NCBI GenBank assembly: GCA_964393375.1 | Contig: CAYMTM010000001.1 | Coordinates: forward strand, 258 to 64,257 | Direction of reading: 5' to 3' | Length of the DNA: 64,000 nt | Origin: an uncultured Rhodospirillaceae bacterium | Lineage (GTDB): Bacteria; Pseudomonadota; Alphaproteobacteria; JAEULC01 | In this document: positions 1-64,000 of the stretch, in pieces | Position numbering within the stretch: position 1 is the stretch's first letter | Layout of the letters: every line of letters starts with the position of its first letter | Made by a program: the position numbers and the translations under genes | Notes under the pieces: model-generated | The model's database searches: none | What the model was told of the DNA's origin: nothing | The model's input: only the letters and a program-made list of their open reading frames with translations

Positions 1-1115
1 TCGTCATCGGCGGCGGGCTGCATGGCTGTTCGGCCGCCCTGCACCTCGCCCGGCGCGGCATCAAGGCGCTGGTGATCGAGAAGGACCATGTCGGGCGGCA
101 CGCCTCGGGCGTCAATGCCGGCGGCGTTCGGCGGCTGGGCAGGCATCCCGCCGAGATCCCGCTTTCCGTTGCCTCGATGGAGTTGTGGCACCGCATCGCC
201 GAGGTGGTGGACGACGAATGCGGCTTCGAAAGCCACGGCCAGGTGAAGGTGGCGGAGAGCGAGGACGAGCTCGGCGTGCTGCGCCGGCGGGTCGCGGAGG
301 TGCGGGCGCTGGGCTTCGAGCACGAGGAACTGGTCGACCGGCAGGCGCTTCGGGAACTGGTGCCGGCAATATCGGATCACTGCGTCGGCGCCATCGTCTG
401 CCGCCGCGACGGGGCGGCGCTACCCTTCCGCACCACCGTGGCGTTCCGGCGCAAGGCGGAAAGTCTGGGTGCGCGGTTCCTGGAGCAGACGCGCGTGACG
501 GGCCTCAAGCGTGCCGGCACGCTGTGGCGGGTTCAAGCCGGCCGCGAGACGCACGCGGCGCCGGTCGTCGTCAATGCCGCAGGGGCCTGGGCGGGCGAGA
601 TCGCCGCCGCGCTGGGCGAGCCCGTGCCGCTTGAGGTTGTAGCCCTGATGCTGATGATCTCCGCGCCGATGCCGGCGTTCCTGAAGCCGGTGGTCGGCGC
701 GACGGCGCGGCCGCTGTCGTTCAAGCAGTTCCGCAACGGCACGGTCCTGATCGGCGGCGGTTACGAAGGCACGCCCGATCCCAGCACCAATCGCACCGCG
801 CTCGACTTTCGCCGTCTTGCGCTCAGCGCGCAGACGGTCTGGGACCTGTTCCCCGTGATGCGCGGGGCGCAGATCGTGCGCTGCTGGGCCGGCATCGAGG
901 CGCGCATGCCCGACGAGATCCCGGTGATCGGGCCGAGCGCGACCAGCCCGGGCGTCTTGCACGCCTTCGGTTTCTGCGGGCACGGGTTCCAGCTTGGGCC
1001 GATCGTCGGGTCGATCGTCGCCGAGCTCGTCGATACCGGCGCCACCAACCTGCCGATCGCGCCGTTCCGCATCGACCGCTTTGCCGCCGCCCACGCTTCC
1101 CGTGCGCTTGCCTAG
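1..1115 (+). CDS. FAD-dependent oxidoreductase (DAO family; sarcosine-oxidase-beta / D-amino-acid-dehydrogenase-like). The 5' end lies outside the window.
   Basis: The frame is open from base 3 and matches ORF 72..1115. It begins inside the dinucleotide-binding motif VIGGGLHGCSAALHLARRG and ends with GFCGHGFQLGPIVG, typical of the DAO family. Stop is TAG at 1113-1115. Confidence 0.7.
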   Translation, partial: VIGGGLHGCSAALHLARRGIKALVIEKDHVGRHASGVNAGGVRRLGRHPAEIPLSVASMELWHRIAEVVDDECGFESHGQVKVAESEDELGVLRRRVAEVRALGFEHEELVDRQALRELVPAISDHCVGAIVCRRDGAALPFRTTVAFRRKAESLGARFLEQTRVTGLKRAGTLWRVQAGRETHAAPVVVNAAGAWAGEIAAALGEPVPLEVVALMLMISAPMPAFLKPVVGATARPLSFKQFRNGTVLIGGGYEGTPDPSTNRTALDFRRLALSAQTVWDLFPVMRGAQIVRCWAGIEARMPDEIPVIGPSATSPGVLHAFGFCGHGFQLGPIVGSIVAELVDTGATNLPIAPFRIDRFAAAHASRALA

Positions 1116-1163
1116 GCGCCGGGCGCTCCGCCACAATCGGTCCGACAACGCGGGGGAGGGACT

Positions 1164-2774
1164 ATGACCCACGGGATGGTGGTCGCGCCGCAGCCGGAAG
1201 CCGTCGAGGCGGGCTGCGAGATGCTGATGCGCGGGGGCAACGCGGTCGATGCGGCGATCGGCTGCGCGCTGGTGCAGGGCGTCGTCGATCCGCTGATGAC
1301 GGGCATCGCAGGCTTCGGCAGCCTGCAGGTCTATCTGCCGGGCAAGAAGGTCCATACCTGCATCGACTTCCACGGCAAGGTGCCCGGTGCGGCCAGGCCC
1401 GACATGTGGGCGCATCTGATCGAAGGCGAGGCGCGCGACGGGTTCGGCTTCATCCTCAAGGGCCATGTCAACGATGCCGGCTACCAGTCGATCACCGTGC
1501 CGGGCAGCCTGAAAGCCTACGCGGAGGCGCATGGCGAATGGGGCGCGCTGCCCTGGCGCGAGGTGATGGCGCCGGCGATCGCCTGGGCCGAGAACGGCTG
1601 GATCATGCGGCCCGAGGTGTTCCGCTTCATGTTCCAGCGCGAGAACATGGGCCGCGTCGAGAGCGACGAGCGGATCAGGATGTCCGCCACCGGGCGGCGC
1701 CTGTTCGTCGACGAGAAGGGCGAGATCAGACGCCCCGGCTCGAAGATCAAGAACCCGGACATGGCGGCCACGCTGCGCCAGATCGCCGAGCAGGGCGTGG
1801 ACGCGTTCTATACCGGCGAGATCGCGCGCAAGATAGCCGCCGACATGAAAAAGAACGGTGGGCTGCTGAGCTACGAAGACCTGGCGACTTACAAGACCAA
1901 ACGCAACGATCCGCTCCGCGGCAGCTACCAGTCCTGGAACCTTGCGACCAACCGGCCGCCGGGCGGCGGGATCATGCTGGTCGAGATGCTGAACATACTG
2001 GAGAATTTCGACCTTGCGGCGCTGGGGCACAACACGCCGGAATACATCCGCGTGGTATGCGAGGCGATGAAGCGAGCCACCGTCGACAAGGACCAATATG
2101 TCGGCGATCCGGACTTCTTTCCCGTGCCGGTCGATCGCCTCACCGACAAGGAATACGCCCGCACGGCGGCCGAGGCGATCAAGCGCGGCGAGAAGGTGAC
2201 GGTCCCGCGTCTGCAGCAGAAGAAGGAAGCGGCCGACACGACCCATGTCTCGACGGTCGACGAGCACGGAAACTGCGTGACCATGACGCATTCCCTCGGC
2301 ATGCCTTCGGGCGTCATCACCGACGGGCTCGGCTTCATGTACAACGGCTGCATGGGCGTATTCGACCCGCGCCCTGGGCGCGCCGGTTCGATCGCGCCGG
2401 GCAAGAGCCGGTTCAGCTCGGTCTGCCCGACCATCGTGTTCGAGAAGGACCGCCCCCATATCGCCATCGGCGCGCCGGGCGGCACGCAGATCGCGATGGG
2501 CGTCTTGCAGGCGATCCTGAACGCGCTGGATTTCAAGATGACCATGGCCGAGGCGGTCGCGGCGCCGCGCTTTTCGTCCACGAGCGACGCGATCGACGTC
2601 AGCAACCGCATCCCGCACTTCGTGACGCGCGCGCTGGAGAAGATGGGCTACGAGGTGATCCGCAGCCATTACAGCTATGCTTTCGCCGCGGTGCACGGGA
2701 TCATGATCGGCGCGGACGGCGCCTTGAGCGGCGGCGCGGATCCCGGCCGCGACGGCATGGCGCTGGCGGTCTAG
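1164..2774 (+). CDS. ggt: gamma-glutamyltransferase
   Basis: 536 aa. Strong SD GGGAGGGA 5 nt upstream of the ATG. GGT family hallmarks are present: an N-terminal AP(Q)PEA..GGNAVDAA segment and the autoprocessing threonine region TTHVSTVDEHGN. Length and C-terminal motifs fit Ntn-hydrolase GGT. Confidence 0.9.
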   Translation: MTHGMVVAPQPEAVEAGCEMLMRGGNAVDAAIGCALVQGVVDPLMTGIAGFGSLQVYLPGKKVHTCIDFHGKVPGAARPDMWAHLIEGEARDGFGFILKGHVNDAGYQSITVPGSLKAYAEAHGEWGALPWREVMAPAIAWAENGWIMRPEVFRFMFQRENMGRVESDERIRMSATGRRLFVDEKGEIRRPGSKIKNPDMAATLRQIAEQGVDAFYTGEIARKIAADMKKNGGLLSYEDLATYKTKRNDPLRGSYQSWNLATNRPPGGGIMLVEMLNILENFDLAALGHNTPEYIRVVCEAMKRATVDKDQYVGDPDFFPVPVDRLTDKEYARTAAEAIKRGEKVTVPRLQQKKEAADTTHVSTVDEHGNCVTMTHSLGMPSGVITDGLGFMYNGCMGVFDPRPGRAGSIAPGKSRFSSVCPTIVFEKDRPHIAIGAPGGTQIAMGVLQAILNALDFKMTMAEAVAAPRFSSTSDAIDVSNRIPHFVTRALEKMGYEVIRSHYSYAFAAVHGIMIGADGALSGGADPGRDGMALAV

Positions 2775-2775
2775 C

Positions 2776-3573
2776 TCAGGCCGCGGACGTGGCCCGCAGC
2801 GTGCGGTCGGAAGCGACGATGTCGCCGAGCTGGCGCATGAAGTCGCGGTAATACGCCGTCGTGTAATGGAAGGGCTCCAGGCTCCACTTGTGCCCGGCGT
2901 CGCCCAACCGATACTCGGGCCTGGGGCGGATGGTTCGAATCGCCGCTGAATCCGCTTCGATCCTGGCATAGTAGGTCGACAGGACCTCGTTGATCGCGTG
3001 GATTTCGTCGCGGTTCGGGAACTGGACGACCTTTTCCTCGCCGTCGAGGAAGCATTCCGACCACAGCGCTTCGTGCAGGATGGTGCGCTCGGGCGGCACG
3101 ATCGTCCCGAGCCGCCGCATGAAGCGGGGTATGTTCGAAAGCGTCGCCTCCACGACGCGTGGATCGAGCGCGCCGCGCCGTTCGAACCGGCTGGTGTCGA
3201 TGCCGTGGGCCTGGGCCGTGCGCACGAAAGGCACCGAATAGCACAGGCAGGTCTCGCCGGAGACCAGGATCGAGTGGCGCTCGTCGATCAGGTCGACAAG
3301 CAGGTAGTCGAATTCGTGCTGGGCGAGGGTGTCGAATTGCAGCTTCAGCAGGTCGATGGCGACACAACGCTCCTCGAAGGGGCGCCGCTCGACCGTCGGT
3401 GCGATCCGGTCGATCGGCGGCGCCGGTGACAGGCTCGAGTTGATCGTCGTGCGGGCGAGGTAGACCGCGATCGTCCATTCGCCCCGCGGTTCCCCCGATA
3501 GCTCGAACGCATCGCGGGTAACGCAACTTCCGAAGATGCCGAACCGCAAGGCGTTTGCCCCCTTTTTCGTCAT
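2776..3573 (-). CDS. hypothetical protein, DUF6270-like (GSCVxRD N-terminal motif); likely polysaccharide-cluster accessory enzyme
   Basis: 265 aa. The N-terminus MTKKGANALRFGIFGSCVTRDAF resembles the DUF6270 family seen next to glycosyltransferase clusters. It is divergent from the multi-GT gene and shares an AT-rich promoter region with it. Family recalled from memory. Confidence 0.5.
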   Translation of the reverse strand: MTKKGANALRFGIFGSCVTRDAFELSGEPRGEWTIAVYLARTTINSSLSPAPPIDRIAPTVERRPFEERCVAIDLLKLQFDTLAQHEFDYLLVDLIDERHSILVSGETCLCYSVPFVRTAQAHGIDTSRFERRGALDPRVVEATLSNIPRFMRRLGTIVPPERTILHEALWSECFLDGEEKVVQFPNRDEIHAINEVLSTYYARIEADSAAIRTIRPRPEYRLGDAGHKWSLEPFHYTTAYYRDFMRQLGDIVASDRTLRATSAA

Positions 3574-3682
3574 TGCGGCGCCCGGGACCTGGACACCATG
3601 GACAGGTTTATATTGACCTTTATTAAGGGACCGTTAGCCATTCGCGCGTTAGAAAAAGCTCGGCGCAAATGGAGCGAGTTAG

Positions 3683-6600
3683 ATGATAAACTCCTATATT
3701 TTTAAGGACCTTATGACCACACCTCAAACTCTTCATTTGCGCGGCGTCTGTCCTCAATTCGGTGTATTTACGCTTAATTTTATTGATGAGAACGGACTGC
3801 AGCCGCTTCACATGGCCTTCCGGGTCAGCGTCGGCCATATCGCGCTGAACGACAATCTCAAGGGCCATTGGGGTGAGGAACTTGTCATCGACAACGTCGA
3901 GTTCCCGATGGGCCTGCCGTTCGAGATCAGCATCGAACTCCTGGGCCGTCAGCGCATTCGGCTCTCGATGGACGGCTCCGTGCTCGGCGAGTTCCCCTGG
4001 CGCCATGACATCGCGGCGGCAGTACGATTGGACATGGTGGACGTCGAGTTCAGCCTGTTCCGCAACGACACCAGCTTCAAGACCCTTCCCGAGAACGTGA
4101 TTGCGCCCGAAGAAGAGGCAGCGGAGCCGGGGCAGGCGGCGGCGCGGTTCGAGGACGGTTCGGATCAATTAGCGCGGCATTTGCGCGAATTGCGCGCCGA
4201 TTACATGCAGGGGCTCGAACGGCTGGAGAACCGGATCGAGGGGATTTCGGAGGAGCTGCGCGCGCTGCAGAAGGTCGCCTCCGGCATCGCCGCCAGCGTG
4301 CAGGCCCTCATCGCGCTTGACGTGCGCGCGGTGGAATCCGCGCAGCGCCCTGCCGGCGCACCGCGGATCGCGCCGCCGCAGGCATCGCCGCGCGGACTTG
4401 TGGTGGAGGACAAGTTCGTCAAGGGTTGGGGCGACTGGCGTCACCACCAGAAAGTCAAGCTTTCCGACCTGGGCCTGTTCCAGGTGCAGCAGGAGCGCAG
4501 CACGCCCGGCATCGAGCGCAAGGCGCTCGCCGTGGAGCCGGGGTCCTATTACGAGTTCTCGGTGACGGGAAACTTCAAGGTCGCCAATCGCGAACTGTTC
4601 ATCGCCGCCTACGACCCGGACAACGATCTGACGCTGACCGCCGCCCGTTATGCCGAGAAGGAGTCGGGCACCGTCACCGAGACTTTCATGACCACCGCGC
4701 GCACCAAGCGGGTGATCCTGCGCGTCATGGTCGACCAGCCGAAGATCGGCGACGAATGCCGTCTGGAAAGCGCAAGCCTGACCCTGCTTGGGCGCGCCGA
4801 CCTCTACGCGCCGGCGCGCGCGGGAGAAGCGCAGCCAGAGGAGGGCATCTGCGCGTCGATGGCGTCGGTCGCCGGGCGCGAGGCCATGGTGGTCGACGCG
4901 GTGCTGAGCCTCTATCCCTTCGTCGACAAGGTGCGCGTGTACCTCAACAACTATTCCAGCGTGCCCGAGGGCCTGAAGCTGCCGCGCGTCGAGATCGTGC
5001 GGTCGCAGCAATACGGCGACAACGGCGACGCAGGCAAGTTCTTCTGGGTAGAGGACAAGCAATATCCGTTGAATCTGGTCTGCGACGACGACCTGATCTT
5101 TCCGCCGGACTACGTGCCGCAGATGGTTGCCGCGCTCAAGCGGTGCGGGAACAAGGCGGTCGTCGGCATCCACGGGGTGCTGTTGAAGCAACCCTCGCCG
5201 TCCTATTACGACGAGAGGTTCCGCCATGTGCGCCGCTATCCGCACGCCAACCGCGAGGACTGCCAGGTCCATGTGCTGGGCACGGGTGCGGTGCTCTACG
5301 ATCGGCGCACGCTGAAGCTCGAATGGCGCGACTTCCAGTACCGCAACATGGCCGATATATGGCTCATGGAGCAGTGCCAGAAGCAGGGCATTCCGTCGAT
5401 CTGCATCGCCCGGCCGCGCAATTGGGTGATCCAGAACCAGGTCAAGGGCGGCGTGCCTACCATCTATGACGCCTCGCACGGCCGGCAGGGCAACGGCTTC
5501 GACACCGGCGCGGTCCAGACCTATGTGGTCAACAAGAACTGGCCGGTGACACTGAAGCCAACGGTCGTCAACGGCCAACGCCGGCCGAAGGTCGTCCTGT
5601 CGATCACGACCTGGAACCGGTGCGACTACCTGAAGGAATGCATCGAATCGTTCGAGCGTACGCGCTCCACCAGGTACGATTGGGTGCTGATCGTGGCGGA
5701 CGACGGTTCGACCGACGGGACGCTCGCCTATCTCGACCAGCTCGTCCTGCCGCACGAGGTTCACGTCATCCGCAACAAGGGGCGCTATGCCTGCGGACAG
5801 ACGAATACGATTTTCGATTTGTGCCGGAAGATCGGCTTCGACTTCGCCTTCAAGATCGACGACGACATCCTGTTTAAGAAGCGCGGCTGGGACACGCTCT
5901 ATATCGAGGCCGCAGCCGCCAGCGGTTACGACCATCTCTGCCACCGGAATTGGAAGCACTTCACGGGGTTGAAGCGCCGCAACAACCCCAACTACTCGCC
6001 GCCGCCGCCGCATATCGACGCGTCGGGAAAGTGCGAGACGATCGTCGGGGTGTGGGAGTGCGACGGGTGCCTGTTCACCTTCACGCCGACGATGATCGAA
6101 AAGGTGGGTTATTGCGACGAGGCCAATTTCCCGATCCGCGGCCAGTGGCATATCGACTACTCGATCCGGGCCTGCCGTGCCGGCTTCAACGACGCCAAGC
6201 ACTTCTACGACGCGCGCGACAGCAACGCCTATATCGAACTGCAGGCCAACAAGCCGACCTATCGCTGCTCGCTGCCCTGGGGCGACGCGTACAAGAAGAC
6301 CAAGGAACCGGCGGAGCTCGAGCGCCGCGAGCGGGTGATGCGCGACGAGAGCCGTGTCTACGTGGCGCCGGTGAGCGCGCCGGCGCCGCTGCGGCGGCCG
6401 TTGCGGGCGGCGACGTTCTTCGACAAGGTCTACGTGCTGAACCTCGACCGCCGGCCCGATCGGCTGGCGACGGTCAGTGCGCATCTGAAGCGCCTGGGCA
6501 TTCCGTTCGAGCGCTATGCGGCAGTGGACGGCCGCGCCAAGCCGCATATCGACGAGTGGAGCGTCTATCAAAAGCAGCCCCTCGTAACCGCCCCCGAGGG

Positions 6601-7306
6601 CGTACGCAAGCTGACGCGGTCCAAGGACTTCTACCAGAACTACGACAGCCACGTGGCCCGCGTCGCGTTCATGGAGGGCCAGCTGAAGGCCAAGGCGATC
6701 CGTACACCCGGCGCCTGGGGCTACTTGAAGAGCTATATCGGCATCCTCGAAACGGCGCTGAAGGCCGGGTACGAGTCGATCCTCGTGCTGGACGATGACG
6801 CGCTGTTCCACCGCGACTTCGACGCGCTGTTCCAGGCTGCGGCCAAGGAACTTCCGCCGGATTGGGCGATCTTCCAGCTCGGCGCCCTGCAATACGATTG
6901 GGGCGACCAGTGGATCGCCAAGTATTCCGAGCACCTCTATATGTGCAACGGCTCGAGCGTCGGCTCGCATGCCACCGGCATCCGGCGCAGCGTGCTGCCC
7001 GCCCTGCTGCACGAGGCACAGCGCTTCGACATGCCGCTCGACGTCGGTGCGCTGTGCCGGGTCAAGCGGGCCTTTGCGGAGCGCAGCTTCACCGTCCTGC
7101 CGAACTTGGTCATCCAGGACACCAGCGAGAGCGACATCGCGTCCTCCGATGTCCAGCAGGCCGAGGGGATGAAGAAGACGAATATCTATCGCTGGAAGCT
7201 GGAAGACTATCCGGGCGCGATCGTGGAAGCGGACGCCAGGCAGCGCAACCCGCGCCGTCCGGCCGCCAAGCAGGCGCAAGCGGCCGCCATGACGGGTACG
7301 GACTGA
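3683..7306 (+). CDS. 1207-aa multidomain glycosyltransferase: N-terminal galectin-like lectin domain, coiled coil, beta-sandwich, then three GT domains (GT-A with DDD motif, GT2-like, GT25)
   Basis: SD GGAGCGAG before the ATG.
- aa ~40-110: LHMAFRVSVGHIALNDN..GHWGEEL..FPMGLPFEISIEL parallels the galectin CRD motifs HFNPRF / VCN / WGxEE / FPF..F.I.I.
- aa ~150-215: heptad-rich coiled coil.
- aa ~400-600: GT-A fold with LVCDDDLIFPPDY.
- aa ~635-900: SITTWNRCDYLKECIESF..LIVADDGSTDGT (GT2-like).
- aa ~915-1150: FFDKVYVLNLDRRPDRL (the GT25 LPS/LOS galactosyltransferase signature).
The first ~120 nt of the coding region is AT-rich. Confidence 0.8.
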   Translation: MINSYIFKDLMTTPQTLHLRGVCPQFGVFTLNFIDENGLQPLHMAFRVSVGHIALNDNLKGHWGEELVIDNVEFPMGLPFEISIELLGRQRIRLSMDGSVLGEFPWRHDIAAAVRLDMVDVEFSLFRNDTSFKTLPENVIAPEEEAAEPGQAAARFEDGSDQLARHLRELRADYMQGLERLENRIEGISEELRALQKVASGIAASVQALIALDVRAVESAQRPAGAPRIAPPQASPRGLVVEDKFVKGWGDWRHHQKVKLSDLGLFQVQQERSTPGIERKALAVEPGSYYEFSVTGNFKVANRELFIAAYDPDNDLTLTAARYAEKESGTVTETFMTTARTKRVILRVMVDQPKIGDECRLESASLTLLGRADLYAPARAGEAQPEEGICASMASVAGREAMVVDAVLSLYPFVDKVRVYLNNYSSVPEGLKLPRVEIVRSQQYGDNGDAGKFFWVEDKQYPLNLVCDDDLIFPPDYVPQMVAALKRCGNKAVVGIHGVLLKQPSPSYYDERFRHVRRYPHANREDCQVHVLGTGAVLYDRRTLKLEWRDFQYRNMADIWLMEQCQKQGIPSICIARPRNWVIQNQVKGGVPTIYDASHGRQGNGFDTGAVQTYVVNKNWPVTLKPTVVNGQRRPKVVLSITTWNRCDYLKECIESFERTRSTRYDWVLIVADDGSTDGTLAYLDQLVLPHEVHVIRNKGRYACGQTNTIFDLCRKIGFDFAFKIDDDILFKKRGWDTLYIEAAAASGYDHLCHRNWKHFTGLKRRNNPNYSPPPPHIDASGKCETIVGVWECDGCLFTFTPTMIEKVGYCDEANFPIRGQWHIDYSIRACRAGFNDAKHFYDARDSNAYIELQANKPTYRCSLPWGDAYKKTKEPAELERRERVMRDESRVYVAPVSAPAPLRRPLRAATFFDKVYVLNLDRRPDRLATVSAHLKRLGIPFERYAAVDGRAKPHIDEWSVYQKQPLVTAPEGVRKLTRSKDFYQNYDSHVARVAFMEGQLKAKAIRTPGAWGYLKSYIGILETALKAGYESILVLDDDALFHRDFDALFQAAAKELPPDWAIFQLGALQYDWGDQWIAKYSEHLYMCNGSSVGSHATGIRRSVLPALLHEAQRFDMPLDVGALCRVKRAFAERSFTVLPNLVIQDTSESDIASSDVQQAEGMKKTNIYRWKLEDYPGAIVEADARQRNPRRPAAKQAQAAAMTGTD

Positions 7307-7376
7307 CCGCAGGGCGCCGGGACGCGGCCGAGTGCCGCCCAGCGGCGCCCGATCCGGGGCGGGAACGGAGACCCAC

Positions 7377-9989
7377 GTGATCCCCCGAATCCTTCATTAT
7401 GTCTGGGTCGGCGGTCGGCCGCTGCCGGAGAAATCCAGGATCAATATCGAGACCTGGAAGCGGTTCTGCCCGGATTTCGAGATCCGGGCCTGGACCGACG
7501 ACAACGTCGCCTTCGACCGGCCATACCTGGCGCGCTGCCGGGCGCTCGGCCACTGGGCCAACGCGTCGAACTACTTGCGGCTGGAGAAGCTGCTGGAGCA
7601 CGGCGGAGTCTACCTGGACGTCGATATCATGATGCGCCGGACGTTGGCACCTATGCTGCGAAATCGCTGTTTCCTGGGATTCCAGGTCGAGGCCCAGGAG
7701 AACGACTGGGTCAACAATGCGGTCTTCGGCGCCGAGCCCGCCCACTGGTTCGTTGCGCTGTGCCGCGACCGCCTGCTGGCTGAATTCGACGGCGCCGAGC
7801 CGGCGAACCACTCCTCGCCCCGATTGGTGACAAGGCTCCTGCTCGAGCAAGGATTGACCCGCTATCGCCCGGGCGGCGTAATGGTGCGGGACGTCCGTGT
7901 CTATCCGCAGCCGGTATTCTATCCCTACTCGTGGAAGGAGGAGTTCACGCTGGGGGCGATCAGGCCGGAGACGGCGACGGTGCATTTCTGGGAGAAATCC
8001 TGGCACATTGATGCGGCTGCCCGACCGGTCGGCGACGAGGAATTGCGTGCGCGGCTGGCGAGGCTCGAGATCGCGCATCATCGCCTGATCCGCGACGCCG
8101 TGCTGGCGGTCGCGCCGCGGCCCGAGGGTCGGTGGTCGTGGGCGGGACTTCGCTATTGGTTCCAGCGCCTGGGCCGTCCCCGCCGGCACGCGGTCAGGCC
8201 GCTGCTACTGGCGGGCGCGACGTCCTTGTGGGCGTTGCTTGCGTCGCCGGTTCTCGCGGCAGCCGCTTGCGGCCTTTCTTTCGACGATGCCGGCTTGCGC
8301 GCAGGCCCGGTGGTAACCGGCGGGGCGACGGTCAGGCGGGTGGGGTGCGCATCCGACGCCGCCTCTACCCATCATTGTATCGCCATCGTGCTGGAAAGCG
8401 GCGATCGTGCGTCCGTGGCGCGCTTTACCGCCGCCGCCCCGCGGCCGTACCGGCTTTGGCTGCGGGTAGGCACCGATGCGCGGTCGGGCAAGATGCGGCT
8501 GGGACTCAACGACGGCCCGGTGCGCGACTGGTTCGTTCCGCCGACGCAGGCCGGTAACTGGCAGCTTGTTACGCTGCCGGACGGTAGGACGCCCGCGATG
8601 TTCGATCTCAAACCGGGCGAGAACAGCCTGCGTATCGAGCCGCCGACCGATGGCAGGACCGTCGCGGCGGCGGATTGCGCCGTATTGTCGGCCGACCCGC
8701 ATTTCATCCCCACCTTCACGGCCGTGCACGAGCTCGACCGCGCCTGGTCGGGCGTCGGCGTGCTGTTCGACGCCTTGGCCGACGAGCGCAACGTCTATGT
8801 CGGCTATTACAATGCCGAGCGGATGCTGTCGGCGGCATCGTTCGATCGCGACACCAGATCGTGGCGCCGCGTGCCGCTGGCCAGCCGGTTCGAGGGCTGG
8901 GACAACCACAACGCCATCGCTCTGGCGCTCGACAAGGCGGGCAATCTGCATGTCGCCGGCAACATGCATGCCTCGCCGCTGGTCTATGCCCGCACGGCCG
9001 AGCCGCGCCGCCTGGAAACGTTGCAGCTGCTCAACCGCATGGTCGGGTCGGACGAGGCCAGGACGACCTATCCGACCTGGGTGGCGATGCCCGATGGCGG
9101 CTTGGCCTTCATCTATCGCTCGGGCGTTAGCGGGACAGGGCAGCACGTCATCGACGTCCTGGTCGACGGCCAGTGGCGCCGGCAAGGCGACGCGGCGCTG
9201 TTCGGCCAGGCTTCCGGCGGCTTCAGCGCCTATCCGACCGATCCGCTGCGCGGACCGGATGGCCGGCTGCACATGGCCTGGGTTTGGCGGCGGACGTCGG
9301 AGGCGCAGACGACCTTCCAGGTTTCCTATGCGCGCAGCCGGGACTTGGTTCACTGGGAAGACGCGGCCGGCAAGCCGCTCCAGTTGCCGCTGCGGCCGGG
9401 GCCGATGGGCGTGGTCGACAACGTGCCGGAGCGGGCGGGCCTGGCCAACCAGGTGGTCCTTGGGTTCGACGCCGAGGGCCGGCCGATCGTCTCCTACCTG
9501 AAGTTCGACGCCAAGGGCGCGACACAGCTCTACAACGCGCGGCCGACGGCCGCGGGGTCCTGGCAGATCGTCCAGACCAGCGACTGGCAGGACCGTTGGG
9601 AATTCGAAGGCCGCGGCACGATCCAGGCGCTGGTCCGCCTCGAGGCGGCGGCAGTGGACGATGCCGGGGCGCTGGTCCAGGGGGTGCGGCACTGGCGCGC
9701 CGGTCGGTTCGAGTTCGTGCTCGATCCCGGAACGCTGCGGCCCGTGGCGGCGCGTCCGCCCAAGCGCATGCTGCCCTGGGTGCTGACCCAGCCGAGCACG
9801 GACGAGCCCGGCTTCTTCGCGATTGCGATCCCGGTCCGCGACGCGCGGGCCGCCGGCAAGCCGACCGGCTTCGTCCTGCGCTGGGAGGCGCAGAACAGCG
9901 ACCGCGACGCAATGCCTGCCTGCACGCCGCAGCGCCCGCGCGCCTGCGACCCGCCGCCGTCGCTGTTGACGGTGTTGGAGAAACGATGA
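7377..9989 (+). CDS. glycosyltransferase (sugar-binding DXD-region family, GT32/Gly_transf_sug-like) fused via a TM segment to a C-terminal BNR_4-like beta-propeller domain
   Basis: GTG 7377 has SD GGAGA 7 nt upstream; ATG 7332 is an in-frame alternative. The N-terminus has ILHYVWVGG..P and YLDVDIMM (DXD), typical of the sugar-binding DXD GT family. A hydrophobic stretch LLAGATSLWALLASPVLAAAA follows at aa ~280-305. The C-terminal ~550 aa carries repeated His/Trp-rich blades (NLHVAGNMHASPLVY, RLHMAWVWRRT) resembling BNR_4-type propellers. The propeller assignment is tentative. Confidence 0.65.
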   Translation: MIPRILHYVWVGGRPLPEKSRINIETWKRFCPDFEIRAWTDDNVAFDRPYLARCRALGHWANASNYLRLEKLLEHGGVYLDVDIMMRRTLAPMLRNRCFLGFQVEAQENDWVNNAVFGAEPAHWFVALCRDRLLAEFDGAEPANHSSPRLVTRLLLEQGLTRYRPGGVMVRDVRVYPQPVFYPYSWKEEFTLGAIRPETATVHFWEKSWHIDAAARPVGDEELRARLARLEIAHHRLIRDAVLAVAPRPEGRWSWAGLRYWFQRLGRPRRHAVRPLLLAGATSLWALLASPVLAAAACGLSFDDAGLRAGPVVTGGATVRRVGCASDAASTHHCIAIVLESGDRASVARFTAAAPRPYRLWLRVGTDARSGKMRLGLNDGPVRDWFVPPTQAGNWQLVTLPDGRTPAMFDLKPGENSLRIEPPTDGRTVAAADCAVLSADPHFIPTFTAVHELDRAWSGVGVLFDALADERNVYVGYYNAERMLSAASFDRDTRSWRRVPLASRFEGWDNHNAIALALDKAGNLHVAGNMHASPLVYARTAEPRRLETLQLLNRMVGSDEARTTYPTWVAMPDGGLAFIYRSGVSGTGQHVIDVLVDGQWRRQGDAALFGQASGGFSAYPTDPLRGPDGRLHMAWVWRRTSEAQTTFQVSYARSRDLVHWEDAAGKPLQLPLRPGPMGVVDNVPERAGLANQVVLGFDAEGRPIVSYLKFDAKGATQLYNARPTAAGSWQIVQTSDWQDRWEFEGRGTIQALVRLEAAAVDDAGALVQGVRHWRAGRFEFVLDPGTLRPVAARPPKRMLPWVLTQPSTDEPGFFAIAIPVRDARAAGKPTGFVLRWEAQNSDRDAMPACTPQRPRACDPPPSLLTVLEKR

Positions 9990-10831
9990 CCGAGCCGCGC
10001 AAGTTCGACGGGGTGGGCGGTCGCCTCGTCGTACTGGCGGTCACGACGTTCAACCGCCGCGACTATCTGCGCGAATGCCTGGAATCCTGGGCGGCGACGC
10101 GCAACCCCGCCTATCGCTGGCTGGTCGTCGTCGCGGACGACGGCTCGACCGACGGCACGCTGAATTATCTCGAAAAGCCCGACATCCCGGCAGATTGCCA
10201 TCTGATCCGCAATGTCCGACGCGGCGCAGGCGGCCAGACAAACACGATCTTCCAGCTCTGCCGCCGGCTGGACTACGCCATCGGCTTCAAGATCGACGAC
10301 GACCTGGTCTTCAAGCGGAAGGGCTGGGACGACCTTTACATCAATGCCGTTCGCAGGAGCGGCTACGAGCATCTCTGCCACCTGAATCTGCGGCTGTTCA
10401 ACGCCGAGCGTCGCCCGCCGGTGCCGCTCTCGGCGGGCAGGCCGCTGGCCCTCGACCCGTCGGGGAGCTGCGCCGCCTACACCGACGTATACAACTGCAT
10501 GGGCTGCCTGTTCACTTTCACCCCCAGGCTGCTCGCGGCGGTTGGCAATGTCGATGAGTCCAACTTCCCGATCCGCGGCGACTGGCATATCGACTATTCG
10601 GCCCGCGCGGCACGCGCCGGCTTCAACCGCGTCGACACGTTCTTCGACGCCCGCGACAGCGGCCGCTATATCGACATCCAGAACAACCTGAAAAGCGTCT
10701 ATCAGCATACGATCGCGCCGCACAGCGCGCAGATGCGCGCCGTCTCCAGCCCCGCCGAGATCGAACGCCGGCGCAAGGTGGTGCGTGACGAGACCCGCGT
10801 CTTCGTGGAGATGGCAAAAAAGGCGGGCTGA
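9986..10831 (+). CDS. GT2-like glycosyltransferase, paralogue of the middle domain of the 1207-aa protein
   Basis: Its ATG overlaps the upstream stop as ATGA at 9986-9989. The 281-aa product (VVLAVTTFNRRDYLRECLESW..VVVADDGSTDGTL..FKIDDDLVFKRKGWD..CMGCLFTFTP..NFPIRGDWHIDYS) aligns residue-for-residue, at roughly 50-55 % identity, with aa ~635-900 of ORF 3683..7306. The longer 9173 start in the track is an off-frame extension. Confidence 0.75.
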   Translation: MTEPRKFDGVGGRLVVLAVTTFNRRDYLRECLESWAATRNPAYRWLVVVADDGSTDGTLNYLEKPDIPADCHLIRNVRRGAGGQTNTIFQLCRRLDYAIGFKIDDDLVFKRKGWDDLYINAVRRSGYEHLCHLNLRLFNAERRPPVPLSAGRPLALDPSGSCAAYTDVYNCMGCLFTFTPRLLAAVGNVDESNFPIRGDWHIDYSARAARAGFNRVDTFFDARDSGRYIDIQNNLKSVYQHTIAPHSAQMRAVSSPAEIERRRKVVRDETRVFVEMAKKAG

Positions 10832-10873
10832 GCCCCTATAATGCCGGCAGCGAAGCCCGGGAGGAGGGCGGCA

Positions 10874-11290
10874 ATGCCGGTGATTTATGTGGCAAGGAGC
10901 TTGTTGCTGCAGAAGTGGAGCGCCGAGGTGGGGCTCGGCAAGCACGTCTACAAGGTCGGGATCGGCGAGGGCAAGGCAGCCGAGATCGAAGCGGCGCTCA
11001 ATGCGCAGAGCCTGGCCGGAATGACTGACTGGAAGGCATTGAAAGTGCAGAAGCTCGATGAACCGGTCGACGAGGCCGCCGCGCTCGCCCGGCTGGCCGG
11101 GCGCGAGAAGGAGATCGACCCCAATTTCTATCCCCGGATCCGGGGCGCACGCGGCATCTTCAAGGTGAAGGTCGAGAACGTCGCCAATTCATTGCTGGTG
11201 CAGCAGGCGCTCGGCACCGGCGAGCTGAAGATCGACAAGGTGAAACCCGCCGATATAGCCGCCTACCTGATCCGCAACGCAATCGAGTAG
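10874..11290 (+). CDS. small hypothetical protein (possible GIY-YIG/T5orf172-like N-terminal motif)
   Basis: 138 aa from ATG 10874, preceded by SD GGGAGGAGGG. The N-terminus PVIYVARS...HVYKVGIGEG loosely resembles T5orf172/GIY-YIG openings. No confident family assignment. The 10841 ATG is an in-frame alternative. Confidence 0.45.
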   Translation: MPVIYVARSLLLQKWSAEVGLGKHVYKVGIGEGKAAEIEAALNAQSLAGMTDWKALKVQKLDEPVDEAAALARLAGREKEIDPNFYPRIRGARGIFKVKVENVANSLLVQQALGTGELKIDKVKPADIAAYLIRNAIE

Positions 11291-11295
11291 ACGGG

Positions 11296-12258
11296 CTATG
11301 ATCCCGGAAAATGACAGGCCGCGGCCTGGGGCCCGGTCGCGCGCAAGCCGGGCTCTTGCGCTGCGCAGATCGCCTGCGCCTTGGGACAGCGCGTCCGGAA
11401 GCGGCAGCCCGATGGCAGGTTGCCCGGATCGGGCGGCTCGCCCTCCAGCCAGAAATCCCGGGTGACGCGGGCGCCGCCGATCTTGGGGATCGCGGCCAGC
11501 AGCGAACGTGTATAGGGATGCTGCGGCCGGTCGAAGATCGCCTCGACCGGACCGGTCTCGACGATCCTGCCCAGGTACATCACCGCCACGCGCCGGCACA
11601 TCATGCGCACGACCGCAAGGTCGTGGCTGATCAGGATGTAGGTGAGGCTGAATATGCGCCGGAGGTCGGCGAACAGGTTCAGCACCGTCGCCTGCACCGA
11701 GACGTCGAGACCGGAGGTCGGCTCGTCGAGGATCACCACCTTGGGCTGCAGCGTCAGGATGCGTGCCAGGCCGACACGCCGCTGCTGGCCGCCGCTGATC
11801 TCGTGCGGGTAGAGGTCGAGATGCGTCGCGGGCAAGCCGACCGCGGCCATGATCTCGCGCACCCGCGCCTCGCGCGCCGCGGCCGAAAGGTCGGTGTGGA
11901 TGACGAGCGGCTCATGCAACGACGAACGGATTTTCCAGCGCGGGTCGAGCGAGGTGCCAGGGTCCTGGTAGGCGTATTGCAGGTGTCGGCGCAGAGCACG
12001 GCTCTTGCTCGGCTTGACCCCGGCGATCTCGGCGCCCTCGAAGCGGATGCTGCCGGCGTCGGGCTGATGGATGCCCATGATCGTCTTGCCGAGCGTCGAC
12101 TTGCCGCAGCCGCTTTCGCCAACCAGGCCGATGATCTCTCCCGGCATCAGGTCGAACGAGACGTCGTCCAGCGCCTTGATCCAGCCGATGCGCCGGTTGA
12201 AGGCGCCCCGGATGGGGAAGTAGCGGCGCAACCCGCGAATGCTGAGGATCGGTTCCAT
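11296..12258 (-). CDS. ABC transporter ATP-binding protein (oligopeptide/dipeptide DppF/OppF type)
   Basis: Walker A GESGCGKST, signature LSGGQQQRV, Walker B ILDEPTS, and a C-terminal oligopeptide-type extension with Cys residues. Start at MEPILS, 5 nt after the upstream ATPase stop (translational coupling). Confidence 0.85.
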   Translation of the reverse strand: MEPILSIRGLRRYFPIRGAFNRRIGWIKALDDVSFDLMPGEIIGLVGESGCGKSTLGKTIMGIHQPDAGSIRFEGAEIAGVKPSKSRALRRHLQYAYQDPGTSLDPRWKIRSSLHEPLVIHTDLSAAAREARVREIMAAVGLPATHLDLYPHEISGGQQRRVGLARILTLQPKVVILDEPTSGLDVSVQATVLNLFADLRRIFSLTYILISHDLAVVRMMCRRVAVMYLGRIVETGPVEAIFDRPQHPYTRSLLAAIPKIGGARVTRDFWLEGEPPDPGNLPSGCRFRTRCPKAQAICAAQEPGLRATGPQAAACHFPGS

Positions 12259-12262
12259 GGAG

Positions 12263-13258
12263 TCACGCCTGCGGGTGGTAGCAGCGTACGGCATGGCGGT
12301 AGCCGGGCAGGCTGACGGGCGGGCGGTCGCGCCAGCAAGAGTCGTCGGCGCGCGTGCAGCGCGGATGGAACCGGCATCCCTGCGGCGGGTCGATCAGGCT
12401 CGGGACTTCGCCGGGAATTCCCTGCACCTTGCCGTCGGCGCGCGGCAGGCTGGCGAGCAACCGCGCCGTATACGGATGCGCGGGGCGACCGAAGAAGGCG
12501 TCGGTCGGGGCGGTCTCGACCTCCTGGCCGGCATACATCACCGTGATCGCGTCGCAGATCTCGTAGGCCGTGCCGAGATCGTGCGTCGTCAACAACACCG
12601 CCACGCCGCGCTCGGTCGCCAATCGCCGCAGCAATTTCAGGATCTGGGCCTGGATCGTGACATCGAGCGCCGTGGTCGGCTCGTCGGCGATCACCAGCCG
12701 CGGTTCGGGCAGCAGCGCCATGGCGATCATCAGGCGCTGGCGCTGGCCGCCCGACACCTCGTGCGGGTATTTCGCCAGCACTTGGCGCGGCTGCGGCAAT
12801 TGCACGGCGTCGAGCATCGCCAGAACCGCGTCGCGATCGGCGGCCTGACGCGCCCGCGGATAGAGGCGCTCGGTGCCGCCGCGGCGCGGCGACTTCCAGC
12901 GCATGATCTCCATCATCTGCGTGCCGATGGTGAAGACCGGGTTGAACGAGGTGAAGGGATCCTGGGGGATGAACGTAATCGCCCGGCCGCGCACCTCGTC
13001 GTTCAGGACCGCATCGCAGGCCGACAACAGGTCCCTGCCCTCGAAGCGTATCCGGCCGCGGTCGACCGCCACGACATGGCGCGGCAGGACACCCAGTACG
13101 GCGCGGGCCAGGGTCGTCTTGCCGCAGCCGCTCTCGCCGACCAGGCCCATGACCTGGCCGGCCTCGATCGCAAGATTTACCCCGTCCAGCACGCGCGCCA
13201 GCCCGGCATCCGTGCGGAAGCCGAGCGAGAGATCCTCGACGGAGAGCAGTTCAGGCAT
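12263..13258 (-). CDS. ABC transporter ATP-binding protein (DppD/OppD type)
   Basis: GESGCGKTT Walker A, YPHEVSGGQRQRLMIAMAL, ADEPTTALDV. Its start overlaps the permease stop by 8 nt. Confidence 0.85.
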   Translation of the reverse strand: MPELLSVEDLSLGFRTDAGLARVLDGVNLAIEAGQVMGLVGESGCGKTTLARAVLGVLPRHVVAVDRGRIRFEGRDLLSACDAVLNDEVRGRAITFIPQDPFTSFNPVFTIGTQMMEIMRWKSPRRGGTERLYPRARQAADRDAVLAMLDAVQLPQPRQVLAKYPHEVSGGQRQRLMIAMALLPEPRLVIADEPTTALDVTIQAQILKLLRRLATERGVAVLLTTHDLGTAYEICDAITVMYAGQEVETAPTDAFFGRPAHPYTARLLASLPRADGKVQGIPGEVPSLIDPPQGCRFHPRCTRADDSCWRDRPPVSLPGYRHAVRCYHPQA

Positions 13259-14117
13259 TGCGGCCGACCGCGCGTCGGATGCGCGGATCGAGGATGTCGC
13301 GCAATCCGTCGCCCAGCAGATTGAAGCCCATCACCACCATGAAAATCGCGATCCCCGGCGCGGTGGCGTACCACCATGCCTCGGGCAGGAATTCGCGCGA
13401 CTCGGCGATCATCCGGCCCCATTCCGGCGCCGGCGGCGGGGCGCCGAGGCCAAGGAAGCCCAGGGCTGCGGCGGTGAGGATCGTCGCCCCCATGCCGATC
13501 GAGGTGCGCACGATAATCGCCGAGGCGATGTTGGGCAGGATATGCATCACCATCACGCGAAAGGACGAGGCGCCCAGTGCGATGGCCGATTCGACGAATA
13601 CCTCGTTCTTGACCGAGCGCGTCTCCGCATAGACCAGGCGCGCCCAGAACGGCCAGTAGGTGATGCTGAGGGCCAGGATCACGTTCTCGATCGAGGGGCC
13701 CAGGGTCTGCGCGATGGCGATGGCCAGCACGATCTGCGGCACGGCCAGGAAGATGTCGGATATCCGCATCAGAAAATTGCTGGCCCAGCCGGTGTAGAAC
13801 CCGGCGACGAGCCCGATCGGCACGCCGACGACGACTGCGGTCCCGACCGCGATGACCGCGATGGTGATGGTGATGCGTGCGCCGAACAGGATGCGGCTCA
13901 GCAGGTCGCTGCCCATCCGGTCGGTGCCCAGCAGGTTGACCGCGTCGGGCGGCCGCAGGCGATTGGCGGTGTGGAACTCGTAGACGTCCGCCGGGAAGGG
14001 CGAAAGCACCGGCGCGAATACCGCCGCGAGCATCAAGAGCAGGATCAGGCTGGCGCCGAGCATCGCCGCGCGGTCGGCAAGGAAGCGCGCGAGCGTTCGG
14101 CGCCACGCCCCGGTCAT
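13251..14117 (-). CDS. ABC transporter permease (DppC/OppC type)
   Basis: 288 aa with a polytopic hydrophobic profile. Permease motifs of the binding-protein-dependent family are present (ALSITYWPFWARLV..). There is a 4-nt overlap with the upstream permease. Confidence 0.85.
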   Translation of the reverse strand: MTGAWRRTLARFLADRAAMLGASLILLLMLAAVFAPVLSPFPADVYEFHTANRLRPPDAVNLLGTDRMGSDLLSRILFGARITITIAVIAVGTAVVVGVPIGLVAGFYTGWASNFLMRISDIFLAVPQIVLAIAIAQTLGPSIENVILALSITYWPFWARLVYAETRSVKNEVFVESAIALGASSFRVMVMHILPNIASAIIVRTSIGMGATILTAAALGFLGLGAPPPAPEWGRMIAESREFLPEAWWYATAPGIAIFMVVMGFNLLGDGLRDILDPRIRRAVGRNA

Positions 14118-15118
14118 CGCGCCCCCCGCGGGTCGATGACCGAGTGCACGATGTCCACCAGCAGGTTGACCACCACGATCAATCCGCCGGTCCAGATCGT
14201 GAAGCCGATGATCGCCTTGTGGTCGGACTGCAGGATCGACTGCACCGCGAAGCTGCCGAGGCCGGGCCAGTCGAACACGGTTTCGATCACCACGGCATTG
14301 GTCAGCAGCACGCCGAAGATCAGGCCGATCTGTGTGACCGTCGAGATCAGCGCGTTGCGCAGCACATATTTCCAGACGATCAGCCGGGGCGGTATGCCCA
14401 TGGCGCGCTGGTAAAGCACGTGGTTGCTGTTGATGACCTCCAGCACGCCGGCGCGCGCGAAGCGCACGATCGTCGCCGCGGCAGGCAGCGCCAGGGTGAC
14501 GGCGGGCAGGGCGAGATGCGCAAGGGCGCTGCGCAGCGATTCCCAGTCGCGGCTGATCAGGGAATCGAGCACCATGAAGCCGGTTATGGGATCGGGCCCG
14601 AAGCCGTCGATGCGGCCGTTGAGCGGCGCGAGGCGCAGCTTCATCGAGAACAGGAACTGCAGCTCCATCGCCAGCCAGAAGGCGGCGATGGCGAGGCCGG
14701 ACACGCTGAGCACGCGCAGCAGGTGGTCGATCCAGGCATTGCGCTTGAGCGCCGAAACCACACCCAGCGGGATGCCGAGGGCGATCGCCAGGGCAATCGC
14801 GGCCAAGGACAGTTCGAGCGTGGCGGGCAGGCGCTTGGCCAGATCCTCGGAGATCGGCCGCTGGGTGTAGATGCTGACGCCCAGATTGCCGGACAGGACG
14901 TCGCGGAAATGGTTCAGCAATTGAATTGGGATCGGCTTGTCGTAGCCCAGCTTGACGCGCAGCGCCTCGACCTGCTCCACGGTGGCGTTCTCGCCCGCCA
15001 GGATGCGCACCGGGTCGGTCGGGATGACGTTGGAAATCAGGAAGACGATGACGATCAGCCCCGCCATGGTCGGGAAGAACCAGGCGAGCCGCGAAAGCAC
15101 CATTTCCAGACGGCGCAT
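14114..15118 (-). CDS. ABC transporter permease (DppB/OppB type)
   Basis: 334 aa. The N-terminus has FLISNVIPTDPVRILAGENAT, typical of DppB/OppB. A conserved EAA-like loop is present. Confidence 0.85.
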   Translation of the reverse strand: MRRLEMVLSRLAWFFPTMAGLIVIVFLISNVIPTDPVRILAGENATVEQVEALRVKLGYDKPIPIQLLNHFRDVLSGNLGVSIYTQRPISEDLAKRLPATLELSLAAIALAIALGIPLGVVSALKRNAWIDHLLRVLSVSGLAIAAFWLAMELQFLFSMKLRLAPLNGRIDGFGPDPITGFMVLDSLISRDWESLRSALAHLALPAVTLALPAAATIVRFARAGVLEVINSNHVLYQRAMGIPPRLIVWKYVLRNALISTVTQIGLIFGVLLTNAVVIETVFDWPGLGSFAVQSILQSDHKAIIGFTIWTGGLIVVVNLLVDIVHSVIDPRGAR

Positions 15119-15190
15119 GTGATGGCCCCGCTAGAAAGCCGACGGCGGCCCGCTGCCCCGGGCCGCCGTGCGACTATAAGGCAGAAGCGG

Positions 15191-16732
15191 CTACTTGAAC
15201 GAGGCCCAACGCACGTCCTGGCCGCTGCCGATCGGGCAGAAGCGGATGCCCTGGACGTTCGCCGCGTATGGGCCGTACCACTTCGTGTTGTAGACGAAGA
15301 TGCCCATGGCCTCTTCGGTCACCTTGCGCGCCGCCTTCTCGTAGAGCTCCTGGCGCTTCTCCTGGTCGGTGATGGCGAGCGCCTCGTTGATCCACTTATC
15401 GAGCTCGTCATCCTTGTTGTAGGAGTAGTTGCGCGTCCCGAGGTAGCGCGACCCGTAGAGCTCACCCACCCAGTTGTTGGGGTCCACGTAGTAGGTGCTC
15501 TTCCAGAGCGGGACCATGTCGTAGTTCTTCTCGCGGTCCTGCATGCGGCTCTGGACGACCTGCCAGGGGGCCGATTCGATCTTGATCTCGATGCCGATCT
15601 TCTTGGCGGCGTTCTGCAACAGTGTCGCCGCCTGCTCCGTCTCGCTGAAGCCGGCGAGCGTGCCGATGGTGATCGGGCGGATCGGCTCCTTGACCAGCGC
15701 GAGCTCCGCCTTGGCCTTCTCCAGGTCGTAGGTGAAGCCCTTGAGATCCTTGGGCGCGCCCCAAAGGTTGTTCGGGTTCGGCCCCGGATTACGCGCGACG
15801 GCGCCTTTCAGGATGTCCTTGATGAACCCGTCGTAGTCGAAGGCATAGGCAAGCGCCTTGCGGAAATGCACGTCGTTCAGCGGCGAGCGGCCGTTGTGGA
15901 TCGAGAAGTAGAAAACGCGCATCGATTCCTGCTCGAGAATCTGCACGCTCTTCTCCTGCTTCAGCCGCAGGATCTGGTCGTAGGGCAGATAGCCGTCGGT
16001 CCCATGGTAGTCGCCCTTGATCAGGCCCTGGACCCGCGTGTTGGTCTCCAGCACGGTGCGGAACTCGATCTCGTCGAAGGCTTTCGGCCCCCAGCCCGCG
16101 AAATGCTCCTTGAAGCGCTCGCCGATGAAGCCCACGGCCGGATCGTAGCGCTTCAGCTTGAAAGAACCGGTGCTGGCCACGTTCTTCGCGAGCCAGGCCT
16201 GGCCCCAGTCGCCGTCCTTCTCGTTCGCCTTCACCAGCTTGGAGTTGACGATCAATATTTCCGGAATGGTCGAAATGAAGATGGCCGAGGCCTCTTTCAG
16301 GTTGAAGACGACCGTGTGCTTGTCCGGCGCCTTGGTGGAGCCTGGGTCGATGATCGGGATGAACAGCGAGGCCGCGCCCTTTTTCATCGCCAGCATGCGC
16401 TCGATGCTGTAGACCACGTCGTCGGCGGTCATCTCGCTGCCGTCGTGGAACTTGACGCCCTTCTTCAGCTTGAAGGTCCAGGTCTTGCCGTCAGCCGAGG
16501 CGCTGTGGCTTTCGGCCAACCACGGAATCAGCTTGGGCGGGTTGTCGACCCATCGGTAAAGCCCGTCATAAAAATTGATGCGCGAGGCGGCGCGGCCCAC
16601 GTCGAAGATCGCATGGGGATCGAGGTTGTCGTAGCCGCTGTTGTTGGCGTGGACGTATTTGCCCTGTGCGAGCGCGAGCGCCGGCGCCGACGCGGCCAGG
16701 ACGGCGATCAGACCGATCAGTGTTCGCTTCAT
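15191..16732 (-). CDS. ABC transporter substrate-binding protein, family 5 (peptide/nickel/opine type), periplasmic
   Basis: 513 aa. Signal peptide MKRTLIGLIAVLAASAPALALAQG. Strong SD AGGAGGGAGAC before the ATG. Family-5 SBP length and motifs. It is the first gene of the five-gene ABC operon. Confidence 0.85.
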   Translation of the reverse strand: MKRTLIGLIAVLAASAPALALAQGKYVHANNSGYDNLDPHAIFDVGRAASRINFYDGLYRWVDNPPKLIPWLAESHSASADGKTWTFKLKKGVKFHDGSEMTADDVVYSIERMLAMKKGAASLFIPIIDPGSTKAPDKHTVVFNLKEASAIFISTIPEILIVNSKLVKANEKDGDWGQAWLAKNVASTGSFKLKRYDPAVGFIGERFKEHFAGWGPKAFDEIEFRTVLETNTRVQGLIKGDYHGTDGYLPYDQILRLKQEKSVQILEQESMRVFYFSIHNGRSPLNDVHFRKALAYAFDYDGFIKDILKGAVARNPGPNPNNLWGAPKDLKGFTYDLEKAKAELALVKEPIRPITIGTLAGFSETEQAATLLQNAAKKIGIEIKIESAPWQVVQSRMQDREKNYDMVPLWKSTYYVDPNNWVGELYGSRYLGTRNYSYNKDDELDKWINEALAITDQEKRQELYEKAARKVTEEAMGIFVYNTKWYGPYAANVQGIRFCPIGSGQDVRWASFK

Positions 16733-16759
16733 GTCTCCCTCCTTTTCGCTTCCCTTGTG

Positions 16760-17535
16760 CTAGGCGACAGGCCCGCCGGTGACGGGCAGGACCTGGCCGG
16801 TAATCCACGACGCGTAGGGCGAGGCCAGGAACATCACGGCGTACGCGATGTCCCGGGGCTCGCCCAGCCTACGCATGGCGACACGCTCGACCATCGCCTT
16901 CTGGCCTGCTTCGCCGTAGGACTGCCACTGGCGCTCGTAGTCCGGGCTCGTGCGCAAGAAGCCCGGCGCCACGGCGTTGACCGTGATGCCGAACGGTCCG
17001 AGCTCGTGGGCAAGCTGGCGCACCAGGCCGATCTGGCCGGCCTTGGCGGTGGCGTAGGACTGGATGCCGGTCAGGCTGACCGTCAAGCCGGCCCGGCTGG
17101 AGATGACGACGATCCGCCCGGCGGCGGCGCGCTTCATGCCCGGCACCACGGCGCGCACGGCGTAGAAAGCGCTGGTCAGATTGGCGTCCTGAATCGCTTC
17201 CCAGGCCTCGTCGCTGACCGTCTCGACCGGCTGCCTGGTCTGTCCGCGCACTCCCCCCGCGACATGGACCAGCACGTCGATCGCCCCCGTGGCCCGCTCC
17301 GCCTCGCGCGCAAAGACGTTGACATCGTCCGACTGGGCAAGGTCGACGACCCGCGTCTCGACGCCACCGCCGCGGCCCGGCCTCGTGCGCGCTTTCAGCT
17401 TTTCCAGTTCGTCCGCCAGCAGGTCGCAGGCCCACACCCGTGCGCCGCGTTCGGCGAAGGCTTCGACGATACCGCCGCCGATGCCCCGCGCGGCGCCCGT
17501 CACCGCGACCGTCTTGCCCTCGAACCCGATCTCCA
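16760..17535 (-). CDS. SDR-family short-chain dehydrogenase/reductase
   Basis: The Rossmann motif TVAVTGAARGIGGG lies ~10 aa after GTG 17535. That GTG sits 9 nt after the hyuB stop. The 311-aa ORF from 17695 would overlap hyuB by ~150 nt and its extension is Arg-rich junk. Catalytic YxxxK region and NAVAPG are present. Confidence 0.7.
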
Positions 17536-17544
17536 CGTCCGTCG

Positions 17545-19548
17545 CTATTCCGCCGCGCGATGCGGCCTGAGCTGGGGAAACTCCTGGACGGCGGCCGCGA
17601 ATGCGCGACGCACCTCGCTGCCGTCGCCGCGCCGCTCGCCGGCGGGCATCGCTTCGATCTCCTCGAACACGCGCTTCTTGAGGAAGTGCCGCCAATGCAC
17701 GGGCAGGGTCTGCAGCAGGCCGGCCAGCGCCGCGTAATTGGCGTCGGTCCAGATCCGCTCAAATTCGACACGGGTCTCGTTGTAGTTGAAGTGCGCCGGC
17801 TTGCGCTCGGCGGCGGCAAGGCGCGCGCGGGCTACCGCGGTGGCGGCCGCATCGACCGCACCGTCGCGGATCACCACGCCGTAAAAACGCTCCGCCGCGG
17901 CGATGGAAACCTTGCCTTGTTGGACGTCGAACAGAACCTCGGCTGCGTCACGCTCCCAGGGATTGCCCCAGCCGCCGCCGCCGCAGCCCGCGACCAGGAT
18001 CACGTCGCCGGGGTCCAGCGCCACGACGTCGGTATTGCCGAGATCGGCCGCCTTGGCGCTGCCCTTGTTGCGCCAGAAGGCGGAGGTCGCGCCCGGCTCT
18101 CCGCCATTGGCGCCCCAGGCGGCGAAGCGCGTGCGGTCGCGGTTGCGCGCGGTCACCACGGTGTTCGGCGCAAAGACCTGGAACTCCAGGTAGGTGCCCA
18201 GGCCGCCCCGGTGCTTCCCGGCGCCGCCGGAATCGGGGATCAGCCCGTAGCCGCGGACATGGATCGGCACCTCGACCTCGTTGATCTCCACCGGCGTGTT
18301 CTTCAGGAAGCTGGAATTGGCGCCCGAACCGTCGGCGCCGTCGCCGCCGCACCACCCGCCGGCGCCGCCGGTGATCGGGTCGATCGAGGCCATCAGCAGG
18401 CGCCCTGTGCGGTTGTCGATGGTCTTGACGTTCATGATCGCGCTGCTGCCGGCCGGGCCGGCGGGCAGCAGGTCAGGCACGGCCGCCTGGAACGCGCCGA
18501 TGGTCACCCCCTGCAGCCGGCCGCAGGTCAGGCTGCGCATGCCCACGGCGGCGGGGAATTTCGGGTTGAGGATCGTGCCCTCGGGAATGATGCAGCGTGC
18601 CGGCCGCGTGATCCCGCCATTGAGCAGGATCGAAGGATCGATCGAGTAGAGGCAGTAGTTGTAGCCGACCATCAGCAGGATGTGGCGCTCGGCGCCGCCG
18701 GTCGGCACGTTCATCGAGGACAGGAGCTGCGGGTCGGAGCCGGTAAAGTCCAACACCGCCTCGTCGCCGCGGATCTTCAGGTTGAGCGCCAGCCGGACCG
18801 GCAGGCCGCCCGGCGCATCCTCGTCCAGGTAGTCGGCGAAGAAATAGTCGCCGTCGGGGATACGCGAAATCAGGTTGCGCGCCTGCTTCTCCCCGAGGTC
18901 GAGCAGATCCTTCACTCCCTGCTGGAAGATGTCGCCGCCGAATTTGCGGCACATGTCGTGGACCTTGCGCTCGCCGGTGTTCATGGCGGCGATCTGGGCC
19001 TTCAGGTCGCCGTGGTTCTGCTCGGGCATGCGCACGTTGGTCAGCATGATGTCGAGCAGGGCCTGGTTGAGCTTGCCCGCCTCGTAGAGCTTGGCCGGCG
19101 GGATGCGGATGCCTTCCTGGTGGATTTCGGTCAACTGGCGCGACAGCGAGGCCGGCACCGCGCCGCCCACGTCGGTGTTGTGGATATGGCTGACGGCGAA
19201 CGCGACCAGCTTGTCCTGCCAGAAGATCGGCTTCCACATGTGCAGGTCGGGCGTATGGGTGCACACGAAGCCGCTATAGGGGTCGTTGGTGACGCAGATA
19301 TCGCCCGGCTTGTAGTCCTTGATCAGTTTGATGGCGTTGGCATAGTCCAGTCCGATGAACCATGTGGCGCCCAGATCGCGCGGACTGGCGAAGGTCATGC
19401 CGCCCGGCGTGGTCAGCCCGGTCGTGAAATCCTCGGTTTCCTTGACGAAGGTCGAGTGCGCCGTGCGGAACAGCGTGAAGGCCATGCTGTCGGCCGCGGC
19501 CTGGGCATGGTTGGCGAAGATCTGCAGCGTTACCTTGTCGATCGACAT
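17545..19548 (-). CDS. hyuB: hydantoinase B / 5-oxoprolinase (HyuB) family protein
   Basis: 667 aa. The N-terminus MSIDKVTLQIFANHAQAAADSMAFTLFRTAHSTFVKETEDFTTGL is the characteristic HyuB/acetone-carboxylase-alpha opening. It starts 9 nt after the hyuA stop. Confidence 0.85.
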   Translation of the reverse strand: MSIDKVTLQIFANHAQAAADSMAFTLFRTAHSTFVKETEDFTTGLTTPGGMTFASPRDLGATWFIGLDYANAIKLIKDYKPGDICVTNDPYSGFVCTHTPDLHMWKPIFWQDKLVAFAVSHIHNTDVGGAVPASLSRQLTEIHQEGIRIPPAKLYEAGKLNQALLDIMLTNVRMPEQNHGDLKAQIAAMNTGERKVHDMCRKFGGDIFQQGVKDLLDLGEKQARNLISRIPDGDYFFADYLDEDAPGGLPVRLALNLKIRGDEAVLDFTGSDPQLLSSMNVPTGGAERHILLMVGYNYCLYSIDPSILLNGGITRPARCIIPEGTILNPKFPAAVGMRSLTCGRLQGVTIGAFQAAVPDLLPAGPAGSSAIMNVKTIDNRTGRLLMASIDPITGGAGGWCGGDGADGSGANSSFLKNTPVEINEVEVPIHVRGYGLIPDSGGAGKHRGGLGTYLEFQVFAPNTVVTARNRDRTRFAAWGANGGEPGATSAFWRNKGSAKAADLGNTDVVALDPGDVILVAGCGGGGWGNPWERDAAEVLFDVQQGKVSIAAAERFYGVVIRDGAVDAAATAVARARLAAAERKPAHFNYNETRVEFERIWTDANYAALAGLLQTLPVHWRHFLKKRVFEEIEAMPAGERRGDGSEVRRAFAAAVQEFPQLRPHRAAE

Positions 19549-19557
19549 GCTCGCCCC

Positions 19558-21600
19558 CTAGGCCGTCAGGCTCAACAGGATGTTACCGTGCGCGTCGACC
19601 GCGCCGTCGAAGCCGGCCGGGACGCAGATGGTGCTGTCCTCCTGCACGATCACGCAGGGGCTGGCGAAACGGTTGCCGTGGCCGAGATCGGCGCGGCGGT
19701 AGAGCGGCACGCTCTGGCGCTTGCCGTCCATCCAGACCTCGATCTGCTTGGCAGGTTTCGGTGCGTCGGTGCGTTTGTCCTGCAGCGGCAGCTTCGGTTG
19801 GGGCGAGGCGCCCACCACCACCATGCGCAGGCTGATGATCTGGATCGCATCCGCCGAGTCGCTGTGGCCGTAGATGCGGTCGTGCTCCTCGTGGAAGGCC
19901 TGGGCGATGCGCTCCACGTCGCCCGACACGATCCATTCCATCTTCAGAGGGACCTCGATCTCGAAGGACTGGCCGCGATAGCGCATGTCGGCCGACGGCA
20001 GCAGGGCGTGCGGTCCGGCGAACTTCTGCTCCTCGGCGATCCAGGCCTTGGCGCGGCGCGCCAGCGCGTCGAACTCGCGTTTCAGGCGCCCGGTCTCCGA
20101 CGGCTCCAGCATGTAGTAGGCAGTCGAGATGAAGTCGTTCTTGATGTCCGCGATCAACCCGCCGAGCGCCGACAGAACGCCGGGAGCGGTCGGGATCATC
20201 ACCTTGCGCATCCCAAGCTCGCGCGCGAGGAAGCAGCCGAGCATTGGCCCGGCGCCGCCGAAGGCAAGCAACGCGAAGTCGCGCGGGTCGATGCCCTGGC
20301 GCGATGCCAGTTTGCTGACCTCGCGGTACATGCCGGCCACCGCCATCTGGATGACCGCCTCGGCGGCCTGCTCGACGTTGCGCCCCAGCTTGCCGGCGAT
20401 CGTGCCGATCGCCTCGCGCGCCTTGGCGAGGTCGACCGTGACGGCGTCGTAGCCCAGGTTGCCGTGGCCGATGAAGCCGCACACCGCGAAGGCGTCGGTC
20501 ATGGTCGGCCGCGTGCCGCCGCGGCCGTAGCAGGCGGGTCCCGGGGTCGAGCCCGCGCTTTCCGGCCCGACGGTCAACGCGCCGAAGGCGTCGACCTTGG
20601 CGATCGAGCCGCCGCCATCACCGATCGAGGTGACGGACACGGTGGGAATGTAGACCGGAAACTCGCCGACGGTTTCGCCCGTGCCATAGCTGGGCGTGCC
20701 GTCGACAATGACCGCCACATCGGCCGACGTGCCGCCGATATCCAGGCTCATCACCCGGTCGAGCCCCGCCTGGCGCGCGGCGAAGCCGGCGCCGATCACG
20801 CCGGCCGCGGTGCCCGACAGCAACATCTGCAGGCAGGATTGCTTGCCAAGCTCGGCGGTCATCACGCCGCCGTTGGATTTCGTCACCATCGCCTCGGCCT
20901 TGACGCCGGCGTGTCGCAGGGCCGCCTGGAGCGAGGTCAGGTATTGCGTGATGCGCGGCTGGACGTATCCGTGGATCACCGCGGTGGTCGTGCGCTCGTA
21001 TTCGCGGATGATCGGCCACACGTCGCTGGAGCAGTAAACCGGCAGCTCCGGCGCCCATTCGCCGATCAGCCGCTTCACCTCGCGCTCGTGCGCGGGATTG
21101 CGGTAGGAATGCAGCAGGGCCACGACGATGCCCTCGGCACCAAGCGCGCGGGCGCGGTCGAGCGCCTTACGGACGCTGTCTTTGTCCAGCGGATCCTTGA
21201 CTGTGCCGTCCGCCAGCATGCGCTCGCGCACGGGGATCACGCGGTCGCGAGTCACCAGCGGCTGCGGGCGCGACGACATCAGGTGATAGGGGTCGGGCAT
21301 CTTCAGGCGCGCCAGTTCCAGCACATCGACGAAGTTCTCGGTGGTGAACAGGCAGAGCCTGATGCCCTTGCGCTGGATCACCGAGTTGATGCCGACCGTC
21401 GTGCCGTGCGTGAAATAGGACACATTGCCCGGCTGGATCGCGAACCGCCGCTCCAGTTCGCTCAGGCCCGTGATCACCTCGCGCCCGGGCTCGGCCGGGG
21501 TCGAGAGGACCTTGAGGGTCGACAGTTGCCCAGTGCTTTCGTCCAGCGCGCAGAAATCCGCGAACGTTCCACCGATATCGACGCCGATGCGATAACCCAT
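19558..21600 (-). CDS. hyuA: hydantoinase A / N-methylhydantoinase A (HyuA) family protein
   Basis: 680 aa. MGYRIGVDIGGTFADF (ASKHA-fold N-terminus) and the internal DIGGTSAD motif typical of HyuA. Confidence 0.85.
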   Translation of the reverse strand: MGYRIGVDIGGTFADFCALDESTGQLSTLKVLSTPAEPGREVITGLSELERRFAIQPGNVSYFTHGTTVGINSVIQRKGIRLCLFTTENFVDVLELARLKMPDPYHLMSSRPQPLVTRDRVIPVRERMLADGTVKDPLDKDSVRKALDRARALGAEGIVVALLHSYRNPAHEREVKRLIGEWAPELPVYCSSDVWPIIREYERTTTAVIHGYVQPRITQYLTSLQAALRHAGVKAEAMVTKSNGGVMTAELGKQSCLQMLLSGTAAGVIGAGFAARQAGLDRVMSLDIGGTSADVAVIVDGTPSYGTGETVGEFPVYIPTVSVTSIGDGGGSIAKVDAFGALTVGPESAGSTPGPACYGRGGTRPTMTDAFAVCGFIGHGNLGYDAVTVDLAKAREAIGTIAGKLGRNVEQAAEAVIQMAVAGMYREVSKLASRQGIDPRDFALLAFGGAGPMLGCFLARELGMRKVMIPTAPGVLSALGGLIADIKNDFISTAYYMLEPSETGRLKREFDALARRAKAWIAEEQKFAGPHALLPSADMRYRGQSFEIEVPLKMEWIVSGDVERIAQAFHEEHDRIYGHSDSADAIQIISLRMVVVGASPQPKLPLQDKRTDAPKPAKQIEVWMDGKRQSVPLYRRADLGHGNRFASPCVIVQEDSTICVPAGFDGAVDAHGNILLSLTA

Positions 21601-21614
21601 GATCTCTCCGTTGT

Positions 21615-22382
21615 TCAGGCCGCCCGCCGGTATCCCAGCCGCTGGCTGAGCGTGGCGGCCGCGCGCACGACCGCCGCAATGATCCGGCGCTTTGCCTGCG
21701 GGTAGCGCGAGGAGACGGTGCCGACGTTAAGGGCGGCGATCACCGTCCCGTCGCGATGAAAGACCGGCGCGGCCGTGGCGGAACCGCCCAGCACGTATTC
21801 CTGGTCGAGCACGGCATGGCCGTCGTGGCGAACCCGCGCCAGGATCGCCCTGAGCTTCTGCGGATCGGTCACGGTATGTGGCGTGTAAGCCTTGAGCCTG
21901 GTGCGCGTCAGGTAGGACTCGGTCGAGACCGGATCCCAATACGCAAGCAGGACCCGGCCCATCCCGGTGCAATAGGCGGGGCGCAGGCCGACGAGATCTG
22001 CGTCATAGCGGATCGGCGCGCGGCTGGCGGCCTTGCCCAGCGCCTTGACGTCGCCGCGCGCGCCGCGCACGCCGAGGAACACCGTTTCGCCGAGCTCGTC
22101 GCGCAACTGGTCCATGATCGGCTGGGCGATCGCCAGAAGCTGGGCCTCGGCGCCGCCGAAACGGCCCGGCCCCTGCCGGAACGACTCGTGCAGCGCATAG
22201 CGCTCGGTGGAGTCCCGTTCGGCATAGCCGCGCGCGACCAGCGTCTGCAGCAGGCCGTGGGCGCTGCTCTTGGGGATGCCGAGGGTGGCGACGACATCCT
22301 TCAGCGCGATCGGCGCCGTACAGCGGCCCAGAAGCTCCAGCAGCTCCAGCACGCGCGCGGCCGACTTGACTTCGCTGTTCAT
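21615..22382 (-). CDS. IclR-family transcriptional regulator
   Basis: Start taken at the internal ATG 22382 (MNSEVKSAARVLELLELLG..., 255 aa). It has an IclR-type N-terminal HTH (GIPKSSAHGLLQTLV) and a C-terminal effector domain. The 398-aa upstream extension is GC-rich junk. Its stop is 14 nt from the hyuA start, so it is probably co-transcribed. Confidence 0.8.
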   Translation of the reverse strand: MNSEVKSAARVLELLELLGRCTAPIALKDVVATLGIPKSSAHGLLQTLVARGYAERDSTERYALHESFRQGPGRFGGAEAQLLAIAQPIMDQLRDELGETVFLGVRGARGDVKALGKAASRAPIRYDADLVGLRPAYCTGMGRVLLAYWDPVSTESYLTRTRLKAYTPHTVTDPQKLRAILARVRHDGHAVLDQEYVLGGSATAAPVFHRDGTVIAALNVGTVSSRYPQAKRRIIAAVVRAAATLSQRLGYRRAA

Positions 22383-22511
22383 GGATATGAACGCCGTTCT
22401 TTCCCTTAAACAGCCTAGGAAGGGCAGGCTCTCCGAGTCAAGCGGGCTCTCTTGTTCCGACGGCCAACCTGTTTCAAGCTGCGAAATCGGTAGCCGATAG
22501 GACATTCCAGC

Positions 22512-22898
22512 ATGCTGAGACCGCATACGCCGCCTACCATCGCTCCGCCGGCCGCGCTTTACGTCCACGGGATGGAAGTGCCGTCCAACGCGCGCTGGCT
22601 GTTCATCTCGGGCCAGGTGGGGGTGCATCCGGACGGCACGGTCGGCCGCGATGCGCAAGAGCAGGCGGAGATCGTCTGGGCGAATATCCGGAGCATCCTG
22701 CAAAGCGCCGATATGCGGCTCCGGGACATCGTGAAGCTCACGACCTATGCGGTGGGCCGCGAACACTTGCCGGCCCTGCGGGCGGTGCGTGAGCGCGTGC
22801 TGGCGGGGCATCAGCCGGCGTCCACGCTGTTGGTCGTCGCCGGGCTGGGGCAGCCGTCGTGGCTGGTCGAGGTCGAGGCCTATGCCGCGCGGACATGA
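22512..22898 (+). CDS. RidA/YjgF/TdcF-family enamine/imine deaminase
   Basis: 128 aa. The Rid-family length and a C-terminal motif (PARSTLLVVAGLGQPSWLVEVEAYA) are present. It is divergent from the IclR gene. Confidence 0.8.
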   Translation: MLRPHTPPTIAPPAALYVHGMEVPSNARWLFISGQVGVHPDGTVGRDAQEQAEIVWANIRSILQSADMRLRDIVKLTTYAVGREHLPALRAVRERVLAGHQPASTLLVVAGLGQPSWLVEVEAYAART

Positions 22899-22902
22899 AC
22901 CG

Positions 22903-23706
22903 ATGAAGGCGCTGCGTCGCTATTGGCAGGACATGACGACCGAGGACTTCGCCTCCCTGTCGGCCGACCAGGTCGTTGCCGTTCTGCCGGTGGCCGCCAT
23001 CGAGCAGCACGGGCCGCATTTGCCGGTCGTGGTGGATGCCTGCATCGTCGACGGCATCGTCGCCAGGACGCTGGAGCTGATGCCGACGGATCTGCCGGTG
23101 ACGGTGTTACCGACCCAGGCGATCGGCAAGAGCAACGAACACCTGGCTTTTCCGGGCACGCTGACGCTGTCGGCCGAAACCCTGGCGCGGGTGTGGACGG
23201 AGATCGGCGAATCCGTCCATCGGGCCGGCATCCGCAAGCTGGTGTTTTTCAATTCCCATGGCGGCCAGCCGCAGGTGGTGGAGATCGTGGCGCGCGAGCT
23301 GCGCGTGCGGCTGGGAATGATCGCCGTGGCGGCGAATTGGTATTCGTTCGGCGTCCCGGACGGGCTGTTTCCGGCCGGGGAGTTGCGCCACGGCATCCAT
23401 GGCGGCTCCGTGGAAACCTCGATGATGATGCACCTGCGGCCCGACCTCGTCCGGCGCGACCAGCTGCGCAATTTCCAATCGCTCGGCCAGCGCATGGCGG
23501 GGGAATACCGGCTGCTGGGGCCGACGGGCACGGCCAAACTCGCCTGGCAGACCCAGGACCTCAATCCGGCCGGCGCTTGCGGCAATGCGCGCGACGCGGA
23601 CGCCGAACGCGGGGCCAAGGTGGTCGACCATGCGGCGCGGCAGCTCGTCGTGTTGCTGCAAGAAGTATCCCGCCTGCCGTTGTCGACCATCCGCAACGAC
23701 AAATAG
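22903..23706 (+). CDS. creatininase-family amidohydrolase (creatinine amidohydrolase-like)
   Basis: Start at ATG 22903 (MKALRRYWQDMT...), 4 nt after the RidA stop. LPVAAIEQHGPHLP is the creatininase metal-binding signature. ~267 aa. Confidence 0.8.
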   Translation: MKALRRYWQDMTTEDFASLSADQVVAVLPVAAIEQHGPHLPVVVDACIVDGIVARTLELMPTDLPVTVLPTQAIGKSNEHLAFPGTLTLSAETLARVWTEIGESVHRAGIRKLVFFNSHGGQPQVVEIVARELRVRLGMIAVAANWYSFGVPDGLFPAGELRHGIHGGSVETSMMMHLRPDLVRRDQLRNFQSLGQRMAGEYRLLGPTGTAKLAWQTQDLNPAGACGNARDADAERGAKVVDHAARQLVVLLQEVSRLPLSTIRNDK

Positions 23707-23848
23707 ACGGTGAAACATGGCGGTAACGGCCGGCAGCTAATGTCGCGCCTCAAGTTGCCAAGCCTTCCCGGTACGGCATATGGTTTGCTTCGCAGGACAC
23801 GGGGCGATCCCGGCGGGTTGGCGATCGCGGTTGCAGGGGGAATTGACG

Positions 23849-24847
23849 ATGGATCGACATGGAATTTCGGCCCTGGCCGGCGTGCTGGCCGTGCTGGCCG
23901 TGCCGGCAGCGGCGCAGGACAAGGTGACCTTCGCCACGAATTGGAAGGCCGAAGCCGAACATGGCGGCTACTACCAGGCGATCGCCGACGGCACGTTCAG
24001 AAGGTACAACCTCGACGTCACCATCCGCCCGGGCGGACCGCAGAGCAACGAGCGCGCGCTGTTGCCGGCGGGCCGCATCGAGTTCCTGATGGGCGGGAAC
24101 ATGATCCAGGCCTTCAGCGCGGTGAGGGAGGGCATCCCCACCAGGGTCGTGGCGGCGGCCATGCAGAAGGACCCGCAATGCTTCATGACCCATCCCGGGC
24201 AGGGGCTCGACACGTTCGAGTCGTTGAAAAAGACGACCTTGCTGGTGGGCAAGGGCGGGTTCGCCAGCTTTTACCAGTGGATGATCGCCGAATACGGCTT
24301 CACCGAGGGGCAGGTGAAACCGTACACCTTCAATCCCGCACCGTTCCTGGCGGACAAGAGGCTTGCGCAGCAGGGCTACGTGACGGCGGAGCCGTTCGAG
24401 ATCGAGCGCCAGGGCAAGTTCAAGCCCAATATCTTCCTGCTGGCGGACTATGGCTTCGACACCTACGCCACGACGGTCGAGACCCGCGTGGACCTGATCG
24501 AAAAGAACCCCGACCTGGTACAGCGCTTCGTCGATGCCACGGCGATCGGCTGGTACAACTACCTTTACGGCGACAACAAGGCGGCCAACGAATTGATCAA
24601 GAAAGACAATCCCGAGATGGACGACGCCCAGATCGCCTTCACCATCGCCAAGATGAAGGAGTACGGCATCGTCGACTCGGGCGATACGCTGAAGCTCGGC
24701 ATCAATGCGATGACCGAGGCGCGGCACAAGAGTTTCTTCGACAAGATGGTCAAGTCGAAGGTGATCGACGCCAGCCTGGACTACAAAAAGGCCTACACGC
24801 TGCAGTTCGTGAACAAGGGCGTGGGGCTGAACCTGCGCAAACCCTAA
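23849..24847 (+). CDS. ABC transporter substrate-binding protein, NitT/TauT (NMT1/THI5-like) family
   Basis: ATG 23849 with SD AGGGGG 8 nt upstream. Signal peptide MDRHGISALAGVLAVLAVPAAAQ. NMT1-like fold residues (KVTFATNWKAEAEHGGYY). Confidence 0.75.
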   Translation: MDRHGISALAGVLAVLAVPAAAQDKVTFATNWKAEAEHGGYYQAIADGTFRRYNLDVTIRPGGPQSNERALLPAGRIEFLMGGNMIQAFSAVREGIPTRVVAAAMQKDPQCFMTHPGQGLDTFESLKKTTLLVGKGGFASFYQWMIAEYGFTEGQVKPYTFNPAPFLADKRLAQQGYVTAEPFEIERQGKFKPNIFLLADYGFDTYATTVETRVDLIEKNPDLVQRFVDATAIGWYNYLYGDNKAANELIKKDNPEMDDAQIAFTIAKMKEYGIVDSGDTLKLGINAMTEARHKSFFDKMVKSKVIDASLDYKKAYTLQFVNKGVGLNLRKP

Positions 24848-24850
24848 TGG

Positions 24851-25669
24851 GTGGCGCAAACGGTGAATGACAGTGCCGCCGGGCGCCGTGGCGCCGGGGT
24901 GAATGCACCGGCACGCCCGCTGGTGCGTCTGCGCGGGGTCGGCAAGCGCTTCGGCAACGGCGTTCTGGCGCTCGAAGGCCTCGACCTCGACATCGCCGAG
25001 CATGAATTCCTGAGCCTTCTGGGCCCGTCGGGCTGCGGCAAGAGCACGGCGCTGCGCCTGATCGCCGGCCTGGGCGATGCCACGGCCGGCGCGATCGGAT
25101 GGGGCGCGGCGCACGGCAAGGGCGACATCGGCTTCGTGTTCCAGGAGCCGACCTTGATGCCTTGGGCCACGGTCTTCGACAATGTCTACCTGCCGCTGCG
25201 CCTGCAGGGCTTGGGGCGCGGTTCCGCCACGGGCGACGTCCGGGCGGCGATCGCGATGGTCGGCCTTCAAGGGTTCGAAAAGGCCTATCCGCGCGAGCTG
25301 TCGGGCGGCATGAAAATGCGCGTGTCGATCGCCCGCGCGCTGGCAACCAAGCCCCGGCTGCTGCTGATGGACGAGCCCTTCGCCGCGCTGGACGAGATCA
25401 CGCGCTTCAAGCTCAACAACGACCTGATCGAGCTGTGGCGCAAGCAGAGCTGGACCGTGGTGTTCGTGACCCATAGCGTCTACGAGTCGGTCTACCTGTC
25501 CAGCCGCATCGTCGTGATGGCGCCGCGCCCCGCGCGCGTGGTCGCCGAGCACCGGATCGACGCGCCCTATCCGCGCAGCGACGAGTTCCGCACCTCGCCG
25601 GTCTACAACGATCACTGCCGCATCGTCTCGCGCAGCCTCGCCCGGGCGATGCAGGGCCAGCCGGCATGA
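24851..25669 (+). CDS. ABC transporter ATP-binding protein (NitT/TauT family)
   Basis: GTG start 3 nt after the SBP stop. Walker [10 protein letters not shown], signature [15 protein letters not shown], Walker B LLMDEPF. Confidence 0.85.
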
Positions 25670-26490
25670 CCGACGAAGCCCGCTCTCCGCGCGACCGGTC
25701 GGAGCGCATCGAGCGCGCGTTGCGCATCGTGCTGCCGGCGGTGATCGCCGTGCTGGCGATAACCGCCTGGGACTTGGTGGTCAGGATCAACCAGATCCCG
25801 CACTACATCCTTCCCGGCCCGCTGCTGGTGGCCAAGACCTTCGTCAACGACTGGCACACGCTGTGGCCGGCCTGGTTGGTGACCTTGCGCTTCACCTTCA
25901 TGGCGCTTGCGGTGGCGGTCGTCGGCGGGGTTGGGCTGGCGTTGCTGTTCGCGCAGTCCAAGTGGATCGAGTTCAGCTTCTTTCCCTATGCCGTGATCTT
26001 GCAGGTCACGCCCCTGATCGCGATCGCGCCGCTGATCCTCATCTACGTCGAGAGCACGCATATAGCCCTGCTGATCTGCGCCTGGATCGTCGCTTTCTTC
26101 CCGATCCTTTCCAACACCACCCTAGGCCTCAACAGCGCCGACCATAACCTGGTTAACCTGTTCCAGCTCTACGGCGCCAGTCGCTGGCAGGTGCTGCGCT
26201 ACCTGCGCATCCCCTCGGCCATGCCGTACTTCCTCGGCGGGTTGCGCATCGCCGGCGGCCTGTCGCTGATCGGCTCGGTCGTCGCCGAGTTCGTGGCCGG
26301 CACGGCGGGGCAGGGCTCGGGGCTCGCCTACCGCATTCTCGAGGCCGGCTATCGCCTCAACGTGCCGCGCCTGTTCGCGGCCCTCGCGATGATCTCCGCG
26401 ACGGGCATCCTGATATTTGCGCTTTTCAGCGCGGTCTCGCATTTCTCGCTGCGGCGTTGGCACGAGAGTGCGATGAAGCGCGAGAACTGA
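25666..26490 (+). CDS. ABC transporter permease (NitT/TauT family)
   Basis: ATGA overlap with the ATPase stop. 274 aa with six predicted TM segments. Confidence 0.85.
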
Positions 26491-26493
26491 GCC

Positions 26494-27807
26494 ATGCGTC
26501 GCTGGCCGCCGGTGTTCCCCGCCGACGGGCGCTTCGTGCTGCGCGATGCGCGCGTGCCGGCCTGCCTGGTCGACGTGCTGCCCGCGGGCGCCCGCGCCGA
26601 CGGCGAGGGGCTGGCCAGGCTCGACATCGCCGTCGCCGATGGTCGGATCGCGACAGTGCGCCCGGCTTCGTCGCAGACCGGTCAGCAGGACATCGACCTT
26701 GCCGGGACCCAGGTCTGGCCCTGCTTCGTCGACATGCACACGCATCTCGACAAGGGCCATATCTGGCCGCGCGCGGAAAACCCGGACGGCACGTTCGACG
26801 GCGCGATCGACACCGTCATGCGTGACCGCGAGCAGAACTGGTCGGCCGAGGACGTTGCGGCGCGGATGGACTGGGGCCTGCGCGCCTCCTACGCCCATGG
26901 TACCGCCGCGATCCGCACGCATATCGACTCGCAGCCGCCCCAAGCCGCTGTTTCCTGGCGGGTCTTTGCGCGGATGCGCGAGGAATGGAAGGGGAGGGTC
27001 GAACTGCAGGGCGCCACGATCATCCTGCTGGAGAACCTGCTGGGACCCTATGGGGAAGAGCTGGCCGACTTGGTGGCGCGGCATGGCGGCCTGCTGGGCG
27101 GGGTCGCCGCATGGTCGCAGGATATAGATGCCCATCTGGATCGCGTATTCGCGCTGGCGGGCGCACGCGGTCTCGATCTCGATTTCCATGCCGACGAAAG
27201 CGATGACCCTCAAGGGGCGAGTTTGCGGGCGATCGCTGCGGCCAAGCTGCGCCATCGGTTCACCGGCCGAGTCAATGTCGGGCATTGTTGTACGCTGGCT
27301 TTGCAGGCCCCGGCGGAGGTCGACCGGACGCTCGACCTCGTGGCGCGAGCCGGCCTGTCGGTCGTCAGCCTGCCGATGTGCAATCTCTATCTGCAGGACC
27401 GTACCTCGGGCCGGACGCCACGCTGGCGGGGCGTGACGCTGCTGCACGAGATGCGCGCGCGCGGCATTGCCGTTTCCGTCGCGAGCGACAATTGCCGCGA
27501 TCCGTTCTACGGTTACGGCGACCACGACGGGCTGGAGGTCTTCGCCCAGGCCGTGCGCATCGCGCATCTCGACCGGCCGATGGGCGGCTGGCCTTCGGCT
27601 ATCACGCGCACGCCGGCCGCTGTCATGGGGCTGCGGGCCGCCGGGCGCATCGCCGTGGGCGGACCGGCGGACCTGATCCTGTTCGACGCGCGCGGCTACA
27701 GCGAATTGCTGTCGCGGCCCCAGGCCGACCGCGTGGTGCTGCGCGCGGGAAGGCCGATCGACACGACGCTCCCCAGCTACCGCGAACTGGACGCACTGTA
27801 CGCATGA
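26494..27807 (+). CDS. metal-dependent amidohydrolase of the cytosine/creatinine deaminase (CodA-like) family
   Basis: 437 aa. The HTHLDKG metal ligands, a downstream HADE motif and a C-terminal Asp align with CodA-type deaminases. Confidence 0.75.
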   Translation: MRRWPPVFPADGRFVLRDARVPACLVDVLPAGARADGEGLARLDIAVADGRIATVRPASSQTGQQDIDLAGTQVWPCFVDMHTHLDKGHIWPRAENPDGTFDGAIDTVMRDREQNWSAEDVAARMDWGLRASYAHGTAAIRTHIDSQPPQAAVSWRVFARMREEWKGRVELQGATIILLENLLGPYGEELADLVARHGGLLGGVAAWSQDIDAHLDRVFALAGARGLDLDFHADESDDPQGASLRAIAAAKLRHRFTGRVNVGHCCTLALQAPAEVDRTLDLVARAGLSVVSLPMCNLYLQDRTSGRTPRWRGVTLLHEMRARGIAVSVASDNCRDPFYGYGDHDGLEVFAQAVRIAHLDRPMGGWPSAITRTPAAVMGLRAAGRIAVGGPADLILFDARGYSELLSRPQADRVVLRAGRPIDTTLPSYRELDALYA

Positions 27808-29204
27808 GCGGCATCGATGCCCTGCTCGGCGACCTGGGCGCGATCAGGACCATCGTCGACCGCGCACAGGTCAAGCTGCGCAGCCGCGACTTTTACTGGT
27901 ACAGCCCGATCCTGAAGAAGCAACTGAAGGACGTGACCGCCGATCTGGTCGTCCTGCCGGCGAGTGAGGATGAGCTGATCCAAACCCTGCGCGCGTGCCA
28001 TGCGCGTCGCATCCCGGTCACGCCGCGCGGCGCCGGCACGGGAAACTACGGACAGGCCATGCCCGTGCGGGGCGGCGTGGTGCTCGACCTGTCGCTGCTG
28101 ACCAAGGTGGAGCTGCGCGATCACGGCGTGCTGCGTGCCGCCGCCGGCGCCAAGCTGTGCGACATCGACCAGCAGGCGCGGGCGGCCGCGGGGTTGGAAC
28201 TGCGCATGCACCCCAGCACATGGCGCACCGCGACCATCGGGGGCTTCGTGTGCGGCGGATCCGGCGGTGTCGGCTCGGCCACCTGGGGCGGCCTGCGCGA
28301 CCGCGGCAATGTCACCGGCCTGCGTGTCGTCACCATGGAAGCGAAACCTCGCATTCTCGATCTCCGCGGCGACGACGTGCAAAAGGTGATCCACGCCTAT
28401 GGCACGACCGGGATCGTGACCGCGGTCGAGATGCCCCTGGCGCCGGCCCATGCCTGGATCGACCTGGTGGTGGCGTTCGACGACTTCGCCGAGGCGGCGC
28501 GTTTCGGCCACGTTCTGACGGCCCAGGATGCGCTGTTGAAGAAGCTTGTCACGCCGATCGCTGCGCCGATTCCGCGGCTGTATTTCCGCCAGATGCGCGA
28601 TATCGCGCCGCCCGAGTCCGCCCTGGTGCTGGCGATGATCGCACCCCAGGCGATGGAAGCGTTCCTGGCGCTCCTGTCGGGCTGGCGGGCGCAGCTTGTC
28701 TATCGCTCCGACACGACCGGGCGCGCTTCGCTGCCGCCGATCTACGAGTTCTCGTGGAACCATACGACGCTGCAGGCGCTGAAAGTCGATCGCACGGTCA
28801 CCTATCATCAGGTGCTCTATCCGCCGCCCGACCATCTCAGCCGTGTCGCGCGTCTGCGTGGCCGACTGGGCGACGACGTGCTGGATCACTTGGAATTCGT
28901 TCGCTACGACGGTCAAGTCGGGTGCTTCGGCCTGCCGCTGATCCGCTTCGCGGGCGCCGCGCGCCTGGCGGAAATCGAGGCGATCTATGCCGGCGAAGGC
29001 TGTCCCACCTTCAGCCCACACGCCTATACGCTGGAGGAGGGGGGAATGAAGAAGGTCGACCCGGTCCAACTCGCCTTCAAGCGCGAAACCGACCCTGACG
29101 GGCTGTTGAATCCAGGCAAGATGATTGCGTGGGACCGGCCGGACTACGACGACACGACGCAGAGGACGCATCTTTTCCCTGCGACCAACGCGGAGGCGCA
29201 ATAG
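27804..29204 (+). CDS. FAD-binding oxidase (FAD_binding_4 / GlcD-D-lactate-dehydrogenase-like)
   Basis: ATGA overlap with the upstream stop. The 27285 start in the track is an out-of-context extension. It has a PCMH-type FAD domain (PASEDELIQTLRACHARRIPVTPRGAGTGNYGQA). Confidence 0.75.
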   Translation: MSGIDALLGDLGAIRTIVDRAQVKLRSRDFYWYSPILKKQLKDVTADLVVLPASEDELIQTLRACHARRIPVTPRGAGTGNYGQAMPVRGGVVLDLSLLTKVELRDHGVLRAAAGAKLCDIDQQARAAAGLELRMHPSTWRTATIGGFVCGGSGGVGSATWGGLRDRGNVTGLRVVTMEAKPRILDLRGDDVQKVIHAYGTTGIVTAVEMPLAPAHAWIDLVVAFDDFAEAARFGHVLTAQDALLKKLVTPIAAPIPRLYFRQMRDIAPPESALVLAMIAPQAMEAFLALLSGWRAQLVYRSDTTGRASLPPIYEFSWNHTTLQALKVDRTVTYHQVLYPPPDHLSRVARLRGRLGDDVLDHLEFVRYDGQVGCFGLPLIRFAGAARLAEIEAIYAGEGCPTFSPHAYTLEEGGMKKVDPVQLAFKRETDPDGLLNPGKMIAWDRPDYDDTTQRTHLFPATNAEAQ

Positions 29205-29211
29205 ACCCGCG

Positions 29212-29796
29212 ATGCGCTGCCTCGTCGTCTATGCGCACCCTGTCGCGGAGAGCTACTGCGCGGCGCTGTGCGACCGCGCCGTTGGCGCTTTGAAGGAAGC
29301 AGGGCATGAGGTGCGGCTGGTCGACCTCTATGCCGAAGGCTTCGCGCCTGCGCTGTCGCGGGCCGAGCGCTTGACCTATCACACGCCTGGGGACAACGAG
29401 CAGACGGTCCGCGACCACATCGACCACATCAAGTGGGCCGAAGCCCTGATCTTCGTCTATCCGACCTGGTGGTACGGGCTGCCGGCGATGCTCAAGGGCT
29501 GGTTCGACCGTGTGTGGGTGCCTTTCGTCACCTTCACGCTGCCGAAGCAGGGACCGATCCGCGGCCTGATGGGCAATATCGTCCGGCTGGTGGTTATCAC
29601 GACCGCGGGTTCGCCCCGCCTGTGGTTAACGTTGATGGGCAATCCCGGACGGCATACGATCATGCGCGGGGTGCGTGCTTTGTGCCATCGCCGCTGCCGG
29701 CGCATATGGCTGGCGCATTACCGCATCGACCATTCGACCCCGGAAAGCCGCGCGGCGTTTCTCGACCGCGTCGCAAGGCGATTGAGGCGGCTCTAG
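29212..29796 (+). CDS. flavodoxin-like fold NAD(P)H:quinone oxidoreductase-type protein
   Basis: ATG 29212 (MRCLVVYAHPVAESYCAAL...). The motif YAHP...LIFVYPTWWYGLPAMLKGWFDRV is typical of the Flavodoxin_2 / NQO1-like family. Confidence 0.7.
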   Translation: MRCLVVYAHPVAESYCAALCDRAVGALKEAGHEVRLVDLYAEGFAPALSRAERLTYHTPGDNEQTVRDHIDHIKWAEALIFVYPTWWYGLPAMLKGWFDRVWVPFVTFTLPKQGPIRGLMGNIVRLVVITTAGSPRLWLTLMGNPGRHTIMRGVRALCHRRCRRIWLAHYRIDHSTPESRAAFLDRVARRLRRL

Positions 29797-30863
29797 CCGA
29801 GATCGAGACGCAGGAAATCGAAGAAGGCGTAGCTCTCCATCAGACGGTCGGGATCGATCTTGAGGAAACTTGCGGCCGGCAGCGGGGAAGAGGTGTCCCC
29901 CTGCGCTTTGATCGGCGGCGGGCCTTTGGCGAGTCCGCCCAGCAGATCATGGGGGCTGCTCTGCGAGGCGGCTTGGACATGCACTGGCCCGCAAGCAAAG
30001 GGCGCGTAACCATGCGCCTGGAACCGATGCCGGATCCAGTCACGGCTGTTGAGACGTTCCTCGCCCAGGTTCTGATACAGGAACAGGCCTACATCCGAGT
30101 CCTCGAGGACCAGCTTGGCGAGATGAATCAGGTAGCGCGCGGCGAACGGGTCCATCTCGCCCATCGCCGCATCGCAAACCACGACGTCCGCCTTGATGGG
30201 CGTCGATCGAAACAGCTCGGCGAAATGCCACCACGGGATCAGTGCGGCGCGTCCGGGAGGGAATGCGGCCGGCGGCGTGTCGGAGACGGCATAGTCCGTC
30301 AGATCGCCGCGCGCGATCCAGCGAAACAGGCGGTGCTGCCAAAGATACAACGCCTGGGTATTGTCGATCCCGACATAGCGATGGCCGCGCAGGAGACAAT
30401 AGGCGCCGAGGAACCCCGAGCCGGGTCCGACCTCGAGGACGCGCAGCCGGCGCCCGCGATGCGCGGCCGCGGCCTCGATCAGCCGGAGGATCGGCAGGGG
30501 CGGGAACAGGCACATCAGCGGCTGGACCGGCCGCCGGAAGAGTCTTGCCGTGAGCGTCTCGACCTCGCCCCGCAGAGTCAGGATGGCGTCCTGTTCGGCC
30601 CGCGACCATTCCAGGCGATTCAGCCAGTGGTCGCGGTCGAGGAGCTCGTACATGATGTCCGCGTAGCGGCGTAGCTCCGATTCCTGTGACACCTGCGTTG
30701 GGAAACCCACTTGCGCGAACGCAACGGGCGCGAACGACCGGATTGCGGGATAGGTCGCGCGTGCACGGGCGGCCGCCTGGCGGCGGTCGTACTCCTCGAT
30801 CGACAGGACGGGCAGCGCGGCATCGCTGGGCGGCGCAAGCGTTGCGAAAGGGTCCGGTGTCAT
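29793..30863 (-). CDS. class I SAM-dependent methyltransferase
   Basis: 357 aa from ATG 30863 (MTPDPFATL...). Motif I is LEVGPGSGFLGAY. The ATGA overlap with the upstream MT stop indicates coupling. The 729-aa ORF in the track fuses this gene with antisense junk. Confidence 0.7.
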   Translation of the reverse strand: MTPDPFATLAPPSDAALPVLSIEEYDRRQAAARARATYPAIRSFAPVAFAQVGFPTQVSQESELRRYADIMYELLDRDHWLNRLEWSRAEQDAILTLRGEVETLTARLFRRPVQPLMCLFPPLPILRLIEAAAAHRGRRLRVLEVGPGSGFLGAYCLLRGHRYVGIDNTQALYLWQHRLFRWIARGDLTDYAVSDTPPAAFPPGRAALIPWWHFAELFRSTPIKADVVVCDAAMGEMDPFAARYLIHLAKLVLEDSDVGLFLYQNLGEERLNSRDWIRHRFQAHGYAPFACGPVHVQAASQSSPHDLLGGLAKGPPPIKAQGDTSSPLPAASFLKIDPDRLMESYAFFDFLRLDLG

Positions 30864-31891
30864 CGCATGCCGACGGTTCTGGCCGCGCGGCCGAGCACGC
30901 GCCGCCACAGGGGACGGCGACGCGCAACGGGCGTCGGCATGGGGGTGGGAGGCGGCGGACGCCGTGCCGCGCCATCGAGCGGCGCAACGCCTTCCATCCG
31001 CTGGATCGGGGCGCGCAGCTTTTGCTCGCGCATCGGCTTGGCCAGGGCGACAAACATAAGATCGAACACGAAGCAAAGATGATGCCGCTCGGCCGGATAG
31101 GTGGCGTCGCCGGCGTCCCCGGGCGATAGGGATTCGAGGACCGCCCGTGTCTCGCCCGATAAGATGTTGGCGTGAAACCGGCGGACGACCTTCGTCATGA
31201 ACGTCTGCGTGTCTTCCATGTCGTGAAGCTGAATCGGCAGCCCGTCGAATTCGAACCGGCACGGCGGTCGCTCGGCTTGCAGCTTCTCGCGCACGAACAT
31301 GTTGTCGACATAGGAGAAGTCGAGCAGGCGATAGCCGTTGGCGCGGGCGAACTCGACGAACAGGTTGGGATTCGGCGTATAGAAACCGTGATTGGAAAAA
31401 GCAAAGGCCGGCACCACATGGAGCGCGACGCCGCCCGGCTTCAGCAGCGCATGCATGGTCTCGAAGACCCGCGCGATGTCGTAGACATGTTCTGCGGTGC
31501 CGAAGTCGGTAACGATGTCGAACTGGGGCAAGCCCTCGGCCGCGCGGTTGAGGTCGAGCTTGTAGGTGGCGCGATCGTCGTCCAGATCGGCGGAGCAGTA
31601 CTTCTCGACACCGAACAGCGCATAGTAGGCGGCCTGCCCGTCGCGTCGCGGCGTTTGCCCGTCGTACACCGCGGCGGCACCTACGGCGGCCGCGCCGCCC
31701 AGCGCCTGCTGCGCACGCGCCTCGAGATAGGCGCGCGGCACTTGGATGTCCTGCGGCCCAAGGTCGATCAGGCTGGCGCCGGCCGGCAGGAAACTCCGCC
31801 CATGCAGGCGGAACATCCACTCGGTATGCACGCATCCTATGGCCATGAACGCCGGTTCCGGCTGGTTGGCGCCGATTGACCGGCCTTGCAT
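30860..31891 (-). CDS. class I SAM-dependent methyltransferase (Methyltransf_11/12/23-like)
   Basis: Conserved DIVTDFGTAEHV / LLKPGGVALHVVP core. It has a low-complexity Pro/Arg tail. The start is uncertain (ATG 31891 or 31846); I chose 31891 to avoid overlap with the FkbM gene, which ends at 31948. Confidence 0.6.
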   Translation of the reverse strand: MQGRSIGANQPEPAFMAIGCVHTEWMFRLHGRSFLPAGASLIDLGPQDIQVPRAYLEARAQQALGGAAAVGAAAVYDGQTPRRDGQAAYYALFGVEKYCSADLDDDRATYKLDLNRAAEGLPQFDIVTDFGTAEHVYDIARVFETMHALLKPGGVALHVVPAFAFSNHGFYTPNPNLFVEFARANGYRLLDFSYVDNMFVREKLQAERPPCRFEFDGLPIQLHDMEDTQTFMTKVVRRFHANILSGETRAVLESLSPGDAGDATYPAERHHLCFVFDLMFVALAKPMREQKLRAPIQRMEGVAPLDGAARRPPPPTPMPTPVARRRPLWRRVLGRAARTVGMR

Positions 31892-31947
31892 ACAAGGCGG
31901 TCCAGCAGCGGTCAACGGCAGGTCGGTGGCGGGATGTCCGCGCAGGT

Positions 31948-33753
31948 TCAGAAGGTCGAGCTGCCGCGCACCGGCGCCGCATCGCCGCGGTAAAGAGCCG
32001 CGGCCGTATCGACGGCAGCCGTCAACGCGGCGGCTTGCGCCTGATCGCCGGCGGCGCGGAGGCGGGCGGCAAGCCATTGGCTGACTTCGAACGCGAATTC
32101 CACCTGCCCGAAGACTTCGGCGATCACTGCAAGCTTGATGGTTTGGTTCGTGTCAAGGGCCGTGAGCCCGCTGCTGCCGTCCGCGTCGACGGGATCACGC
32201 AAATACAGCGAATGCCCCTCGATCAGTTGGCCCCAGCTCGACACGAGTTGGCCCAGGCGGCCCACGAAGCCCGGCAAATGCTGGACGACGACCGGCGCCG
32301 CGGCACGCCCGACATAGTGATGGGCGACCAGGTCGAAGAAGGTGAATCCGGCGCGACGCAGGAAGGCGTCGATGTCGGAGAAGAACGGCCGCGCGAGATA
32401 GGATTCGACGAAGGCGGTCTCGGCCAGCACGCCCAGCATCCCGTCGAGGCATGGGCCGGCGGCTGCCAGAATGTCCAGCTCGGCACCTTGCACGTTGAGC
32501 TTGCAGAAATCGATCGCGGGGACGCCGGCGGATGCGGCCCATCGCGCGATCGAGGTGACCGGCATGTCCACGGTGCGCTCGGGCCGGAAAATCTCGCGCG
32601 CAAGCGACGTTTGGTGCGGGTTCTCGAACCGCCACCGGTCCGTGACCTTTGTGTTCTGATCGAGAAACGAACTGCCGCCGCTTGCCTTGTTGACGTGAAA
32701 GGGCAGCCTGCCGTCGTCCTTCCAAAGGCCGACCGGATAGTAGGCGCCCTGATAGCCGAGGTCGCGCAGGGTGCGGTTGAGGCGCTCGCATTCCGGCGGG
32801 TCCGGCTCGAAGCCGTGGAAGGAAAGGCGGTCCGCCGGCAGCTCGCGCCAGCGCGGATCGGCATGGGCGTCGCGCGCGCCTCCATCGAGCACGACAATCC
32901 GTTCGCCGCGCGGCAGCATTGCCAGGAGTCCCGGCGCAAGGCGCAGCCGCGGCTCCGGCTGGCGCGTTGGCGCGGCAGGGTTAGCCGTCCCGGCGCCGTC
33001 GGCCTCTCCAGCTCCGTCCAGATAGCTCGCCACTTGCCGCGCGATCTCGCCGATGTTGCGGCTGCCCGTCTGCTGGCGCGCCAGGTGGACCACGGCTGCC
33101 CATCCGCCCTCGTTGGAGGGATCGCGGCGCAAGAGGCCCTGGAAGACCCGCGCGGAGTCGGCGAAGCGGCCCAAATGGGCAAGCACCTGGCCCAGCGTGG
33201 CGCGCGCCGTGAGGTTGGCGGGATCGAGCGCGATCGCTTCCTCGAAGGCGGCAAGCGCGTCGTCGTAGCGCCCAAGCCGGGCATGGATGCTGCCGAGCTG
33301 AAACCAGGTATCGGCGCGGCGCGGCGCGAGCGCGCTTGCCACCCGGGCAAGGCGCTCGGCCTCGGCGGGATGGCCGGCATCGACGGCAGCGACGGCCGCC
33401 CCGAGAGCCGCGTCCGGATCGGAGACGCGCTCGATCAACGCCGAGAGTTCCGCCGCGCGCCCCGCCCTTACCAGCGATCCAAGCAGTTCCGTCTGCGCGA
33501 GCCGGCCCGCGCCGCGGCCAAGCCCATCCTGCAAGGCAGCGATTTTGAGCGGCAGTCCGCCGTGCACTTCCAGGAACCTGCCGAGGGCGGCCCAGGATTC
33601 ATCCGAGTCCGGCACGAGGCGCACGGCACGCGCATAGGCCCACTGTGCGTCGTGGAAACGACCGCGCCGGGCCAGGTAGGTCGCTTGCAGGCGCCCCAAC
33701 AGCCCAAACCGATGGCGGGCCGCGGAGACAAGCCGTTTCAGGTGCTGCTTCAT
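31948..33753 (-). CDS. TPR-repeat protein fused to an FkbM-family methyltransferase domain
   Basis: N-terminal TPR-like Ala/Leu repeats (AEAERLARVASALAPRRADTWFQLGSIHARLGRYDDALAAFEEAIALDP). The C-terminus has the FkbM signature (FHGFEPDP...IDFCKLNVQGAELDIL). The start at ATG 33753 is uncertain because there is no clear SD. Confidence 0.7.
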   Translation of the reverse strand: MKQHLKRLVSAARHRFGLLGRLQATYLARRGRFHDAQWAYARAVRLVPDSDESWAALGRFLEVHGGLPLKIAALQDGLGRGAGRLAQTELLGSLVRAGRAAELSALIERVSDPDAALGAAVAAVDAGHPAEAERLARVASALAPRRADTWFQLGSIHARLGRYDDALAAFEEAIALDPANLTARATLGQVLAHLGRFADSARVFQGLLRRDPSNEGGWAAVVHLARQQTGSRNIGEIARQVASYLDGAGEADGAGTANPAAPTRQPEPRLRLAPGLLAMLPRGERIVVLDGGARDAHADPRWRELPADRLSFHGFEPDPPECERLNRTLRDLGYQGAYYPVGLWKDDGRLPFHVNKASGGSSFLDQNTKVTDRWRFENPHQTSLAREIFRPERTVDMPVTSIARWAASAGVPAIDFCKLNVQGAELDILAAAGPCLDGMLGVLAETAFVESYLARPFFSDIDAFLRRAGFTFFDLVAHHYVGRAAAPVVVQHLPGFVGRLGQLVSSWGQLIEGHSLYLRDPVDADGSSGLTALDTNQTIKLAVIAEVFGQVEFAFEVSQWLAARLRAAGDQAQAAALTAAVDTAAALYRGDAAPVRGSSTF

Positions 33754-34083
33754 CCGAGCGATCGAACTTGCGGAGGGGCGAAGGGCCGCAGAGTAGCGGG
33801 TTTCTGTTCGCGCGAGTAGGCCCCTTCGCCACGCGACCGGAGGCCCGGTGCACCCGGTTGCCCGCATGGCGCAGCCAGCGCGGCGCGAGCCGTGCGGGCC
33901 AAGCGTGACAGTCGGCATCGCGATAGATATATAGGGCCGTCGCTGAGCGTCCATGACGGCGAAGGGCGAAACCGGAGTAGGGGCTAGGACAACCAGTCCG
34001 AAGACTGCTTTGGCGCAATCTGGCTACTCCTGAAGACGTGACAGATAAAGAGGGGCGCGTGGTCCAATGCGCCAGGAGCGATT

Positions 34084-35403
34084 ATGCGCGTTGCCGTGTT
34101 TGGTTTGGGTTATGTAGGTGTCGTTTCGGCTGCTTGCTTGGCCGAAGGAGGGCATGACGTCATCGGGGTCGACGTCAACCCCGTCAAGGTCAAGATGGTC
34201 TTGGACGGAACGTCACCAATCCTCGAAGATCGCATCGAGGACCTTGTGAAGGCGGCGGTCGCCGCCGGGAAGTTGCGCGCCACGGGCAGCGCCGAAGAGG
34301 CGGTCGCCGGCTCCGACATTTCGCTGATCTCCGCGGGGACTCCCTCGGGCCCCACCGGCGCTCCGATGCTCGACGCCGTCGACGCCTGCGTCGAAGCGAT
34401 CGGGCGGGCCATTCGCAGCGGCAATCCGAACAACCACACGGTCATTGTCCGATCGACAATTCCGCCGGGGACAACGGAGAAGCGCTTGCGGCCGATACTC
34501 GAGAAAGCCAGCGGGCGCACGATCGGCAACGGCCTCGACCTTTGCTTCAATCCGGAATTCCTGCGCGAGGGCTCGTCCGTTCACGATTTTCATCATCCGC
34601 CGCAGACGATCATCGGCTCGTTCACGGCCGAGGGACACGAGGCCGTCGAGCGGCTCTATGCCGGGATCGAGGCGCCCGTCGTCCGCACCAACTGCACGCT
34701 CGCAGAGTCAGTCAAGTATCTTTGCAACGCGTTTCACGCGGTGAAGATCGGCTTTGCCAACGAAGCCGGCGCTGTCCTGAAAGCGATGGGCGTCGATGCC
34801 CGAGACGCGCTGTCGGCGCTATGCAACGACACCGTGCTGAACATTTCGCCCGCCTATCTTCGCCCCGGCTTCGCGTTCGGCGGTTCCTGTCTACCGAAAG
34901 ACCTGAAGGGATTTCTTTACGCTGCCCAGCAGCACAATGTTCGCCTGCCATTTCTGGGACATTTGCTGGAAAGCAATCAGGCGCATATCGACCGCGCGTT
35001 CGACATGATAGCGCGGCTCGGCAGGCGCAAGGTGGCCCTGTTCGGCCTGGCGTTCAAGCCCGGGACGGACGACTTGCGGGAAAGCCCGCTCGTGACACTG
35101 GCAGAACGGTTGATCGGCAAGGGGTACGAACTCGCGATCTACGACCGCTACGTGGATGCAAGCCGCCTGCTGGGGAAGAACCGTGAGTTCATCGATCGCG
35201 AAATTCCGCATTTCGAGCGGCTTCTTGCCGCGAGTGCGGAAGAAGCGATAGCGCGATCCGAGACGATCGTGGTCGGTCATGCCGATCGGGCAGCACAGGC
35301 GGTGATCGCATCGGGCCATGGCGGCAGGCCGGTGATCGACCTGCAGGGGTTGCGCGCGCTGCAGACAGCGGAGGGCATGCGCTACGAGGGCATCTGCTGG
35401 TGA
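34084..35403 (+). CDS. algD: GDP-mannose 6-dehydrogenase (AlgD-type nucleotide-sugar dehydrogenase)
   Basis: 439 aa with SD AGGAG. The alignment with Pseudomonas AlgD (sequence recalled from memory) is nearly colinear: MRVAVFGLGYVGVVSAACL / NPEFLREGSSVHDF / YLRPGFAFGGSCLPKD / FKPGTDDLRESPLVTLAERLIGKGYELAIYDRYV. This is clearly not the UDP-glucose type, which is represented separately at 55924. Confidence 0.85.
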   Translation: MRVAVFGLGYVGVVSAACLAEGGHDVIGVDVNPVKVKMVLDGTSPILEDRIEDLVKAAVAAGKLRATGSAEEAVAGSDISLISAGTPSGPTGAPMLDAVDACVEAIGRAIRSGNPNNHTVIVRSTIPPGTTEKRLRPILEKASGRTIGNGLDLCFNPEFLREGSSVHDFHHPPQTIIGSFTAEGHEAVERLYAGIEAPVVRTNCTLAESVKYLCNAFHAVKIGFANEAGAVLKAMGVDARDALSALCNDTVLNISPAYLRPGFAFGGSCLPKDLKGFLYAAQQHNVRLPFLGHLLESNQAHIDRAFDMIARLGRRKVALFGLAFKPGTDDLRESPLVTLAERLIGKGYELAIYDRYVDASRLLGKNREFIDREIPHFERLLAASAEEAIARSETIVVGHADRAAQAVIASGHGGRPVIDLQGLRALQTAEGMRYEGICW

Positions 35404-36638
35404 GCCGCCGCCGGCTTCTGTTCGTCTCGCCCCAGTTCCTGTTCCCGACGGATGCCGGCGGCAAGATCCGCACCGCGAACATCCTGCGGGGAATGAAGGG
35501 CCGGGAATTCGACATCACCCTCGTTTCGCCCGCTGTCGCTGGCGCAGCCGAGGCCTGGCGGAACGAAATCGCCAAGGTCGCCGACCACTACGCCACATGG
35601 CCGGACCCGACGAAGGGGTTGAGTGGCAAACTGCGGCGCATCTTGAGTGTGCTGCACCGATTGCCGGTAACCGTCGCCGTCGACGTGTCGCGCGCAGGCT
35701 GCGCATTGGTCGGGCGCGCACTTGCGGACCGGTTCGACGTGGTCGTCTTCGACTACGTCCATTCCGCGATATTCAAGCCGGCGCGGTGCCCGACGCCTTC
35801 GGTGTGCCTGACGCACAACGTGGAGGCCGAGATACTCCTGCGGCATGCCAACGTGGAGCGCCGCGCCGCCATGCGACTTCTCTGGCGAAGTCAGCACGCA
35901 AAGATGCAGCGTTTCGAGCGCAAGGCGTTGGCCGGCTTCGACGTGGTGGTCGCAGTTTCCGAGCGGGACGCGCGGATGTTCCGCGATGAGTACGGGCTCT
36001 CGAACGTTGCCTCGATCCCGACTGGGGTAGATTTGGACTATTTCGGCTACGCCGAGCCTTCTGGAACCGTCGCGGATCGACCGCTGGTCGTATTCACAGG
36101 TTCGATGGATTCGCGCGCCAATGTAAACGGTGTCGAATGGTTCATCGATGCAATCTGGCCGCGGGTCGCCAAGGCACATCCTGGCGCGCGCTGCGTCATT
36201 GTCGGGAAGAATCCACCGGAGATGCTGGTTCTGCGGGCGCGGGCGGGGGGGCACGACATTACGTTCACCGGCTTCGTGGACGATGTCCGTCCCTACATGC
36301 GCGGGGCCGATGTTGCGGTTATCCCTCTTCTGGTGGGCGGCGGGACGCGCATCAAGGCATACGAGGCCATGGCGATGGGCGTCCCGATCGTGTCGACCGC
36401 ATTGGGGGTGGAGGGGCTGCCGGTGCAGGACGGCGAGCATCTCCTGGTCTCGGACGATGCCGTGGGGTTCGGCGACCGGGTAGTGGAACTCATAACGAAG
36501 CCTGAACGGCGCTTGGCGATCGCGGCGGCTGCCCGAAGGTTGGTCGAAGAGAATTTTGGGGCAGCGGGCGTCGCCGAGCGGTTCGAGGGCATTTGTCTGG
36601 ATGCAATAGAGAATCATGCAGCAACAGCGCACGTATAA
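35400..36638 (+). CDS. glycosyltransferase family 4 (GT-B, Glycos_transf_1)
   Basis: GTGA overlap with the algD stop. The C-terminal GT4 motifs are present (VGKNPPE...ADVAVIPLLVGGGTRIKAYEAMAMGVPIVST..EG). Confidence 0.8.
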   Translation: MSRRRLLFVSPQFLFPTDAGGKIRTANILRGMKGREFDITLVSPAVAGAAEAWRNEIAKVADHYATWPDPTKGLSGKLRRILSVLHRLPVTVAVDVSRAGCALVGRALADRFDVVVFDYVHSAIFKPARCPTPSVCLTHNVEAEILLRHANVERRAAMRLLWRSQHAKMQRFERKALAGFDVVVAVSERDARMFRDEYGLSNVASIPTGVDLDYFGYAEPSGTVADRPLVVFTGSMDSRANVNGVEWFIDAIWPRVAKAHPGARCVIVGKNPPEMLVLRARAGGHDITFTGFVDDVRPYMRGADVAVIPLLVGGGTRIKAYEAMAMGVPIVSTALGVEGLPVQDGEHLLVSDDAVGFGDRVVELITKPERRLAIAAAARRLVEENFGAAGVAERFEGICLDAIENHAATAHV

Positions 36639-36742
36639 AAGGCCGATTGCAGCGCCGCGCTGAATTTCCTTGTGCGCCATTCAAACGGATGGTGCCCAAG
36701 GACGATCACAGGGGCGGAGAGGCGTGCGCATCGAGGACGCTC

Positions 36743-36771
36743 CCGCGCCGCCGCAGGCGGCGCGGGGTTTG
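36743..36771. terminator. GC-rich hairpin between the convergent GT4 and RTX genes
   Basis: CCCGCGCCGCC-GCA-GGCGGCGCGGG is a perfect 11-bp inverted repeat, followed by GTTT. It sits 105 nt after the GT4 stop and 10 nt after the RTX stop. Confidence 0.45.
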
Positions 36772-36780
36772 GAAACCTCC

Positions 36781-39700
36781 CTACCCGAATACGAACTGTT
36801 GTGCGGCGAGTTGGGCGATGGTGGTGTTCTGGAGGAGGATGGAATTGTTGGCGTCGAAGGCGATGGTGACGCCGGCGGCGCTCTGGGACATGTGGGCCTG
36901 GAGTTGGGCGAAGGTGGAGATGCCGTAGAGGTTGGCGTCGTTGAGCAGGATGGTGTCGCCCTGGGATGGGGTGAAGTCGGCGATGGTGTCGCGGCCGCCC
37001 GAGAACTCCCAGACGAACTGGTCGGCGCCCGCCCCGCCGGTCAAGGTGTCGTTGCCCATGCCGCCGGTGAGGAAGTCGTTGCCGTTGCCGCCCTGCAGGA
37101 TGTCGTTGCCCGAGTTGCCGTAGAGGTAGTCGTTGCCGTCGTCGCCCTGGACCAGGTCGTCGCCGGCGCCGCCGAACAAGAGGTCGATGCCGCCGCCGCC
37201 GGCGATGGTGTTGTTGGCGGTGCCGCCGTAGACCAGCTCGTTCTTGGCGCTGCCGGTGTAGTTGGCGCCGGCGCCGGTCTGGACCAGGATGTCGCCGCTG
37301 TCGAGGTAGCTGCCGTCGGCGAGCTTGGGCGTGACGTTCCACAGCGGGTTGTCCTCGAACGACCCCTTGGCGAGGTTGAAGGTCTGGGCGATGACGTAGC
37401 CGTAGGCCTCGACCGCCTGGGCCGAGCCGGTGGCGCTGACCAGCGTGGCCATGGCGGCGCGGGCCTGGGCGGCGTAGCCGCCGGACCAGTCGGGATAGCC
37501 CTCCATGGTCATGGTGGCGGAGGCGGTGGCGGGGTCGTAGCCGGAGGCCTGGTAGGCCTCGGCCCAGGTGTCGAGATAGTTGCCCTGGGCGTCGCGGATG
37601 GCGAGGTTATAGGTCGGGCCGGCGGCGGGGTTGTAGCCGAGCTCGCCGCTGGTGAACCGCCCGGCGGAGAAGTTCTCCATCCAGGCCAAGAGCGTGCCGG
37701 CGTCGGCGTAGCCGCGGCTGTAGGCCTCGCCGAGCACGGTGATCAGGTAGTCCTGCTGCCAGGGGGCCATGATCGTGCCGCTGCCGTCGCCGTAGTAGGA
37801 ATCGATCCAGCCCTCGAGCTGGCCGGCGGCGTCGTTCCTGCCGCCGGTGACGTAGGTCTGGACCAGGTAGGCGAGGTTGGATTTGACCAGCCCGTCGAAG
37901 TAGGCCTTCATCGGATCGCCGTTGGGGGTGATGTAGGCGGCGTCCATCAGGTCGCGCAGGGTCCAGGCCAGCGCGCGCAGCTGCTCGGCGCCCGGCGACA
38001 TCACCCCGCCGCCCTCGGTGTAGTAGGGGTCGCGCATGGCGATCTCGGTGGCGGCCTGGGCCTGCAGCTCGTCGAGATAGTAGTGGCTGCCGGTGAAGAG
38101 ATAGGGCAGGTAGCTGAGCGCCGGCGGGTGGGCCAGGTCCGGCGTCCAGCCGGCCAGGCTGGCGCCGCTGGGATAGTCCGGGATGCTGCCGGCGCCGGTC
38201 CCGCGCGAGTCGATCCACAGGTTGGGGTGCTGGTCGACGCGTACCGGGTTAGAGGTCGCCTCGTCGGTGTAGTGCCAGGGCACCGCCCCGGCGGCGTCGG
38301 CCTGGGCCAGCATGACGTCGAGCGCGCGGGCGTCCTGGGTCAACAGATAGCGCGCATACCATTCCGGGATCGGGCCGATATCCGGCCGGCCGCCGGTCTG
38401 CGGCATGTACTGCAGCACGAAGGCCGCGCCCAGCGGGCCGGTGTCGGCCGCCGCCAGCGCGGCGTAGTCGCCCGCCACCGCGGCCGCGTCGACCCCCTGG
38501 GCGGTGTCGAGCGCCGGCACCGCGCCGGTCTTGATCAGGTAGTCGACGTCGCGCTGCACGTTGATCGAAGGCTCGCCCTTCAGCCACGCCTCGACGTGCC
38601 AGGTCGAATTGGCGTGGTGGAACATGTTGGCTTCGCTGTAGACCACCGTGGCGCCCTGCTTGACCGCCACGTCGTAGGTGAAGGAGTTGATGCCGGGCGT
38701 GAAGGTCGAATCGTTGGCCAGGATCACGTCGGTCATGACGTTGCCGTCGGCCGTCACGCGGATGTCGAAGATCGCCTTCAGGCCCGTCGTCAGCGTGGTC
38801 TGGACGCGGAACTCCGAGGCCTGGCTGCCGCTCATCCAGGTCTCGACCGTGCCGTTGGCGATCGAGCTCTGCAGCAGCTGGGCGACGTTGACCGACTTCA
38901 GGGTGGTGGTGCCGTTGGCGTTGTGCAGGTTGACGTCGAGCGTCACGTTGAGGCCCTTGGCGATCGCGTCCTGCGCGGTCAGGACGGCGCCGCCCGCGGC
39001 CGCCGCGTGCTTCAGCATCACGTCGACCTCGCCGTTGCCGGCCAGCGCCGGCGCCTGCAGGGTCAGGATCGCGTGGCGCACCGAGCCGTCGGCGTTGAGC
39101 GCCTTGACGTCGATCTGCACCGGCACCGAAACGCCGTTGATCGCCGCCACCAGCCCGGTCCCCGGCATCAGGTCGCCGGCTTTGAACACCTGCCCGAACG
39201 AGACGATCGCCGCCGCCTGGGCCGAAGCCGAGGTGTTCTGCAGGGTCATGCCCACCAGATCGCCCGCCGCGCTCGCCGCCGGCACGTCCGGCACCGCGAT
39301 CAGCCCCGTCGTGCTGCCCCCCGTGGAGCCGCCCGTGGAGCCGCCGGTGGAGCCGCCCGTGGAGCCGCCCGTGGAGCCGCCCGTGGACCCGCCGGTGGTG
39401 GTCCCGCCATTGGTCAGGTCGATCACCCGGTCGGCGAACCTGGCGTACTCCACCGAAACCAGGTGGTCGCTGCCCTCGGCCAGCCCGGCGCCGGCGGTGC
39501 CGGTGATCTGCCACGACCCGTCGGCCAGCTTCGCCACCGTGTAGTCGGCGTAGTTGCCCTGGAACACCGCCGTGTCGCTGCCCGTGCCGCCGTCCAGCCA
39601 GTCGTTGCCGCCCCCGCCTTTCAGCGTGTCGTCGCCCGCCATCCCCAGCAGCGTGTCGCCCCCCGACCCGCCGGTGATCGTGTCGTGCCAGCCCGCCCCC

Positions 39701-42700
39701 TGCAGCGCCGAAATCCCCGTCAGCTTGGTGGCGGAGAAGTCCAGCACGCTGCCTTCCCACGACCCCACCACCGTGACGTTGGCATAGCCGCCCGCCGAGA
39801 CCTCCTCGATCCCGCTCGCGGGCGCGAAGTTGCGCAACTGGATCGTCGTGCCGGCCTGCGTCGCCAGGATGATGTCGTAGCCCGCCGTCCCGGTGTCGAC
39901 GATCGTGTCGATGCCGTCGGCGGTACCCCCCACCAGGTAGGTGTCGCTGCCCTGGCCGCCGTCCATCGTGTCGTCGCCGCCGCCGCCGCGGATCACGTCG
40001 TTGCCGGCCCCGCCCCAGATCGTGTCGTGCCAGCCCCCGCCGTTGATCGCCACGATCCCCGTCAAGGTCGTGTTGCGGAAGTCCAGCACGCTGCCGCTCC
40101 ACCAGCCCTGGATCGTCACGTTGGCGTAGCCGTTGGCGGTGATCTCCTCGATCCCGCTCGCGCTCTTGAGCCCGATCGCCGTGCCGGCCTGCGTCGCCGC
40201 GATCCGGTCGAAGCCGGAGGTGCCCGTATCGGCGATCGTGTCGTAGCCGTCCCCGGTGCCCCCCACCAGGTATATGTCGCTGCCCTGGCCCCCGTTCAGC
40301 GTGTCGTCGCCGCCCGCCCCGCGGATCACGTCGTTGCCCGCGGTCCCGTTCAGCACCTCGCCCGAAGCCGTGCCCACGATCGTCGGCGTGTACGTCACCG
40401 TCCCCGCCGAAACCGGGTCCACCACCACGCTCAAGCTTGCCGTCGCCGTCGCCGTCGCGCCCCCGTTCGACTCCGTCGACGTCGCCCTGACCGTCAGCAC
40501 GAAATCCGCGTCCGAGTTCGCCGGCGGCGTGATCTTCAGCCCCGACAACTGCGAAGCCGTCAGCAGCCACGTCCCGTTGCCCTGGTTCGTCCCCGCCGAA
40601 AGCGTCGCCCCCGCCGGAACCCCGGAAATCGTCACCGACAGGCTCTCCGAACCGTCCAGGTCCGTCAGCGCCGCCGAAATGTTCAACCCAATCGCCGTGT
40701 TCACCAGGCCCTGCGCCGGCGAAACCGACAGCGTCGGCATCGACGCCGTCGTGTCGACCGCCGGCAGCGTCACCGGCAGGATCGCCGTGGTCGTCGCCGT
40801 AGATCCGCCGGTCGCCTCCGTCGACTTCGCCGTCACCGTCAGGCTGAAGCTGCTGGAGTTCGCCGGGGGCGTGATGGTCAGGCCGGAAAGCTGGGCCGGC
40901 GTCAGCAGCCACGTGCCGCCGCCCTGGTTGGTCCCCGCCGACAGCGTCGCCCCGGTCGGCACTCCGGCGATCGTGATGGACAGTGACTCCGACCCGTCCG
41001 TGTCGGTCAATGCCGCCGCTATGTTGAGCGGCACCGCCCCGGAGCCCGATCCCGACGCCGGCGACAGGGTCAGGCTCGGCGCGTCGGCCACCGCCGCGAC
41101 CGTCACCGGCAGGCTTGCCGTCGTCGTCGCCTTGGCCCCGCCGTTCGATTCGGTGGACGTGGCCGTCACCGTCAGCGCGAAGTCTGCGTCCGAATTGGCC
41201 TTCGGCGTGATCGTCAGGCCGGAAAGCTGCGCCGGGGTCAGCAGCCACGTGCCGCTGCCCAGGTTGGTGCCGGCCGACAACGTGGCGCCGGCCGGAACGC
41301 CGCTGATCGCGATCGACAGCGTCTCCGACCCGTCGAGATCCGTCAGCGCCGCCGCGATGTTCAGCGCGATCGGCTTGTCCTCCTGGCCAGAGGCGGCCGA
41401 AACGCTGAGCGTCGGCTTCGACGCGGTGATGTCGCCCGACAATCCGCCCGAGGCGAGCTGGCTGACCGCGATCGTGGTGTCGGCGAAGCTGATGAAACTG
41501 ATACCCTGCAGCAGGTCGGTACCGTCGCCGCCCACGTTGTCGCGCACCGTCACGTTGCCGTTGGCCGCAAGGGTCACGGAATAGTTCGCCGCGGCGCCCC
41601 TGAAGACGGCCGTATCGACGCCGCCGCCGCCGATCATCGTGTCGTTGCCGCCGCCGCCGGAAAGGGTATCGTTGCCGGCATTGCCCCTCAGCGTGTTGGC
41701 CAGCGCGTTGCCGGTCAGCGATGCGCCCGTGGTAAGACCGATATTGCCCCACTCGACGTTCGCCGCCAGCGTATAGGCCTGGATGAACGTGCCGACGCCG
41801 TCGTTTCCGCCGCCGGCCGCCTCGATCACCACATCGTTGGCGCTGTAGATGCCGTAGATGTCGTCCCCGGCGCCGCCGATCAGCGTGTCGCCGCCGCCCA
41901 TGCCGAGCAGCACGTTGTTGCCCGCGTTGCCGACCAGCGTCTCGCCGCCACCAGCCGTGCCCCATCCGGTCAGATTGCCGGTGCCCCCGAGTTCGAGGAT
42001 CTCCACGTTCGCCGCGATGGTCGTGTTATCGACGAACGTAATCATGCGGTCGGCCGTGCCCTGGCCCGCCGCCTCGATCACCACGTCGCCGGATTGGTCG
42101 ATATAGTAGGTGTCGTTGCCGGCACCTCCCGACATCGCGTCGGCGCCGGCGCCGCCGTTCAGGACGTTGTCGCCGCTGTTCCCGTAGAGCGTATCGTTGC
42201 CGGCGCTGCCGGCGCCCGCCAGGTTGCCGCTGCCGGTCAGCCGCAGCACCTCGACATTGGCGGAAAGCGTGTAGCTGACGCTGGAATAGATCGTGTCGAT
42301 GCCTTCGCCGGCGTTCTCGGCCACCACGTCGCCGGACGAATCGACGAAATAAGTATCGTCCCCGGCCCCGCCGATCATCGTGTCGTTGCCGGCGCCGCCC
42401 GTCAGCGTATCGTTGCCGGCATTGCCCCTCAGCGTGTTGGCCAGCGCGTTGCCGGTCAGCGATGCGCCCGTGGTAAGACCGATATTGCCCCACTCGACGT
42501 TCGCCGCCAGCGTATAGGCCTGGATGAACGTGCCGACGCCGTCGTTTCCGCCGCCGGCCGCCTCGATCACCACATCGTTGGCGCTGTAGATGCCGTAGAT
42601 GTCGTCCCCGGCGCCGCCGATCAGCGTGTCGCCGCCGCCCATGCCGAGCAGCACGTTGTTGCCCGCGTTGCCGATCAGCGTCTCGCCGCCGCCGGCCGTG

Positions 42701-44418
42701 CCCCAGGCAAGATTGTTGCCGGTGCCGCCGAGCTCGAGGGCTTCCACGTTCGCAGTTAGGTAGTTGTTGAACGCGAAGCCGATGATCTTGTCGGCCGTTC
42801 CCCCGCCGGCCTGCTCGATCACCACGTCGCCGGAATCGTCCACATAGTACGTGTCGTTCCCGGCGCCGCCGATCATCGTGTCGGCGCCCTCGCCGCCGTC
42901 CAAGATATTGTCGCCGCTATTGCCCACGAGGACATTGACGCCGGCATTGCCGGTGCCGGTCAGGTTGCCGCTGCCCGTCAGCTCGAGCCGCTCGATGTCG
43001 GGCGACAGCGTATAGCTGACGCTCGCGCGAACCGTGTCGTAGCCCGCGCCCGGCTGCTCGGCCACGATGTCGCCGGCCGAATCCACGACATACACGTCGT
43101 CGCCGGCACCGCCGGCCATCGAATCGCTGCCGGCGCCGCCGTCCAGCGTGTCGTTGCCGGCATTGCCATAGAGCGTGTTGTTAAGCGAATTGCCGGTCAG
43201 CGTGGCTCCGGCGGTAAGGCCGATAGAACCGAGCTCGACATTGGCCGCTAGAGTGTAAGACTGCAGATAGGTCGCAACCCAATCTGTACCGCCCCCCGCC
43301 GCCTCGGTGACGACATCGCTGGCGTCATCGACCAGGTAAATGTCGTTGCCGGCGCCGCCGATCATTACGTCCGCGCCGCCCATGCCGAGCAGCACGTTGT
43401 TACCCGCGTTGCCGATCAGCGTATCGTTGCCGGCACCGCCCCAGGCGGTCAGGTTGCCGCTCCCGCCGAGTTCGAGAATCTCGACGTTCGCCGCGATCGT
43501 CGTATTGTCGAGCGTGGTTACGATCCGGTCGGCCGTCCCCTGGCCCGACGCCTCGACGACAACGTCGCCCGCGTTGTCGACGTAATAGGTGTCGTTACCG
43601 AGACCGCCGACCATCAGGTCCGCCCCGGCGCGGCCGTCAAGGATATTGTTGCCGCTGTTGCCGTAAAGCGTGTCGTTGCCCGCGGTCCCGGTCGCCATCA
43701 GATCACCGGTCCCCGTGAGTTGCAGCACTTCCACATTGGCAGCCAGCGAGTAGTCGACGCTGGCCAGTACCCGATCAAGCCCATCACCCGGATTCTCTAC
43801 CACCACATCGCCGGTTGAGTCGACGACATAGGTATCATCGCCGGCCCCGCCTGCGGTTGTGTCATTTCCGAGGCCGCCGTCCAGCGTGTCGTTGCCGGCA
43901 TTGCCGTAAAGCGTGTTGGCGAGCCCATTGCCATCGAGGCGAGCGCCGGTGGCAAGCCCGATGGAGCCCAGCTCGACATTGGCCGCCAATGCATAACTCT
44001 GCAGATAGGATGCCACCCAGTCGGTGCCGCCCCCCGCCGCCTCGGTGATGAGATCGCCCGAGTTATCCACAACATAAATGTCGTTGCCGGCTCCGCCGAT
44101 CATGACGTCTGCGCCGGCTCCGCCGATCAATACATTGTTGCCGGCATTGCCAATAAGCGTGTCGGTGCCGGCGCTACCCCAGGCAGTGCCGTTGCCGGAG
44201 CCGCCAAGCTCGAGGATCTCGACGTTCGCCGCGATCGTTGTGTTGGCAACGGTCGACACCATGCGGTCCGCCGTACCCTGGCCCGCCAACTCGACCACCA
44301 CGTCGCCCGCGTCGTCGACGATGTAGGTATCGTTCCCGGCGCCGCCGGCCAGATAGTCCGGGCCCGCCCCGCCATCCAGGGTATCGGTGCCCGTCGTGCC
44401 GAATAAGGTGGTGTTCAA
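36781..44418 (-). CDS. 2545-aa secreted RTX (hemolysin-type calcium-binding repeat) protein with Ig-like repeats and a large central putative polysaccharide-lyase/glycanase-like domain; probable type I secretion substrate
   Basis: TTG start with SD GAGGAT 6 nt upstream.
- aa 1-~1000: dense GGxGxDxUx nonapeptide blocks organised as four or more tandem ~247-aa modules.
- aa ~1000-1400: three ~105-aa repeats (..[48 protein letters not shown]..).
- Then two ~110-aa RTX-containing modules.
- (GGST)7 linker.
- ~680-aa Trp/Tyr-rich non-repeat domain.
- C-terminal RTX block, ending ..QQFVFG. Confidence 0.85.
39325..39410. repeat. tandem 12-nt repeat (ggagccgcccgt)x7 encoding a (GGST)n linker inside the RTX gene
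   Basis: The repeat is seen directly in sequence 39325-39410. It translates on the minus strand as [12 protein letters not shown]... Confidence 0.8.
41640..41970. repeat. internal direct repeat copy A (~270-bp perfect core) of a ~741-bp module in the RTX gene
   Basis: Sequence 41667-41937 is identical to 42408-42678 (tatcgttgccggcattgcccctcagcgtgttggccagcgcgttgccggtcagcgatgcgcccgtggtaagaccg...). Diverged copies of the same module occur near 43140 and 43880. Confidence 0.85.
42380..42710. repeat. internal direct repeat copy B of the same RTX module
   Basis: Offset of 741 bp (247 codons) from copy A. It is perfect over ~270 bp. Confidence 0.85.
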
Positions 44419-44689
44419 AGCAGCATCCTCGCGAAGGCTTTGGCTTCCTAGGCGCCGTCTACCTTTGCGGGCATGCCCTTGGGCCGCATGCCGCGCCCAC
44501 TTCGCGGGGCGCTGGGACCGCTTCAGACGACGCGCCGACCCGTCCGTGCTGTGGTTTTGCCCAGGTCGGACCGACGCTTAATGGTGTGGATAACTCTCTT
44601 AAGGAAAACCTAAGTGTAATGATGAAGCGTTTACTAATGCTTCCAATTTTCGCTGATCTTGAAGCAAGTTAAACGGCAGAAAACACAAC

Positions 44690-44731
44690 GGCCCGGCAGG
44701 TTTAGCCGCCGGGCCGTTAGTCTTTACTTTT
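44690..44731 (+). terminator. intrinsic terminator-like hairpin after the mini-ORF / downstream of the convergent phasin gene
   Basis: Stem GGCCCGGC (44690-44697) pairs with GCCGGGCC (44708-44715) around a 10-nt loop, followed by GTTAGTCTTTACTTTT. A second hairpin CCCCCCTGGCGCGGGGG lies at 44733-44750 and could serve the minus-strand phasin. Confidence 0.5.
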
Positions 44732-44762
44732 AACCCCCCTGGCGCGGGGGCCTGTGACCTTT

Positions 44763-45296
44763 TTAGGCCGCGATCGGCTTGGTCAGCTTTTCGACGGCGA
44801 GGTTGACGCGCGCTTGGATCGGCGCGATCGCGTCGTTGGTCACCTTGAACGACATTTCCGACAGCTTGGTGCCCTCGGCAACCAGCGAGTCGAAATTCGA
44901 GCGCGCGAAGTCGGCCTGCAGGTCGATCACGTCGCGCAGGGTCTTGCAACCCATCAGCGCCTTGGCAGTCGACACCGAGCTCTGCATCGAGCTCTGGGTC
45001 AGCGCCATCACCTGCTTGCTGATCTGCTCGGCGCCCTTGGCGAAGATGGTGCTCGCCTGCACGAAGGCCTCGACGTTCTCCTTGCCGAAGCCCTGGATGT
45101 CCTCACAGCCCTTGATGAAGGCCGAATTGGCCTTCGCCACCTGCTCCTGGGTCATCTGCACGGCCTGCTCATAGCCCTTGGCGGCAGCCTCGTTGCCGGC
45201 CTTCACGAAGGCGTCGAAGGTTTGCTTGCCTGCCTGGACCGCCTCCTCGAACGGCTTCGCGGCAGCCTTGCTGGTGTAGGTCTTCTTCATAGCCAT
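44763..45296 (-). CDS. phaP: phasin (PHA granule-associated protein) family
   Basis: Start at ATG 45296 with SD GAGAGG (MAMKKTYTSKAAAKPFEEAVQAGKQTFDAFVKAGNEAAAKG...). 177 aa, Ala/Lys/Gln-rich amphipathic helices typical of alphaproteobacterial phasins. The 5' extension in the track is rejected. Confidence 0.8.
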   Translation of the reverse strand: MAMKKTYTSKAAAKPFEEAVQAGKQTFDAFVKAGNEAAAKGYEQAVQMTQEQVAKANSAFIKGCEDIQGFGKENVEAFVQASTIFAKGAEQISKQVMALTQSSMQSSVSTAKALMGCKTLRDVIDLQADFARSNFDSLVAEGTKLSEMSFKVTNDAIAPIQARVNLAVEKLTKPIAA

Positions 45297-45433
45297 GATA
45301 CCTCTCATTTCGGGGAGCATTTCGCTTTGCTGCAATGCAGCATGAGGGCAATTTGGCATATGTCCGCCGTTTGTCAAGGGTTTTTGTGCGCCGCAACATG
45401 GGTTGCTTCGGCAGCGCAGCGACACCTGATCGT

Positions 45434-45454
45434 CAATGTTATGTTATTACATTG
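45434..45454. promoter_or_regulatory. candidate Zur box (imperfect palindrome CAATGTTATGTTATTACATTG) upstream of the znu genes
   Basis: The left half CAATGTTATG matches the reverse complement of the right half at 8 of 10 positions. It has the ATGTTAT core of Zur operators. It lies in the phaP / znuC intergenic region. Confidence 0.5.
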
Positions 45455-45525
45455 ACCTTCCGGTGCCATTGCGTTCATCTAATACGCCAACCGGATCGCT
45501 ATAGCCCGCATCGCCATCACACGCG

Positions 45526-45720
45526 GTGAGCCGAATGGACCAGCCAGACAACCATGCGCCGGCGCGAGCGCCAGCAGGGGAGCCGCACGCGCCTGGCCAT
45601 GCCGGGCGGCGCTGGTCGGCGCTGGCGAGCGATGCCCGCGGGCGCCTGCTGCGGGTCGGTGCGCTCGTCGCGGTGCTGTGGCTGGCGGTCGGATGGGCGC
45701 TTGGCGTGGGGGCGCCGTGA
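45526..45720 (+). CDS. possible small membrane protein upstream of znuC (speculative)
   Basis: 64-aa ORF with a C-terminal hydrophobic helix LLRVGALVAVLWLAVGWALGV. Its TGA overlaps the znuC ATG. It lies between the Zur box and znuC. The only support is position and GC-frame. Confidence 0.25.
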   Translation: MSRMDQPDNHAPARAPAGEPHAPGHAGRRWSALASDARGRLLRVGALVAVLWLAVGWALGVGAP

Positions 45721-46466
45721 TGCAATCCGCGGCCATCCGCATCCACGACCTCACGGTCGCCTATGACCGGCATCCCGCCATCCACCACGTCTCCGGCGAG
45801 TTCAAGCCGGGCAGCCTGACCGCGGTCGTCGGCCCGAACGGTGCCGGCAAGACCACGTTGATTAAGGCGATCGTCGGCCTGCTGCAGCCCACCGCGGGCC
45901 ATGTCGAGCTGGTCGGCGTGGAGCGCCGGGACATAGCCTACCTGCCGCAGCAGGCCGAAATCGACCGCAGCTTTCCCATCAGCGTGATCGACGCGGTCCT
46001 CACCGGCCATTGGCGGCGCGTCGGCGCATTCGGCGGCGTGCCCGAGCGGCTGCGCGCGGAGGCCCTGCGCACGCTCGATGGCGTGGGCCTGGGCGGTTTC
46101 GAGAACCGCCCGATCGGCACGCTGTCGGCCGGGCAGTTCCAGCGCGCGCTGTTTGCGCGGATGATGCTGCAGGACGCGCCGCTGATCCTGCTCGACGAGC
46201 CGTTCAACGCGATCGACGCGCGCACCACGCACGACCTTCTCGATCTCGTGCGCCGCTGGCACGGCGAGAATCGCACGATCGTGACCGTGCTGCACGACAT
46301 GGAGATGGTGCGCGCGCATTTCCCCGATTGCCTGATGGTGGCGCGCGAGTGCGTGGGCTGGGGCCCCACGCCGGAGGTGGCGACGCCAATGAACCTGCTG
46401 CGCGCGCGGCAGATGTCGGAGGCATGGGACGACGAGGCCGAACGCTGCCTGCGGCACTCGGCGTGA
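45720..46466 (+). CDS. znuC: zinc ABC transporter ATP-binding protein
   Basis: ATG 45720 (MQSAAIRIHDLTVAY...). Walker A GPNGAGKTT, LSAGQFQRALFARML, LLDEPFNAID. Its position is directly upstream of the ABC-3 permease and a ZnuA-like SBP. Confidence 0.8.
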   Translation: MQSAAIRIHDLTVAYDRHPAIHHVSGEFKPGSLTAVVGPNGAGKTTLIKAIVGLLQPTAGHVELVGVERRDIAYLPQQAEIDRSFPISVIDAVLTGHWRRVGAFGGVPERLRAEALRTLDGVGLGGFENRPIGTLSAGQFQRALFARMMLQDAPLILLDEPFNAIDARTTHDLLDLVRRWHGENRTIVTVLHDMEMVRAHFPDCLMVARECVGWGPTPEVATPMNLLRARQMSEAWDDEAERCLRHSA

Positions 46467-47341
46467 TGCGCATGCTTTACGACCTGCTGATCGGTCCTTT
46501 CGTCGAATTCGCGTTCATGCGCCGGGCGCTGGTCGCCTCGCTGGCGCTGGCGATGGGATGCGGGCCGGTGGGCGTGTTCCTGGTCATCCGGCGCATGAGC
46601 CTGATCGGCGACGCCATGTCGCACGCGGTCCTGCCCGGCGCCGCGCTGGGATTCGTCATCGCCGGCCTGTCGCTGCTCTGGATGAGCCTGGGCGGATTCC
46701 TGGCCGGGCTCCTGGTTGCCCTTATGTCGGGCCTCATCTCGCGCGCCACGACCTTGCGCGAGGACGCCAGCTTCGCCGCCTTCTATCTGATCTCGCTGGC
46801 GACGGGCGTCGTGCTGGTGTCGACCCACGGCAGCAATATCGACCTGATCCATGTACTGTTCGGCACCATCCTTGCGGTCGACGACGCGGCCCTGCTCCTG
46901 GTGGCGACGATCAGTTCGGCCACGCTGGCGATCCTGGCGCTGGTCTATCGGCCGCTGATCATCGAATGCTTCGATCCGGGCTTCCTGAGCGCCGCCGGGG
47001 TACGCGGCGGGGCGTATCACGCGCTGTTCATGGTGCTGGTCGTGGTCAACCTGGTCGCCGGGTTCCAGGCGCTGGGCACGCTGATGGCCGTGGGCATGAT
47101 GATGCTGCCGGCGACCGCCGCCCGGTTCTGGGCGCGCGAGATCTGGCCCTTGTGCACCATTGCGGTCGCCATCGGCGCAGGGTCGGGTGCGGTCGGGCTG
47201 CTGATCTCCTATCACGTCGATCTGCCCTCCGGGCCGGCCATCGTGCTGACCGCGGGCGCCGCCTATCTGGCCTCGATGGCGTTCGGCTCGAACGACTCCC
47301 TGCTCGCCCGCTACCTGCCCCGCGCCCATCTGCGGGCTTGA
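46466..47341 (+). CDS. znuB: zinc/manganese ABC transporter permease (ABC-3 family)
   Basis: The ATG overlaps the znuC TGA (MRMLYDLLIGPFVEFAFMRRALVASLALAMGCGPVGVFLV...). It has a polytopic ABC-3 profile. The 443-aa ORF from 46010 in the track is off-frame over znuC and is rejected. Confidence 0.8.
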   Translation: MRMLYDLLIGPFVEFAFMRRALVASLALAMGCGPVGVFLVIRRMSLIGDAMSHAVLPGAALGFVIAGLSLLWMSLGGFLAGLLVALMSGLISRATTLREDASFAAFYLISLATGVVLVSTHGSNIDLIHVLFGTILAVDDAALLLVATISSATLAILALVYRPLIIECFDPGFLSAAGVRGGAYHALFMVLVVVNLVAGFQALGTLMAVGMMMLPATAARFWAREIWPLCTIAVAIGAGSGAVGLLISYHVDLPSGPAIVLTAGAAYLASMAFGSNDSLLARYLPRAHLRA

Positions 47342-47377
47342 TCTCGTTCGACAGGTCCGGAGAAAGGAGACCTCCGA

Positions 47378-48337
47378 GTGGTTATGTTATTTCGTTGCAT
47401 TACGGCGGTGTTCTTCTTATCCGCCCTCTGCGGCCCCAGCGCAGCGCAGAGCCCGATCAAGGCGGTCGCCACGTTCAGCATTCTGGGCGACATAGTGAAG
47501 AATGTCGGTGGCGAGCGGGTCGCGGTGACGACCCTGGTCGGGCCGGACGGCGACGCCCATGTCTTCCAGCCCTCGCCCGCCGATGCCAGGGCGGTGGCGG
47601 ATGCCAGGGTCGTCTTCATCAACGGTCTCGGCTTCGAAGGCTGGATCGAGCGCCTGACCGAGAGCGCCGGCTATAAAGGCACGGTCGTCACCGCCACCGC
47701 CGGTATCCAGCCGCAAAAAATGGCGGTGGAGGAACAGGGCGGCGGCCATGCGCATGCCCACGGCCATTCCCACGCGGGCAAGGAGAAGGGTGCGCACGCG
47801 CACGGCGCGATCGATCCGCATGCCTGGCAGGATCTGCGCAATGCCCTGGTCTATCTCGACAACATCGCCGCCGGGCTGGCAGCGGCGGACCCGGCCGGTG
47901 CCGCGACGTACAAGGCGAACGCCGAGGCTTACAGGAAGCAGCTGACGGAACTCGACGCCTGGGTGAAAGCAGAGATCGGCCAGGTGCCCAAGGCCAAGCG
48001 CCGCGTGATCACTTCGCACGACGCCTTCGGGTATTTCGCGACAGCCTATGGAGTGAGGTTCGTGGCGCCCGTGGGCATGAGCACCGATGCCGAGCCTTCG
48101 GCCAGGCAGGTCGCGGCGCTGATCCGCCAGATCAAGAAGGAAAAGATCACCGCCTTGTTCGTCGAGAACATCACCAACCCCAGGCTGATCGACCAGATCG
48201 CCAAGGAGACCGGCGTGAAACCGGGCGGCGCGCTCTACTCCGACGCGCTCTCCAAGCCGGGCCAAGGCGCGGACACGTACATCAAGATGTTCCGCCACAA
48301 CGTCCAGATGCTGAAGGCGGCGATGATGGGGAACTAG
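47378..48337 (+). CDS. znuA: periplasmic zinc-binding protein (ZnuA/TroA family) with His-rich loop
   Basis: SD AAAGGAGA. Signal peptide. His-rich loop GGGHAHAHGHSHAGKEKGAHAHG. Conserved metal ligands HVFQP / DPHAWQ. Confidence 0.8.
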   Translation: MVMLFRCITAVFFLSALCGPSAAQSPIKAVATFSILGDIVKNVGGERVAVTTLVGPDGDAHVFQPSPADARAVADARVVFINGLGFEGWIERLTESAGYKGTVVTATAGIQPQKMAVEEQGGGHAHAHGHSHAGKEKGAHAHGAIDPHAWQDLRNALVYLDNIAAGLAAADPAGAATYKANAEAYRKQLTELDAWVKAEIGQVPKAKRRVITSHDAFGYFATAYGVRFVAPVGMSTDAEPSARQVAALIRQIKKEKITALFVENITNPRLIDQIAKETGVKPGGALYSDALSKPGQGADTYIKMFRHNVQMLKAAMMGN

Positions 48338-48378
48338 GGGAGCGGGCGGCGCATCCGCCTGCGAGCCGGCATCGAATA

Positions 48379-48396
48379 GAAATGTTATAACGTTTC
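48379..48396. promoter_or_regulatory. candidate Zur box GAAATGTTATAACGTTTC
   Basis: Near-perfect 18-bp palindrome (8 of 9 half-site matches). It sits 21 nt upstream of the ATG at 48417, overlapping the likely -10 region and just 5' of the SD AGGAGGA. Confidence 0.55.
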
Positions 48397-48416
48397 ATAT
48401 AAGAGGAGGACTGGGG

Positions 48417-49847
48417 ATGAATCCTCGAACGGAGTCCGGGCGCCATGGGCGCCGATCGTCCAGCCGGCCTTGGGCCACCTGGTTGGGCGCGGTCGCGGTG
48501 GGCCTGTTCGCGGCAACGGCAACGCAGGCCCAGACCCTCGCCGACTGCGATGCGGCGATCACAGGGCTGCGCGCCGGCATGACCGCGACGCGGAACGAGG
48601 TCGGCCGCGCCGGGGCGCAAGGGCATTTGCGGGCGGCCGAGCGCGAGCACGAGGACCAAAACGTGGCGGCATGTCTTGCGGAGGTGACGGCAGGGACGGC
48701 GGCGCTGGGCGCTGGCGAATTCCAGCCCACCGTGACGGGCGTGCTGCATCTCGACCTGCAAAACGACTACACCTATCGTCGGCGCGGCGGCCGCGCCACG
48801 AACGACCTGCGTTCGGACAGCGAGTTCGAGATGGCGGTCAACCTGACGCCGTTCTTCTCGATCGTCTCGCTGCTGCACTCCGAGCCGGTGCGCGAGCCGC
48901 CGGACGGCGACCGGTTCCTGACCGACAACGCGCTGTGGTTGGAGGAGCTTTACGGCCGCTTCGACTGGCAGCGCGGCGGCATCCGCGTGGGCAAATTCAA
49001 CCCGGCCTTCGGCAAGGCCTGGGACGAGCATGTTGCGCCCGGCATCTATGGCCGCTTCTTCGCCGAGGACAGCTACAAGCTGACCGAAGGAATGGGCTTC
49101 AACCCCTATCTGCGCTTCGACGGCGGACCGGCCGGCAAGGTGACCGCGGGCGCCAGCGTCTTCAAGTTCGACAACACCTGGCTCAGCAATTCGGCGTTCG
49201 TCAGCCCCCGCTTCGACGAGGATCGAACCGAGCGCGTGGGCCGCAACCGCGTCCGTTTTGGCGGCCCGGGCAACACGGCCTGGCCCACCTCGCTCGCGGC
49301 GACGGTCGAGGGCGAGAACCTGCTTGGCGTCGCCGGCCTCGGCTGGAACATCGGGGCCGAGCGTCTGGCGCGCGGGCGGGCGGCGGGCGACACCTCGCAA
49401 TACGGCGCCGTAGCCGGGCTCACCTATGACGGCCCGATCGCGCCGCTGTGGGACCTGAGGGCGGTGGCGGAAGTCGCCTATCTGCGCCGGTTCGAGGGTG
49501 CGCGGCACGACAACCTGGTTGCGACCGTTGGCGCCGAGGCGACCTACGACAAGACCTGGCGCTTCTTCGCCCACTACGCCCAGGCCCGACGGCAGAGCGA
49601 GCGTACCCTGACGAACCCCATCCAGGTCGAGGACGAGGACGGCAACCTGGTGGACGATGTCGAGCAGTTCGACCTGCGGGAGACCGCGATCGACCGAATC
49701 TACAGCGTGGGCGTCGGCTACAGCTTCGATTTCGGGCTGAACCTCGACCTGGCCTGGGTGCGCCGAACCGGCGACCGCGAGGCGCTGGTGCGCGACACGG
49801 CGCGCGACGGCATCGGATTTCGCGCGCATTACGCGTTTACGTTCTAA
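48417..49847 (+). CDS. putative outer-membrane beta-barrel protein, probably Zur-regulated
   Basis: 476 aa. N-terminal signal region (..WLGAVAVGLFAATATQAQT). Alternating amphipathic beta-strands. The C-terminus ..RAHYAFTF ends with an aromatic residue, typical of OMP barrels. It is preceded by a Zur-box-like palindrome. Confidence 0.5.
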   Translation: MNPRTESGRHGRRSSSRPWATWLGAVAVGLFAATATQAQTLADCDAAITGLRAGMTATRNEVGRAGAQGHLRAAEREHEDQNVAACLAEVTAGTAALGAGEFQPTVTGVLHLDLQNDYTYRRRGGRATNDLRSDSEFEMAVNLTPFFSIVSLLHSEPVREPPDGDRFLTDNALWLEELYGRFDWQRGGIRVGKFNPAFGKAWDEHVAPGIYGRFFAEDSYKLTEGMGFNPYLRFDGGPAGKVTAGASVFKFDNTWLSNSAFVSPRFDEDRTERVGRNRVRFGGPGNTAWPTSLAATVEGENLLGVAGLGWNIGAERLARGRAAGDTSQYGAVAGLTYDGPIAPLWDLRAVAEVAYLRRFEGARHDNLVATVGAEATYDKTWRFFAHYAQARRQSERTLTNPIQVEDEDGNLVDDVEQFDLRETAIDRIYSVGVGYSFDFGLNLDLAWVRRTGDREALVRDTARDGIGFRAHYAFTF

Positions 49848-49994
49848 ACGCGCCGGGAGCGCCACGCTCCCCCTCAGTAGCCAACCCCTGCCCGCTTTGT
49901 TAGGGTCCGCCGCCGCCGGGGCGCCCCTTGGCTCGCCGTGTGGCGCGCCCTATCTAGGGGTCATCCCGGCCGAGGGTTGGAGATCCGCAGAACC

Positions 49995-51062
49995 ATGTCG
50001 CAAGCAGTGCCCGTCACCGTGCTCACCGGCTTCCTGGGGGCCGGCAAGACCACCTTGCTCAACCGCATCCTCACCCAGCCGCACGGCAGGAAATACGCGG
50101 TCATCGTCAACGAGTTCGGCGAGCTGGGCATCGACGGCGACCTGGTGGTCGGCGCCGACGAGGAAGTGTTCGAGATGAACAACGGCTGCATCTGCTGCAC
50201 CGTGCGCGGCGATTTGATCCGCATCATCTCGGGCCTGATGAAGCGCAAGGGCAAGTTCGACGCCATCGTGATCGAAACCACGGGCCTGGCGGACCCGGCG
50301 CCGGTCGCGCAGACCTTCTTCGTCGACGACGAGGTCAAGGACCGCGCCAAGCTCGATTCGATCGTGACTGTCGTCGACGCCAAGCACCTGCCGGCGCGGC
50401 TCAAGGACAGCCGCGAGGCCGAGGAGCAGATCGCCTTTGCCGACGTGATCCTGCTCAACAAGACCGACCTGGTCTCGCCGCAGGAACTTAAGGACGTCGA
50501 GGCGACGATCCGTGCCATCAACCGCTTCGCGGCGATCCATCGCACGCGCCAGTGCGACGTGGACATCGCCAAGCTGCTCGACCGCGGCGCCTTCGACCTC
50601 GACCGCATCCTTGCGATCGAGCCGGACTTCCTGGATCGCCGGCCAGAGGACCACAACCACGCGCACGATCACGACGATCGCGACGACCACCACGGCCACG
50701 AGCACGGCCATGATCACGCGCACGAGCACGACCATGGCGCCACGGCCGGCGTGCTGCGCCACAACCCCGAGGTGACCAGCGTTTCGCTGCGGCTGGACAG
50801 GCCCCTGTCGGTCGAGAAATTCGAGAACTGGATTCGCCACCTGCTGGCCGCCAAGGGCCAGGACATCCTCCGGATGAAAGGCATCCTCAACATGGCCGGC
50901 CAGAACCAGCGCTATGTCGTTCACGGCGTGCACATGCAGATCGACGGCAAGCCGACCAGCCCGTGGCGCGAGGGCGAGAAGCGCGAGAGCCGGATCGTCT
51001 TCATCGGCCGCAAGCTGGACGCCGAGGCGCTGAAGCAGGGCTTCGAGGGCTGCGCCGCCTGA
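49995..51062 (+). CDS. COG0523 / CobW-family G3E GTPase metallochaperone (ZigA/YeiR-like) with His-rich insert
   Basis: Start is ATG 49995; the 49938 ORF start in the track is an upstream extension. GFLGAGKTTL P-loop, CxCC metal motif (NGCICCTVRGD), and a His/Asp-rich stretch HNHAHDHDDRDDHHGHEHGHDHAHEHDHG. Confidence 0.85.
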   Translation: MSQAVPVTVLTGFLGAGKTTLLNRILTQPHGRKYAVIVNEFGELGIDGDLVVGADEEVFEMNNGCICCTVRGDLIRIISGLMKRKGKFDAIVIETTGLADPAPVAQTFFVDDEVKDRAKLDSIVTVVDAKHLPARLKDSREAEEQIAFADVILLNKTDLVSPQELKDVEATIRAINRFAAIHRTRQCDVDIAKLLDRGAFDLDRILAIEPDFLDRRPEDHNHAHDHDDRDDHHGHEHGHDHAHEHDHGATAGVLRHNPEVTSVSLRLDRPLSVEKFENWIRHLLAAKGQDILRMKGILNMAGQNQRYVVHGVHMQIDGKPTSPWREGEKRESRIVFIGRKLDAEALKQGFEGCAA

Positions 51063-51065
51063 GCG

Positions 51066-52094
51066 ATGGCCACGCTGGAAGAAACCGCCGTCGCCTGGGA
51101 ACTGGGCGGGCCGGTCGGCGCGCTGGCGTTCGACCGCGCGGGCAAGACACTCGCCTTCGCGCTCGGCGACGGGTCGCTGGCACTGGCCGACCCGCGCACG
51201 CGCGACGCGCCGCGCCGTATTGCCGCGCATGACGGCGCGATCCTCTGCCTGGCGGCGGACGGCGACGAGCCCGCCTTCCTGACCGGCGGCGACGACGGCA
51301 AGCTCAACCGCGTCGCCGCGGACGGCGCGGTCGCCGCCATCCACGCCTGGAAGGGCAAATGGGTCGAGCATGTGCTGGCGCCCGCGGGCGCGCCGTTCCG
51401 CGCCGCCGCGGTCGGCAGATGCGCCTACCTGTTCCAGCGCAAGGGCGCGGAGGCGCCGGCGGAACTGCAGCATCCCAGCACCGTGGGCGGCATCGCGGCC
51501 AACCCCAAGGCCAAGCGCCTGGCGGTCGCGCATTACAACGGCGTCAGCCTGTGGTGGACGCATGGGCGCGAGCAGAAGCCGAAGCTGCTCAAGTGGTCGG
51601 GCTCGCATATCGGCGTGACCTGGAGCCCGGACGGCGAATATGTCGTATCGATGATGCAGGAGAATGCGCTGCACGGCTGGCGTTTGAGCGACGGCCAGGA
51701 CATGCGCATGTCGGGCTACCCGACCAAGGTGCGCTCGGTCGCCTGGTCGCCGCAGCCCTATTTCCTCGCCACCGCGGGCGCCGATCGGATCGTGTGCTGG
51801 CCGTTCTCGGGCTCGGGGCCGATGGGCAAGCCGCCGGTCGAGCTTGGCTATGGCCGTGATGGCATGGTTGCGACGGTGGCGGCGCATCCCAAAGGCGACA
51901 TGATCGCCGCCGGCTATACCGACGGCGCCGTCGCGCTGGCGCGCATCTCCAACAACGCCGCCGGCTTCGCCAAGCCGCCGGGCGGCGGCCGGGTGGCGGC
52001 GCTCGCCTTCGGCCCGGACGGCAAGTGCGTCGCCTACGGCACCGAGGACGGGCTGGCCGGCGTCATCGACCTGCAGGCGCTGGCGCAGGCTTAG
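51066..52094 (+). CDS. WD40 / beta-propeller repeat protein
   Basis: 342 aa with repeated blade motifs ending in GxDG / W (LTGGDDGKLNRV, AHYNGVSLWW, SVAWSP, ATAGADRIVCW). It starts 4 nt after the COG0523 stop. Confidence 0.7.
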   Translation: MATLEETAVAWELGGPVGALAFDRAGKTLAFALGDGSLALADPRTRDAPRRIAAHDGAILCLAADGDEPAFLTGGDDGKLNRVAADGAVAAIHAWKGKWVEHVLAPAGAPFRAAAVGRCAYLFQRKGAEAPAELQHPSTVGGIAANPKAKRLAVAHYNGVSLWWTHGREQKPKLLKWSGSHIGVTWSPDGEYVVSMMQENALHGWRLSDGQDMRMSGYPTKVRSVAWSPQPYFLATAGADRIVCWPFSGSGPMGKPPVELGYGRDGMVATVAAHPKGDMIAAGYTDGAVALARISNNAAGFAKPPGGGRVAALAFGPDGKCVAYGTEDGLAGVIDLQALAQA

Positions 52095-52786
52095 AAGTTC
52101 GGCACGCGCCCGACCACGCCGCCGTCATCCAGCCGCACGTCGAAGGCGGGCTGGGTGTCGAGCTTGCTCTGGTTGCCGCTGCGCGCGCGCATCCGTTCGC
52201 CGGCATCGACCGGGCGCGGCTTGTTGACCGGCACGCCGGTGCCGTCGCGCGCGAACAGCAGCACGGGAAAGCGCAGCGCCGCGAACCGCGGCGTGGGATG
52301 GAGCCAGCCCTGGATGTCGAATGTGCCGCCCAGGCAGCCGCTGACGATCCAGTAGAACCCGTCCGAGGGCAGGGTCAGCCCCTTGGGCACGGGGTCGGTC
52401 CAGCCGTCGGCGATCAAGGCAGCCACCAGCGCCTCGGCGCCCGGGGGGTCGACCGCCGCGTCGAAGACGTGGTCGCGCGAGCCGAAGATCAGCTCGCCGA
52501 TCGTGAAGCTCGCGAAATTCGGCCGCGTCAGCACGCGCGACCGCAAGCTCGCCGGCGCGCCGGGCGCGGCACGGACGAACTCGTAGACCCTGATCTGCTC
52601 CCGATAGACGGCGTTGTAGACGAAGCGCAGCCGGTCGGGCGCGCCGGGCACGCAGCCCTCGCGCAAATCCTTGCCGTCGAGGAATCCGAACCACGTGAAG
52701 CCGCGCAGAAGGAAATTTTCGGCCTGTGCCGAGCCGGCGGCCAGCGCGCCGGCCGTTGCGATCGCCAAGATGGTGCGCCGGTTCAT
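52091..52786 (-). CDS. secreted hypothetical protein
   Basis: Start at ATG 52786 with SD GAGGGA (MNRRTILAIATAGALAAGSAQAENF...). 231 aa, no recognised family. It is convergent with the WD40 gene and overlaps it by 4 nt. Confidence 0.5.
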   Translation of the reverse strand: MNRRTILAIATAGALAAGSAQAENFLLRGFTWFGFLDGKDLREGCVPGAPDRLRFVYNAVYREQIRVYEFVRAAPGAPASLRSRVLTRPNFASFTIGELIFGSRDHVFDAAVDPPGAEALVAALIADGWTDPVPKGLTLPSDGFYWIVSGCLGGTFDIQGWLHPTPRFAALRFPVLLFARDGTGVPVNKPRPVDAGERMRARSGNQSKLDTQPAFDVRLDDGGVVGRVPNF

Positions 52787-52954
52787 GGTCCCTCGATAGC
52801 GCCCGCGCGTGGCGGCACCGTGGCAAGGCGGTGACTCCCTGACTCGAAACGGAAAATTCGGCTTCACGCTGCAATCTCCGTTGGACAGCGAATCGTCATT
52901 TTACTAGACTTCGCGCCGTTTTGCGGGCTGTGGCCCAAAATCTGGTGGAGAGTC

Positions 52955-54298
52955 ATGCGCCAACCTGCCCTGGTCCGGACCTTCCGCAGCCCCGCTTCCG
53001 TCTTCTCCTGGCTCTTCCTGGCGCTCCTGGCCGCCACGACCGCGGGCGCGCCTGCCGCCGCCGCCAGGAAGCCGGTCTACGCTTCGATCGTGGTCGACGC
53101 CAATACCGGCGAGGTCCTGCACGCGGTCAACGCGGACACGCGGACCTACCCCGCCTCGACCGCCAAGATCATGACGCTCTACCTTTTGTTCGAGGCGCTG
53201 GAGCGCGGCAAGGTGAGGATGGACACGCCGCTGCGCGTTTCCGACCGCGCGGCATCGCAGGCGCCCTCGAAGCTGGGCATCGAAGCCGGGCGCACGGTCA
53301 GCGTGCGCGACGCGATGCTGGCGCTGGTGACGAAATCGGCCAACGACATGGCGGTGGTCGTCGCCGAGGCGCTGGCGGGCAGCGAGGAAGCCTTCGCCGA
53401 GCAGATGACCCGGCGCGCCCGCGCGCTGGGGATGCGCGCCACGCGGTTCAGGAACGCCTCCGGCCTGCCCGACCCGGACCAGGTGACCACCGCGCGCGAC
53501 CTTGCGATCCTCGGCATGGCGGTGCTGCGCGACTTCCCGCGCCAGTACCAGGTGTTCTCGGTGCACGACTTCGTCTACGAAGGCGCCGTCCACAACAACC
53601 ACAACAAGCTGCTCGGGCGCTACCCGGGCGTCGACGGCATCAAGACCGGCTATATCCGCGCCTCGGGCTTCAACCTGGTCGCCTCGGCCGAGCGCGAAGG
53701 GCGCCGGCTGGTGGCGGTGGTGCTGGGCGGCAACGCGCCGGGCTGGCGCGACGTGCACATGATGCAATTGCTCGACAAGGCCTTCGACAAGCGCCCGCCG
53801 GTGCAGGTGGCCAAGGCCGAAGCCCGGCAGCCGGCGCCGATCGCGCGCGAGCTCAAGCGCCGCCCGGGACAGCCCGCGCCCGAGCCGGTGATCGCGACGG
53901 CCACGCCGCAGCCGCCCGAACCGGCCTACGCCGAAGACCTGGACATGGATCAGCCCACCATCGCCGACCTGATCTCCGACGACGCCGCCGAGGCGATCGC
54001 CGCCTCCGGCAACTGGGGCGTGCAGGTCGGCGCGTTCAAGCAGGCGGACAACGCCAGGCGCGCGGCCGACGACGCGCGGCGCCTGCTGGGCGGCGCGCTG
54101 AACGGCGCCAGGCCGGTGGTCGAGGAAACCCGTTCGCGCGCCGGCAGCCTCTACCAGGCACGCCTGGTCGGCATGACCGAGGGCGAGGCGCGCGCGGCCT
54201 GCCGCGAGTTCAAGAAGAAGAAGCTCGCCTGCCTGGCCGTGCCGCCGGCGGTGCCGAACGGCAAGACCGCGCAGCAGTCGGCGCAGGGGTCGAAGTAG
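52955..54298 (+). CDS. D-alanyl-D-alanine carboxypeptidase (peptidase S11, PBP5/6-type) with C-terminal SPOR domain
   Basis: Signal peptide. SxxK motif in STAKIMTLYLLFEAL, then SGN and KTG (GIKTGYI) motifs. A Pro-rich linker, then SPOR-like NWGVQVGAFKQADNARRAADDARRLLGG...YQARLVG. Confidence 0.8.
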   Translation: MRQPALVRTFRSPASVFSWLFLALLAATTAGAPAAAARKPVYASIVVDANTGEVLHAVNADTRTYPASTAKIMTLYLLFEALERGKVRMDTPLRVSDRAASQAPSKLGIEAGRTVSVRDAMLALVTKSANDMAVVVAEALAGSEEAFAEQMTRRARALGMRATRFRNASGLPDPDQVTTARDLAILGMAVLRDFPRQYQVFSVHDFVYEGAVHNNHNKLLGRYPGVDGIKTGYIRASGFNLVASAEREGRRLVAVVLGGNAPGWRDVHMMQLLDKAFDKRPPVQVAKAEARQPAPIARELKRRPGQPAPEPVIATATPQPPEPAYAEDLDMDQPTIADLISDDAAEAIAASGNWGVQVGAFKQADNARRAADDARRLLGGALNGARPVVEETRSRAGSLYQARLVGMTEGEARAACREFKKKKLACLAVPPAVPNGKTAQQSAQGSK

Positions 54299-54301
54299 GC
54301 G

Positions 54302-54757
54302 CTACGCCGCCGGGCGGCTCCGCTTGCGGCGCGTGCGCGCCGCGGCGGCCGGCCTGAACTGCCTGCCCCACCCGCTCAGCGCCAGCGCCACGTCGCGGAA
54401 GCCGCGACCGACCTCGGTCAATTCGTAGGCCACGCGCACCGGAGGCCCGGGTTCGACCCGGCGCAGCACCAGGCCGCGCGATTCCAGCTCCTTCAGCCGC
54501 TCCGACAGCATGCGGTCGCCCATCGCGCTCAAGCCCGCGCGCAGCTCGCTGAACCGCAGGGCCCCCTTGGTCTGCAGCATCGCCATGATCAGCCCGTTCC
54601 AGGGCCTGGACAGGACGTCCATCGCGGTCTGGAACCAGGGGCAGAGATGCTCGCAGTGGGGATGCTTCACGGACGATCGTCTCGCATTTGTGAACGAATC
54701 ATTATGCGGCCGGCGACGGGAAAAGGGAAGAAGCGCTTGTTTCTGTGGATAAGCCAC
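54302..54757 (-). CDS. HxlR-family transcriptional regulator
   Basis: CEHLCPW..VLSRPWNGLIMAMLQTKGALRFSELRAGL is the HxlR-type winged HTH. The start is uncertain (ATG 54757 or GTG 54670). It is divergent from the GST gene. Confidence 0.7.
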   Translation of the reverse strand: MAYPQKQALLPFSRRRPHNDSFTNARRSSVKHPHCEHLCPWFQTAMDVLSRPWNGLIMAMLQTKGALRFSELRAGLSAMGDRMLSERLKELESRGLVLRRVEPGPPVRVAYELTEVGRGFRDVALALSGWGRQFRPAAAARTRRKRSRPAA

Positions 54758-54868
54758 ACAAAAAGCTGTTGCTTCCTTTTATATAGTTTGACAAGGTACC
54801 GGCGGTTCGGATCGCGGCGGCCGCGCGGCGCCCCCGGGATCCGGTTGCTGCACCGAAGGAGACGTCCG

Positions 54869-55486
54869 ATGAAGCTCTACTACATGCCCGGCGCCTGCTC
54901 GCTTGCCTCCCACATCGCGCTTCGCGAGGCCGGCCTTCCCGTCGTCCTGGTCAAGGTCGATGGCAAGACCAAGAAGACCGAGACCGGCGCCGACTTCAAC
55001 GCGATCAACCCCAAGAGCTACGTGCCGGCGCTGGAACTCGACAACGGCCGCGTGCTCACGGAAGGCGCGATGCTCCTGCAATACATCGCCGACAAGAACC
55101 CCGCCGCCAAGCTGGCGCCGCCGGCGGGCAGCGAGGCGCGCTACGACCTGCAGGAATGGCTGACCTTCATCTCCGGAGAAATCCACAAGGGGACCGGACC
55201 GCTGTTCAACCCGCAGATCCCGGCGGACTGGAAGAAGGTCGTCCTCGACAGGCTCGCCCAGCGCTACGACTACCTGAACAAGCACCTGGAAAAGAACCAG
55301 TACGTGATGGGCAACGCCTACAGCGTGGCCGACGCCTACCTATTCACGGTGCTGAACTGGACCAATTTCGTCGGCATCGATCTCGGCAAGTGGCCGGCGC
55401 TGAAAGGCTACCAGGCGCGCATCGCCGCCCGCCCGGCGGTCCAGGCCGCGCTCAAGGCCGAAGGCTTGTTGAAGCAGGCGGCATAG
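54869..55486 (+). CDS. glutathione S-transferase
   Basis: SD AAGGAGA. MKLYYMPGACSLASHIALREAGLP is the beta-class / GstA-like N-terminal thioredoxin-fold. 205 aa. Confidence 0.85.
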   Translation: MKLYYMPGACSLASHIALREAGLPVVLVKVDGKTKKTETGADFNAINPKSYVPALELDNGRVLTEGAMLLQYIADKNPAAKLAPPAGSEARYDLQEWLTFISGEIHKGTGPLFNPQIPADWKKVVLDRLAQRYDYLNKHLEKNQYVMGNAYSVADAYLFTVLNWTNFVGIDLGKWPALKGYQARIAARPAVQAALKAEGLLKQAA

Positions 55487-55916
55487 CCCCGCCGGCGGAG
55501 AGGCCGCGCAGGACGCGCGGCTTCTCCGCACGCTGCCAGGGTTCGAGTTCCCAGGGCTCGTTGCTCGGCTTCAGCGCGCCGGCCCGGGCAAGGAAGACCA
55601 GCCCCGTCGCCGCCTTGCCGCCGGCAAGGCGCAAAGCCACGCGCTCGAGCGCGTAGTGCGGCCCCTCGTAGGCGACCAGCCGCGCGATCTCCGCATGGCC
55701 GAAGCCCGCGGCCAGCACGCCGTCCACCGTGTCGCCGGCCAGGCCCGGCACCAGCATCGGGAACCACTTCCCCACCACCCGCACGCGGCGGTAGCCCGCA
55801 AGCATCGCGGGCGTAACCGCCGCGTCCGGCACGGCACGACCGACGACGATGCGCCGGACGTCGGCGTCGAGCAGCGTGCCGTAGAAGAAGAATTTCGTCG
55901 AAGGTCCGAGCTTCAC
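55452..55916 (-). CDS. gamma-glutamylcyclotransferase-like (GGCT/AIG2 fold) protein
   Basis: The FFYGTL motif near the N-terminus (MKLGPSTKFFFYGTLLDADVRR) is the GGCT-like signature. Its 3' end overlaps the convergent GST gene by ~35 nt, so the true C-terminus is uncertain. Confidence 0.6.
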   Translation of the reverse strand: MKLGPSTKFFFYGTLLDADVRRIVVGRAVPDAAVTPAMLAGYRRVRVVGKWFPMLVPGLAGDTVDGVLAAGFGHAEIARLVAYEGPHYALERVALRLAGGKAATGLVFLARAGALKPSNEPWELEPWQRAEKPRVLRGLSAGGAMPPASTSLRP

Positions 55917-55923
55917 CGCAGCA

Positions 55924-57246
55924 TCACCCGGCCGGCGCGAGCGAGGCGCGGCCGATCGAGTGGTAGGTGAAGCCCTGGGCCGCCATGTCGGCGGGATTGT
56001 AGACGTTGCGCAGGTCGACGATCAGTTTCCGGCGCAGGAGCTGGCGCATCCGGTTCACGTCGAGCGCGCGGAACTCGTTCCACTCCGTGACGATCACCAG
56101 GCAGTCGGCGTCGGTCATGGCGTCGTAGGCATTTTCGCACCACGCCACGCCGTTCAGCAGCTTCCTGGCTTCCTTCATGCCCTCGGGATCGTAGACGCGC
56201 ACCGTGGCGCCGGCCTTGACGAGCGCCGGCACGATGTCGAGCGAGGGCGCGTCGCGCATGTCGTCGGTATTGGGTTTGAACGTAAGGCCCAGGACGGCCA
56301 CCGTCTTGCCCTGGACCGACCCGCCGCAGGCCTTGACCACGCGCCCGGCCATGGATTTCTTGCGCGCGTCGTTCACGGCGATCGTGGTCTCGACCAGCTT
56401 GAGCGGCGCGCCGAAATCCTGGGCGGTTTTGGCGAGCGCGAGGGTGTCCTTGGGGAAGCACGACCCGCCGTACCCGGCGCCGGCGTGCAGGAACTTGCGG
56501 CCGATGCGCCCGTCCAGACCGATCCCGCGCGCCACGTCGTTGACGTCGGCACCGACCTTCTCGCACAGGTCCGCCACCTCGTTGATGAAGGTGATCTTGG
56601 CGGCCAGGAAACTGTTGGCGGCGTACTTGATCAGCTCGGCCGTCTCCAGGCCGGTGAAGACGATCGGCGTCTCGATCAGGTAGAGCGGCCGGTAGAGCGC
56701 GCGCATCACCTCGCGGGCGCGGTCGCCGTCGGCACCGATCACCACGCGGTCGGGGCGCATGAAATCGCCGATCGCCGAGCCCTCGCGCAGGAATTCCGGG
56801 TTCGAGACCACGTCGAACTGGGCATCCGGCCGCTCGGCCTTGATGATCTTGTGCACCTCGCGTCCGGTGCCGACGGGCACGGTCGACTTTGTGACCACCA
56901 CGGTGTAGCGCCGGATCGACTGCGCGATCTCCTTGGCGGCGGCAAACACGTAGCTGAGGTCGGCATGCCCGTCGCCGCGCCGGCTGGGCGTGCCCACGGC
57001 GATGAACACCGCGTCGGCCTCGGCCACCGCCGGCCCCAGCTCGGTCGAGAAGCTGAGCCGCCCCGCGCGCACGTTGTTTGCGACCAGCGTGTCGAGGCCG
57101 GGCTCGTAGATCGGCATCTCGCCGCGCTTCAGTCCCTCGATCTTCGCCGCGTCCTTGTCGACGCAGGCGACATGCACGCCGAACTCCGAAAAGCAGGCGC
57201 CGGAAACGAGGCCGACATAGCCGGTTCCGATCATCGCGATGCGCAT
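55924..57246 (-). CDS. ugd: UDP-glucose 6-dehydrogenase
   Basis: Start at ATG 57246 with SD AAGAGG (MRIAMIGTGYVGLVSGACFSEFGVHV...). GGSCFPKD catalytic Cys. 441 aa. The upstream 630-aa extension in the track is rejected. Confidence 0.9.
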   Translation of the reverse strand: MRIAMIGTGYVGLVSGACFSEFGVHVACVDKDAAKIEGLKRGEMPIYEPGLDTLVANNVRAGRLSFSTELGPAVAEADAVFIAVGTPSRRGDGHADLSYVFAAAKEIAQSIRRYTVVVTKSTVPVGTGREVHKIIKAERPDAQFDVVSNPEFLREGSAIGDFMRPDRVVIGADGDRAREVMRALYRPLYLIETPIVFTGLETAELIKYAANSFLAAKITFINEVADLCEKVGADVNDVARGIGLDGRIGRKFLHAGAGYGGSCFPKDTLALAKTAQDFGAPLKLVETTIAVNDARKKSMAGRVVKACGGSVQGKTVAVLGLTFKPNTDDMRDAPSLDIVPALVKAGATVRVYDPEGMKEARKLLNGVAWCENAYDAMTDADCLVIVTEWNEFRALDVNRMRQLLRRKLIVDLRNVYNPADMAAQGFTYHSIGRASLAPAG

Positions 57247-57287
57247 GAACTCATACCTCTTGGATCCGGAACCGGCGCGCCGGCCGG

Positions 57288-58163
57288 CTAGTTGCCGGCG
57301 TAGGTCCTGACGATCGCCTTGACGTCCTTGGCCATGTCCGCGCGCGCCAGGGCATAGGCGACCTGGGCCTCGAAGAAGCCGATCTTGTCGCCGCAGTCGA
57401 ACCGCTTGCCTGCGAAGCGCAGCCCGTGGAACGGGTAGCGGCCGATCATCTTGGCCATGGCGTCGGTCAACTGGATCTCGCCGCCGGCGCCGCGCTCGGC
57501 CGCGCCCAGGTGCCGGAAGATTTCCGGCAGCAGGATATAGCGGCCGATGATCGAGAGGGTCGAGGGCGCCTTGTCCGGCGCCGGCTTCTCGACCAGGCCC
57601 CTGACTGCGGCAAGGCGCCCGTCGTCGGTCATCACATCGAGCACCCCGTAGCGCCTGGTGTGCTCGCGCGGCACGTCCATGACGGCCACCATGTTGCCGC
57701 CGGTATAGACATGGGCGTCGACCATCTGCTTCAGGCACGGCGTGTCGGCCAGCACCAGGTCGTCGGCGAGAAGGATCGCCACCGGCTCGTCGCCCACCAG
57801 GTTGCGCGCGCACCACACCGCGTGGCCCAGCCCCAGCGGCTCCTGCTGGCGGATATAGGCGACCTGGCCGGGCTTCGGCAGCATGGCGTGGATCGCCTCG
57901 AGTTCGACCTGCTTGCCGCGCTCCGACAGGGTCGACTGCAATTCGTAGCTGACGTCGAAATGATCCTCGATGGCCGACTTGCCGCGGCCGGTGACGAAGA
58001 TGAACTGCTCGATCCCGGCGGCCTTCGCTTCCTCGACCGCGTACTGGATCAGCGGCTTGTCGACGACCGGCAGCATCTCCTTCGGCATCGACTTGGTGGC
58101 CGGCAGGAACCGCGTGCCCAGGCCGCCGACGGGGAAGATCGCCTTGCGGACGGGTTTAAACAT
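57288..58163 (-). CDS. galU: UTP--glucose-1-phosphate uridylyltransferase
   Basis: MFKPVRKAIFPVGGLGTRFLPATKSMPKEMLPVVDKPLIQY is the canonical GalU N-terminus. 291 aa. Confidence 0.9.
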   Translation of the reverse strand: MFKPVRKAIFPVGGLGTRFLPATKSMPKEMLPVVDKPLIQYAVEEAKAAGIEQFIFVTGRGKSAIEDHFDVSYELQSTLSERGKQVELEAIHAMLPKPGQVAYIRQQEPLGLGHAVWCARNLVGDEPVAILLADDLVLADTPCLKQMVDAHVYTGGNMVAVMDVPREHTRRYGVLDVMTDDGRLAAVRGLVEKPAPDKAPSTLSIIGRYILLPEIFRHLGAAERGAGGEIQLTDAMAKMIGRYPFHGLRFAGKRFDCGDKIGFFEAQVAYALARADMAKDVKAIVRTYAGN

Positions 58164-58401
58164 GGGAGCGCATCACTTTTTTCGAGGGACAGCCGGAACC
58201 TGGCGGATCGCGCGGCGCGCGCCTGTCTGCCATAGCGCCTGCCGCGACGCAACATTCCAAAGCTCTGCTTAACAATGACTTAACCGCGCCGTCCCGTGAT
58301 CGAGGACACAACGCTAGCGTGATGGCCGGCACAGGTCGACCAACGCAATTCGCGTAAAACCGAGTGGCTAGTTCAACCAACGCCGACAGGGAGTCAGCGT
58401 C

Positions 58402-59061
58402 ATGTTCAGGAAGATCGTCCTCGCCGCGTTCGTTTCCATCTTCGCCCTTGCCGCCGTCACCGGCACCGCCGAAGCGCGGCCCGGCGGCGTGCTCGGCGGC
58501 GGGCATGGGCCCGGCGCGCTGGCCGGCGGCCCAGGCGGGCATGGCGGCGGCAGGATTGGCGGCGGGCCCTTGGCCAACGGGCCGCAGGAAGTCGGGCCCT
58601 CGGGAAAGCTCGGCAAGAAGCAGGGCGGGCCGCTGGCGCAGCGCCAGGGCCAGGGCAGCGGCCCGGCCAATCAACTCGCCAATACCCAAACGTCCCCCGC
58701 CGCCGTGACGAACAACGCGGCGAACACGGCGAGCGGAACCGCGACCGGCACCTATGCCGGCGGCAACGCGGCGACCGTCAGCGGAAACACCGTCAGCGGC
58801 AACACGACCGCCAGCAACAACCAGGTCAGCGTCTACGGCAACCAGGCTGCGGCCACCGGCACGGCGTATCCCTACCCGTACCCGTCGTACCCGTCGCTCG
58901 TGGTGGCGCCGACCGCCGGCACGTCGACCAGTTCCTCTTCGGGCACGACGACGACGTCCGCTGCGGCGCCCGCTCCCCAGTGCCCTGCCGGTACGTCGCT
59001 GCAGTCCGCGACCGTCAGCTCGACCGGCCAGACGACGATCGTCTGCGTGGCCGCGAAGTGA
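58402..59061 (+). CDS. secreted Gly/Ala/Thr-rich low-complexity protein
   Basis: Signal peptide MFRKIVLAAFVSIFALAAVTGTAEA, then GGxG and NT/SG repeats, with two Cys near the C-terminus. No family recognised. Confidence 0.45.
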   Translation: MFRKIVLAAFVSIFALAAVTGTAEARPGGVLGGGHGPGALAGGPGGHGGGRIGGGPLANGPQEVGPSGKLGKKQGGPLAQRQGQGSGPANQLANTQTSPAAVTNNAANTASGTATGTYAGGNAATVSGNTVSGNTTASNNQVSVYGNQAAATGTAYPYPYPSYPSLVVAPTAGTSTSSSSGTTTTSAAAPAPQCPAGTSLQSATVSSTGQTTIVCVAAK

Positions 59062-59215
59062 CGCGCCCATAGGCACGACCGCGACGCGCCGCGGTCGCGC
59101 GCGCGAAGGGAAAATGCCGGCCTGACCGCTAATTCCTCTTGCAATGTGAGGGGTTTTGCCCCATGTGAAGCGCCGCGTTTTCACTTCTGGGTCATCTGCT
59201 GGTTAGGATTGGAAG

Positions 59216-59701
59216 ATGGTGGAAGACATCACTTCCTTCCAATTGGGGATCGACTTGGACATCAAGCCAAGCAAAGCCCAAGCGGAAGTCGGTGCTGCGC
59301 GCGTCAACGAATTCGCGGCGGAGGATGCCAGCGACCATTTCGTCACGCGCGACGGAATGACGTTCGCCGGCACGCATCTGCTGGTCGACCTTTGGGGCGC
59401 CGAACGGCTGAGCGACCTTGCGCATGTCGAATCCGCGCTGCGCGAGGCGGTGACGGCGTCGCGCGCGACCCTGCTGCACATCCATCTGCACCACTTCACC
59501 CCGAACGGCGGCGTCTCGGGCGTGGCGGTGCTGGCGGAATCGCACATCTCGATCCACACCTGGCCCGAGCGCGGCTATGCGGCGCTCGACATCTTCATGT
59601 GCGGCGAGGCCGACCCGCAGGCGGCGGTGCCGGTGCTGGATCGCGCCTTCAAACCCTCGCGCATCGAGGTCGAGGAACTGCGCCGGGGCCGGGTGAAGTG
59701 A
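59216..59701 (+). CDS. speH: S-adenosylmethionine decarboxylase proenzyme (pyruvoyl-dependent, SpeH/SpeD bacterial type)
   Basis: Self-processing motif AESHISIHTWPE and the THLLVDLWG core. ATG 59216 has a good SD (AGGATTGGAAG) but gives a ~47-aa N-terminal extension relative to typical ~115-aa SpeH. An alternative start at ATG 59357 is possible. Confidence 0.75.
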   Translation: MVEDITSFQLGIDLDIKPSKAQAEVGAARVNEFAAEDASDHFVTRDGMTFAGTHLLVDLWGAERLSDLAHVESALREAVTASRATLLHIHLHHFTPNGGVSGVAVLAESHISIHTWPERGYAALDIFMCGEADPQAAVPVLDRAFKPSRIEVEELRRGRVK

Positions 59702-60549
59702 CGGAGTGGTTCGACGAAACGCTTTACAGGGACATAGGCCAGCGTTTCGCCGTTTCCAAGGTCATCTTCCGCGAGCGCACCGAGCATCAGGACCTGGTGA
59801 TCTTCGAGAATCCGGTGATGGGCCGGATGCTGGCGCTGGACGGCGTGATCCAGACCGCCGAGGGCGACGAGTTCGTCTATCACGAAATGCTGACCCATGT
59901 GCCGATCCTCGCGCATGGGGGCGCGCGGCGCGTGCTGATCGTGGGCGGCGGCGACGGCGGCATGGCGCGCGAGGCGCTGAAGCACCGGGCGGTCGAGCGC
60001 GTGACCATGGTCGAGATCGACCGCGGCGTGGTCGACCTTTGCACGACCTACCTTCCGTCAATCGGCGCCGAGGCGTTCAAGAACCCGCGGCTCGACCTGG
60101 TGATCGCCGACGGCGCGGCCTACGTGAAAACCTGCCAGGACCGGTTCGATGTCATCATCATCGACTCGACCGATCCCCAGGGACCGGGGGCCGTGCTGTT
60201 CACGCGCGAATTCTACGCGGACTGCAAGCGGTGCCTGGCCCCGGGCGGCATCCTGGTGACGCAGAACGGCGTGCCGTTCCTGCAGCCGGACGAGCTGCGC
60301 AACACGGCGCAGCGCCTGGGTTCGCTGTTCGCCGACACGGCCTTCTATGTGGCCGCCGTGCCGAGCTACTACGGCGGCTTCATGGCCTTCGGCTGGGGAT
60401 CGGACAACGCCGAGCCGCGCCGGGTCGGTCCGCAAGAGATCGCCAGGCGCTTCGCCGCCGCCGGGATCGCGACGCGTTACTACACCCCCTCGCTGCATGC
60501 CGCCAGTTTCGCCCTGCCGCGGTTCATCGAGAAGCTGACGGCGACGTAG
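59698..60549 (+). CDS. speE: spermidine synthase
   Basis: GTGA overlap with the speH stop. HEMLTHVPILAHGGARRVLIVGGGDGGMAREALKH and DVIIIDSTDPQGP are the canonical SpeE motifs. Confidence 0.85.
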   Translation: MTEWFDETLYRDIGQRFAVSKVIFRERTEHQDLVIFENPVMGRMLALDGVIQTAEGDEFVYHEMLTHVPILAHGGARRVLIVGGGDGGMAREALKHRAVERVTMVEIDRGVVDLCTTYLPSIGAEAFKNPRLDLVIADGAAYVKTCQDRFDVIIIDSTDPQGPGAVLFTREFYADCKRCLAPGGILVTQNGVPFLQPDELRNTAQRLGSLFADTAFYVAAVPSYYGGFMAFGWGSDNAEPRRVGPQEIARRFAAAGIATRYYTPSLHAASFALPRFIEKLTAT

Positions 60550-60895
60550 GTCGCGCTGTGGGCGCGAGGCGCCGCGCGCGTCCCGCCGGGCGGCACCGTC
60601 GACCAATCCGGTTGCTCCAATTGCGCCCCCGCAGGGGATTCCTCACGGGCTGGGACAAGCCGTCCGGCGATGATCGAGGCGCGCCAGGGCCGCGACGAGG
60701 CGGTTGAGCCGCGACCGTTGACAAAGTGGGCCGAAATCGCTTGTTATCAACACCTTAGAGCCAACGCTCGGGCTAGGCGGCGGCTCTTTGCCATTTCTTA
60801 ATGTGAGCCAAATCACGGGCTTGACCGCCGCACTGTGGTAGTCTGTCCGGCGTGAAATGTATTTCGCGCGGGCAACCGCGCGGGCGAGGTCGGCC

Positions 60896-63433
60896 ATGCG
60901 CACTCAGGGTTTGATACTATTGGCTGCAAGCCTGCTTGCCGCGGCTCCGGCCGACGCCCAGGTGGGCGTGCAGTTCGGCGGCGGCAGCCATCAGCGCGGC
61001 GGGGTGCTGTTCAACCCCGGCAAGGGCCGCGGCCAATTCCTGCTGGAGCCGACCCGGCCGTCGGACATGCGGCTGTGCGAGCAGGAGTACGGCCAGCGCG
61101 CGGTCGATGCCTGCTCCCAGGTCCTTGGCCGCGACCGCAACAACGCCAAGGCGCATCGGCTTCTGGCCGACGCGCTGCTGGCGACGGGCCGGCCGGACGT
61201 GGCGCTGGTCGAGTACAACGAGGCGCTGCGGCTCGATCCCGACATGGATGAAGCCAAGCGCGGCCGCGAGATGGCGCAGCGCTACCTGGCCGGCAGCCAG
61301 CCGCCGCCGTCGCCGCCAGCGCCCTACGTCGCGCAGCCCGCCCCGGTCCCGGCCTCGACGCCAACGCCTACGGTCGCCGCGGGCCCGCAGGACGGCGAAT
61401 GGTCGGGCCGGATGCTGCGCCAGTGCACCGGGTTCAGCGACGAGGGCGCATCTTCGGTGATGGTCTCGGGCAACCAGTTCTCGGGCGTGTTCTTCTCCGG
61501 CGGCGGCGGACGCGATCTGCGCGGCACGATCGCGCCGGACGGCACGGTCGAAGCCGCGGGCAAGGACACCGCGGGCAACCCCGTCGTCGTCAAGGGCAAG
61601 CTGCTCAGCGCGCAGACCCTGGTCGCCGAGGGCTACGCAGCCAATTGCAAGATGACGCTGGCGCTGGGCCGCGCCGGCGCGCCGGTGGCGCTGCCGTCCG
61701 CGACGGCCGCTTCCGCCGCGCCGCTTCCGGCATCCGCACGCGGCGGCTCGCCCTTCGATGGCGAGTGGTCGGGCACGCTGACCGGGCGCGCAGGCCACTT
61801 CCCGGTCACCGCCAACGTTGCCGACGGCAAGATGGTGATCCAGCAGGAACGCATGGGTTCGCGCATCGCGGCCCGCGGCGAGGTCGACGCCGGCGGCCAG
61901 GCGTCGCTGAGCGGGTCGGCCGGCGACGCCGCGACGCGCGGCGACAGCATGGAGATCAAGGGCACCTTCTCGGGCAACCTGTTCGTCGGCCAGGGCCGCG
62001 TCGGCGACAAATGGGCCGAGATGCGCCTGACGCGCGCCTCGCCGCCGCCCGCAGCACCGCAGGGCCCCGCGACGGCAGTGGCCCAGGCGGCGCCGCAGCC
62101 GGCGCCCCTGGCAGCCCCCAGTGCTCCACCCGCGCAGAGCCTGGCGGCGAACGCCGCGCCGATCGCCAGCCCGCAGGCCCCGGCGCCCGCGCCGACGGCT
62201 GCGCCCGCCACGAAGACCGCGGCGGCCGAACCGGCGCCGGCGCCAAAAACCTCCGCGGCGGAGCCCGCGCCGAAGCCGGCGCCGGCCGCGGCGCCCAAGA
62301 CCCAGACCGCCGCCACCACCGTCGCCCCCACGCCCGCGCCGATGGTCGACAAGCAGCCGCCGGCGATCACCGCCCCGGCGAAGCTCGAGACCGACGGGCC
62401 CGTGGTCGAATTGACCGGCAAGATCGCCGACGCCTCGGCCATCATCGAGTTCTCGGTCAACGGCCAGCCCGTGCCGATCGGCGCCGGCGGCGCGTTCAGC
62501 GTGAAGCGCGGCGTGCCGGTCGGCGCCAGCGAGCTGAAGCTCGCGGCGGTCGACGAATGGGGCAACATGTCCCAGAAGACGATCAGCGTGACCCGCCGCG
62601 CGCCACAGCCGACGACGCAGACCGCGACGGCGCCGACCGCCGACGAGCCCAAGGAAAAGCCGGTCCAGGTCGCCAGCATCGCCGACCAGCTGCGCAAGAT
62701 CGAGTTCGGCACCTACCGCGCGCTGGTGATCGGCAACAACAGGTACGCCAAGATCCGGTCGCTCGAGACCGCGCAGAACGACGCGCAGGTGGTCGGCAAG
62801 CTGCTGCGCGAGCAGTACGGGTTCCAGGTGACCACCCTGATGGACGCCACGCGCCAGCAGATCATGGAGGCGCTCTACAAGATGCGCGCCGAGCTGAGCG
62901 AGAAGGACAACCTGCTGGTCTACTACGCCGGCCACGGCGTGCGCGACGACCAGACCGGGCGCGGCTACTGGCTGCCCGTGGACGCCGATCCGGACCTGCC
63001 GACCAACTGGGTGCCGACGACCGACCTGACCGACGTGATCAAGGCGATGCGCGCGCGGCACATCATGGTGGTGGCCGACTCGTGCTACTCCGGCACGCTG
63101 GTGCGCAGCGTCACCGCCGGCATGCGCAGCGCCAAGGACGCGGACATCTCGGCCTGGGTTCGCCGGATCCTGGAGAAGCGCTCGCGCACCGTCATGAGCT
63201 CGGGCGGGCTCGAGCCGGTCATGGACGGCGGCGGCGGCGGCCACTCGGTGTTCGCCAAGGCCTTCATCGACGCGCTGCGCGAGAACCCGGACGTGATCGA
63301 CGGCCAGGGCCTGTTCGCCTCGATCCGCCGGCCGATCGTGCTCAACTCCGACCAGACCCCGGAATACTCCGACATCCGCCAGGCCGGGCACGACGGCGGC
63401 GACTTCCTGTTCGTCAAGCGCACGCCGAAATAG
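60896..63433 (+). CDS. secreted multidomain protein with C-terminal caspase (peptidase C14) domain
   Basis: ATG 60896 (MRTQGLILLAASLLAAAPADAQ signal).
- TPR-like segment (AKAHRLLADALLATGRPDVALVEYNEALRLDPD).
- Two homologous ~150-aa modules starting DGEWSGRM../DGEWSGTL..
- Long Ala/Pro-rich linker.
- Ig-like segment.
- Caspase core YRALVIGNNRY..YYAGHG..VVADSCYSG (His/Cys dyad). Confidence 0.75.
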   Translation: MRTQGLILLAASLLAAAPADAQVGVQFGGGSHQRGGVLFNPGKGRGQFLLEPTRPSDMRLCEQEYGQRAVDACSQVLGRDRNNAKAHRLLADALLATGRPDVALVEYNEALRLDPDMDEAKRGREMAQRYLAGSQPPPSPPAPYVAQPAPVPASTPTPTVAAGPQDGEWSGRMLRQCTGFSDEGASSVMVSGNQFSGVFFSGGGGRDLRGTIAPDGTVEAAGKDTAGNPVVVKGKLLSAQTLVAEGYAANCKMTLALGRAGAPVALPSATAASAAPLPASARGGSPFDGEWSGTLTGRAGHFPVTANVADGKMVIQQERMGSRIAARGEVDAGGQASLSGSAGDAATRGDSMEIKGTFSGNLFVGQGRVGDKWAEMRLTRASPPPAAPQGPATAVAQAAPQPAPLAAPSAPPAQSLAANAAPIASPQAPAPAPTAAPATKTAAAEPAPAPKTSAAEPAPKPAPAAAPKTQTAATTVAPTPAPMVDKQPPAITAPAKLETDGPVVELTGKIADASAIIEFSVNGQPVPIGAGGAFSVKRGVPVGASELKLAAVDEWGNMSQKTISVTRRAPQPTTQTATAPTADEPKEKPVQVASIADQLRKIEFGTYRALVIGNNRYAKIRSLETAQNDAQVVGKLLREQYGFQVTTLMDATRQQIMEALYKMRAELSEKDNLLVYYAGHGVRDDQTGRGYWLPVDADPDLPTNWVPTTDLTDVIKAMRARHIMVVADSCYSGTLVRSVTAGMRSAKDADISAWVRRILEKRSRTVMSSGGLEPVMDGGGGGHSVFAKAFIDALRENPDVIDGQGLFASIRRPIVLNSDQTPEYSDIRQAGHDGGDFLFVKRTPK

Positions 63434-63509
63434 CCGCAAGCGATTGACAGCGGCCGCCGCGCGACGGAATCTCCCCTCTCGGAAAACGCCAGGAACGGGG
63501 GCACGCACC

Positions 63510-63845
63510 ATGGCGCATTGGAATCGGACGGCGGCGGTCGCGCTCGCGACGATGGCGTTCGGGGCGTCGGCCGCGCTGGCAGACACCATGACCTACAAGA
63601 ACATGCCGGCCGACAAGGATATCGTGCTGTACCAGAGCGGCGACCGCGACGTGCGCTCGCGGGTGGCCCTGTGCTTCTGGTTCAAGGCCGAGCAGGGCAG
63701 CTTCAAGATCAGTTCGGAAAAGTTCCGCGAGCCGATCGAACTCGGCGGCGCCGACAAGCCCGAGCAGCGCGTGGTCTGTGGCGCGATCATCACCGTTCGC
63801 GCCGTGGGTGCGGAGAACGCGCTGCAGTATGCGGTGGTGAAGTAA
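63510..63845 (+). CDS. small secreted hypothetical protein
   Basis: 111 aa. Signal peptide MAHWNRTAAVALATMAFGASAALA. Two Cys. It lies downstream of the caspase-domain gene on the same strand. Confidence 0.45.
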   Translation: MAHWNRTAAVALATMAFGASAALADTMTYKNMPADKDIVLYQSGDRDVRSRVALCFWFKAEQGSFKISSEKFREPIELGGADKPEQRVVCGAIITVRAVGAENALQYAVVK

Positions 63846-63877
63846 AGCCGTCGCCCTTCGACGCTGCGCGACCGCCT

Positions 63878-64000
63878 CACGCCCAGAGGCGTTCCTTCTC
63901 CAGGCCCTTGTAGAGGTCGGCCACGTAGTCCGCGTAGCCGTTGAACAGCAGGGTCGGAATCTTTTCCTGCGTGCCGATGTCCGTCTCCATCGCCTGGCTC
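63878..64000 (-). CDS. 3' end of an unidentified CDS (continues beyond window)
   Basis: The minus-strand frame stays open to the window edge and ends ..IPTLLFNGYADYVADLYKGLEKERLWA* with a TGA at 63878-63880. There is too little sequence to name it. Confidence 0.35.

Follow-up and report, generated by a model that had tools for sequence, protein, structure and literature searches.

The plant GT31 galactosyltransferases carry a galectin domain, and the animal ppGalNAc-transferases a ricin-type lectin domain. Both are type-II membrane proteins of the Golgi and have a single catalytic domain. Among bacterial glycosyltransferases (GTs), the characterised members of family GT25 are β-Gal/Glc transferases of lipooligosaccharide (LOS). 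The linkages made by the GT25 enzymes acting on LOS or collagen, β-Gal or β-Glc, are the kind of epitope bound by galectins. In ABC-transporter-dependent O-antigen assembly, WbbB (Klebsiella O12 and Raoultella terrigena) and WbdD-WbdA (E. coli O9a) are coiled-coil terminator-polymerase proteins. A coiled-coil protein that bears the terminator distally marks this O-antigen-type assembly strategy (PMC11231755). KfiA is the α-UDP-GlcNAc transferase in heparosan synthesis (PMC2811250).

The whole stretch of DNA that was analysed, 64 kb in length (hereafter the window), contains a gene (3683–7306, + strand) with the layout galectin / coiled coil / CBM-like / GT45 / GT2 / GT25. Analysis of the sequence confirmed that a galectin, a stalk, a second module of sugar-binding type and three GTs with intact motifs are joined in this predicted alphaproteobacterial enzyme. 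As in WbbB and WbdD-WbdA, an N-terminal accessory module, a coiled coil and several GT modules are combined in one polypeptide or tight complex, which is predicted to be cytoplasmic and has no transmembrane segment; likewise, relatives of the core carry an N-terminal methyltransferase and a coiled coil and are encoded beside ABC-2 transporter genes. Unlike in these prototypes, the distal module is a non-catalytic galectin and no terminating enzyme, the coiled coil is short, with only 56 residues and flexible linkers on both sides, the GTs belong to GT45, GT2 and GT25 instead of GT99, GT102 and GT103 or GT4, and Wzm/Wzt are absent near the galectin-type cassettes. The likeness rests on layout, not on sequence homology.

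The Pasteurella heparosan synthases PmHS1 and PmHS2 also unite GT45 and GT2 modules in a single polypeptide, and residues 390–600 are homologous to KfiA of E. coli K5 and to the C-terminal domain of PmHS1/2 (E=4e-23 and 2e-32). The module order is reversed, however, with GT45 before GT2, a third GT (GT25) and two binding modules are added, and the kps/kfi capsule export genes are absent. The GT25 module resembles LgtB, LgtE, Lic2A, LpsA and the animal collagen galactosyltransferases in its match to Pfam PF01755 and its invariant DDD, but unlike in the LOS enzymes it is the last module of a 1207-residue fusion. The plant GT31 and animal ppGalNAc-transferases likewise unite a lectin and a GT in one chain, so that an existing glycan may be read and further glycosylation directed; they lack a coiled coil and belong to other GT families, and the shared homology is the galectin fold at most.

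Gene and domain architecture

The open reading frame runs from an ATG at 3683 to a stop codon at 7306 on the + strand (GC3 of 0.86). This bears out the length of 1207 residues given in an earlier note on this DNA, whereas the start at 3590 proposed there falls in the upstream intergenic region. An alternative JGI gene call begins at Met11. The start at 3683 is the better one, because residues 1–10 are conserved in 13 of the 14 homologues and make up strand 1 of the AlphaFold2 galectin model. Neither a signal peptide nor a transmembrane segment was found in the 1207 residues, the 19-residue hydropathy maximum being 1.4. The motifs quoted in the note are all present at the residues given: LHMAFRV (42–48), IALN (53–56), GHWGEE (61–66), FPMGLPFEISI (74–84), CDDD (467–470), ADDGSTDGT (672–680) and the GT25 signature YVLNLDRRPDRL (917–928).

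Residues 1–130 (3683–4072) form a galectin carbohydrate-recognition domain, a genuine fold where the note had seen galectin motifs. The domain matches Pfam PF00337 with 30.6 bits (curated cut-off 22.1, E=2.7e-7). Searched against the PDB, the single sequence matched the galectin domains of the 'putative fiber protein' 2wsu (E=2e-9) and galectin-4 (E=2e-6). The family profile reached E=3e-17 and matched 149 galectin chains at E≤0.01. The domain was modelled with AlphaFold2 (pLDDT 86, pTM 0.80) and compared with the PDB using Foldseek; the top 50 matches were all galectins, with TM scores of 0.71–0.82 and a probability of 1.0. As judged from these comparisons, the similarity to galectins is far beyond chance. 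Entry 2wsu is presumably the porcine adenovirus NADC-1 fibre head, which we take to display its galectin domains at the end of an oligomeric stalk as well. The fold (TM about 0.8) and the motif order H..R / N / W-G-x-E are shared with animal, fungal and viral galectins (galectin-4, galectin-7, GRIFIN, nematode tandem galectins, 2wsu), at an identity to solved galectins of only 17–26%. Unlike those, the present galectin is bacterial, predicted to be cytoplasmic, and fused or adjacent to GTs.

The canonical signature H-x-N-x-R ... V-x-N ... W-G-x-E-x-R was used to compare the sugar-contact residues. Five of the seven (H43, R47, N56, W63 and E66) are invariant in 14/14 homologues, and the mean pairwise identity of the domain is 58%. 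The other two differ from their counterparts in animal, fungal and viral galectins. In place of the Asn in H-x-N-x-R stands Ala45, as had been noticed, and the position is occupied by Ala in ten and by Ser in four of the 14 homologues. The equivalent of the last Arg is Val68, with R in three homologues, H in four and an aliphatic residue or Thr in seven. Classical LacNAc binding is therefore not assured. In the alignment from the profile search, a solved nematode galectin likewise has Ser at the Asn position. Distant free-standing bacterial galectins, down to 23% identity, likewise keep H43, N56, W63 and E66 without exception; one of these, P0195, has also lost Arg47. Further invariant residues (W106, R107, D109, R115 and D117) lie outside the canonical seven-residue signature.

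An acidic, Pro/Ala-rich linker (residues 131–158, 4073–4156; 24 to 39 residues among homologues) leads to the stalk (residues 159–214, 4157–4324), which is followed by a second Pro/Ala-rich linker (residues 215–240, 4325–4402; 24 to 38 residues). The coiled coil was judged by the heptad pattern of a/d residues and by the alignment, which is free of indels. Positions a and d over residues 178–212 are all L, I, V or A, giving at least five clean heptads where the earlier note had placed a coiled coil, and a GIAASVQALI motif is conserved at the C-terminal end. The stalk is exactly 56 residues long in all 14 homologues, with a mean pairwise identity of 47%. Such a fixed length at this low identity, between indel-rich linkers, is spacer-like behaviour. 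The shortness of the coiled coil (about 8 nm) and the flexible linkers of variable length argue against a rigid ruler.

The second β-sandwich of the note corresponds to residues 241–375 (4403–4807), a CBM4/CBM22-like module assigned at fold level. It adopts the β-jelly-roll fold common to CBM4, 16, 22 and 29, which Eph-receptor and Cry-toxin jelly rolls match too. As residues 236–385 gave no Pfam match and no meaningful match in a PDB sequence search, the module is called CBM-like, outside any CBM family.

The first GT module (residues 390–600, 4850–5482), described earlier as a GT-A module with a DDD motif, is real, and sequence comparison places it more precisely in GT45, the KfiA-type α-GlcNAc transferase family. 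It is of the KfiA / heparosan-synthase C-domain type: its profile matched 8vh7 (E=1.7e-32) and KfiA (5z8b, E=4.2e-23) in the PDB, CDDD being aligned to CDDD, and CDDD 467–470 is invariant. The GT2-like assignment of the second module (residues 635–900, 5585–6382) is supported by PF00535 (73.8 bits, cut-off 23.3, E=2e-20) and by the invariant DDG 673–675 and DDD 726–728. This module also matches chondroitin synthase 2z86/2z87 over chain residues of about 373–459 (E=5e-7). The third (residues 912–1176, 6416–7210) is a GT25 module, as proposed, with 42.4 bits for PF01755 (cut-off 24) and an invariant DDD 1037–1039; a sequence search of solved structures returned no match to it. No module has lost its DXD residues, the DDD/DDG motifs of all three being invariant in the 14 homologues. 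One homologue retains GT45 and GT25 but has a degenerate GT2 module; the conserved pair is thus GT45 and GT25, not the heparosan-type pair. From CAZy family behaviour only, we infer donor sugars, linkages and acceptor: by analogy, GT45 is probably a retaining α-HexNAc transferase like KfiA, and GT25 probably an inverting β-Gal/Glc transferase like the LOS enzymes.

Family, gene cassette and split forms

The same architecture occurs in 14 independent metagenome or MAG proteins (59–86% identity) and is therefore no assembly artefact. At 50% identity, the fusion makes up a single cluster among 1.84 billion representatives, in line with its having been called very unusual. The galectin-triple-GT family is rare and uncharacterised.

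The large gene belongs to a conserved cassette of three genes, the other two encoding a GT32 and a GT2. What flanks the cassette changes from contig to contig, and the surroundings are otherwise unrelated; a phage-type integrase adjoins once. The downstream partner (7377–9989, + strand) encodes a GT32-type DXD glycosyltransferase fused to a BNR_4 (GH145/PL42-like) β-propeller. The propeller matches 5muk (E=1e-31) and 7esl (E=3e-8) in the PDB. The GT32 part matches the region of Gb3 synthase, an α-1,4-Gal transferase, and adjoins the large gene in all six galectin-type synteny patterns that were compared (seven contigs). The second partner, found in five of the six patterns, is a GT2 of 281 residues (9986–10831, + strand); its start and the preceding stop overlap by 4 nt. 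An ORF of 138 residues without family match (10874–11290, + strand) is confined to the two closest loci, and a divergent DUF6270 gene (2776–3573, − strand) was seen in this locus only among those examined; for these reasons both probably lie outside the cassette core. No Wzm/Wzt, Wzx/Wzy, initiating phosphoglycosyl transferase or other exporter was found beside any galectin-type cassette or in the scanned ORFs of the 64-kb window. An RTX-repeat protein of 2545 residues is encoded 30 kb from the cassette within the window.

Free-standing galectin/coiled-coil proteins are encoded directly upstream of the fused genes at two loci (L003 and L025). One free-standing gene divergently adjoins that of a 1032-residue protein homologous to the CBM-GT45-GT25 core (35% identity, E=2e-164), and another sits within a GT2/GT4 cluster. 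Every bacterial galectin that could be placed is in a GT-rich locus. Because split galectin/coiled-coil genes adjoin the same core elsewhere, a functional tie between lectin and GT core, either fused or as a separate adjacent gene, is supported as a predicted Rosetta-stone link.

The P0015 and L014 proteins have no galectin. They consist of an FkbM methyltransferase, a coiled coil longer than the galectin-type stalk, and the same core, and their genes adjoin ABC2_membrane and ABC_tran genes of the Wzm/Wzt type. By sequence, the galectin/coiled-coil unit is thus an exchangeable N-terminal accessory, whose position is taken by the FkbM methyltransferase in these relatives. The target suggested in the earlier note, an LOS-like core or a protein/S-layer glycan, becomes less likely in this light, as FkbM relatives beside Wzm/Wzt-type genes favour a polymer pathway of the O-antigen/EPS type over LOS core or protein glycosylation. 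The latter two keep some probability because exporter genes are absent near all galectin-type cassettes.

Proposed function and alternatives

The enzyme most likely helps to build a surface polysaccharide. The reading that we favour, to which we give about an even chance, is that of a multi-module enzyme that assembles glycan in the cytoplasm and belongs to the coiled-coil, O-antigen-like kind, with the lectin taking the terminator's place and binding the enzyme's own product or acceptor. The GT45, GT2 and GT25 modules would work with the two small partners encoded downstream, GT32 and GT2, together extending a lipid-linked acceptor into an oligo- or polysaccharide at the inner membrane face. 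The sugar chain would be held by the CBM-like jelly roll beside the catalytic modules and, as a second non-catalytic module, by the galectin on its 56-residue coiled-coil stalk. In the relatives, FkbM and the longer coiled coil reproduce the layout of the chain-terminating 'ruler' proteins of ABC-transporter-dependent O-antigen synthesis. The putative target of the lectin is most likely a β-galactoside-type epitope of the enzyme's own product or acceptor; by recognising it, the lectin may anchor the enzyme there, orient it or bring about its oligomerisation. We infer that the domain binds sugar, and with what specificity, as well as which donors are used, what is made, that the enzyme acts near the membrane, and any part it has in setting chain length. 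The self-primed, processive action envisaged in the earlier note would be a further conjecture.

The cassette could instead add sugars one after another to a short non-repeating oligosaccharide, for instance the outer core of LPS/LOS or some other glycolipid head group, with the lectin and CBM-like module merely selecting the partly built acceptor. Export by general machinery such as MsbA would make a dedicated transporter unneeded, and in six different neighbourhoods the cassette indeed consists of GTs only, with five GT modules, and lacks an exporter. The established activity of bacterial GT25 enzymes as LOS β-Gal/Glc transferases fits as well, and the Gb3-synthase match of the GT32 partner recalls the Gal-α-1,4-Gal-β epitopes of LOS. 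We nevertheless consider this somewhat unlikely: non-galectin relatives of the core begin with a methyltransferase and a coiled coil and lie in polysaccharide loci of the ABC-transporter type, known LOS transferases have neither a coiled-coil stalk nor two binding modules, and GT45 enzymes are known so far only as polymerases (heparosan). The absence of lipid-carrier and export genes nearby would also suit the glycosylation of a protein while it is in the cytoplasm, be it an RTX protein, an S-layer protein or an adhesin bound for secretion. In that case, follow-up glycosylation of already glycosylated sites would be directed by the lectin and CBM-like modules, much as by the lectin domain of animal ppGalNAc-transferases; lectin guidance is established for GT27 enzymes, and the window holds the RTX-repeat protein 30 kb away. 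This is highly improbable, given that the RTX gene is unlinked to the cassette in every other locus, that the cassette has no conserved neighbour encoding a candidate acceptor, and that relatives are found in polysaccharide and ABC-transporter loci.

A different doubt concerns the lectin itself. It may have lost sugar binding and serve as a protein-protein or oligomerisation module, like the galectin-related proteins whose lectin activity is lost, in which case the interest would be confined to the triple-GT fusion. The Ala or Ser equivalent to Asn46 in all members, the retention of the Arg73 equivalent in only 3/14, the loss of Arg47 in P0195 and the invariant residues from W106 to D117 outside the canonical signature could be understood in this way. 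Against this stand the five contact residues kept invariant despite 58% mean pairwise identity, the H, N, W and E maintained down to 23% identity, the Ser at the Asn position of a solved nematode galectin, and the GT-rich loci of all placeable bacterial galectins; a galectin without sugar binding is judged improbable.

Returning to the favoured glycan-assembly enzyme with a lectin in the place of the terminator, the galectin on its fixed-length stalk might act as a non-enzymatic reader that captures the β-galactoside epitope of the growing chain at the right distance and stops or hands over the chain. We regard this as a speculative and doubtful proposal. To our knowledge, all ABC-transporter-type O-antigen systems terminate chemically, with methyl, phosphate or Kdo. 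If the reader model were true, lectin capture would replace this chemical terminator, and the family would represent a prokaryotic lineage of intracellular galectins dedicated to glycan biosynthesis.

Gene and architecture of the 1207-residue protein

The open reading frame begins with an ATG at position 3683 of the window and ends at 7306 on the forward strand, encoding 1207 residues. The start at 3590 given in an earlier note, which had read a galectin-like domain and three glycosyltransferases (GTs) from the sequence alone, falls in the upstream intergenic region; all the motifs quoted there are found where it had placed them in the protein. For the identical protein P0001, the JGI gene call begins at Met11. 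The ATG at 3683 is the better start, as residues 1–10 are kept in 13 of 14 homologues and form the first β-strand of the AlphaFold2 model.

The whole architecture (galectin domain, coiled coil, CBM-like module, GT45, GT2 and GT25) is common to 14 full-length proteins with 59–100% identity. All originate from metagenomes or metagenome-assembled genomes (MAGs) labelled Alphaproteobacteria, Rhodospirillales, Rhodospirillaceae or Rhizobiaceae, and the family is annotated in databases merely as 'glycosyltransferase'. An assembly chimera is ruled out by the identical architecture in 14 independent assemblies, and eukaryotic contamination by the high GC content (63–71% in the window, bacterial), the bacterial operon neighbours and the overlaps of start and stop codons. 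An antisense frame of 1036 residues (4169–7279) is a shadow ORF of the kind that high GC produces; by GC3, the forward strand is preferred. A scan for promoters and terminators over 2700–11500 was uninformative. As neither signal peptide nor membrane segment was found by a hydropathy scan of the 1207-residue protein, it should be cytoplasmic or peripheral.

The galectin domain and its distribution

Residues 1–130 match the Pfam family Gal-bind_lectin with 30.6 bits (curated cut-off 22.1, E = 2.7e-7). Searched as a single sequence against the PDB, they retrieve the galectin domains of the 'putative fiber protein' 2wsu (E = 2e-9), which we take to be the porcine adenovirus fibre head, and galectin-4 (E = 2e-6). 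With a profile of the 14 homologues, the best match reached E = 3e-17, and 149 galectin chains were found at E ≤ 0.01. The AlphaFold2 model of the domain is an all-β sandwich (pLDDT 86, pTM 0.80); when it was searched against the PDB with Foldseek, galectins took every one of the top 50 places, with TM scores of 0.71–0.82. The proposed galectin-type N-terminal domain is thus borne out both by sequence and profile matches and by its predicted fold.

Residues H43, R47, N56, W63 and E66, which correspond to the canonical His, first Arg, second Asn, Trp and Glu, are invariant in all 14 homologues. The position of the first Asn is occupied by Ala or Ser, the latter being also found in a solved nematode galectin in the profile-versus-PDB alignment, and the last Arg is present in three of the 14 proteins. 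As the mean pairwise identity of the domain is 58%, compared to 73–81% in the catalytic modules, these contact residues stand out as selected.

An exhaustive search of 1.84 billion representative proteins with the galectin-profile HMM returned only 361 matches at E ≤ 1e-3. Those looked up are animal galectins (eels, cyprinids, mites). Prokaryote-type matches are few: one cluster standing for the entire fused family, some close free-standing forms or fragments, and two more distant free-standing galectins, namely P0060 and P0045/P0195, the latter comprising 78 clustered metagenome sequences. The prokaryotic free-standing forms have about 200 residues and consist of a galectin domain and a short C-terminal coiled coil. 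H43, N56, W63 and E66 are still invariant across all prokaryote-type galectins, including the distant ones.

Glycosyltransferase modules and gene neighbourhood

Residues 159–214 approximately form helical heptads, with L, I, V or A at all a and d positions across residues 178–212. All 14 homologues have a coiled-coil segment of precisely 56 residues, which shows an identity of only 47% and is flanked on either side by indel-rich linkers of 24–39 residues. The shortness of this coiled coil and the flexible linkers of variable length argue against a strict ruler. A homology search with the alignment of the following CBM-like module found nothing beyond one fragment of 114 residues.

The first catalytic module (residues 390–600), described in the earlier note as a GT-A domain with a DDD motif, is a real module with an intact motif and can be refined to GT45. 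Its profile matches the GlcNAc-transferase domain of Pasteurella heparosan synthase (E = 1.7e-32) and E. coli KfiA (E = 4e-23), its CDDD being aligned to theirs. KfiA is the alpha-UDP-GlcNAc transferase of heparosan synthesis (PMC2811250). The assignments of the other two modules to GT2 (residues 635–900, E = 2e-20) and GT25 (residues 912–1176, 42.4 bits for a cut-off of 24) are confirmed by Pfam. Among solved structures, the former comes closest to chondroitin synthase 2z86/2z87, matching one of its GT2 domains (E = 5e-7); the GT25 segment had no match in the PDB by sequence. Loss of the DXD residues, which would have indicated degenerate transferases, is not observed: DXD-type motifs are invariant in all three modules of the 14 homologues.

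The gene is followed on the same strand by one encoding a GT32-type DXD transferase with a Gb3-synthase-like region (7377–9989), then by a GT2 gene of 281 codons (9986–10831), the start of which overlaps the preceding stop codon. The GT32 gene directly follows in six of six synteny patterns (seven contigs), and the partner GT2 gene is present in five of them. In the window, the GT32 protein is fused to a seven-bladed BNR_4 propeller that matches 5muk (E = 1e-31), a Bacteroides protein deposited as 'Neuraminidase', and the L-Rha-alpha-1,4-GlcA lyase 7esl (E = 3e-8). The solved Bacteroides relatives are presumably GH145 rhamnosidases, and 7esl presumably belongs to PL42. A transferase and a hydrolase- or lyase-like domain in one cytoplasmic protein make an odd pairing. 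The fusion is seen again at locus L020; at L018 and L019, a BNR_4 fragment stands on its own after the cassette.

A divergent DUF6270 gene (2776–3573, reverse strand) and, behind the GT2 gene, a 138-residue ORF with no family match (10874–11290, forward strand) are confined to the closest loci and probably lie outside the conserved cassette. The surroundings vary by contig, with peptide ABC transporters, gamma-glutamyltranspeptidase, xanthine dehydrogenase and once, in a Rhodospirillales MAG, a phage-type integrase and DUF5906 gene adjoining the three-gene cassette (L020, 2922–4205, reverse strand). This last arrangement hints at horizontal movement of the cassette, as would be in keeping with surroundings that change from one contig to the next.

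Elsewhere in the window, a second glycan-related group (31948–36638) encodes a TPR and FkbM methyltransferase protein (31948–33954, reverse), a UDP-glucose/GDP-mannose dehydrogenase (34084–35403, forward) and a GT4 glycosyltransferase (35400–36638, forward); a further gene of the dehydrogenase family lies at about 55924–57816 (reverse). A protein of 2545 residues (36781–44418, reverse), consisting mostly of RTX calcium-binding nonapeptide repeats (14 matched stretches, E = 2e-129), is likely a secreted adhesin or S-layer-type protein. A WD40 propeller protein of 342 residues (51066–52094, forward) and one of 858 residues with TPR repeats, glucodextranase-B-like and caspase-family (Peptidase_C14) domains (60857–63433, forward) are also present. 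Between 29433 and 31982 (about 2.5 kb), long ORFs on both strands (729 residues, reverse; 413 residues, forward) have no Pfam match and failed the GC3 filter for gene picking.

Position and possible role of the lectin

At loci L003 and L025, a free-standing paralogue of 220 residues with galectin domain and coiled coil (6064–6726 and 10001–10666, respectively) is encoded immediately upstream of the fused gene. Hetero-oligomers with the large protein are suggested by the conserved I-A-V-x-x-Q-A-L motif with which the coiled coils of both proteins end. The divergent neighbour of the free-standing galectin P0195 encodes a core homologue of 1032 residues (L021, 5921–9019, reverse) with 35% identity to residues 282–1176 of the window protein (E = 2e-164). 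It retains the DDD motifs of GT45 and GT25 and has lost the DDG/DDD of the middle GT2, so that GT45 and GT25 seemingly form the conserved catalytic pair; a heparosan-type GT45 and GT2 co-polymerase is thereby disfavoured. P0060 sits between GT2-methyltransferase, GT2 and GT4-GT2 genes. Fusion in one lineage and separate but adjacent genes in another are a classic sign of functional partnership. On the evidence of gene arrangement, the lectin is functionally tied to the GT core.

Other relatives carry a different head. In P0015, an FkbM methyltransferase and a coiled coil of about 140 residues precede the CBM-like, GT45, GT2 and GT25 modules, and the gene lies just downstream of ABC2_membrane, ABC_tran and large multi-GT protein genes. 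A 1626-residue protein of the MAG LQ108M_Bin_12 likewise joins an N-terminal FkbM methyltransferase to the same core, its gene being preceded by those for ABC2_membrane, ABC_tran and two GT4 proteins. In a relative from a cyanobacterium (Dapis), TPRs form the head, and the neighbouring genes encode GT4, sulfotransferase, FkbM, acetyltransferase and methyltransferase proteins. The proximity of the FkbM/coiled-coil relatives to transporter genes suggests that the core family is used in an ABC-transporter-type glycan pathway. In such assembly, only terminated chains are recognised, via a CBM on the transporter. Judged by domain order, the predicted lectin of the galectin sub-family takes the terminator's position.

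The general reading, to which we give about an even chance, is that of a glycan-assembly enzyme whose galectin binds the enzyme's own product or acceptor. From family knowledge, GT45 would add an alpha-HexNAc and GT25 a beta-Gal or beta-Glc, while the module GT2 and the partner GT32 and GT2 would add further residues or branches. The acceptor would be lipid-linked, at the inner face of the membrane, and the CBM-like module would keep the growing glycan close to the catalytic centres. The galectin, on an oligomerising stalk, would bind an epitope of beta-galactoside type on the product or acceptor; this may tether the enzyme, as the earlier note proposed, sense chain length or hand the chain over.

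Assembly of a short oligosaccharide, of LOS or core type, is an unlikely alternative that would account for the missing exporter. No exporter or initiating transferase was found near the cassettes or in the scanned ORFs of the 64-kb window, where searches for ABC-2 and Wzx/Wzy gave nothing and the ABC systems are only of peptide, NMT1 and zinc types. Somewhat less probable still is a degenerate galectin domain that is no longer a lectin; the domain keeps a conserved but partial putative sugar-binding signature. Protein glycosylation in the cytoplasm seems the least plausible, and is very doubtful.

Lectin or CBM modules on glycan-handling enzymes and coiled-coil multi-GT assembly proteins are already known elsewhere. 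A galectin in such a role in bacteria is not known from the searchable literature, which yielded no account of galectin-like domains taking part in bacterial polysaccharide biosynthesis. The architecture is real, rare and well conserved, and the control principle is potentially new; its function, ligand and product are what we infer. Galectins are regarded as lectins of eukaryotes, and of a few viruses, that recognise completed glycans. In the present case, a bona fide galectin domain forms part of bacterial glycan-making machinery, or is encoded next to it, and contributes one more observation on where the galectin fold came from. The compact set of GT45, GT2 and GT25 may be of use in glycoengineering. 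If the galectin binds the enzyme's own product, the system would be a bacterial counterpart to lectin-guided glycosylation by ppGalNAc-transferases and plant galectin-GT31 enzymes, and could represent a new means by which the length or hand-over of a polysaccharide is controlled with no need of a chemical cap.

Follow-up and report, generated by a model that had tools for sequence, protein, structure and literature searches.

Why does the most AT-rich 200 bp in a 64-kb stretch of GC-rich alphaproteobacterial DNA lie across the start of a glycosyltransferase gene? The stretch analysed (hereafter the window, 64 kb in length) has 67.3% GC, and an initial annotation had read an AT-rich island at 3590-3800 as the mark of horizontally acquired or silenced DNA and of tightly regulated surface-glycan genes. 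From the evidence below, the island looks not like foreign DNA but like the place where a surface-glycan glycosyltransferase operon of an uncultured alphaproteobacterium is controlled and begins.

The GC trough lies in the first 40 codons of a glycosyltransferase gene

The island is real. The sliding-window GC calculation proposed with the initial annotation gave a clear dip relative to the flanks: 3593-3792, at 41.5% GC, is the lowest of all 200-bp windows in the 64 kb and lies about 5.5 SD low (200-bp windows: mean 0.673, SD 0.047). The interval first annotated, 3590-3800, has 43.1% GC, and the sequence strings quoted for it are found in the window. The features around the island are as follows.

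3607..3792, no strand: AT-rich island proper, the maximal-scoring AT segment (186 bp, 40% GC)
2776..3573, minus strand: DUF6270 gene, divergent (Pfam)
3671..3674, plus strand: Shine-Dalgarno (SD) GGAG, 8 nt 5' of the ATG, read from the sequence
3683..3802, plus strand: true start codon (ATG 3683) and first 40 codons, with AT-rich synonymous sites
3683..7306, plus strand: galectin-like + GT2 + GT25 glycosyltransferase (GT), 1207 aa, first gene of the operon (Pfam)
7332-9989: Gly_transf_sug+BNR_4 gene, second in the operon (Pfam)
ending at 10831: GT2 gene, after the Gly_transf_sug+BNR_4 gene (Pfam)

Relative to the ATG, the island extends from -76 to +110, and its lowest 100-bp window (3683-3782) has 38% GC. 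Composition had been put at about 40% GC over both the intergenic region and some 40 codons; this stands for the codons (40%) but not for the 109-bp spacer (3574-3682), where the dip is moderate (53%). GC is truly low over the first 40 codons of the galectin-GT2-GT25 gene and rises abruptly at codon 40/41. Among 34 genes compared (rough gene calls within the window), the first 120 nt of the GT gene stand apart at 0.40 GC, against a mean of 0.66 (SD 0.08) and a next lowest value of 0.53. The other 33 genes show only a small GC drop at their start (mean GC of the first 120 nt, 0.66). Overlapping small ORFs in the island are short and unremarkable.

The first 40 codons encode MINSYIFKDLM and then the first strands of the galectin-like domain (Pfam Gal-bind_lectin match, residues 11-116). 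This N-terminal peptide is conserved among homologs and is the most conserved part of the domain, continuous with the rest of the galectin fold; an SD-like purine-rich sequence occupies the same position in all homologs. Full-length relatives of the GT protein are very rare (about 14 among 5.8 billion proteins) and come from Alphaproteobacteria or Rhodospirillales MAGs. We compared 13 related loci, at 59-86% protein identity. The homologs were obtained with the full-length query; a protein search with the N-terminal 260 aa returned nothing, and a metagenome scan with the N-terminal alignment returned zero loci. Exact-protein look-ups of the window's genes found identical strains only, which, with 0 differences over 3401-4000, are uninformative on evolution. 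Across the homologous loci, operon gene order is kept. The upstream neighbour varies (a methyltransferase, an HMGL-like gene, PMSR, or DUF6270 on the same strand), and the DUF6270 gene is no obligatory partner of the island.

The AT-rich start is maintained in a gene with host-like codon usage

The composition of the island is carried by synonymous sites. GC3 in the GT gene is 0.40-0.42 over codons 1-40 and 0.85-0.87 over the rest, and 20-codon windows with GC3 below 0.55 are confined to codons 1-27 of 1207. Third-position AT (AT3), taken family-wide in 10-codon bins, runs 0.42, 0.36, 0.39 and 0.35, then 0.16, 0.16 and 0.12; elsewhere in the family its mean is 0.13 (SD 0.05, maximum 0.30). The step at codon 40/41 is sharp and family-wide. 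In the same 40 codons, synonymous codon identity between distant pairs is just 0.26-0.45, so what is maintained is the composition and not the sequence. We rejected a specific conserved nucleotide element in codons 1-40 as a candidate, since synonymous codon identity there is no higher than in the rest of the gene.

Such islands had been taken to mark horizontally acquired loci. If this were so here, the 5' segment would be an unameliorated remnant from a low-GC donor, joined to the gene at a mosaic junction; alternatively, a local neutral mutation bias could be at work. Transfer finds some encouragement in the GC of the operon body, slightly under that of its neighbours, and in the different genomic contexts of the operon in different genomes, which imply that it moves on evolutionary time scales. 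However, the GC3 of the GT gene body (0.86) is like that of neighbouring genes, and this host-like codon usage does not support a recent acquisition. The AT-rich start and the codon-40 edge are also present in orthologues down to 63-65% identity (loci L017 and L015); in L017, GC3 is 0.45 in codons 1-40 and 0.40 in codons 11-40, against 0.95. Because the synonymous sites of the orthologues have diverged to chance level, amelioration should long have erased an AT-rich start, and its persistence means that it is maintained and is no unameliorated foreign remnant. The peptide encoded there, the most conserved of its domain and continuous into the galectin fold, likewise argues against a junction. 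On these comparisons the transfer-remnant reading is largely refuted already, and we leave it, together with mutation bias, next to no probability. We conclude that the AT-rich patch is, with high confidence, a real and selected feature.

A CtrA-type box keeps a constant distance to the start codon

The response regulator CtrA is conserved in most Alphaproteobacteria and is found in 72-82% of Rhodospirillales genomes (PMC8116508); the consensus of its box is TTAA-N7-TTAA (PMC4083442, PMC4287350). The spacer upstream of the GT gene contains a conserved CtrA-type box, which the initial annotation had overlooked. This box and the related features of the window are:

3623..3641, plus strand: CtrA-type box TTAA-GGGACCG-TTAG, then CCAT; 5' nucleotide at -60 from the ATG
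3649..3662, plus strand: predicted -10 region TTAGAA (3649-3654) and transcription start site (TSS) near 3662
36781-44418, minus strand: giant RTX ORF, with an AT island (44533-44741) upstream
44599..44613, no strand: second CtrA-like box, TTAAGGAAAACCTAA, inside the AT island 44533-44741
57288-58163, minus strand: galU-like gene
58269..58283, no strand: exact TTAA-N7-TTAA, TTAACAATGACTTAA, between the galU-like gene and the secreted Gly-rich protein gene
58402-59061, plus strand: secreted Gly-rich protein gene

The box at 3623-3637, TTAAGGGACCGTTAG, has one mismatch to TTAA-N7-TTAA, its second half-site being TTAG; the literature admits near-consensus CtrA sites of this kind. Sites with at most one mismatch number 3 in the 64 kb, against 0.75 expected, and all three lie in promoter-type intergenic DNA beside envelope genes. 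The giant RTX gene had been credited with a similar AT-rich 5' region. A deep AT island (minimum 36% GC) is indeed present there, but it is upstream and non-coding and does not cover the 5' coding end, the first 120 nt of the RTX ORF having 68% GC. It shares the design of the island studied here (about 200 bp of AT-rich DNA plus one box), placed wholly in non-coding DNA, where space permits.

Across the related loci, a box with zero or one mismatch starts 59-64 bp before the ATG in all 13 promoter-proximal homologous starts (10 distinct spacers), although only three of these boxes are perfect. When composition-preserving shuffles were made for 11 loci, all of which carry the box at -59 to -64, they gave a mean of 0.2 loci with a box and a maximum of 3; the chance of a box per locus is 5e-4 to 8e-3. 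Two loci fetched after the prediction of the box, L016 and L017, both bore it out: in L017 the box at -59 is exact, and in L016 the galectin-only first gene carries an exact box at -60 and a further box at -119. The GT gene of L016, second in its operon, has no box in front. In L001 the box is kept and the island is just 41 bp long.

In Caulobacter, the 5' nucleotide of an activating full CtrA motif lies near -35 to -39 from the TSS (PMC4287350, PMC11264516). By this spacing we infer a TSS near 3662. Hexamers resembling xTAAGA are conserved in the four closest homologs. A generic sigma-70 promoter and terminator scan of 3400-3900 returned nothing, GANTC (the CcrM methylation site) does not occur in 3400-4000, and neither CtrA nor MucR, nor any response regulator, was found among the ORFs scanned in this 64 kb of genome. 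A SigT/EcfG-type promoter (GGAAC-N16-CGTT), considered by eye, was discarded: the window has GGACC-N14-CGTT, with the wrong spacing, and the GGAAC-like half is not retained in L008 or in the L011-L014 group.

The fixed-distance box in 13 of 13 related promoters agrees with the earlier view of a tightly regulated glycan-type operon whose regulatory region lies at the island. We consider the box a likely functional regulator site and lean, with less assurance, towards CtrA as the regulator that would bind it. This suggests that CtrA-type control, tied to the cell cycle or to development, may govern the synthesis of the operon's glycan in uncultured Alphaproteobacteria.

The AT-rich codons may act on DNA or on mRNA

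Composition beside a CtrA-type box brings to mind the MucR/Ros family of H-NS-like silencers. In GC-rich genomes MucR1 favours AT-rich DNA, and it represses G1 promoters that CtrA activates (PMC4083442); the higher the AT%, the stronger the recruitment of MucR (PMC8857273). A 5-bp AT stretch with TpA at its centre forms the MucR core, and Ros/MucR target regions are described with AT cores less than 10 nt apart (PMC5693944). At the promoter and gene start studied here, the AT-rich tract has 40% GC over 186 bp in a window of 67.3%. Six AT runs with TpA steps, each 5 bp or longer, lie in it, where 0.39 would be expected per 250 bp; nowhere in the window are they denser. TpA steps number 16 (about 3 expected), and the AT/TpA cores form three clusters about 60 bp apart, more widely set than in the described Ros/MucR regions. 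The xenogeneic trait of a gene that is AT-rich throughout, with atypical codons, is absent (gene body GC3 0.86-0.87, as in neighbours). Across homologs, upstream and coding AT-richness tend, as expected, to trade off against each other, a correlation that is not significant among these non-independent loci (rho = -0.51, p = 0.11). A DNA-level silencer platform is a possible role of the tract, which we hold at clearly less than an even chance.

The same CtrA-type promoter could instead be followed by 40 AT-rich codons that act on the mRNA, as an unstructured start or a rare-codon ramp allowing efficient loading or spacing of ribosomes. The proposed length of a codon ramp is about 40 codons, and in this genome AT-ending codons are rare. 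In the window's clade, 50-nt segments fold with only -3 to -6 kcal/mol between 0 and +80 nt and with -10 to -20 past +100. Both marks of a generic 5' coding effect, lower GC and weaker local folding after the start codon, are present. The AT3 step accompanies the coding sequence in all lineages, and it is weakly kept in the GT gene of L016 (GC3 0.43 in codons 11-40 against 0.60), a gene not directly preceded by a promoter; this is a hint that the cause may lie within the coding sequence itself. In that same gene, however, codons 1-10, the most important for initiation, have a GC3 of 0.9. Genes are universally GC-poor just behind the start codon, the more so the higher the genomic GC, but this weakens within a few 30-nt windows (PMC2816680); the AT-richness here is flat over 120 nt and ends at a sharp edge. 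The other 33 genes of the window drop little (mean 0.66), so the effect seen here is not the generic one. Predicted accessibility of -20..+20 is 0.32 for the native sequence against 0.43 +/- 0.05 in synonymous recodings, a comparison made with an equilibrium model only, and it is significantly better in just one of six loci (L008). An mRNA-level role is nevertheless a serious contender, to which we assign roughly a third of our confidence.

The low predicted accessibility of the translation initiation region in the window would be explained by a predicted stem between the 5'UTR/SD and codons 17-20:

3663..3742, plus strand: lineage-specific inverted repeat; 3663-3674, GCGCAAATGGAG, is complementary to 3731-3742, CTTCATTTGCGC (codons 17-20)

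This raises the prospect of translational riboregulation, in which the 5'UTR and SD would pair with codons 17-20 and hide the ribosome-binding site, the AT-rich stretch would be a floppy loop, and the stem would need a trigger to open it, for instance temperature, an sRNA or a protein. The 12-bp stem (3663-3674 / 3731-3742) is near-perfect, and RNAfold gives 3660-3750 a minimum free energy of -24.4 kcal/mol (z = -2.67), a stability that 2 of 200 shuffles reached. The topology recurs in L009 (z = -2.0), and in L001 and L010 the UTR pairs in a related way with codons 19-22 (z = -1.6 and -1.4). Distant homologs, however, have z values of +0.7 to +1.0, so the fold is not family-wide. RNAalifold over -40..+130 of 11 homologs returned no conserved stem or other structure and essentially no covariation (consensus -5.7 kcal/mol, covariation term -0.2), and an Rfam scan of 3300-4100 returned nothing but a chance miRNA match. 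Moreover, GC-rich patches within an AT-rich stretch tend to pair by chance, and the coding arm of the stem is set by the conserved residues LHLR. We regard both the masking stem and its opening by a trigger as improbable.

Rho-dependent attenuation would use the composition in another way: a C-rich, G-poor and unstructured stretch of about 80 nt at the start could serve as a rut site, with transcription going on only if the mRNA is translated. G makes up 10% of the first 60 nt, where C/G is 2.7; the 78 nt from 3683 hold the fewest G of any such stretch in the 64 kb, with a C/G ratio at the 99.9th percentile; and local structure is weak. Only the window and L008 (2.7) show this skew in full, however: it declines to 1.7 in L001 and 1.4 in L009, and distant homologs (0.8-1.3) lack it, whereas the AT3 step is shared by the whole family. 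C itself, at 27%, is not abundant. We consider a rut site very unlikely.

A proposed switch of CtrA-type box and silencer platform

The reading that we prefer combines a CtrA-type promoter with an AT-rich tract kept by selection, probably as a DNA-level silencer platform. The box TTAA-N7-TTAG-CCAT (3623-3641) would overlap the -35 element of a promoter that starts transcription near 3662, whose 5'UTR of about 20 nt, with the GGAG ribosome-binding site, would be followed by ATG 3683. Selection keeps the synonymous positions of 40 codons AT-rich, and the resulting low-GC, TpA-rich tract of about 190 bp would act mainly at the DNA level, as a platform for a MucR/Ros (H-NS-like) silencer. We propose that this platform must reach into the coding sequence because the intergenic spacer measures only 109 bp. 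CtrA~P at the box would activate or counter-silence the promoter, comparable to the CtrA/MucR-controlled G1-phase promoters of Caulobacter, and glycan synthesis would be gated by the cell cycle or by development. Here we infer the identity of both proteins, and the action of the coding AT tract on DNA and not on mRNA. As a whole the model is tentative, and we rate it as somewhat short of an even chance. The narrower claim that coding sequence was recruited as regulatory DNA, with 40 codons and a short spacer making up a MucR-like platform of about 190 bp with its CtrA box, we rate as rather unlikely.

If the model holds, a compact CtrA/silencer switch would be conserved outside Caulobacterales and Rhizobiales, and the footprint of a silencer would be written into the codon choice of a native, not a foreign, gene. 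The operon, very rare, uncharacterised and headed by a multi-domain glycosyltransferase, gains a concrete and testable promoter. The 40-codon step offers a clean natural case for asking whether selection on codon choice works on DNA (silencer platform) or on mRNA (initiation or ramp), and foreign origin need not follow from a local AT island in a GC-rich genome.

Comparison with known systems

Coding sequences universally have less GC and less mRNA structure at their 5' ends; this trend and the codon ramp resemble the present case in the GC drop after the start, the weak folding and a similar ramp length. They differ in magnitude, the GC3 drop here being about 0.45, compared with about 0.1 or less in most neighbouring genes, and in shape: the reduction here is gene-specific and flat, with a sharp edge at codon 40 and without a predicted gain in ribosome-site accessibility.

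In classical xenogeneic targets AT-richness takes in entire genes or islands; here it is limited to about 190 bp, and the gene body is host-like. The likeness to MucR/Ros H-NS-like silencing of AT-rich loci in Sinorhizobium and Brucella lies partly in the class of gene, surface polysaccharide and envelope genes being typical of MucR regulons. In the window, unlike at MucR/Ros-silenced loci, about two thirds of the tract is coding and AT-rich at synonymous sites.

CtrA single-box -35 promoters include the Caulobacter class II flagellar promoters and those of ccrM, pilA and ctrA (P2). The galectin-GT2-GT25 operon is not a described member of a CtrA regulon, and the second half-site of its box in the window is TTAG. 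It shares with these promoters the half-sites, the 7-bp spacer and a single box near the gene, whose constant distance from the start would suit a -35 position with a short leader. As in those promoters, the half-sites are conserved and the spacer is variable, the host is an alphaproteobacterium and the target belongs to the envelope or surface. The G1-phase promoters controlled by CtrA and MucR1/2 in Caulobacter share a further trait with this locus, a tract of about 200 bp, rich in AT and TpA, that surrounds the promoter and gene start beside a CtrA box in a GC-rich genome.

The deepest GC trough of the window spans the start of a glycosyltransferase gene

The window has a GC content of 67.3%, and the interval 3590-3800 falls to 43.1%. 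A windowed scan bore out the initial annotation, which had described a GC dip in a ~68% GC background and quoted strings that are indeed present: the lowest 200-bp window in the 64 kb is 3593-3792 (41.5% GC), about 5.5 SD below the 200-bp window mean (mean 0.673, SD 0.047). The locus comprises the following features.

2776-3573, minus strand: divergent DUF6270 gene (ORF, domain match)
3607-3792: AT-rich island, -76 to +110 from the ATG, 186 bp, 40% GC (maximal-scoring AT segment)
3623-3641, plus strand: TTAA-N7-TTAA match (CtrA-type box), TTAAGGGACCGTTAG, then CCAT
3683-7306, plus strand: gene of a 1207-aa protein with galectin-like (residues 11-116), GT2 and GT25 domains (ORF, domain matches)

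The dip had been assigned to both the promoter and the 5' coding end. The coding part of this claim stands, with the first 40 codons of the glycosyltransferase (GT) gene at 40% GC, but the spacer (3574-3682) is only moderately low, at 53%. The trough is not at the place expected for a "promoter island". Conservation indicates that ATG 3683 is the true start of the GT gene, because the peptide MI[NS]SY[IVA]F[KR]DLM and the SD-like purine run preceding it are kept family-wide. Two JGI metagenome annotations (loci L005 and L006) begin at Met11 (3713; 1197 aa); given the conserved MINSYIFKDLM peptide and SD, these public gene calls are 10 codons short.

The island belongs to a rare glycosyltransferase operon

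Fusion of a galectin-like domain to GT2 and GT25 is very uncommon in bacteria: 5.8 billion proteins include about 14 full-length relatives. A full-length search of these proteins identified 13 homologs with the same domains (59-86% identity). DNA sequence covered 12 of the 13, every one from Alphaproteobacteria or Rhodospirillales MAGs and metagenomes; copies from other samples encoding identical proteins are identical in DNA here and hence uninformative. In the more distant relatives P0015 and P0016, an FkbM methyltransferase domain or TPR repeats take the place of the N-terminal part. The window itself encodes two large TPR proteins, one with a C-terminal caspase (Peptidase_C14) domain (60857-63433) and one with an FkbM methyltransferase domain (31948-33954), the domain family that substitutes for the galectin end in those relatives.

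On the same strand, the GT gene is followed by genes for a Gly_transf_sug+BNR_4 protein and another GT2, then by unrelated transport and catabolic genes. The 5' neighbour differs among loci (divergent DUF6270, methyltransferase, HMGL-like gene, PMSR, or same-strand DUF6270), which assigns the island to the GT operon rather than to the divergent gene. The closest relative, L008 (86% identity), has a class I methyltransferase gene (L008 2235-2888) where the window has the divergent DUF6270 gene, between the same flanks (gamma-glutamyltranspeptidase upstream, GT operon downstream). The two loci evidently differ by a gene swap in one slot adjoining the conserved promoter.

A synonymous-site step is confined to the first 40 codons

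GC at third codon positions (GC3) of the GT gene is 0.40-0.42 in codons 1-40 and 0.85-0.87 afterwards, and 20-codon windows with GC3 below 0.55 are confined to codons 1-27 of 1207. Start codons in GC-rich genomes show a generic GC softening (PMC2816680). This was ruled out as the explanation: the first 120 nt of 34 rough gene calls have a mean GC of 0.66 (SD 0.08), and the GT gene, at 0.40, lies well below even the second-lowest gene (0.53). Averaged over 11 homologs, AT content at third positions per 10-codon bin is 0.42, 0.36, 0.39 and 0.35, then 0.16, 0.16, 0.12 and on; elsewhere in the gene it averages 0.13 (bin SD 0.05, maximum 0.30). The step is most pronounced in four loci, those of the window, L008, L009 and the distant L017 (GC3 0.38-0.45 in codons 1-40 versus 0.85-0.95). 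It is weaker in the other loci, and weakest in L010 (GC3 of codons 1-40, 0.88), L002 (0.80), L012 (0.75) and L001 (0.68).

Synonymous codon identity showed no excess in codons 1-40 over the rest of the gene (0.26-0.45 in distant pairs), so it is composition that is kept, not nucleotide sequence. This counts against a sequence-specific element embedded in these codons. Composition maintained across homologs despite synonymous divergence likewise counts against neutral drift and an unameliorated foreign segment. The initial annotation had named horizontal acquisition as one possibility; with a gene-body GC3 of 0.85-0.87 and composition maintained across diverged homologs, recent acquisition is unsupported. 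The one feature worth an experiment is this 40-codon step, conserved and sharply bounded.

A CtrA-type box lies at a fixed distance from the start codon

The upstream regions of the homologs are otherwise unalignable. Yet the box, with 0-1 mismatch, has its 5' base 59-64 bp before the ATG in 11/11 loci, against a mean of 0.2 and a maximum of 3 in composition-preserving shuffles. All 13 promoter-proximal starts carry it, with 10 different spacers (per-locus chance 5e-4 to 8e-3). L016 and L017 were fetched later and served as an out-of-sample test of box position. L017 (65% identity) has an exact box, TTAATGCCGGATTAA, at -59. The L016 GT gene occupies the second position of its operon, lacks a box and has lost the conserved N-terminal peptide; the gene ahead of it encodes a stand-alone galectin-like paralog (220 aa; L016 2275-2937) that retains this peptide (MISTYAFKDLM), with exact boxes at -60 and -119. 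A flagellar rod-type gene lies nearby (Flg_bbr_C, weak match).

The window contains three matches with at most one mismatch (0.75 expected), all in promoter-type intergenic DNA adjoining envelope genes: the GT operon, the giant RTX ORF (44599) and a galU-like / secreted Gly-rich protein pair (58269). The last (58269-58283, TTAACAATGACTTAA) is the sole exact TTAA-N7-TTAA in the 64 kb and is very similar to the -119 box of L016 (TTAACAATGGGTTAA). It separates a minus-strand galU-like nucleotidyltransferase/UDP-glucose dehydrogenase pair from a gene (58402-59061) whose 219-aa, Gly/Ala-rich product begins with a stretch resembling a signal peptide and matches no Pfam family.

TTAA-N7-TTAA is the CtrA box, and SciP ChIP peaks contain a related half-site motif, GTTAACCAT, overlapping CtrA sites (PMC4083442). 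CtrA is conserved in most Alphaproteobacteria, most Rhodospirillales included (PMC8116508). The box is probably a functional regulator site, and CtrA is the somewhat favoured candidate for the regulator. In Caulobacter, the 5' base of full motifs that activate transcription lies at about -35 to -39 relative to the TSS (PMC4287350, PMC11264516); the same spacing would put the TSS near 3662, with a leader of ~21 nt containing GGAG (3671-3674).

The AT-rich tract could act on DNA or on mRNA

The RTX gene had been credited with a similar AT-rich 5' region. An AT island exists there, but it is upstream and non-coding, and the first 120 nt of the ORF are 68% GC.

36781-44418, minus strand: giant RTX ORF
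44533-44741: RTX AT island, minimum 36% GC, second-deepest in the window, non-coding
44599-44613: CtrA-like box in this island, TTAAGGAAAACCTAA
44763-45296, minus strand: phasin gene

Its layout resembles that of the GT island (~200 bp AT-rich plus one box), although it is wholly non-coding. A GC-rich hairpin within it, at about 44690-44720, resembles a phasin terminator.

The GT-operon spacer is only 109 bp, so an AT tract of RTX-island size must extend into the gene. The coding tract may act chiefly at the DNA level, serving as a platform for a silencer, a reading we hold only tentatively. Ros/MucR proteins recognize AT runs with TpA (PMC5693944), their recruitment scales with AT% (PMC8857273), and Caulobacter MucR proteins repress CtrA-activated G1-phase promoters (PMC4083442, PMC4287350). 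Six AT runs of 5 bp or more in the island contain TpA, a density unmatched elsewhere in the window (mean 0.39 per 250 bp), and its TpA steps number 16 against an expectation of about 3. Counting against action on DNA, the AT/TpA cores form three clusters about 60 bp apart, and L001 has the box but an island of only 41 bp. Compensation between upstream and coding AT-richness across homologs was not significant (rho = -0.51, p = 0.11). The six runs form three pairs (3607-3626, 3686-3705, 3765-3784) starting 79 bp apart (3607, 3686, 3765), about 7.5 helical turns, and the first two clusters share the words TATATT...TTAAGG(G)ACC.

That the coding tract acts mainly on mRNA is an equally tentative reading. 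Only very weak local folding is predicted between 0 and +80 nt, but the predicted accessibility of the window's ribosome site shows no gain (0.32 versus 0.43 in synonymously recoded controls), a significant gain appears in only 1/6 loci, the generic effect is far smaller in neighbouring genes, and codons 1-10 of the L016 GT gene have a GC3 of 0.9. The leader/SD may pair with codons 17-20 in a translational control stem, predicted from a near-perfect 12-bp complementarity (3663-3674 / 3731-3742; window fold -24.4 kcal/mol, z = -2.67) that recurs in L009 (z = -2.0); its absence from distant homologs makes it lineage-restricted. The same restriction applies to a rut-like, G-poor and C-rich tract at the gene start. 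C/G over the first 60 nt is 2.7 both in the window and in L008, and 3683-3760 (78 nt from the ATG) has 10 G, the fewest of any 78-nt plus-strand window in the 64 kb, and ranks at the 99.9th percentile for C/G ratio; C/G is about 1 in distant homologs, the composition being common to the closest relatives only. Neither an Rfam family match nor a conserved RNA structure was found for the island.

We conclude that the island is a genuine feature, exceptional for the window and maintained in evolution. The description that fits it best is a promoter of CtrA type joined to an AT-rich tract at the start of the transcribed and coding sequence, controlling a glycan operon; elements of both kinds are already known.

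Follow-up and report, generated by a model that had tools for sequence, protein, structure and literature searches.

The window, that is, the whole 64-kb stretch of DNA that was analysed, contains a conserved cassette of three genes and five transferase modules that is found in uncultured Alphaproteobacteria. A galectin-like/helical/GT45/GT2/GT25 protein of 1207 aa comes first and is followed by a GT32 protein and then by a free-standing GT2 protein of 281 aa. The GT2 module inside the 1207-aa protein (hereafter the big protein) is designated F, and the free-standing GT2 protein is designated S. Coordinates refer to the + strand unless stated otherwise.

The gene for the big protein (3683..7306; GC3 0.86) was divided by Pfam and PDB matches into galectin-like, helical, beta-rich, GT45-like, GT2 (F) and GT25 parts, and 14 full-length relatives (59-100% identity) have the same architecture. 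The galectin-like domain (aa 1-125; 3683..4057) matched PF00337 over aa 11-116 (30.6 bits, cut-off 22.1), galectin-4 (E 2e-6), and the galectin domain of an adenovirus fibre (E 2e-9). Canonical galectins that bind beta-galactosides carry the residues H-x-N-x-R, N, and W-x-x-E-x-R. In the big protein, H, R, N, W, and E have aligned counterparts, Ala or Ser stands at the Asn position of HxNxR, and the final Arg shows no conservation; all 14 relatives retain the H..FR / N / WG.E positions. A helix-rich, heptad-like segment (about aa 155-215) and a beta-rich domain (aa 235-384) follow (4058..4834). This region had no Pfam match. The beta-rich domain matched no family and lies upstream of GT45 also in relatives that have different N-termini; the helical segment of about 60 aa is, by its sequence, a putative coiled coil. 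The GT45-like domain (aa 385-630; 4835..5572) contains a CDDDL motif and is of the KfiA / PmHS2 C-terminal type; in the PDB sequence search, about 200 aa of it matched heparosan synthase B (PmHS2; 8vh7, E 4.6e-24, aa 385-586) and KfiA (5z8b, E 1.4e-14). KfiA-type GT45 enzymes are alpha-GlcNAc transferases, which use UDP-GlcNAc and form alpha-1,4 linkages to GlcA. The GT25 domain (aa 914-1160; 6422..7162) scored 42.4 bits against PF01755 (cut-off 24). The original prediction had called this protein a tri-GT fusion, and the label was borne out by the KfiA/PmHS2 C-terminal half at aa 385-586, PF00535 at 635-770, and PF01755 at 914-1086.

The middle gene (7377..9989) most likely starts at GTG 7377 (M-IPRILHYVWVGG) and not at 7332, giving 870 aa, because this start agrees with the alignment with relatives and with the 870-aa products in the protein collection. 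Based on Pfam and PDB matches, its product consists of a GT32 domain (aa 1-250), a hydrophobic segment (275-303), a beta-sandwich (about 310-440), and a BNR_4 / GH145-PL42-like propeller (447-870); the AF2 model (pLDDT 67) has the domain order GT32-segment-sandwich-propeller. The earlier description as a GT-propeller fusion therefore stands, with GT32 (PF04488) joined to BNR_4 (PF15892, 218 bits). The GT32 domain exceeded the cut-offs of both PF04488 (38.8 vs 23 bits) and PF04572 (23.4 vs 22.3 bits), and its YLDVD is conserved in all relatives. The propeller covered profile positions 3-272 of 272 in PF15892 (217.9 bits) and matched BT3686 (5muk, E 1e-31) and FoRham1 (7esl, E 3.4e-8, or 1.1e-8 with the propeller region alone). 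It is not an equivalog of the BT3686 alpha-L-rhamnosidase (NF052497, 141 bits vs a cut-off of 700); judged by sequence, it belongs to the BNR_4 family but is not an orthologue of BT3686. The segments DNHN, NMHAS, and YRSGVSG pair with dgHN, dhHd, and fRiGqSG of FoRham1 (numbering by eye, with a 2-residue offset), and by this alignment the propeller keeps both His residues and the Arg that form the anterior, lyase-type site of PL42 (His85, His105, and Arg166 in FoRham1; PMC8377490). Among the cassette proteins, only this one has a hydrophobic segment (hydropathy maximum 1.83 at aa 284), which is preceded by RLGRPRRHAVR. Eight full-length clusters of the GT32-propeller protein were found (52-100% identity). 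Two separate genes, GT32 and then a secreted propeller, were considered in place of the 870/885-aa ORF and rejected for this lineage, since the single frame is kept in all eight clusters down to 52%.

The S gene (9986..10831) scored 47.7 bits against PF00535, and 35 free-standing relatives of its product were found (55-100% identity). As the original prediction stated, it overlaps the GT32-propeller gene in an ATGA stop/start (9986..9989): by direct reading of the sequence, the upstream stop TGA lies at 9987-9989 and the S start ATG at 9986-9988. GGAGA is present at 9977-9981, 4 nt upstream of the S start.

Synteny and surroundings of the cassette

The arrangement of these genes was compared in related genomes. 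The order big-GT32-S is kept in the window and at the loci L001, L002, L003/L004, L006, and L091, and the flanks are unrelated at three of these (L001, L002, and L091); the 4-nt ATGA overlap is present in L001, L002, L003/L004, and L091 and absent in L006. At L091, the cassette adjoins an integrase. A further locus, L092, has intact big and GT32 genes, a split and decayed version of the GT32-propeller gene with the propeller part truncated, and no S. Thus, S is dispensable in at least one lineage, which fits an accessory role and also fits redundancy.

Two neighbouring genes are uncertain members of the cassette. Directly 3' of S lies a 138-aa ORF of no known family (10874..11290), which had no Pfam or NCBIfam match; it follows S in L003, L004, L006, and L094-L097 and is absent in L001 and L002. 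On the other side, a divergent DUF6270 gene (2776..3573, - strand; PF19786, 142 bits) is found upstream in L003/L004 only. A promoter/terminator scan of 2700-11500 gave fewer sites than shuffled controls and was uninformative at 65-70% GC. Local evidence of recent transfer is lacking: no tRNA genes lie in the 64-kb window, and the GC content shows no strong anomaly across the cassette.

Divergence and age of the two GT2 copies

S and F (the latter at aa 637-894 of the big protein; 5591..6364) are the sole two copies of the GT2 module within the 64-kb window (tblastn). By BLASTP, S aa 15-274 aligned with the F span with 138/260 identities (53%), 70% positives, and 2 gaps (E 7e-93), and both copies exceeded the PF00535 cut-off of 23.3 bits (F, 73.8; S, 47.7), which makes both CAZy GT2 / PF00535 members. 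The observation of paralogous modules was confirmed: all five motifs quoted in the original prediction occur in both copies in the same order, and the identity of 53% lies above the 30% below which, as with a lack of common motif order, the prediction was to be discarded.

Phylogenies against database homologues, all of them neighbour-joining (NJ) trees, placed 17 fused and 34 free-standing modules in reciprocally monophyletic groups (bootstrap 85 and 100), and in a larger tree of 200 modules the S and F clades each had a bootstrap of 100. The identity between F and S within a genome (0.47-0.55) was at the between-genome level (mean 0.52), and the pairwise identities of F and of S co-varied over six loci (r=0.93). 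Our results showed that F and S have diverged side by side without gene conversion and that the duplication is older than the radiation of the whole cassette clade. At the DNA level the two copies share 63% identity, with 56% at third codon positions and a longest exact run of 19 nt. Recent gene conversion and recent duplication were both ruled out by the third-position identity and by the equal identities within and between genomes. S and F are an ordinary pair of ancient, diverged paralogues of one GT2 subfamily. The suggestion of modular gene fission or fusion within one pathway was therefore upheld in part: true paralogues stand in one conserved operon and belong to a fusion-prone subfamily, while the two clades and their deep divergence speak against a recent or local event.

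This subfamily comprised 259 representatives at E<1e-30. Its modules are usually fused upstream of GT25 and often lie downstream of a KfiA-like GT45, and among the 150 best representatives, over 100 carry several domains. We found no solved or assayed member, and a literature search for the GT45/GT25/galectin combination and for bacterial galectin-like transferases returned nothing that describes this family. In a GTDB genome scan with the module alignment, the matches listed included Filomicrobium (46%) and Bacteroidota (roughly 35%) and none closer; the back-translated patterns (ADDGSxDG, FKIDDD) were generic.

Another origin of the pair has to be considered, in which S is not a duplicate of the operon's F and distant members of the subfamily were brought together, S coming for example from a capsule-type locus. 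In the 200-module tree, the closest grouping of S is with P0036 and P0073, and S lies outside every fused (GT45-)GT2-GT25 module. The S-like P0036 comes after ABC2_membrane, ABC_tran, and Poly_export genes, and the distance from F to tri-GT proteins whose N-termini differ (0.55-0.60) is smaller than that from F to S (0.74-0.80). However, S evolves about three times faster than F, and its basal position may reflect long-branch attraction; the smallest split containing S and F ranged from 59 to 91 leaves over bootstraps, and a parsimony count of synapomorphies to place S against F and the other fused modules yielded one informative site only. Moreover, proteins of the S clade were found only with the lectin-type cassette. 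We regard such independent recruitment as possible but not probable. Since S lies outside the fused modules in the NJ tree and its placement relative to them is unstable, the pair tells little about how the tri-GT fusion was assembled, for which it had been proposed as evidence; more can be learned from how GT2-GT25 and GT45-GT2-GT25 architectures are distributed.

Selection and probable roles of S and F

Both copies of the ancient pair are maintained. The dN/dS of F was 0.045-0.056 and that of S 0.15-0.18 (each vs L004 and L006), and no other domain in the big protein is as constrained as F; synonymous sites were near saturation among the relatives used for this comparison. Each copy is thus shown to be kept under purifying selection. 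In the alignment, the two clades share the same conserved residue (>=90% consensus) in 82 columns, among them those of the DDG, DDD, and H..D motifs, and only 7 columns are fixed differences. The motifs ADDGSxDGT, DDD, and RGxWHIDYS are intact in both copies, and D104-D106, H201, and D203 belong to the invariants of the whole family (S, F, and outgroups). The AF2 model of S (pLDDT 94) has a complete GT-A fold in which the DDD (S aa 104-106) terminates strand E97-104; D203 in RGxWHIDYS is, by its position, a candidate catalytic base. A Foldseek search of this model against the PDB returned TarP, K4CP, and TarS (probability 1.0, TM about 0.53), which are generic GT2 neighbours and gave no clue to donor or acceptor. 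F and S are 57% and 68% identical over the two conserved cores, but the identity falls to 40% over two stretches, S aa 126-175 and 226-275.

The original prediction had held that the same catalytic step is encoded twice, in which case the second copy would provide dosage or robustness. All catalytic and donor-side motifs are common to S and F, and the big protein is intact at the locus that lacks S. Against this, F and S are only 47-55% identical in every genome with synonymous sites saturated, and same-fold module pairs of known polymerases do different steps (PMC11231755; PmHS2, PMC3418500). Co-retention of both copies under purifying selection would be unexpected for redundant copies at such depth, and it is mainly two segments lying outside the nucleotide-binding core that have diverged. 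Together, the selection on both copies and these 40% segments argue that the acceptors probably differ. The copies more likely carry out two distinct transfers than a single step encoded twice, and redundancy appears quite unlikely. A catalytically inactive paralogue S that partners the big protein in a structural or regulatory capacity is very improbable: inactive GT-A lobes exist in other transferases and S evolves faster than F, but its DXD (D104-D106), ADDGSxDGT, and H201/D203 are invariant, its modelled fold is complete, and its dN/dS still indicates strong constraint.

We therefore favour, with a probability of about 65%, the explanation that S and F are ancient GT2 paralogues of one cassette that perform different transfers on one glycan. 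Both are predicted to be active UDP-sugar-dependent inverting transferases, and they would catalyse two different beta-glycosyl transfers to different acceptors of the same glycan under assembly. Lying between GT45 and GT25, F would be part of the core multi-module synthase, and S, like GT32, may be an accessory module, responsible for a branch, an adaptor, or a terminal residue and supplied through translational coupling in fixed stoichiometry. Assembly may take place on a lipid-linked acceptor where the membrane faces the cytoplasm, by analogy with the relatives in ABC-2 loci and with the coiled-coil multi-GT O-antigen polymerases. GT32 would in this lineage be tethered through one transmembrane helix to a periplasmic GH145/PL42-like propeller, which could trim the exported product, possibly one containing uronic acid. 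The pathway type is an analogy, because no ABC-2 exporter (Wzm/Wzt or KpsMT), initiating transferase, or flippase was found within the 64-kb window.

Comparison with known systems

The polymerases of ABC-transporter-dependent O-antigens likewise are large soluble proteins with an N-terminal accessory domain, a helical spacer, and C-terminal GT modules; further GTs that they need are likewise standalone, and their same-family module pairs do different steps. In Klebsiella pneumoniae O7, ORF6 combines a methyltransferase at the N-terminus with a coiled coil and a C-terminal pair of GT2 modules, and a standalone GT (ORF7) is also required; WbbB (O12) has three GT modules (PMC11231755). P0054 (at L087), a relative of the big protein, combines an N-terminal FkbM methyltransferase with the same tri-GT and comes after ABC2_membrane and ABC_tran genes. 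However, the N-terminus of the big protein is galectin-like, where O-antigen polymerases carry a methyltransferase, kinase, or Kdo transferase that terminates the chain; its modules are GT45-like, GT2, and GT25 instead of GT2+GT2 or GT102+GT103; and wzm/wzt, unlike in O-antigen polymerase loci, are absent from the window and present only near P0054. A PDB search gave no significant sequence similarity between the big protein and the O-antigen multi-module polymerases. Although the cassette may act similarly to the coiled-coil polymerase-terminators, it should not be filed among them, given the lectin-like N-terminus, the short helical segment, and the missing wzm/wzt genes.

A more far-reaching possibility, which we consider doubtful, is that the cassette is a self-contained, horizontally portable synthase of an undescribed kind. 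From its helical arm, the galectin-like domain would read the chain during growth or once it is finished, replacing the terminating enzymes of molecular-ruler polymerases, the five transferase modules would build a GAG-like uronic-acid heteroglycan, and the GT32-transmembrane helix-PL42-like lyase polypeptide would couple cytoplasmic synthesis with periplasmic trimming.

Glycosaminoglycan synthases are related at the level of single domains. The GT45 half of PmHS2 (GT2+GT45) and KfiA, of the KfiA/KfiC system, are homologous to the first GT domain of the big protein (E 5e-24 and 1e-14), and the second of the two GT2 domains of the chondroitin polymerase K4CP is the best PDB sequence match of the GT2 modules (E 1e-5), in the generic nucleotide-binding half only. 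The fusion of single-action transferases into one synthase is a principle shared with PmHS2 (PMC3418500). Yet the order GT45 then GT2 in the big protein is the reverse of that in PmHS2, and there are an extra GT25 and two further transferase genes; we found no evidence for heparosan or chondroitin as the product.

The lgtA/lgtD and lgtB/lgtE pairs of Neisseria are related GT2 and GT25 genes lying next to each other in one small, transferase-only LOS locus, and their products add different sugars or use different acceptors. These are free-standing, far more alike, and phase-variable, whereas the F copy is embedded in a 1207-aa fusion. By itself, the duplicated module leaves our understanding unchanged, since paralogous transferases within a single glycan locus are routine. 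Its context is of modest value, as it defines an uncharacterised GT2 subfamily acting as a reusable module, and the S/F pair, kept in several genomes, is a natural experiment on the segments that set GT-A acceptor specificity.

Unusual architectures are seen in the bacterial galectin-like domain and in the transferase-membrane-lyase fusion, and these might yield new transferase or lyase specificities. The propeller, which makes up the C-terminal 420 aa of its protein, shares PF15892 end to end with BT3686, a GH145 alpha-L-rhamnosidase, and with FoRham1, a PL42 L-Rha-alpha-1,4-GlcA lyase (PMC8377490). It differs from the known GH145/PL42 members, which are secreted catabolic enzymes of organisms that degrade plant glycans, in standing behind a GT32 domain and a membrane-spanning segment.

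Age and divergence of the two GT2 copies

Since the GC content of the window (63-71%) made ORF lists noisy, a GC3 filter was used, which gave a clear gene set. Three co-directional genes were found at the region under study: the big gene (3683..7306, +; 1207 aa), encoding a multi-glycosyltransferase; a middle gene (ORF 7332..9989, +), which most likely starts at GTG 7377 and then encodes 870 aa; and the S gene (9986..10831, +; 281 aa), encoding a free-standing GT2. We found that S aa 15-274 aligned with aa 637-894 of the big protein, its internal GT2 module (F), with 138/260 identities (53%), an E value of 7e-93, and two one-residue gaps (BLASTP). The colinearity claimed in the original prediction was thus confirmed: the identity is far beyond chance and above a limit of about 30%, and all of the motifs it quoted were found in both copies in the same order. 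The ATGA overlap of the S start on the upstream gene was likewise read at 9986-9989, where the middle-gene stop TGA (9987-9989) overlaps the S start ATG (9986-9988); a GGAGA lies 4 nt upstream of this ATG. No third copy of the module was found anywhere in the window by tblastn. S is a single GT2 domain with a GT-A fold in its AlphaFold model (pLDDT 94), for which the nearest solved structures were generic GT2 enzymes only (TarP, K4CP, TarS; TM about 0.53). Its free-standing relatives number 35, are about 275 aa long, and share 55-100% identity with it.

In a neighbour-joining tree, all fused modules fell into one clade and all free-standing ones into a second (bootstrap 85 and 100); when 200 modules drawn from an exhaustive profile search were used, both clades received 100% support. 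Across six loci, identities between pairs of F copies correlated with those between pairs of S copies (r=0.93), and F-S identity was 0.47-0.55 within a genome versus a mean of 0.52 between genomes. At the DNA level, their identity was 63%, with 56% at third positions, and the longest uninterrupted match spanned 19 nt. There is no concerted evolution between F and S. Measured against orthologues in two loci of relatives (L004 and L006), S had a dN/dS of 0.15-0.18 and F one of 0.045-0.056; no other domain of the big protein is as constrained as F. Altogether 82 alignment columns were conserved (at least 90% consensus) and the same in both clades; those of ADDGSxDGT, the DDD motif, and RGxWHIDYS were among them, and only seven columns carried fixed differences. 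Two conserved cores showed F/S identities of 57% and 68%, compared with 40% across S aa 126-175 and 226-275. Taken together, the trees, co-divergence, selection, and conserved residues show, at the sequence level, an old duplication with two apparently functional copies. That the same step is encoded twice is therefore argued against, though not disproved, by two copies that are old, kept by selection, and diverged. Nor did we find support for a local fission or fusion event, because F and S belong to separate, ancient, co-inherited clades. They are GT2 paralogues of ancient origin that have diverged and are inherited together within a conserved transferase cassette.

Module fusion, the origin of S, and portability of the cassette

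A profile search of 1.84 billion representatives (E<1e-30, whole module covered) gave 259 proteins with the GT2 module. Among the best 150 of these 259, which were annotated with the window's own domains, there were dozens of GT2-GT25 didomain proteins and many GT45-GT2-GT25 tridomain proteins (with TPR, an FkbM methyltransferase, a lectin, or nothing at the N-terminus), while free-standing modules of about 250-330 aa were a minority. The module is thus habitually fused, above all to GT25, and this census suggests that the tri-GT run of the big protein arose by stepwise accretion around a GT2-GT25 core. The proposed modular fusion therefore holds for this GT2 family in general, but not for the specific local event. 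Four proteins from the search (P0084, P0101, P0110, and P0118; 975-1820 aa) gave three matched stretches each; two GT2 domains were annotated in P0084 only, so that at most P0084 may carry the module as a tandem repeat within its polypeptide.

In the 200-module tree, S grouped with P0036 (415 aa) and P0073 (509 aa), outside all fused (GT45-)GT2-GT25 modules. This placement shifted over bootstraps, S is a faster-evolving lineage, and a synapomorphy count for placing it was uninformative. S may have arisen by duplication of the cassette's own F module or by separate recruitment into the cassette, so the F/S pair sheds little light on the assembly of the tri-GT. With the placement of S unstable, the suggested value of the pair as evidence for that assembly was not upheld.

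The order big-GT32-S, GT32 being the middle gene, was seen in six contexts independent of one another: the window and the relatives' loci L001, L002, L003/L004, L006, and L091. The flanks of L001, L002, and L091 were unrelated to those of the window, and the stop/start overlap of S with the preceding gene was kept in five of the six. In L091 (2922-4205; Rhodospirillales MAG GCA_016792605.1), genes for a phage-type integrase and a DUF5906 protein lie directly beside the cassette and suggest that it rides on an integrative element there. Considering the six contexts, the unrelated flanks, and this integrase, the cassette is a portable three-gene unit. The exception is L092, a decayed version in which the big and GT32 genes are intact and S is absent. 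At L092 10444-11847, the beta-sandwich/propeller has a gene of its own, which overlaps the GT32 stop, carries an in-frame stop, and breaks off after about 170 aa of propeller. After the S gene, a 138-aa ORF (window 10874-11290) is conserved and also occurs in L003, L004, L006, and L094-L097; it had no Pfam or NCBIfam match and was absent from L001 and L002. Upstream and divergent from the big gene lies a DUF6270 gene (2776-3573, -), whose product begins with a GSCVTRD motif; at this place it occurs only in the closest relatives, L003/L004.

Architecture of the big and middle proteins

The F/S pair is a real but ordinary finding. Of more interest is the surrounding architecture, an as yet uncharacterised version of the known multi-module glycan synthases; notable in it are a bacterial GT45-GT2-GT25 synthase with a galectin-like domain and the fusion of GT32, a membrane segment, and a PL42-like propeller. 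According to Pfam and PDB sequence searches, the big protein begins with the galectin-like domain (aa 11-116; window 3683-4057; PF00337, 30.6 bits; galectin-4, E 2e-6), followed by a helix-rich segment and a beta-rich domain without family match, a GT45-like domain (aa 385-586) homologous to KfiA (E 1.4e-14) and to the GT45 half of the heparosan synthase PmHS2 (E 4.6e-24), the F copy, and a GT25 domain. Its 14 full-length relatives (59-100% identity), some labelled Alphaproteobacteria or Rhodospirillales MAGs, share this five-part architecture. The H..FR, N, and WG.E positions of the galectin-like domain were kept in all 14, and, of the seven residues with which galectins canonically bind sugar, two were replaced. 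In L002, a free-standing galectin-like protein of 220 aa is encoded just upstream of the cassette. A hydropathy scan detected no hydrophobic segment in the big protein or in S.

The middle protein opens with GT32 (PF04488, PF04572). An Arg-rich stretch then leads into its single hydrophobic segment (aa 275-303; mean hydropathy 1.83), after which come a beta-sandwich and a full-length C-terminal BNR_4 propeller (PF15892, 218 bits). Relatives of the propeller, described as GH145/PL42-like and seven-bladed, include BT3686, a GH145 rhamnosidase (E 1e-31), and FoRham1, a PL42 Rha-GlcA lyase. The anterior lyase-type site of FoRham1 comprises two His and an Arg (PMC8377490), with which conserved residues of the middle protein align. 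GT32 stands alone (261-285 aa) in L001, L002, L006, and L093, and forms one protein of 836-872 aa with the propeller in the window, L003/L004, L091, and five more clusters. Because the fusion recurs in clusters down to 52% identity, it is a stable protein, and the same recurrence rules out an assembly artefact. The 285-aa GT32 of L006 has a short hydrophobic C-terminal tail aligning with the linker start, and its sequence looks as though it had lost the propeller part by deletion.

A working model and the rest of the window

The closest described architecture is that of the multi-module polymerases of ABC-transporter-dependent O-antigen synthesis. In ORF6 of Klebsiella pneumoniae O7, a methyltransferase at the N-terminus is followed by a coiled coil and, at the C-terminus, by two GT2 modules that make different rhamnosyl transfers, the remaining step coming from a standalone transferase, and WbbB has three GT modules (PMC11231755). 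PmHS2 follows the same principle, with single-action transferases fused (PMC3418500). Adjacent wzm/wzt and a distal terminating enzyme, the features of the coiled-coil ruler family that were tested, are lacking in the cassette, which is therefore described as working like those polymerases and not as a member. For the cassette as a whole, we hypothesized by analogy that the big protein would be the core synthase, with GT32 and S as accessory single-step modules, and that F and S may use similar UDP-sugar donors and different acceptors. GT32 in this lineage would be membrane-anchored with a periplasmic lyase- or hydrolase-like domain, and the periplasmic propeller could process the exported product.

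Among relatives of the modules, P0054 (the same tri-GT behind an FkbM methyltransferase) comes after ABC-2 membrane and ATPase genes, and the S-like P0036 after ABC-2 membrane, ATPase, and Poly_export genes; both loci are unmistakable polysaccharide-export loci. The locus of P0054, L087 (12-10684), is a full ABC-transporter-type polysaccharide locus, where this big-protein relative, its FkbM methyltransferase replacing the lectin, shares an operon with the ABC-2 transporter genes and with genes for a GT/methyltransferase protein and a sulfotransferase/GT2/GT4 protein of 1180 aa. No polysaccharide exporter was found anywhere in the 64-kb window. The KfiA-like domain and the propeller family's specialisation for sugar-uronate linkages are weak hints that the glycan contains uronic acid, with which two UDP-glucose-dehydrogenase-like genes, 23-45 kb from the cassette, are compatible.

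The cassette is flanked by genes of ordinary metabolism and peptide transport. Sugar-related genes occur at a distance from it (30860-35403 and 55924-58163): a TPR-FkbM methyltransferase (31948..33954, -), a second methyltransferase (30860..32077, -), two UDP-glucose/GDP-mannose dehydrogenase-family genes (34084..35403, +; 55924..57816, -), and a GalU-type nucleotidyltransferase (57288..58163, -). RTX calcium-binding nonapeptide repeats make up most of a 2545-aa ORF (36781-44418, -), with 15 PF00353 stretches (E 2e-129). The window also encodes an 858-aa protein with TPR, Glucodextran_B-like, and caspase (Peptidase_C14) domains (60857-63433) and a 342-aa WD40 propeller protein (51066-52094), the caspase and WD40 types being domains noted more often in eukaryotes.
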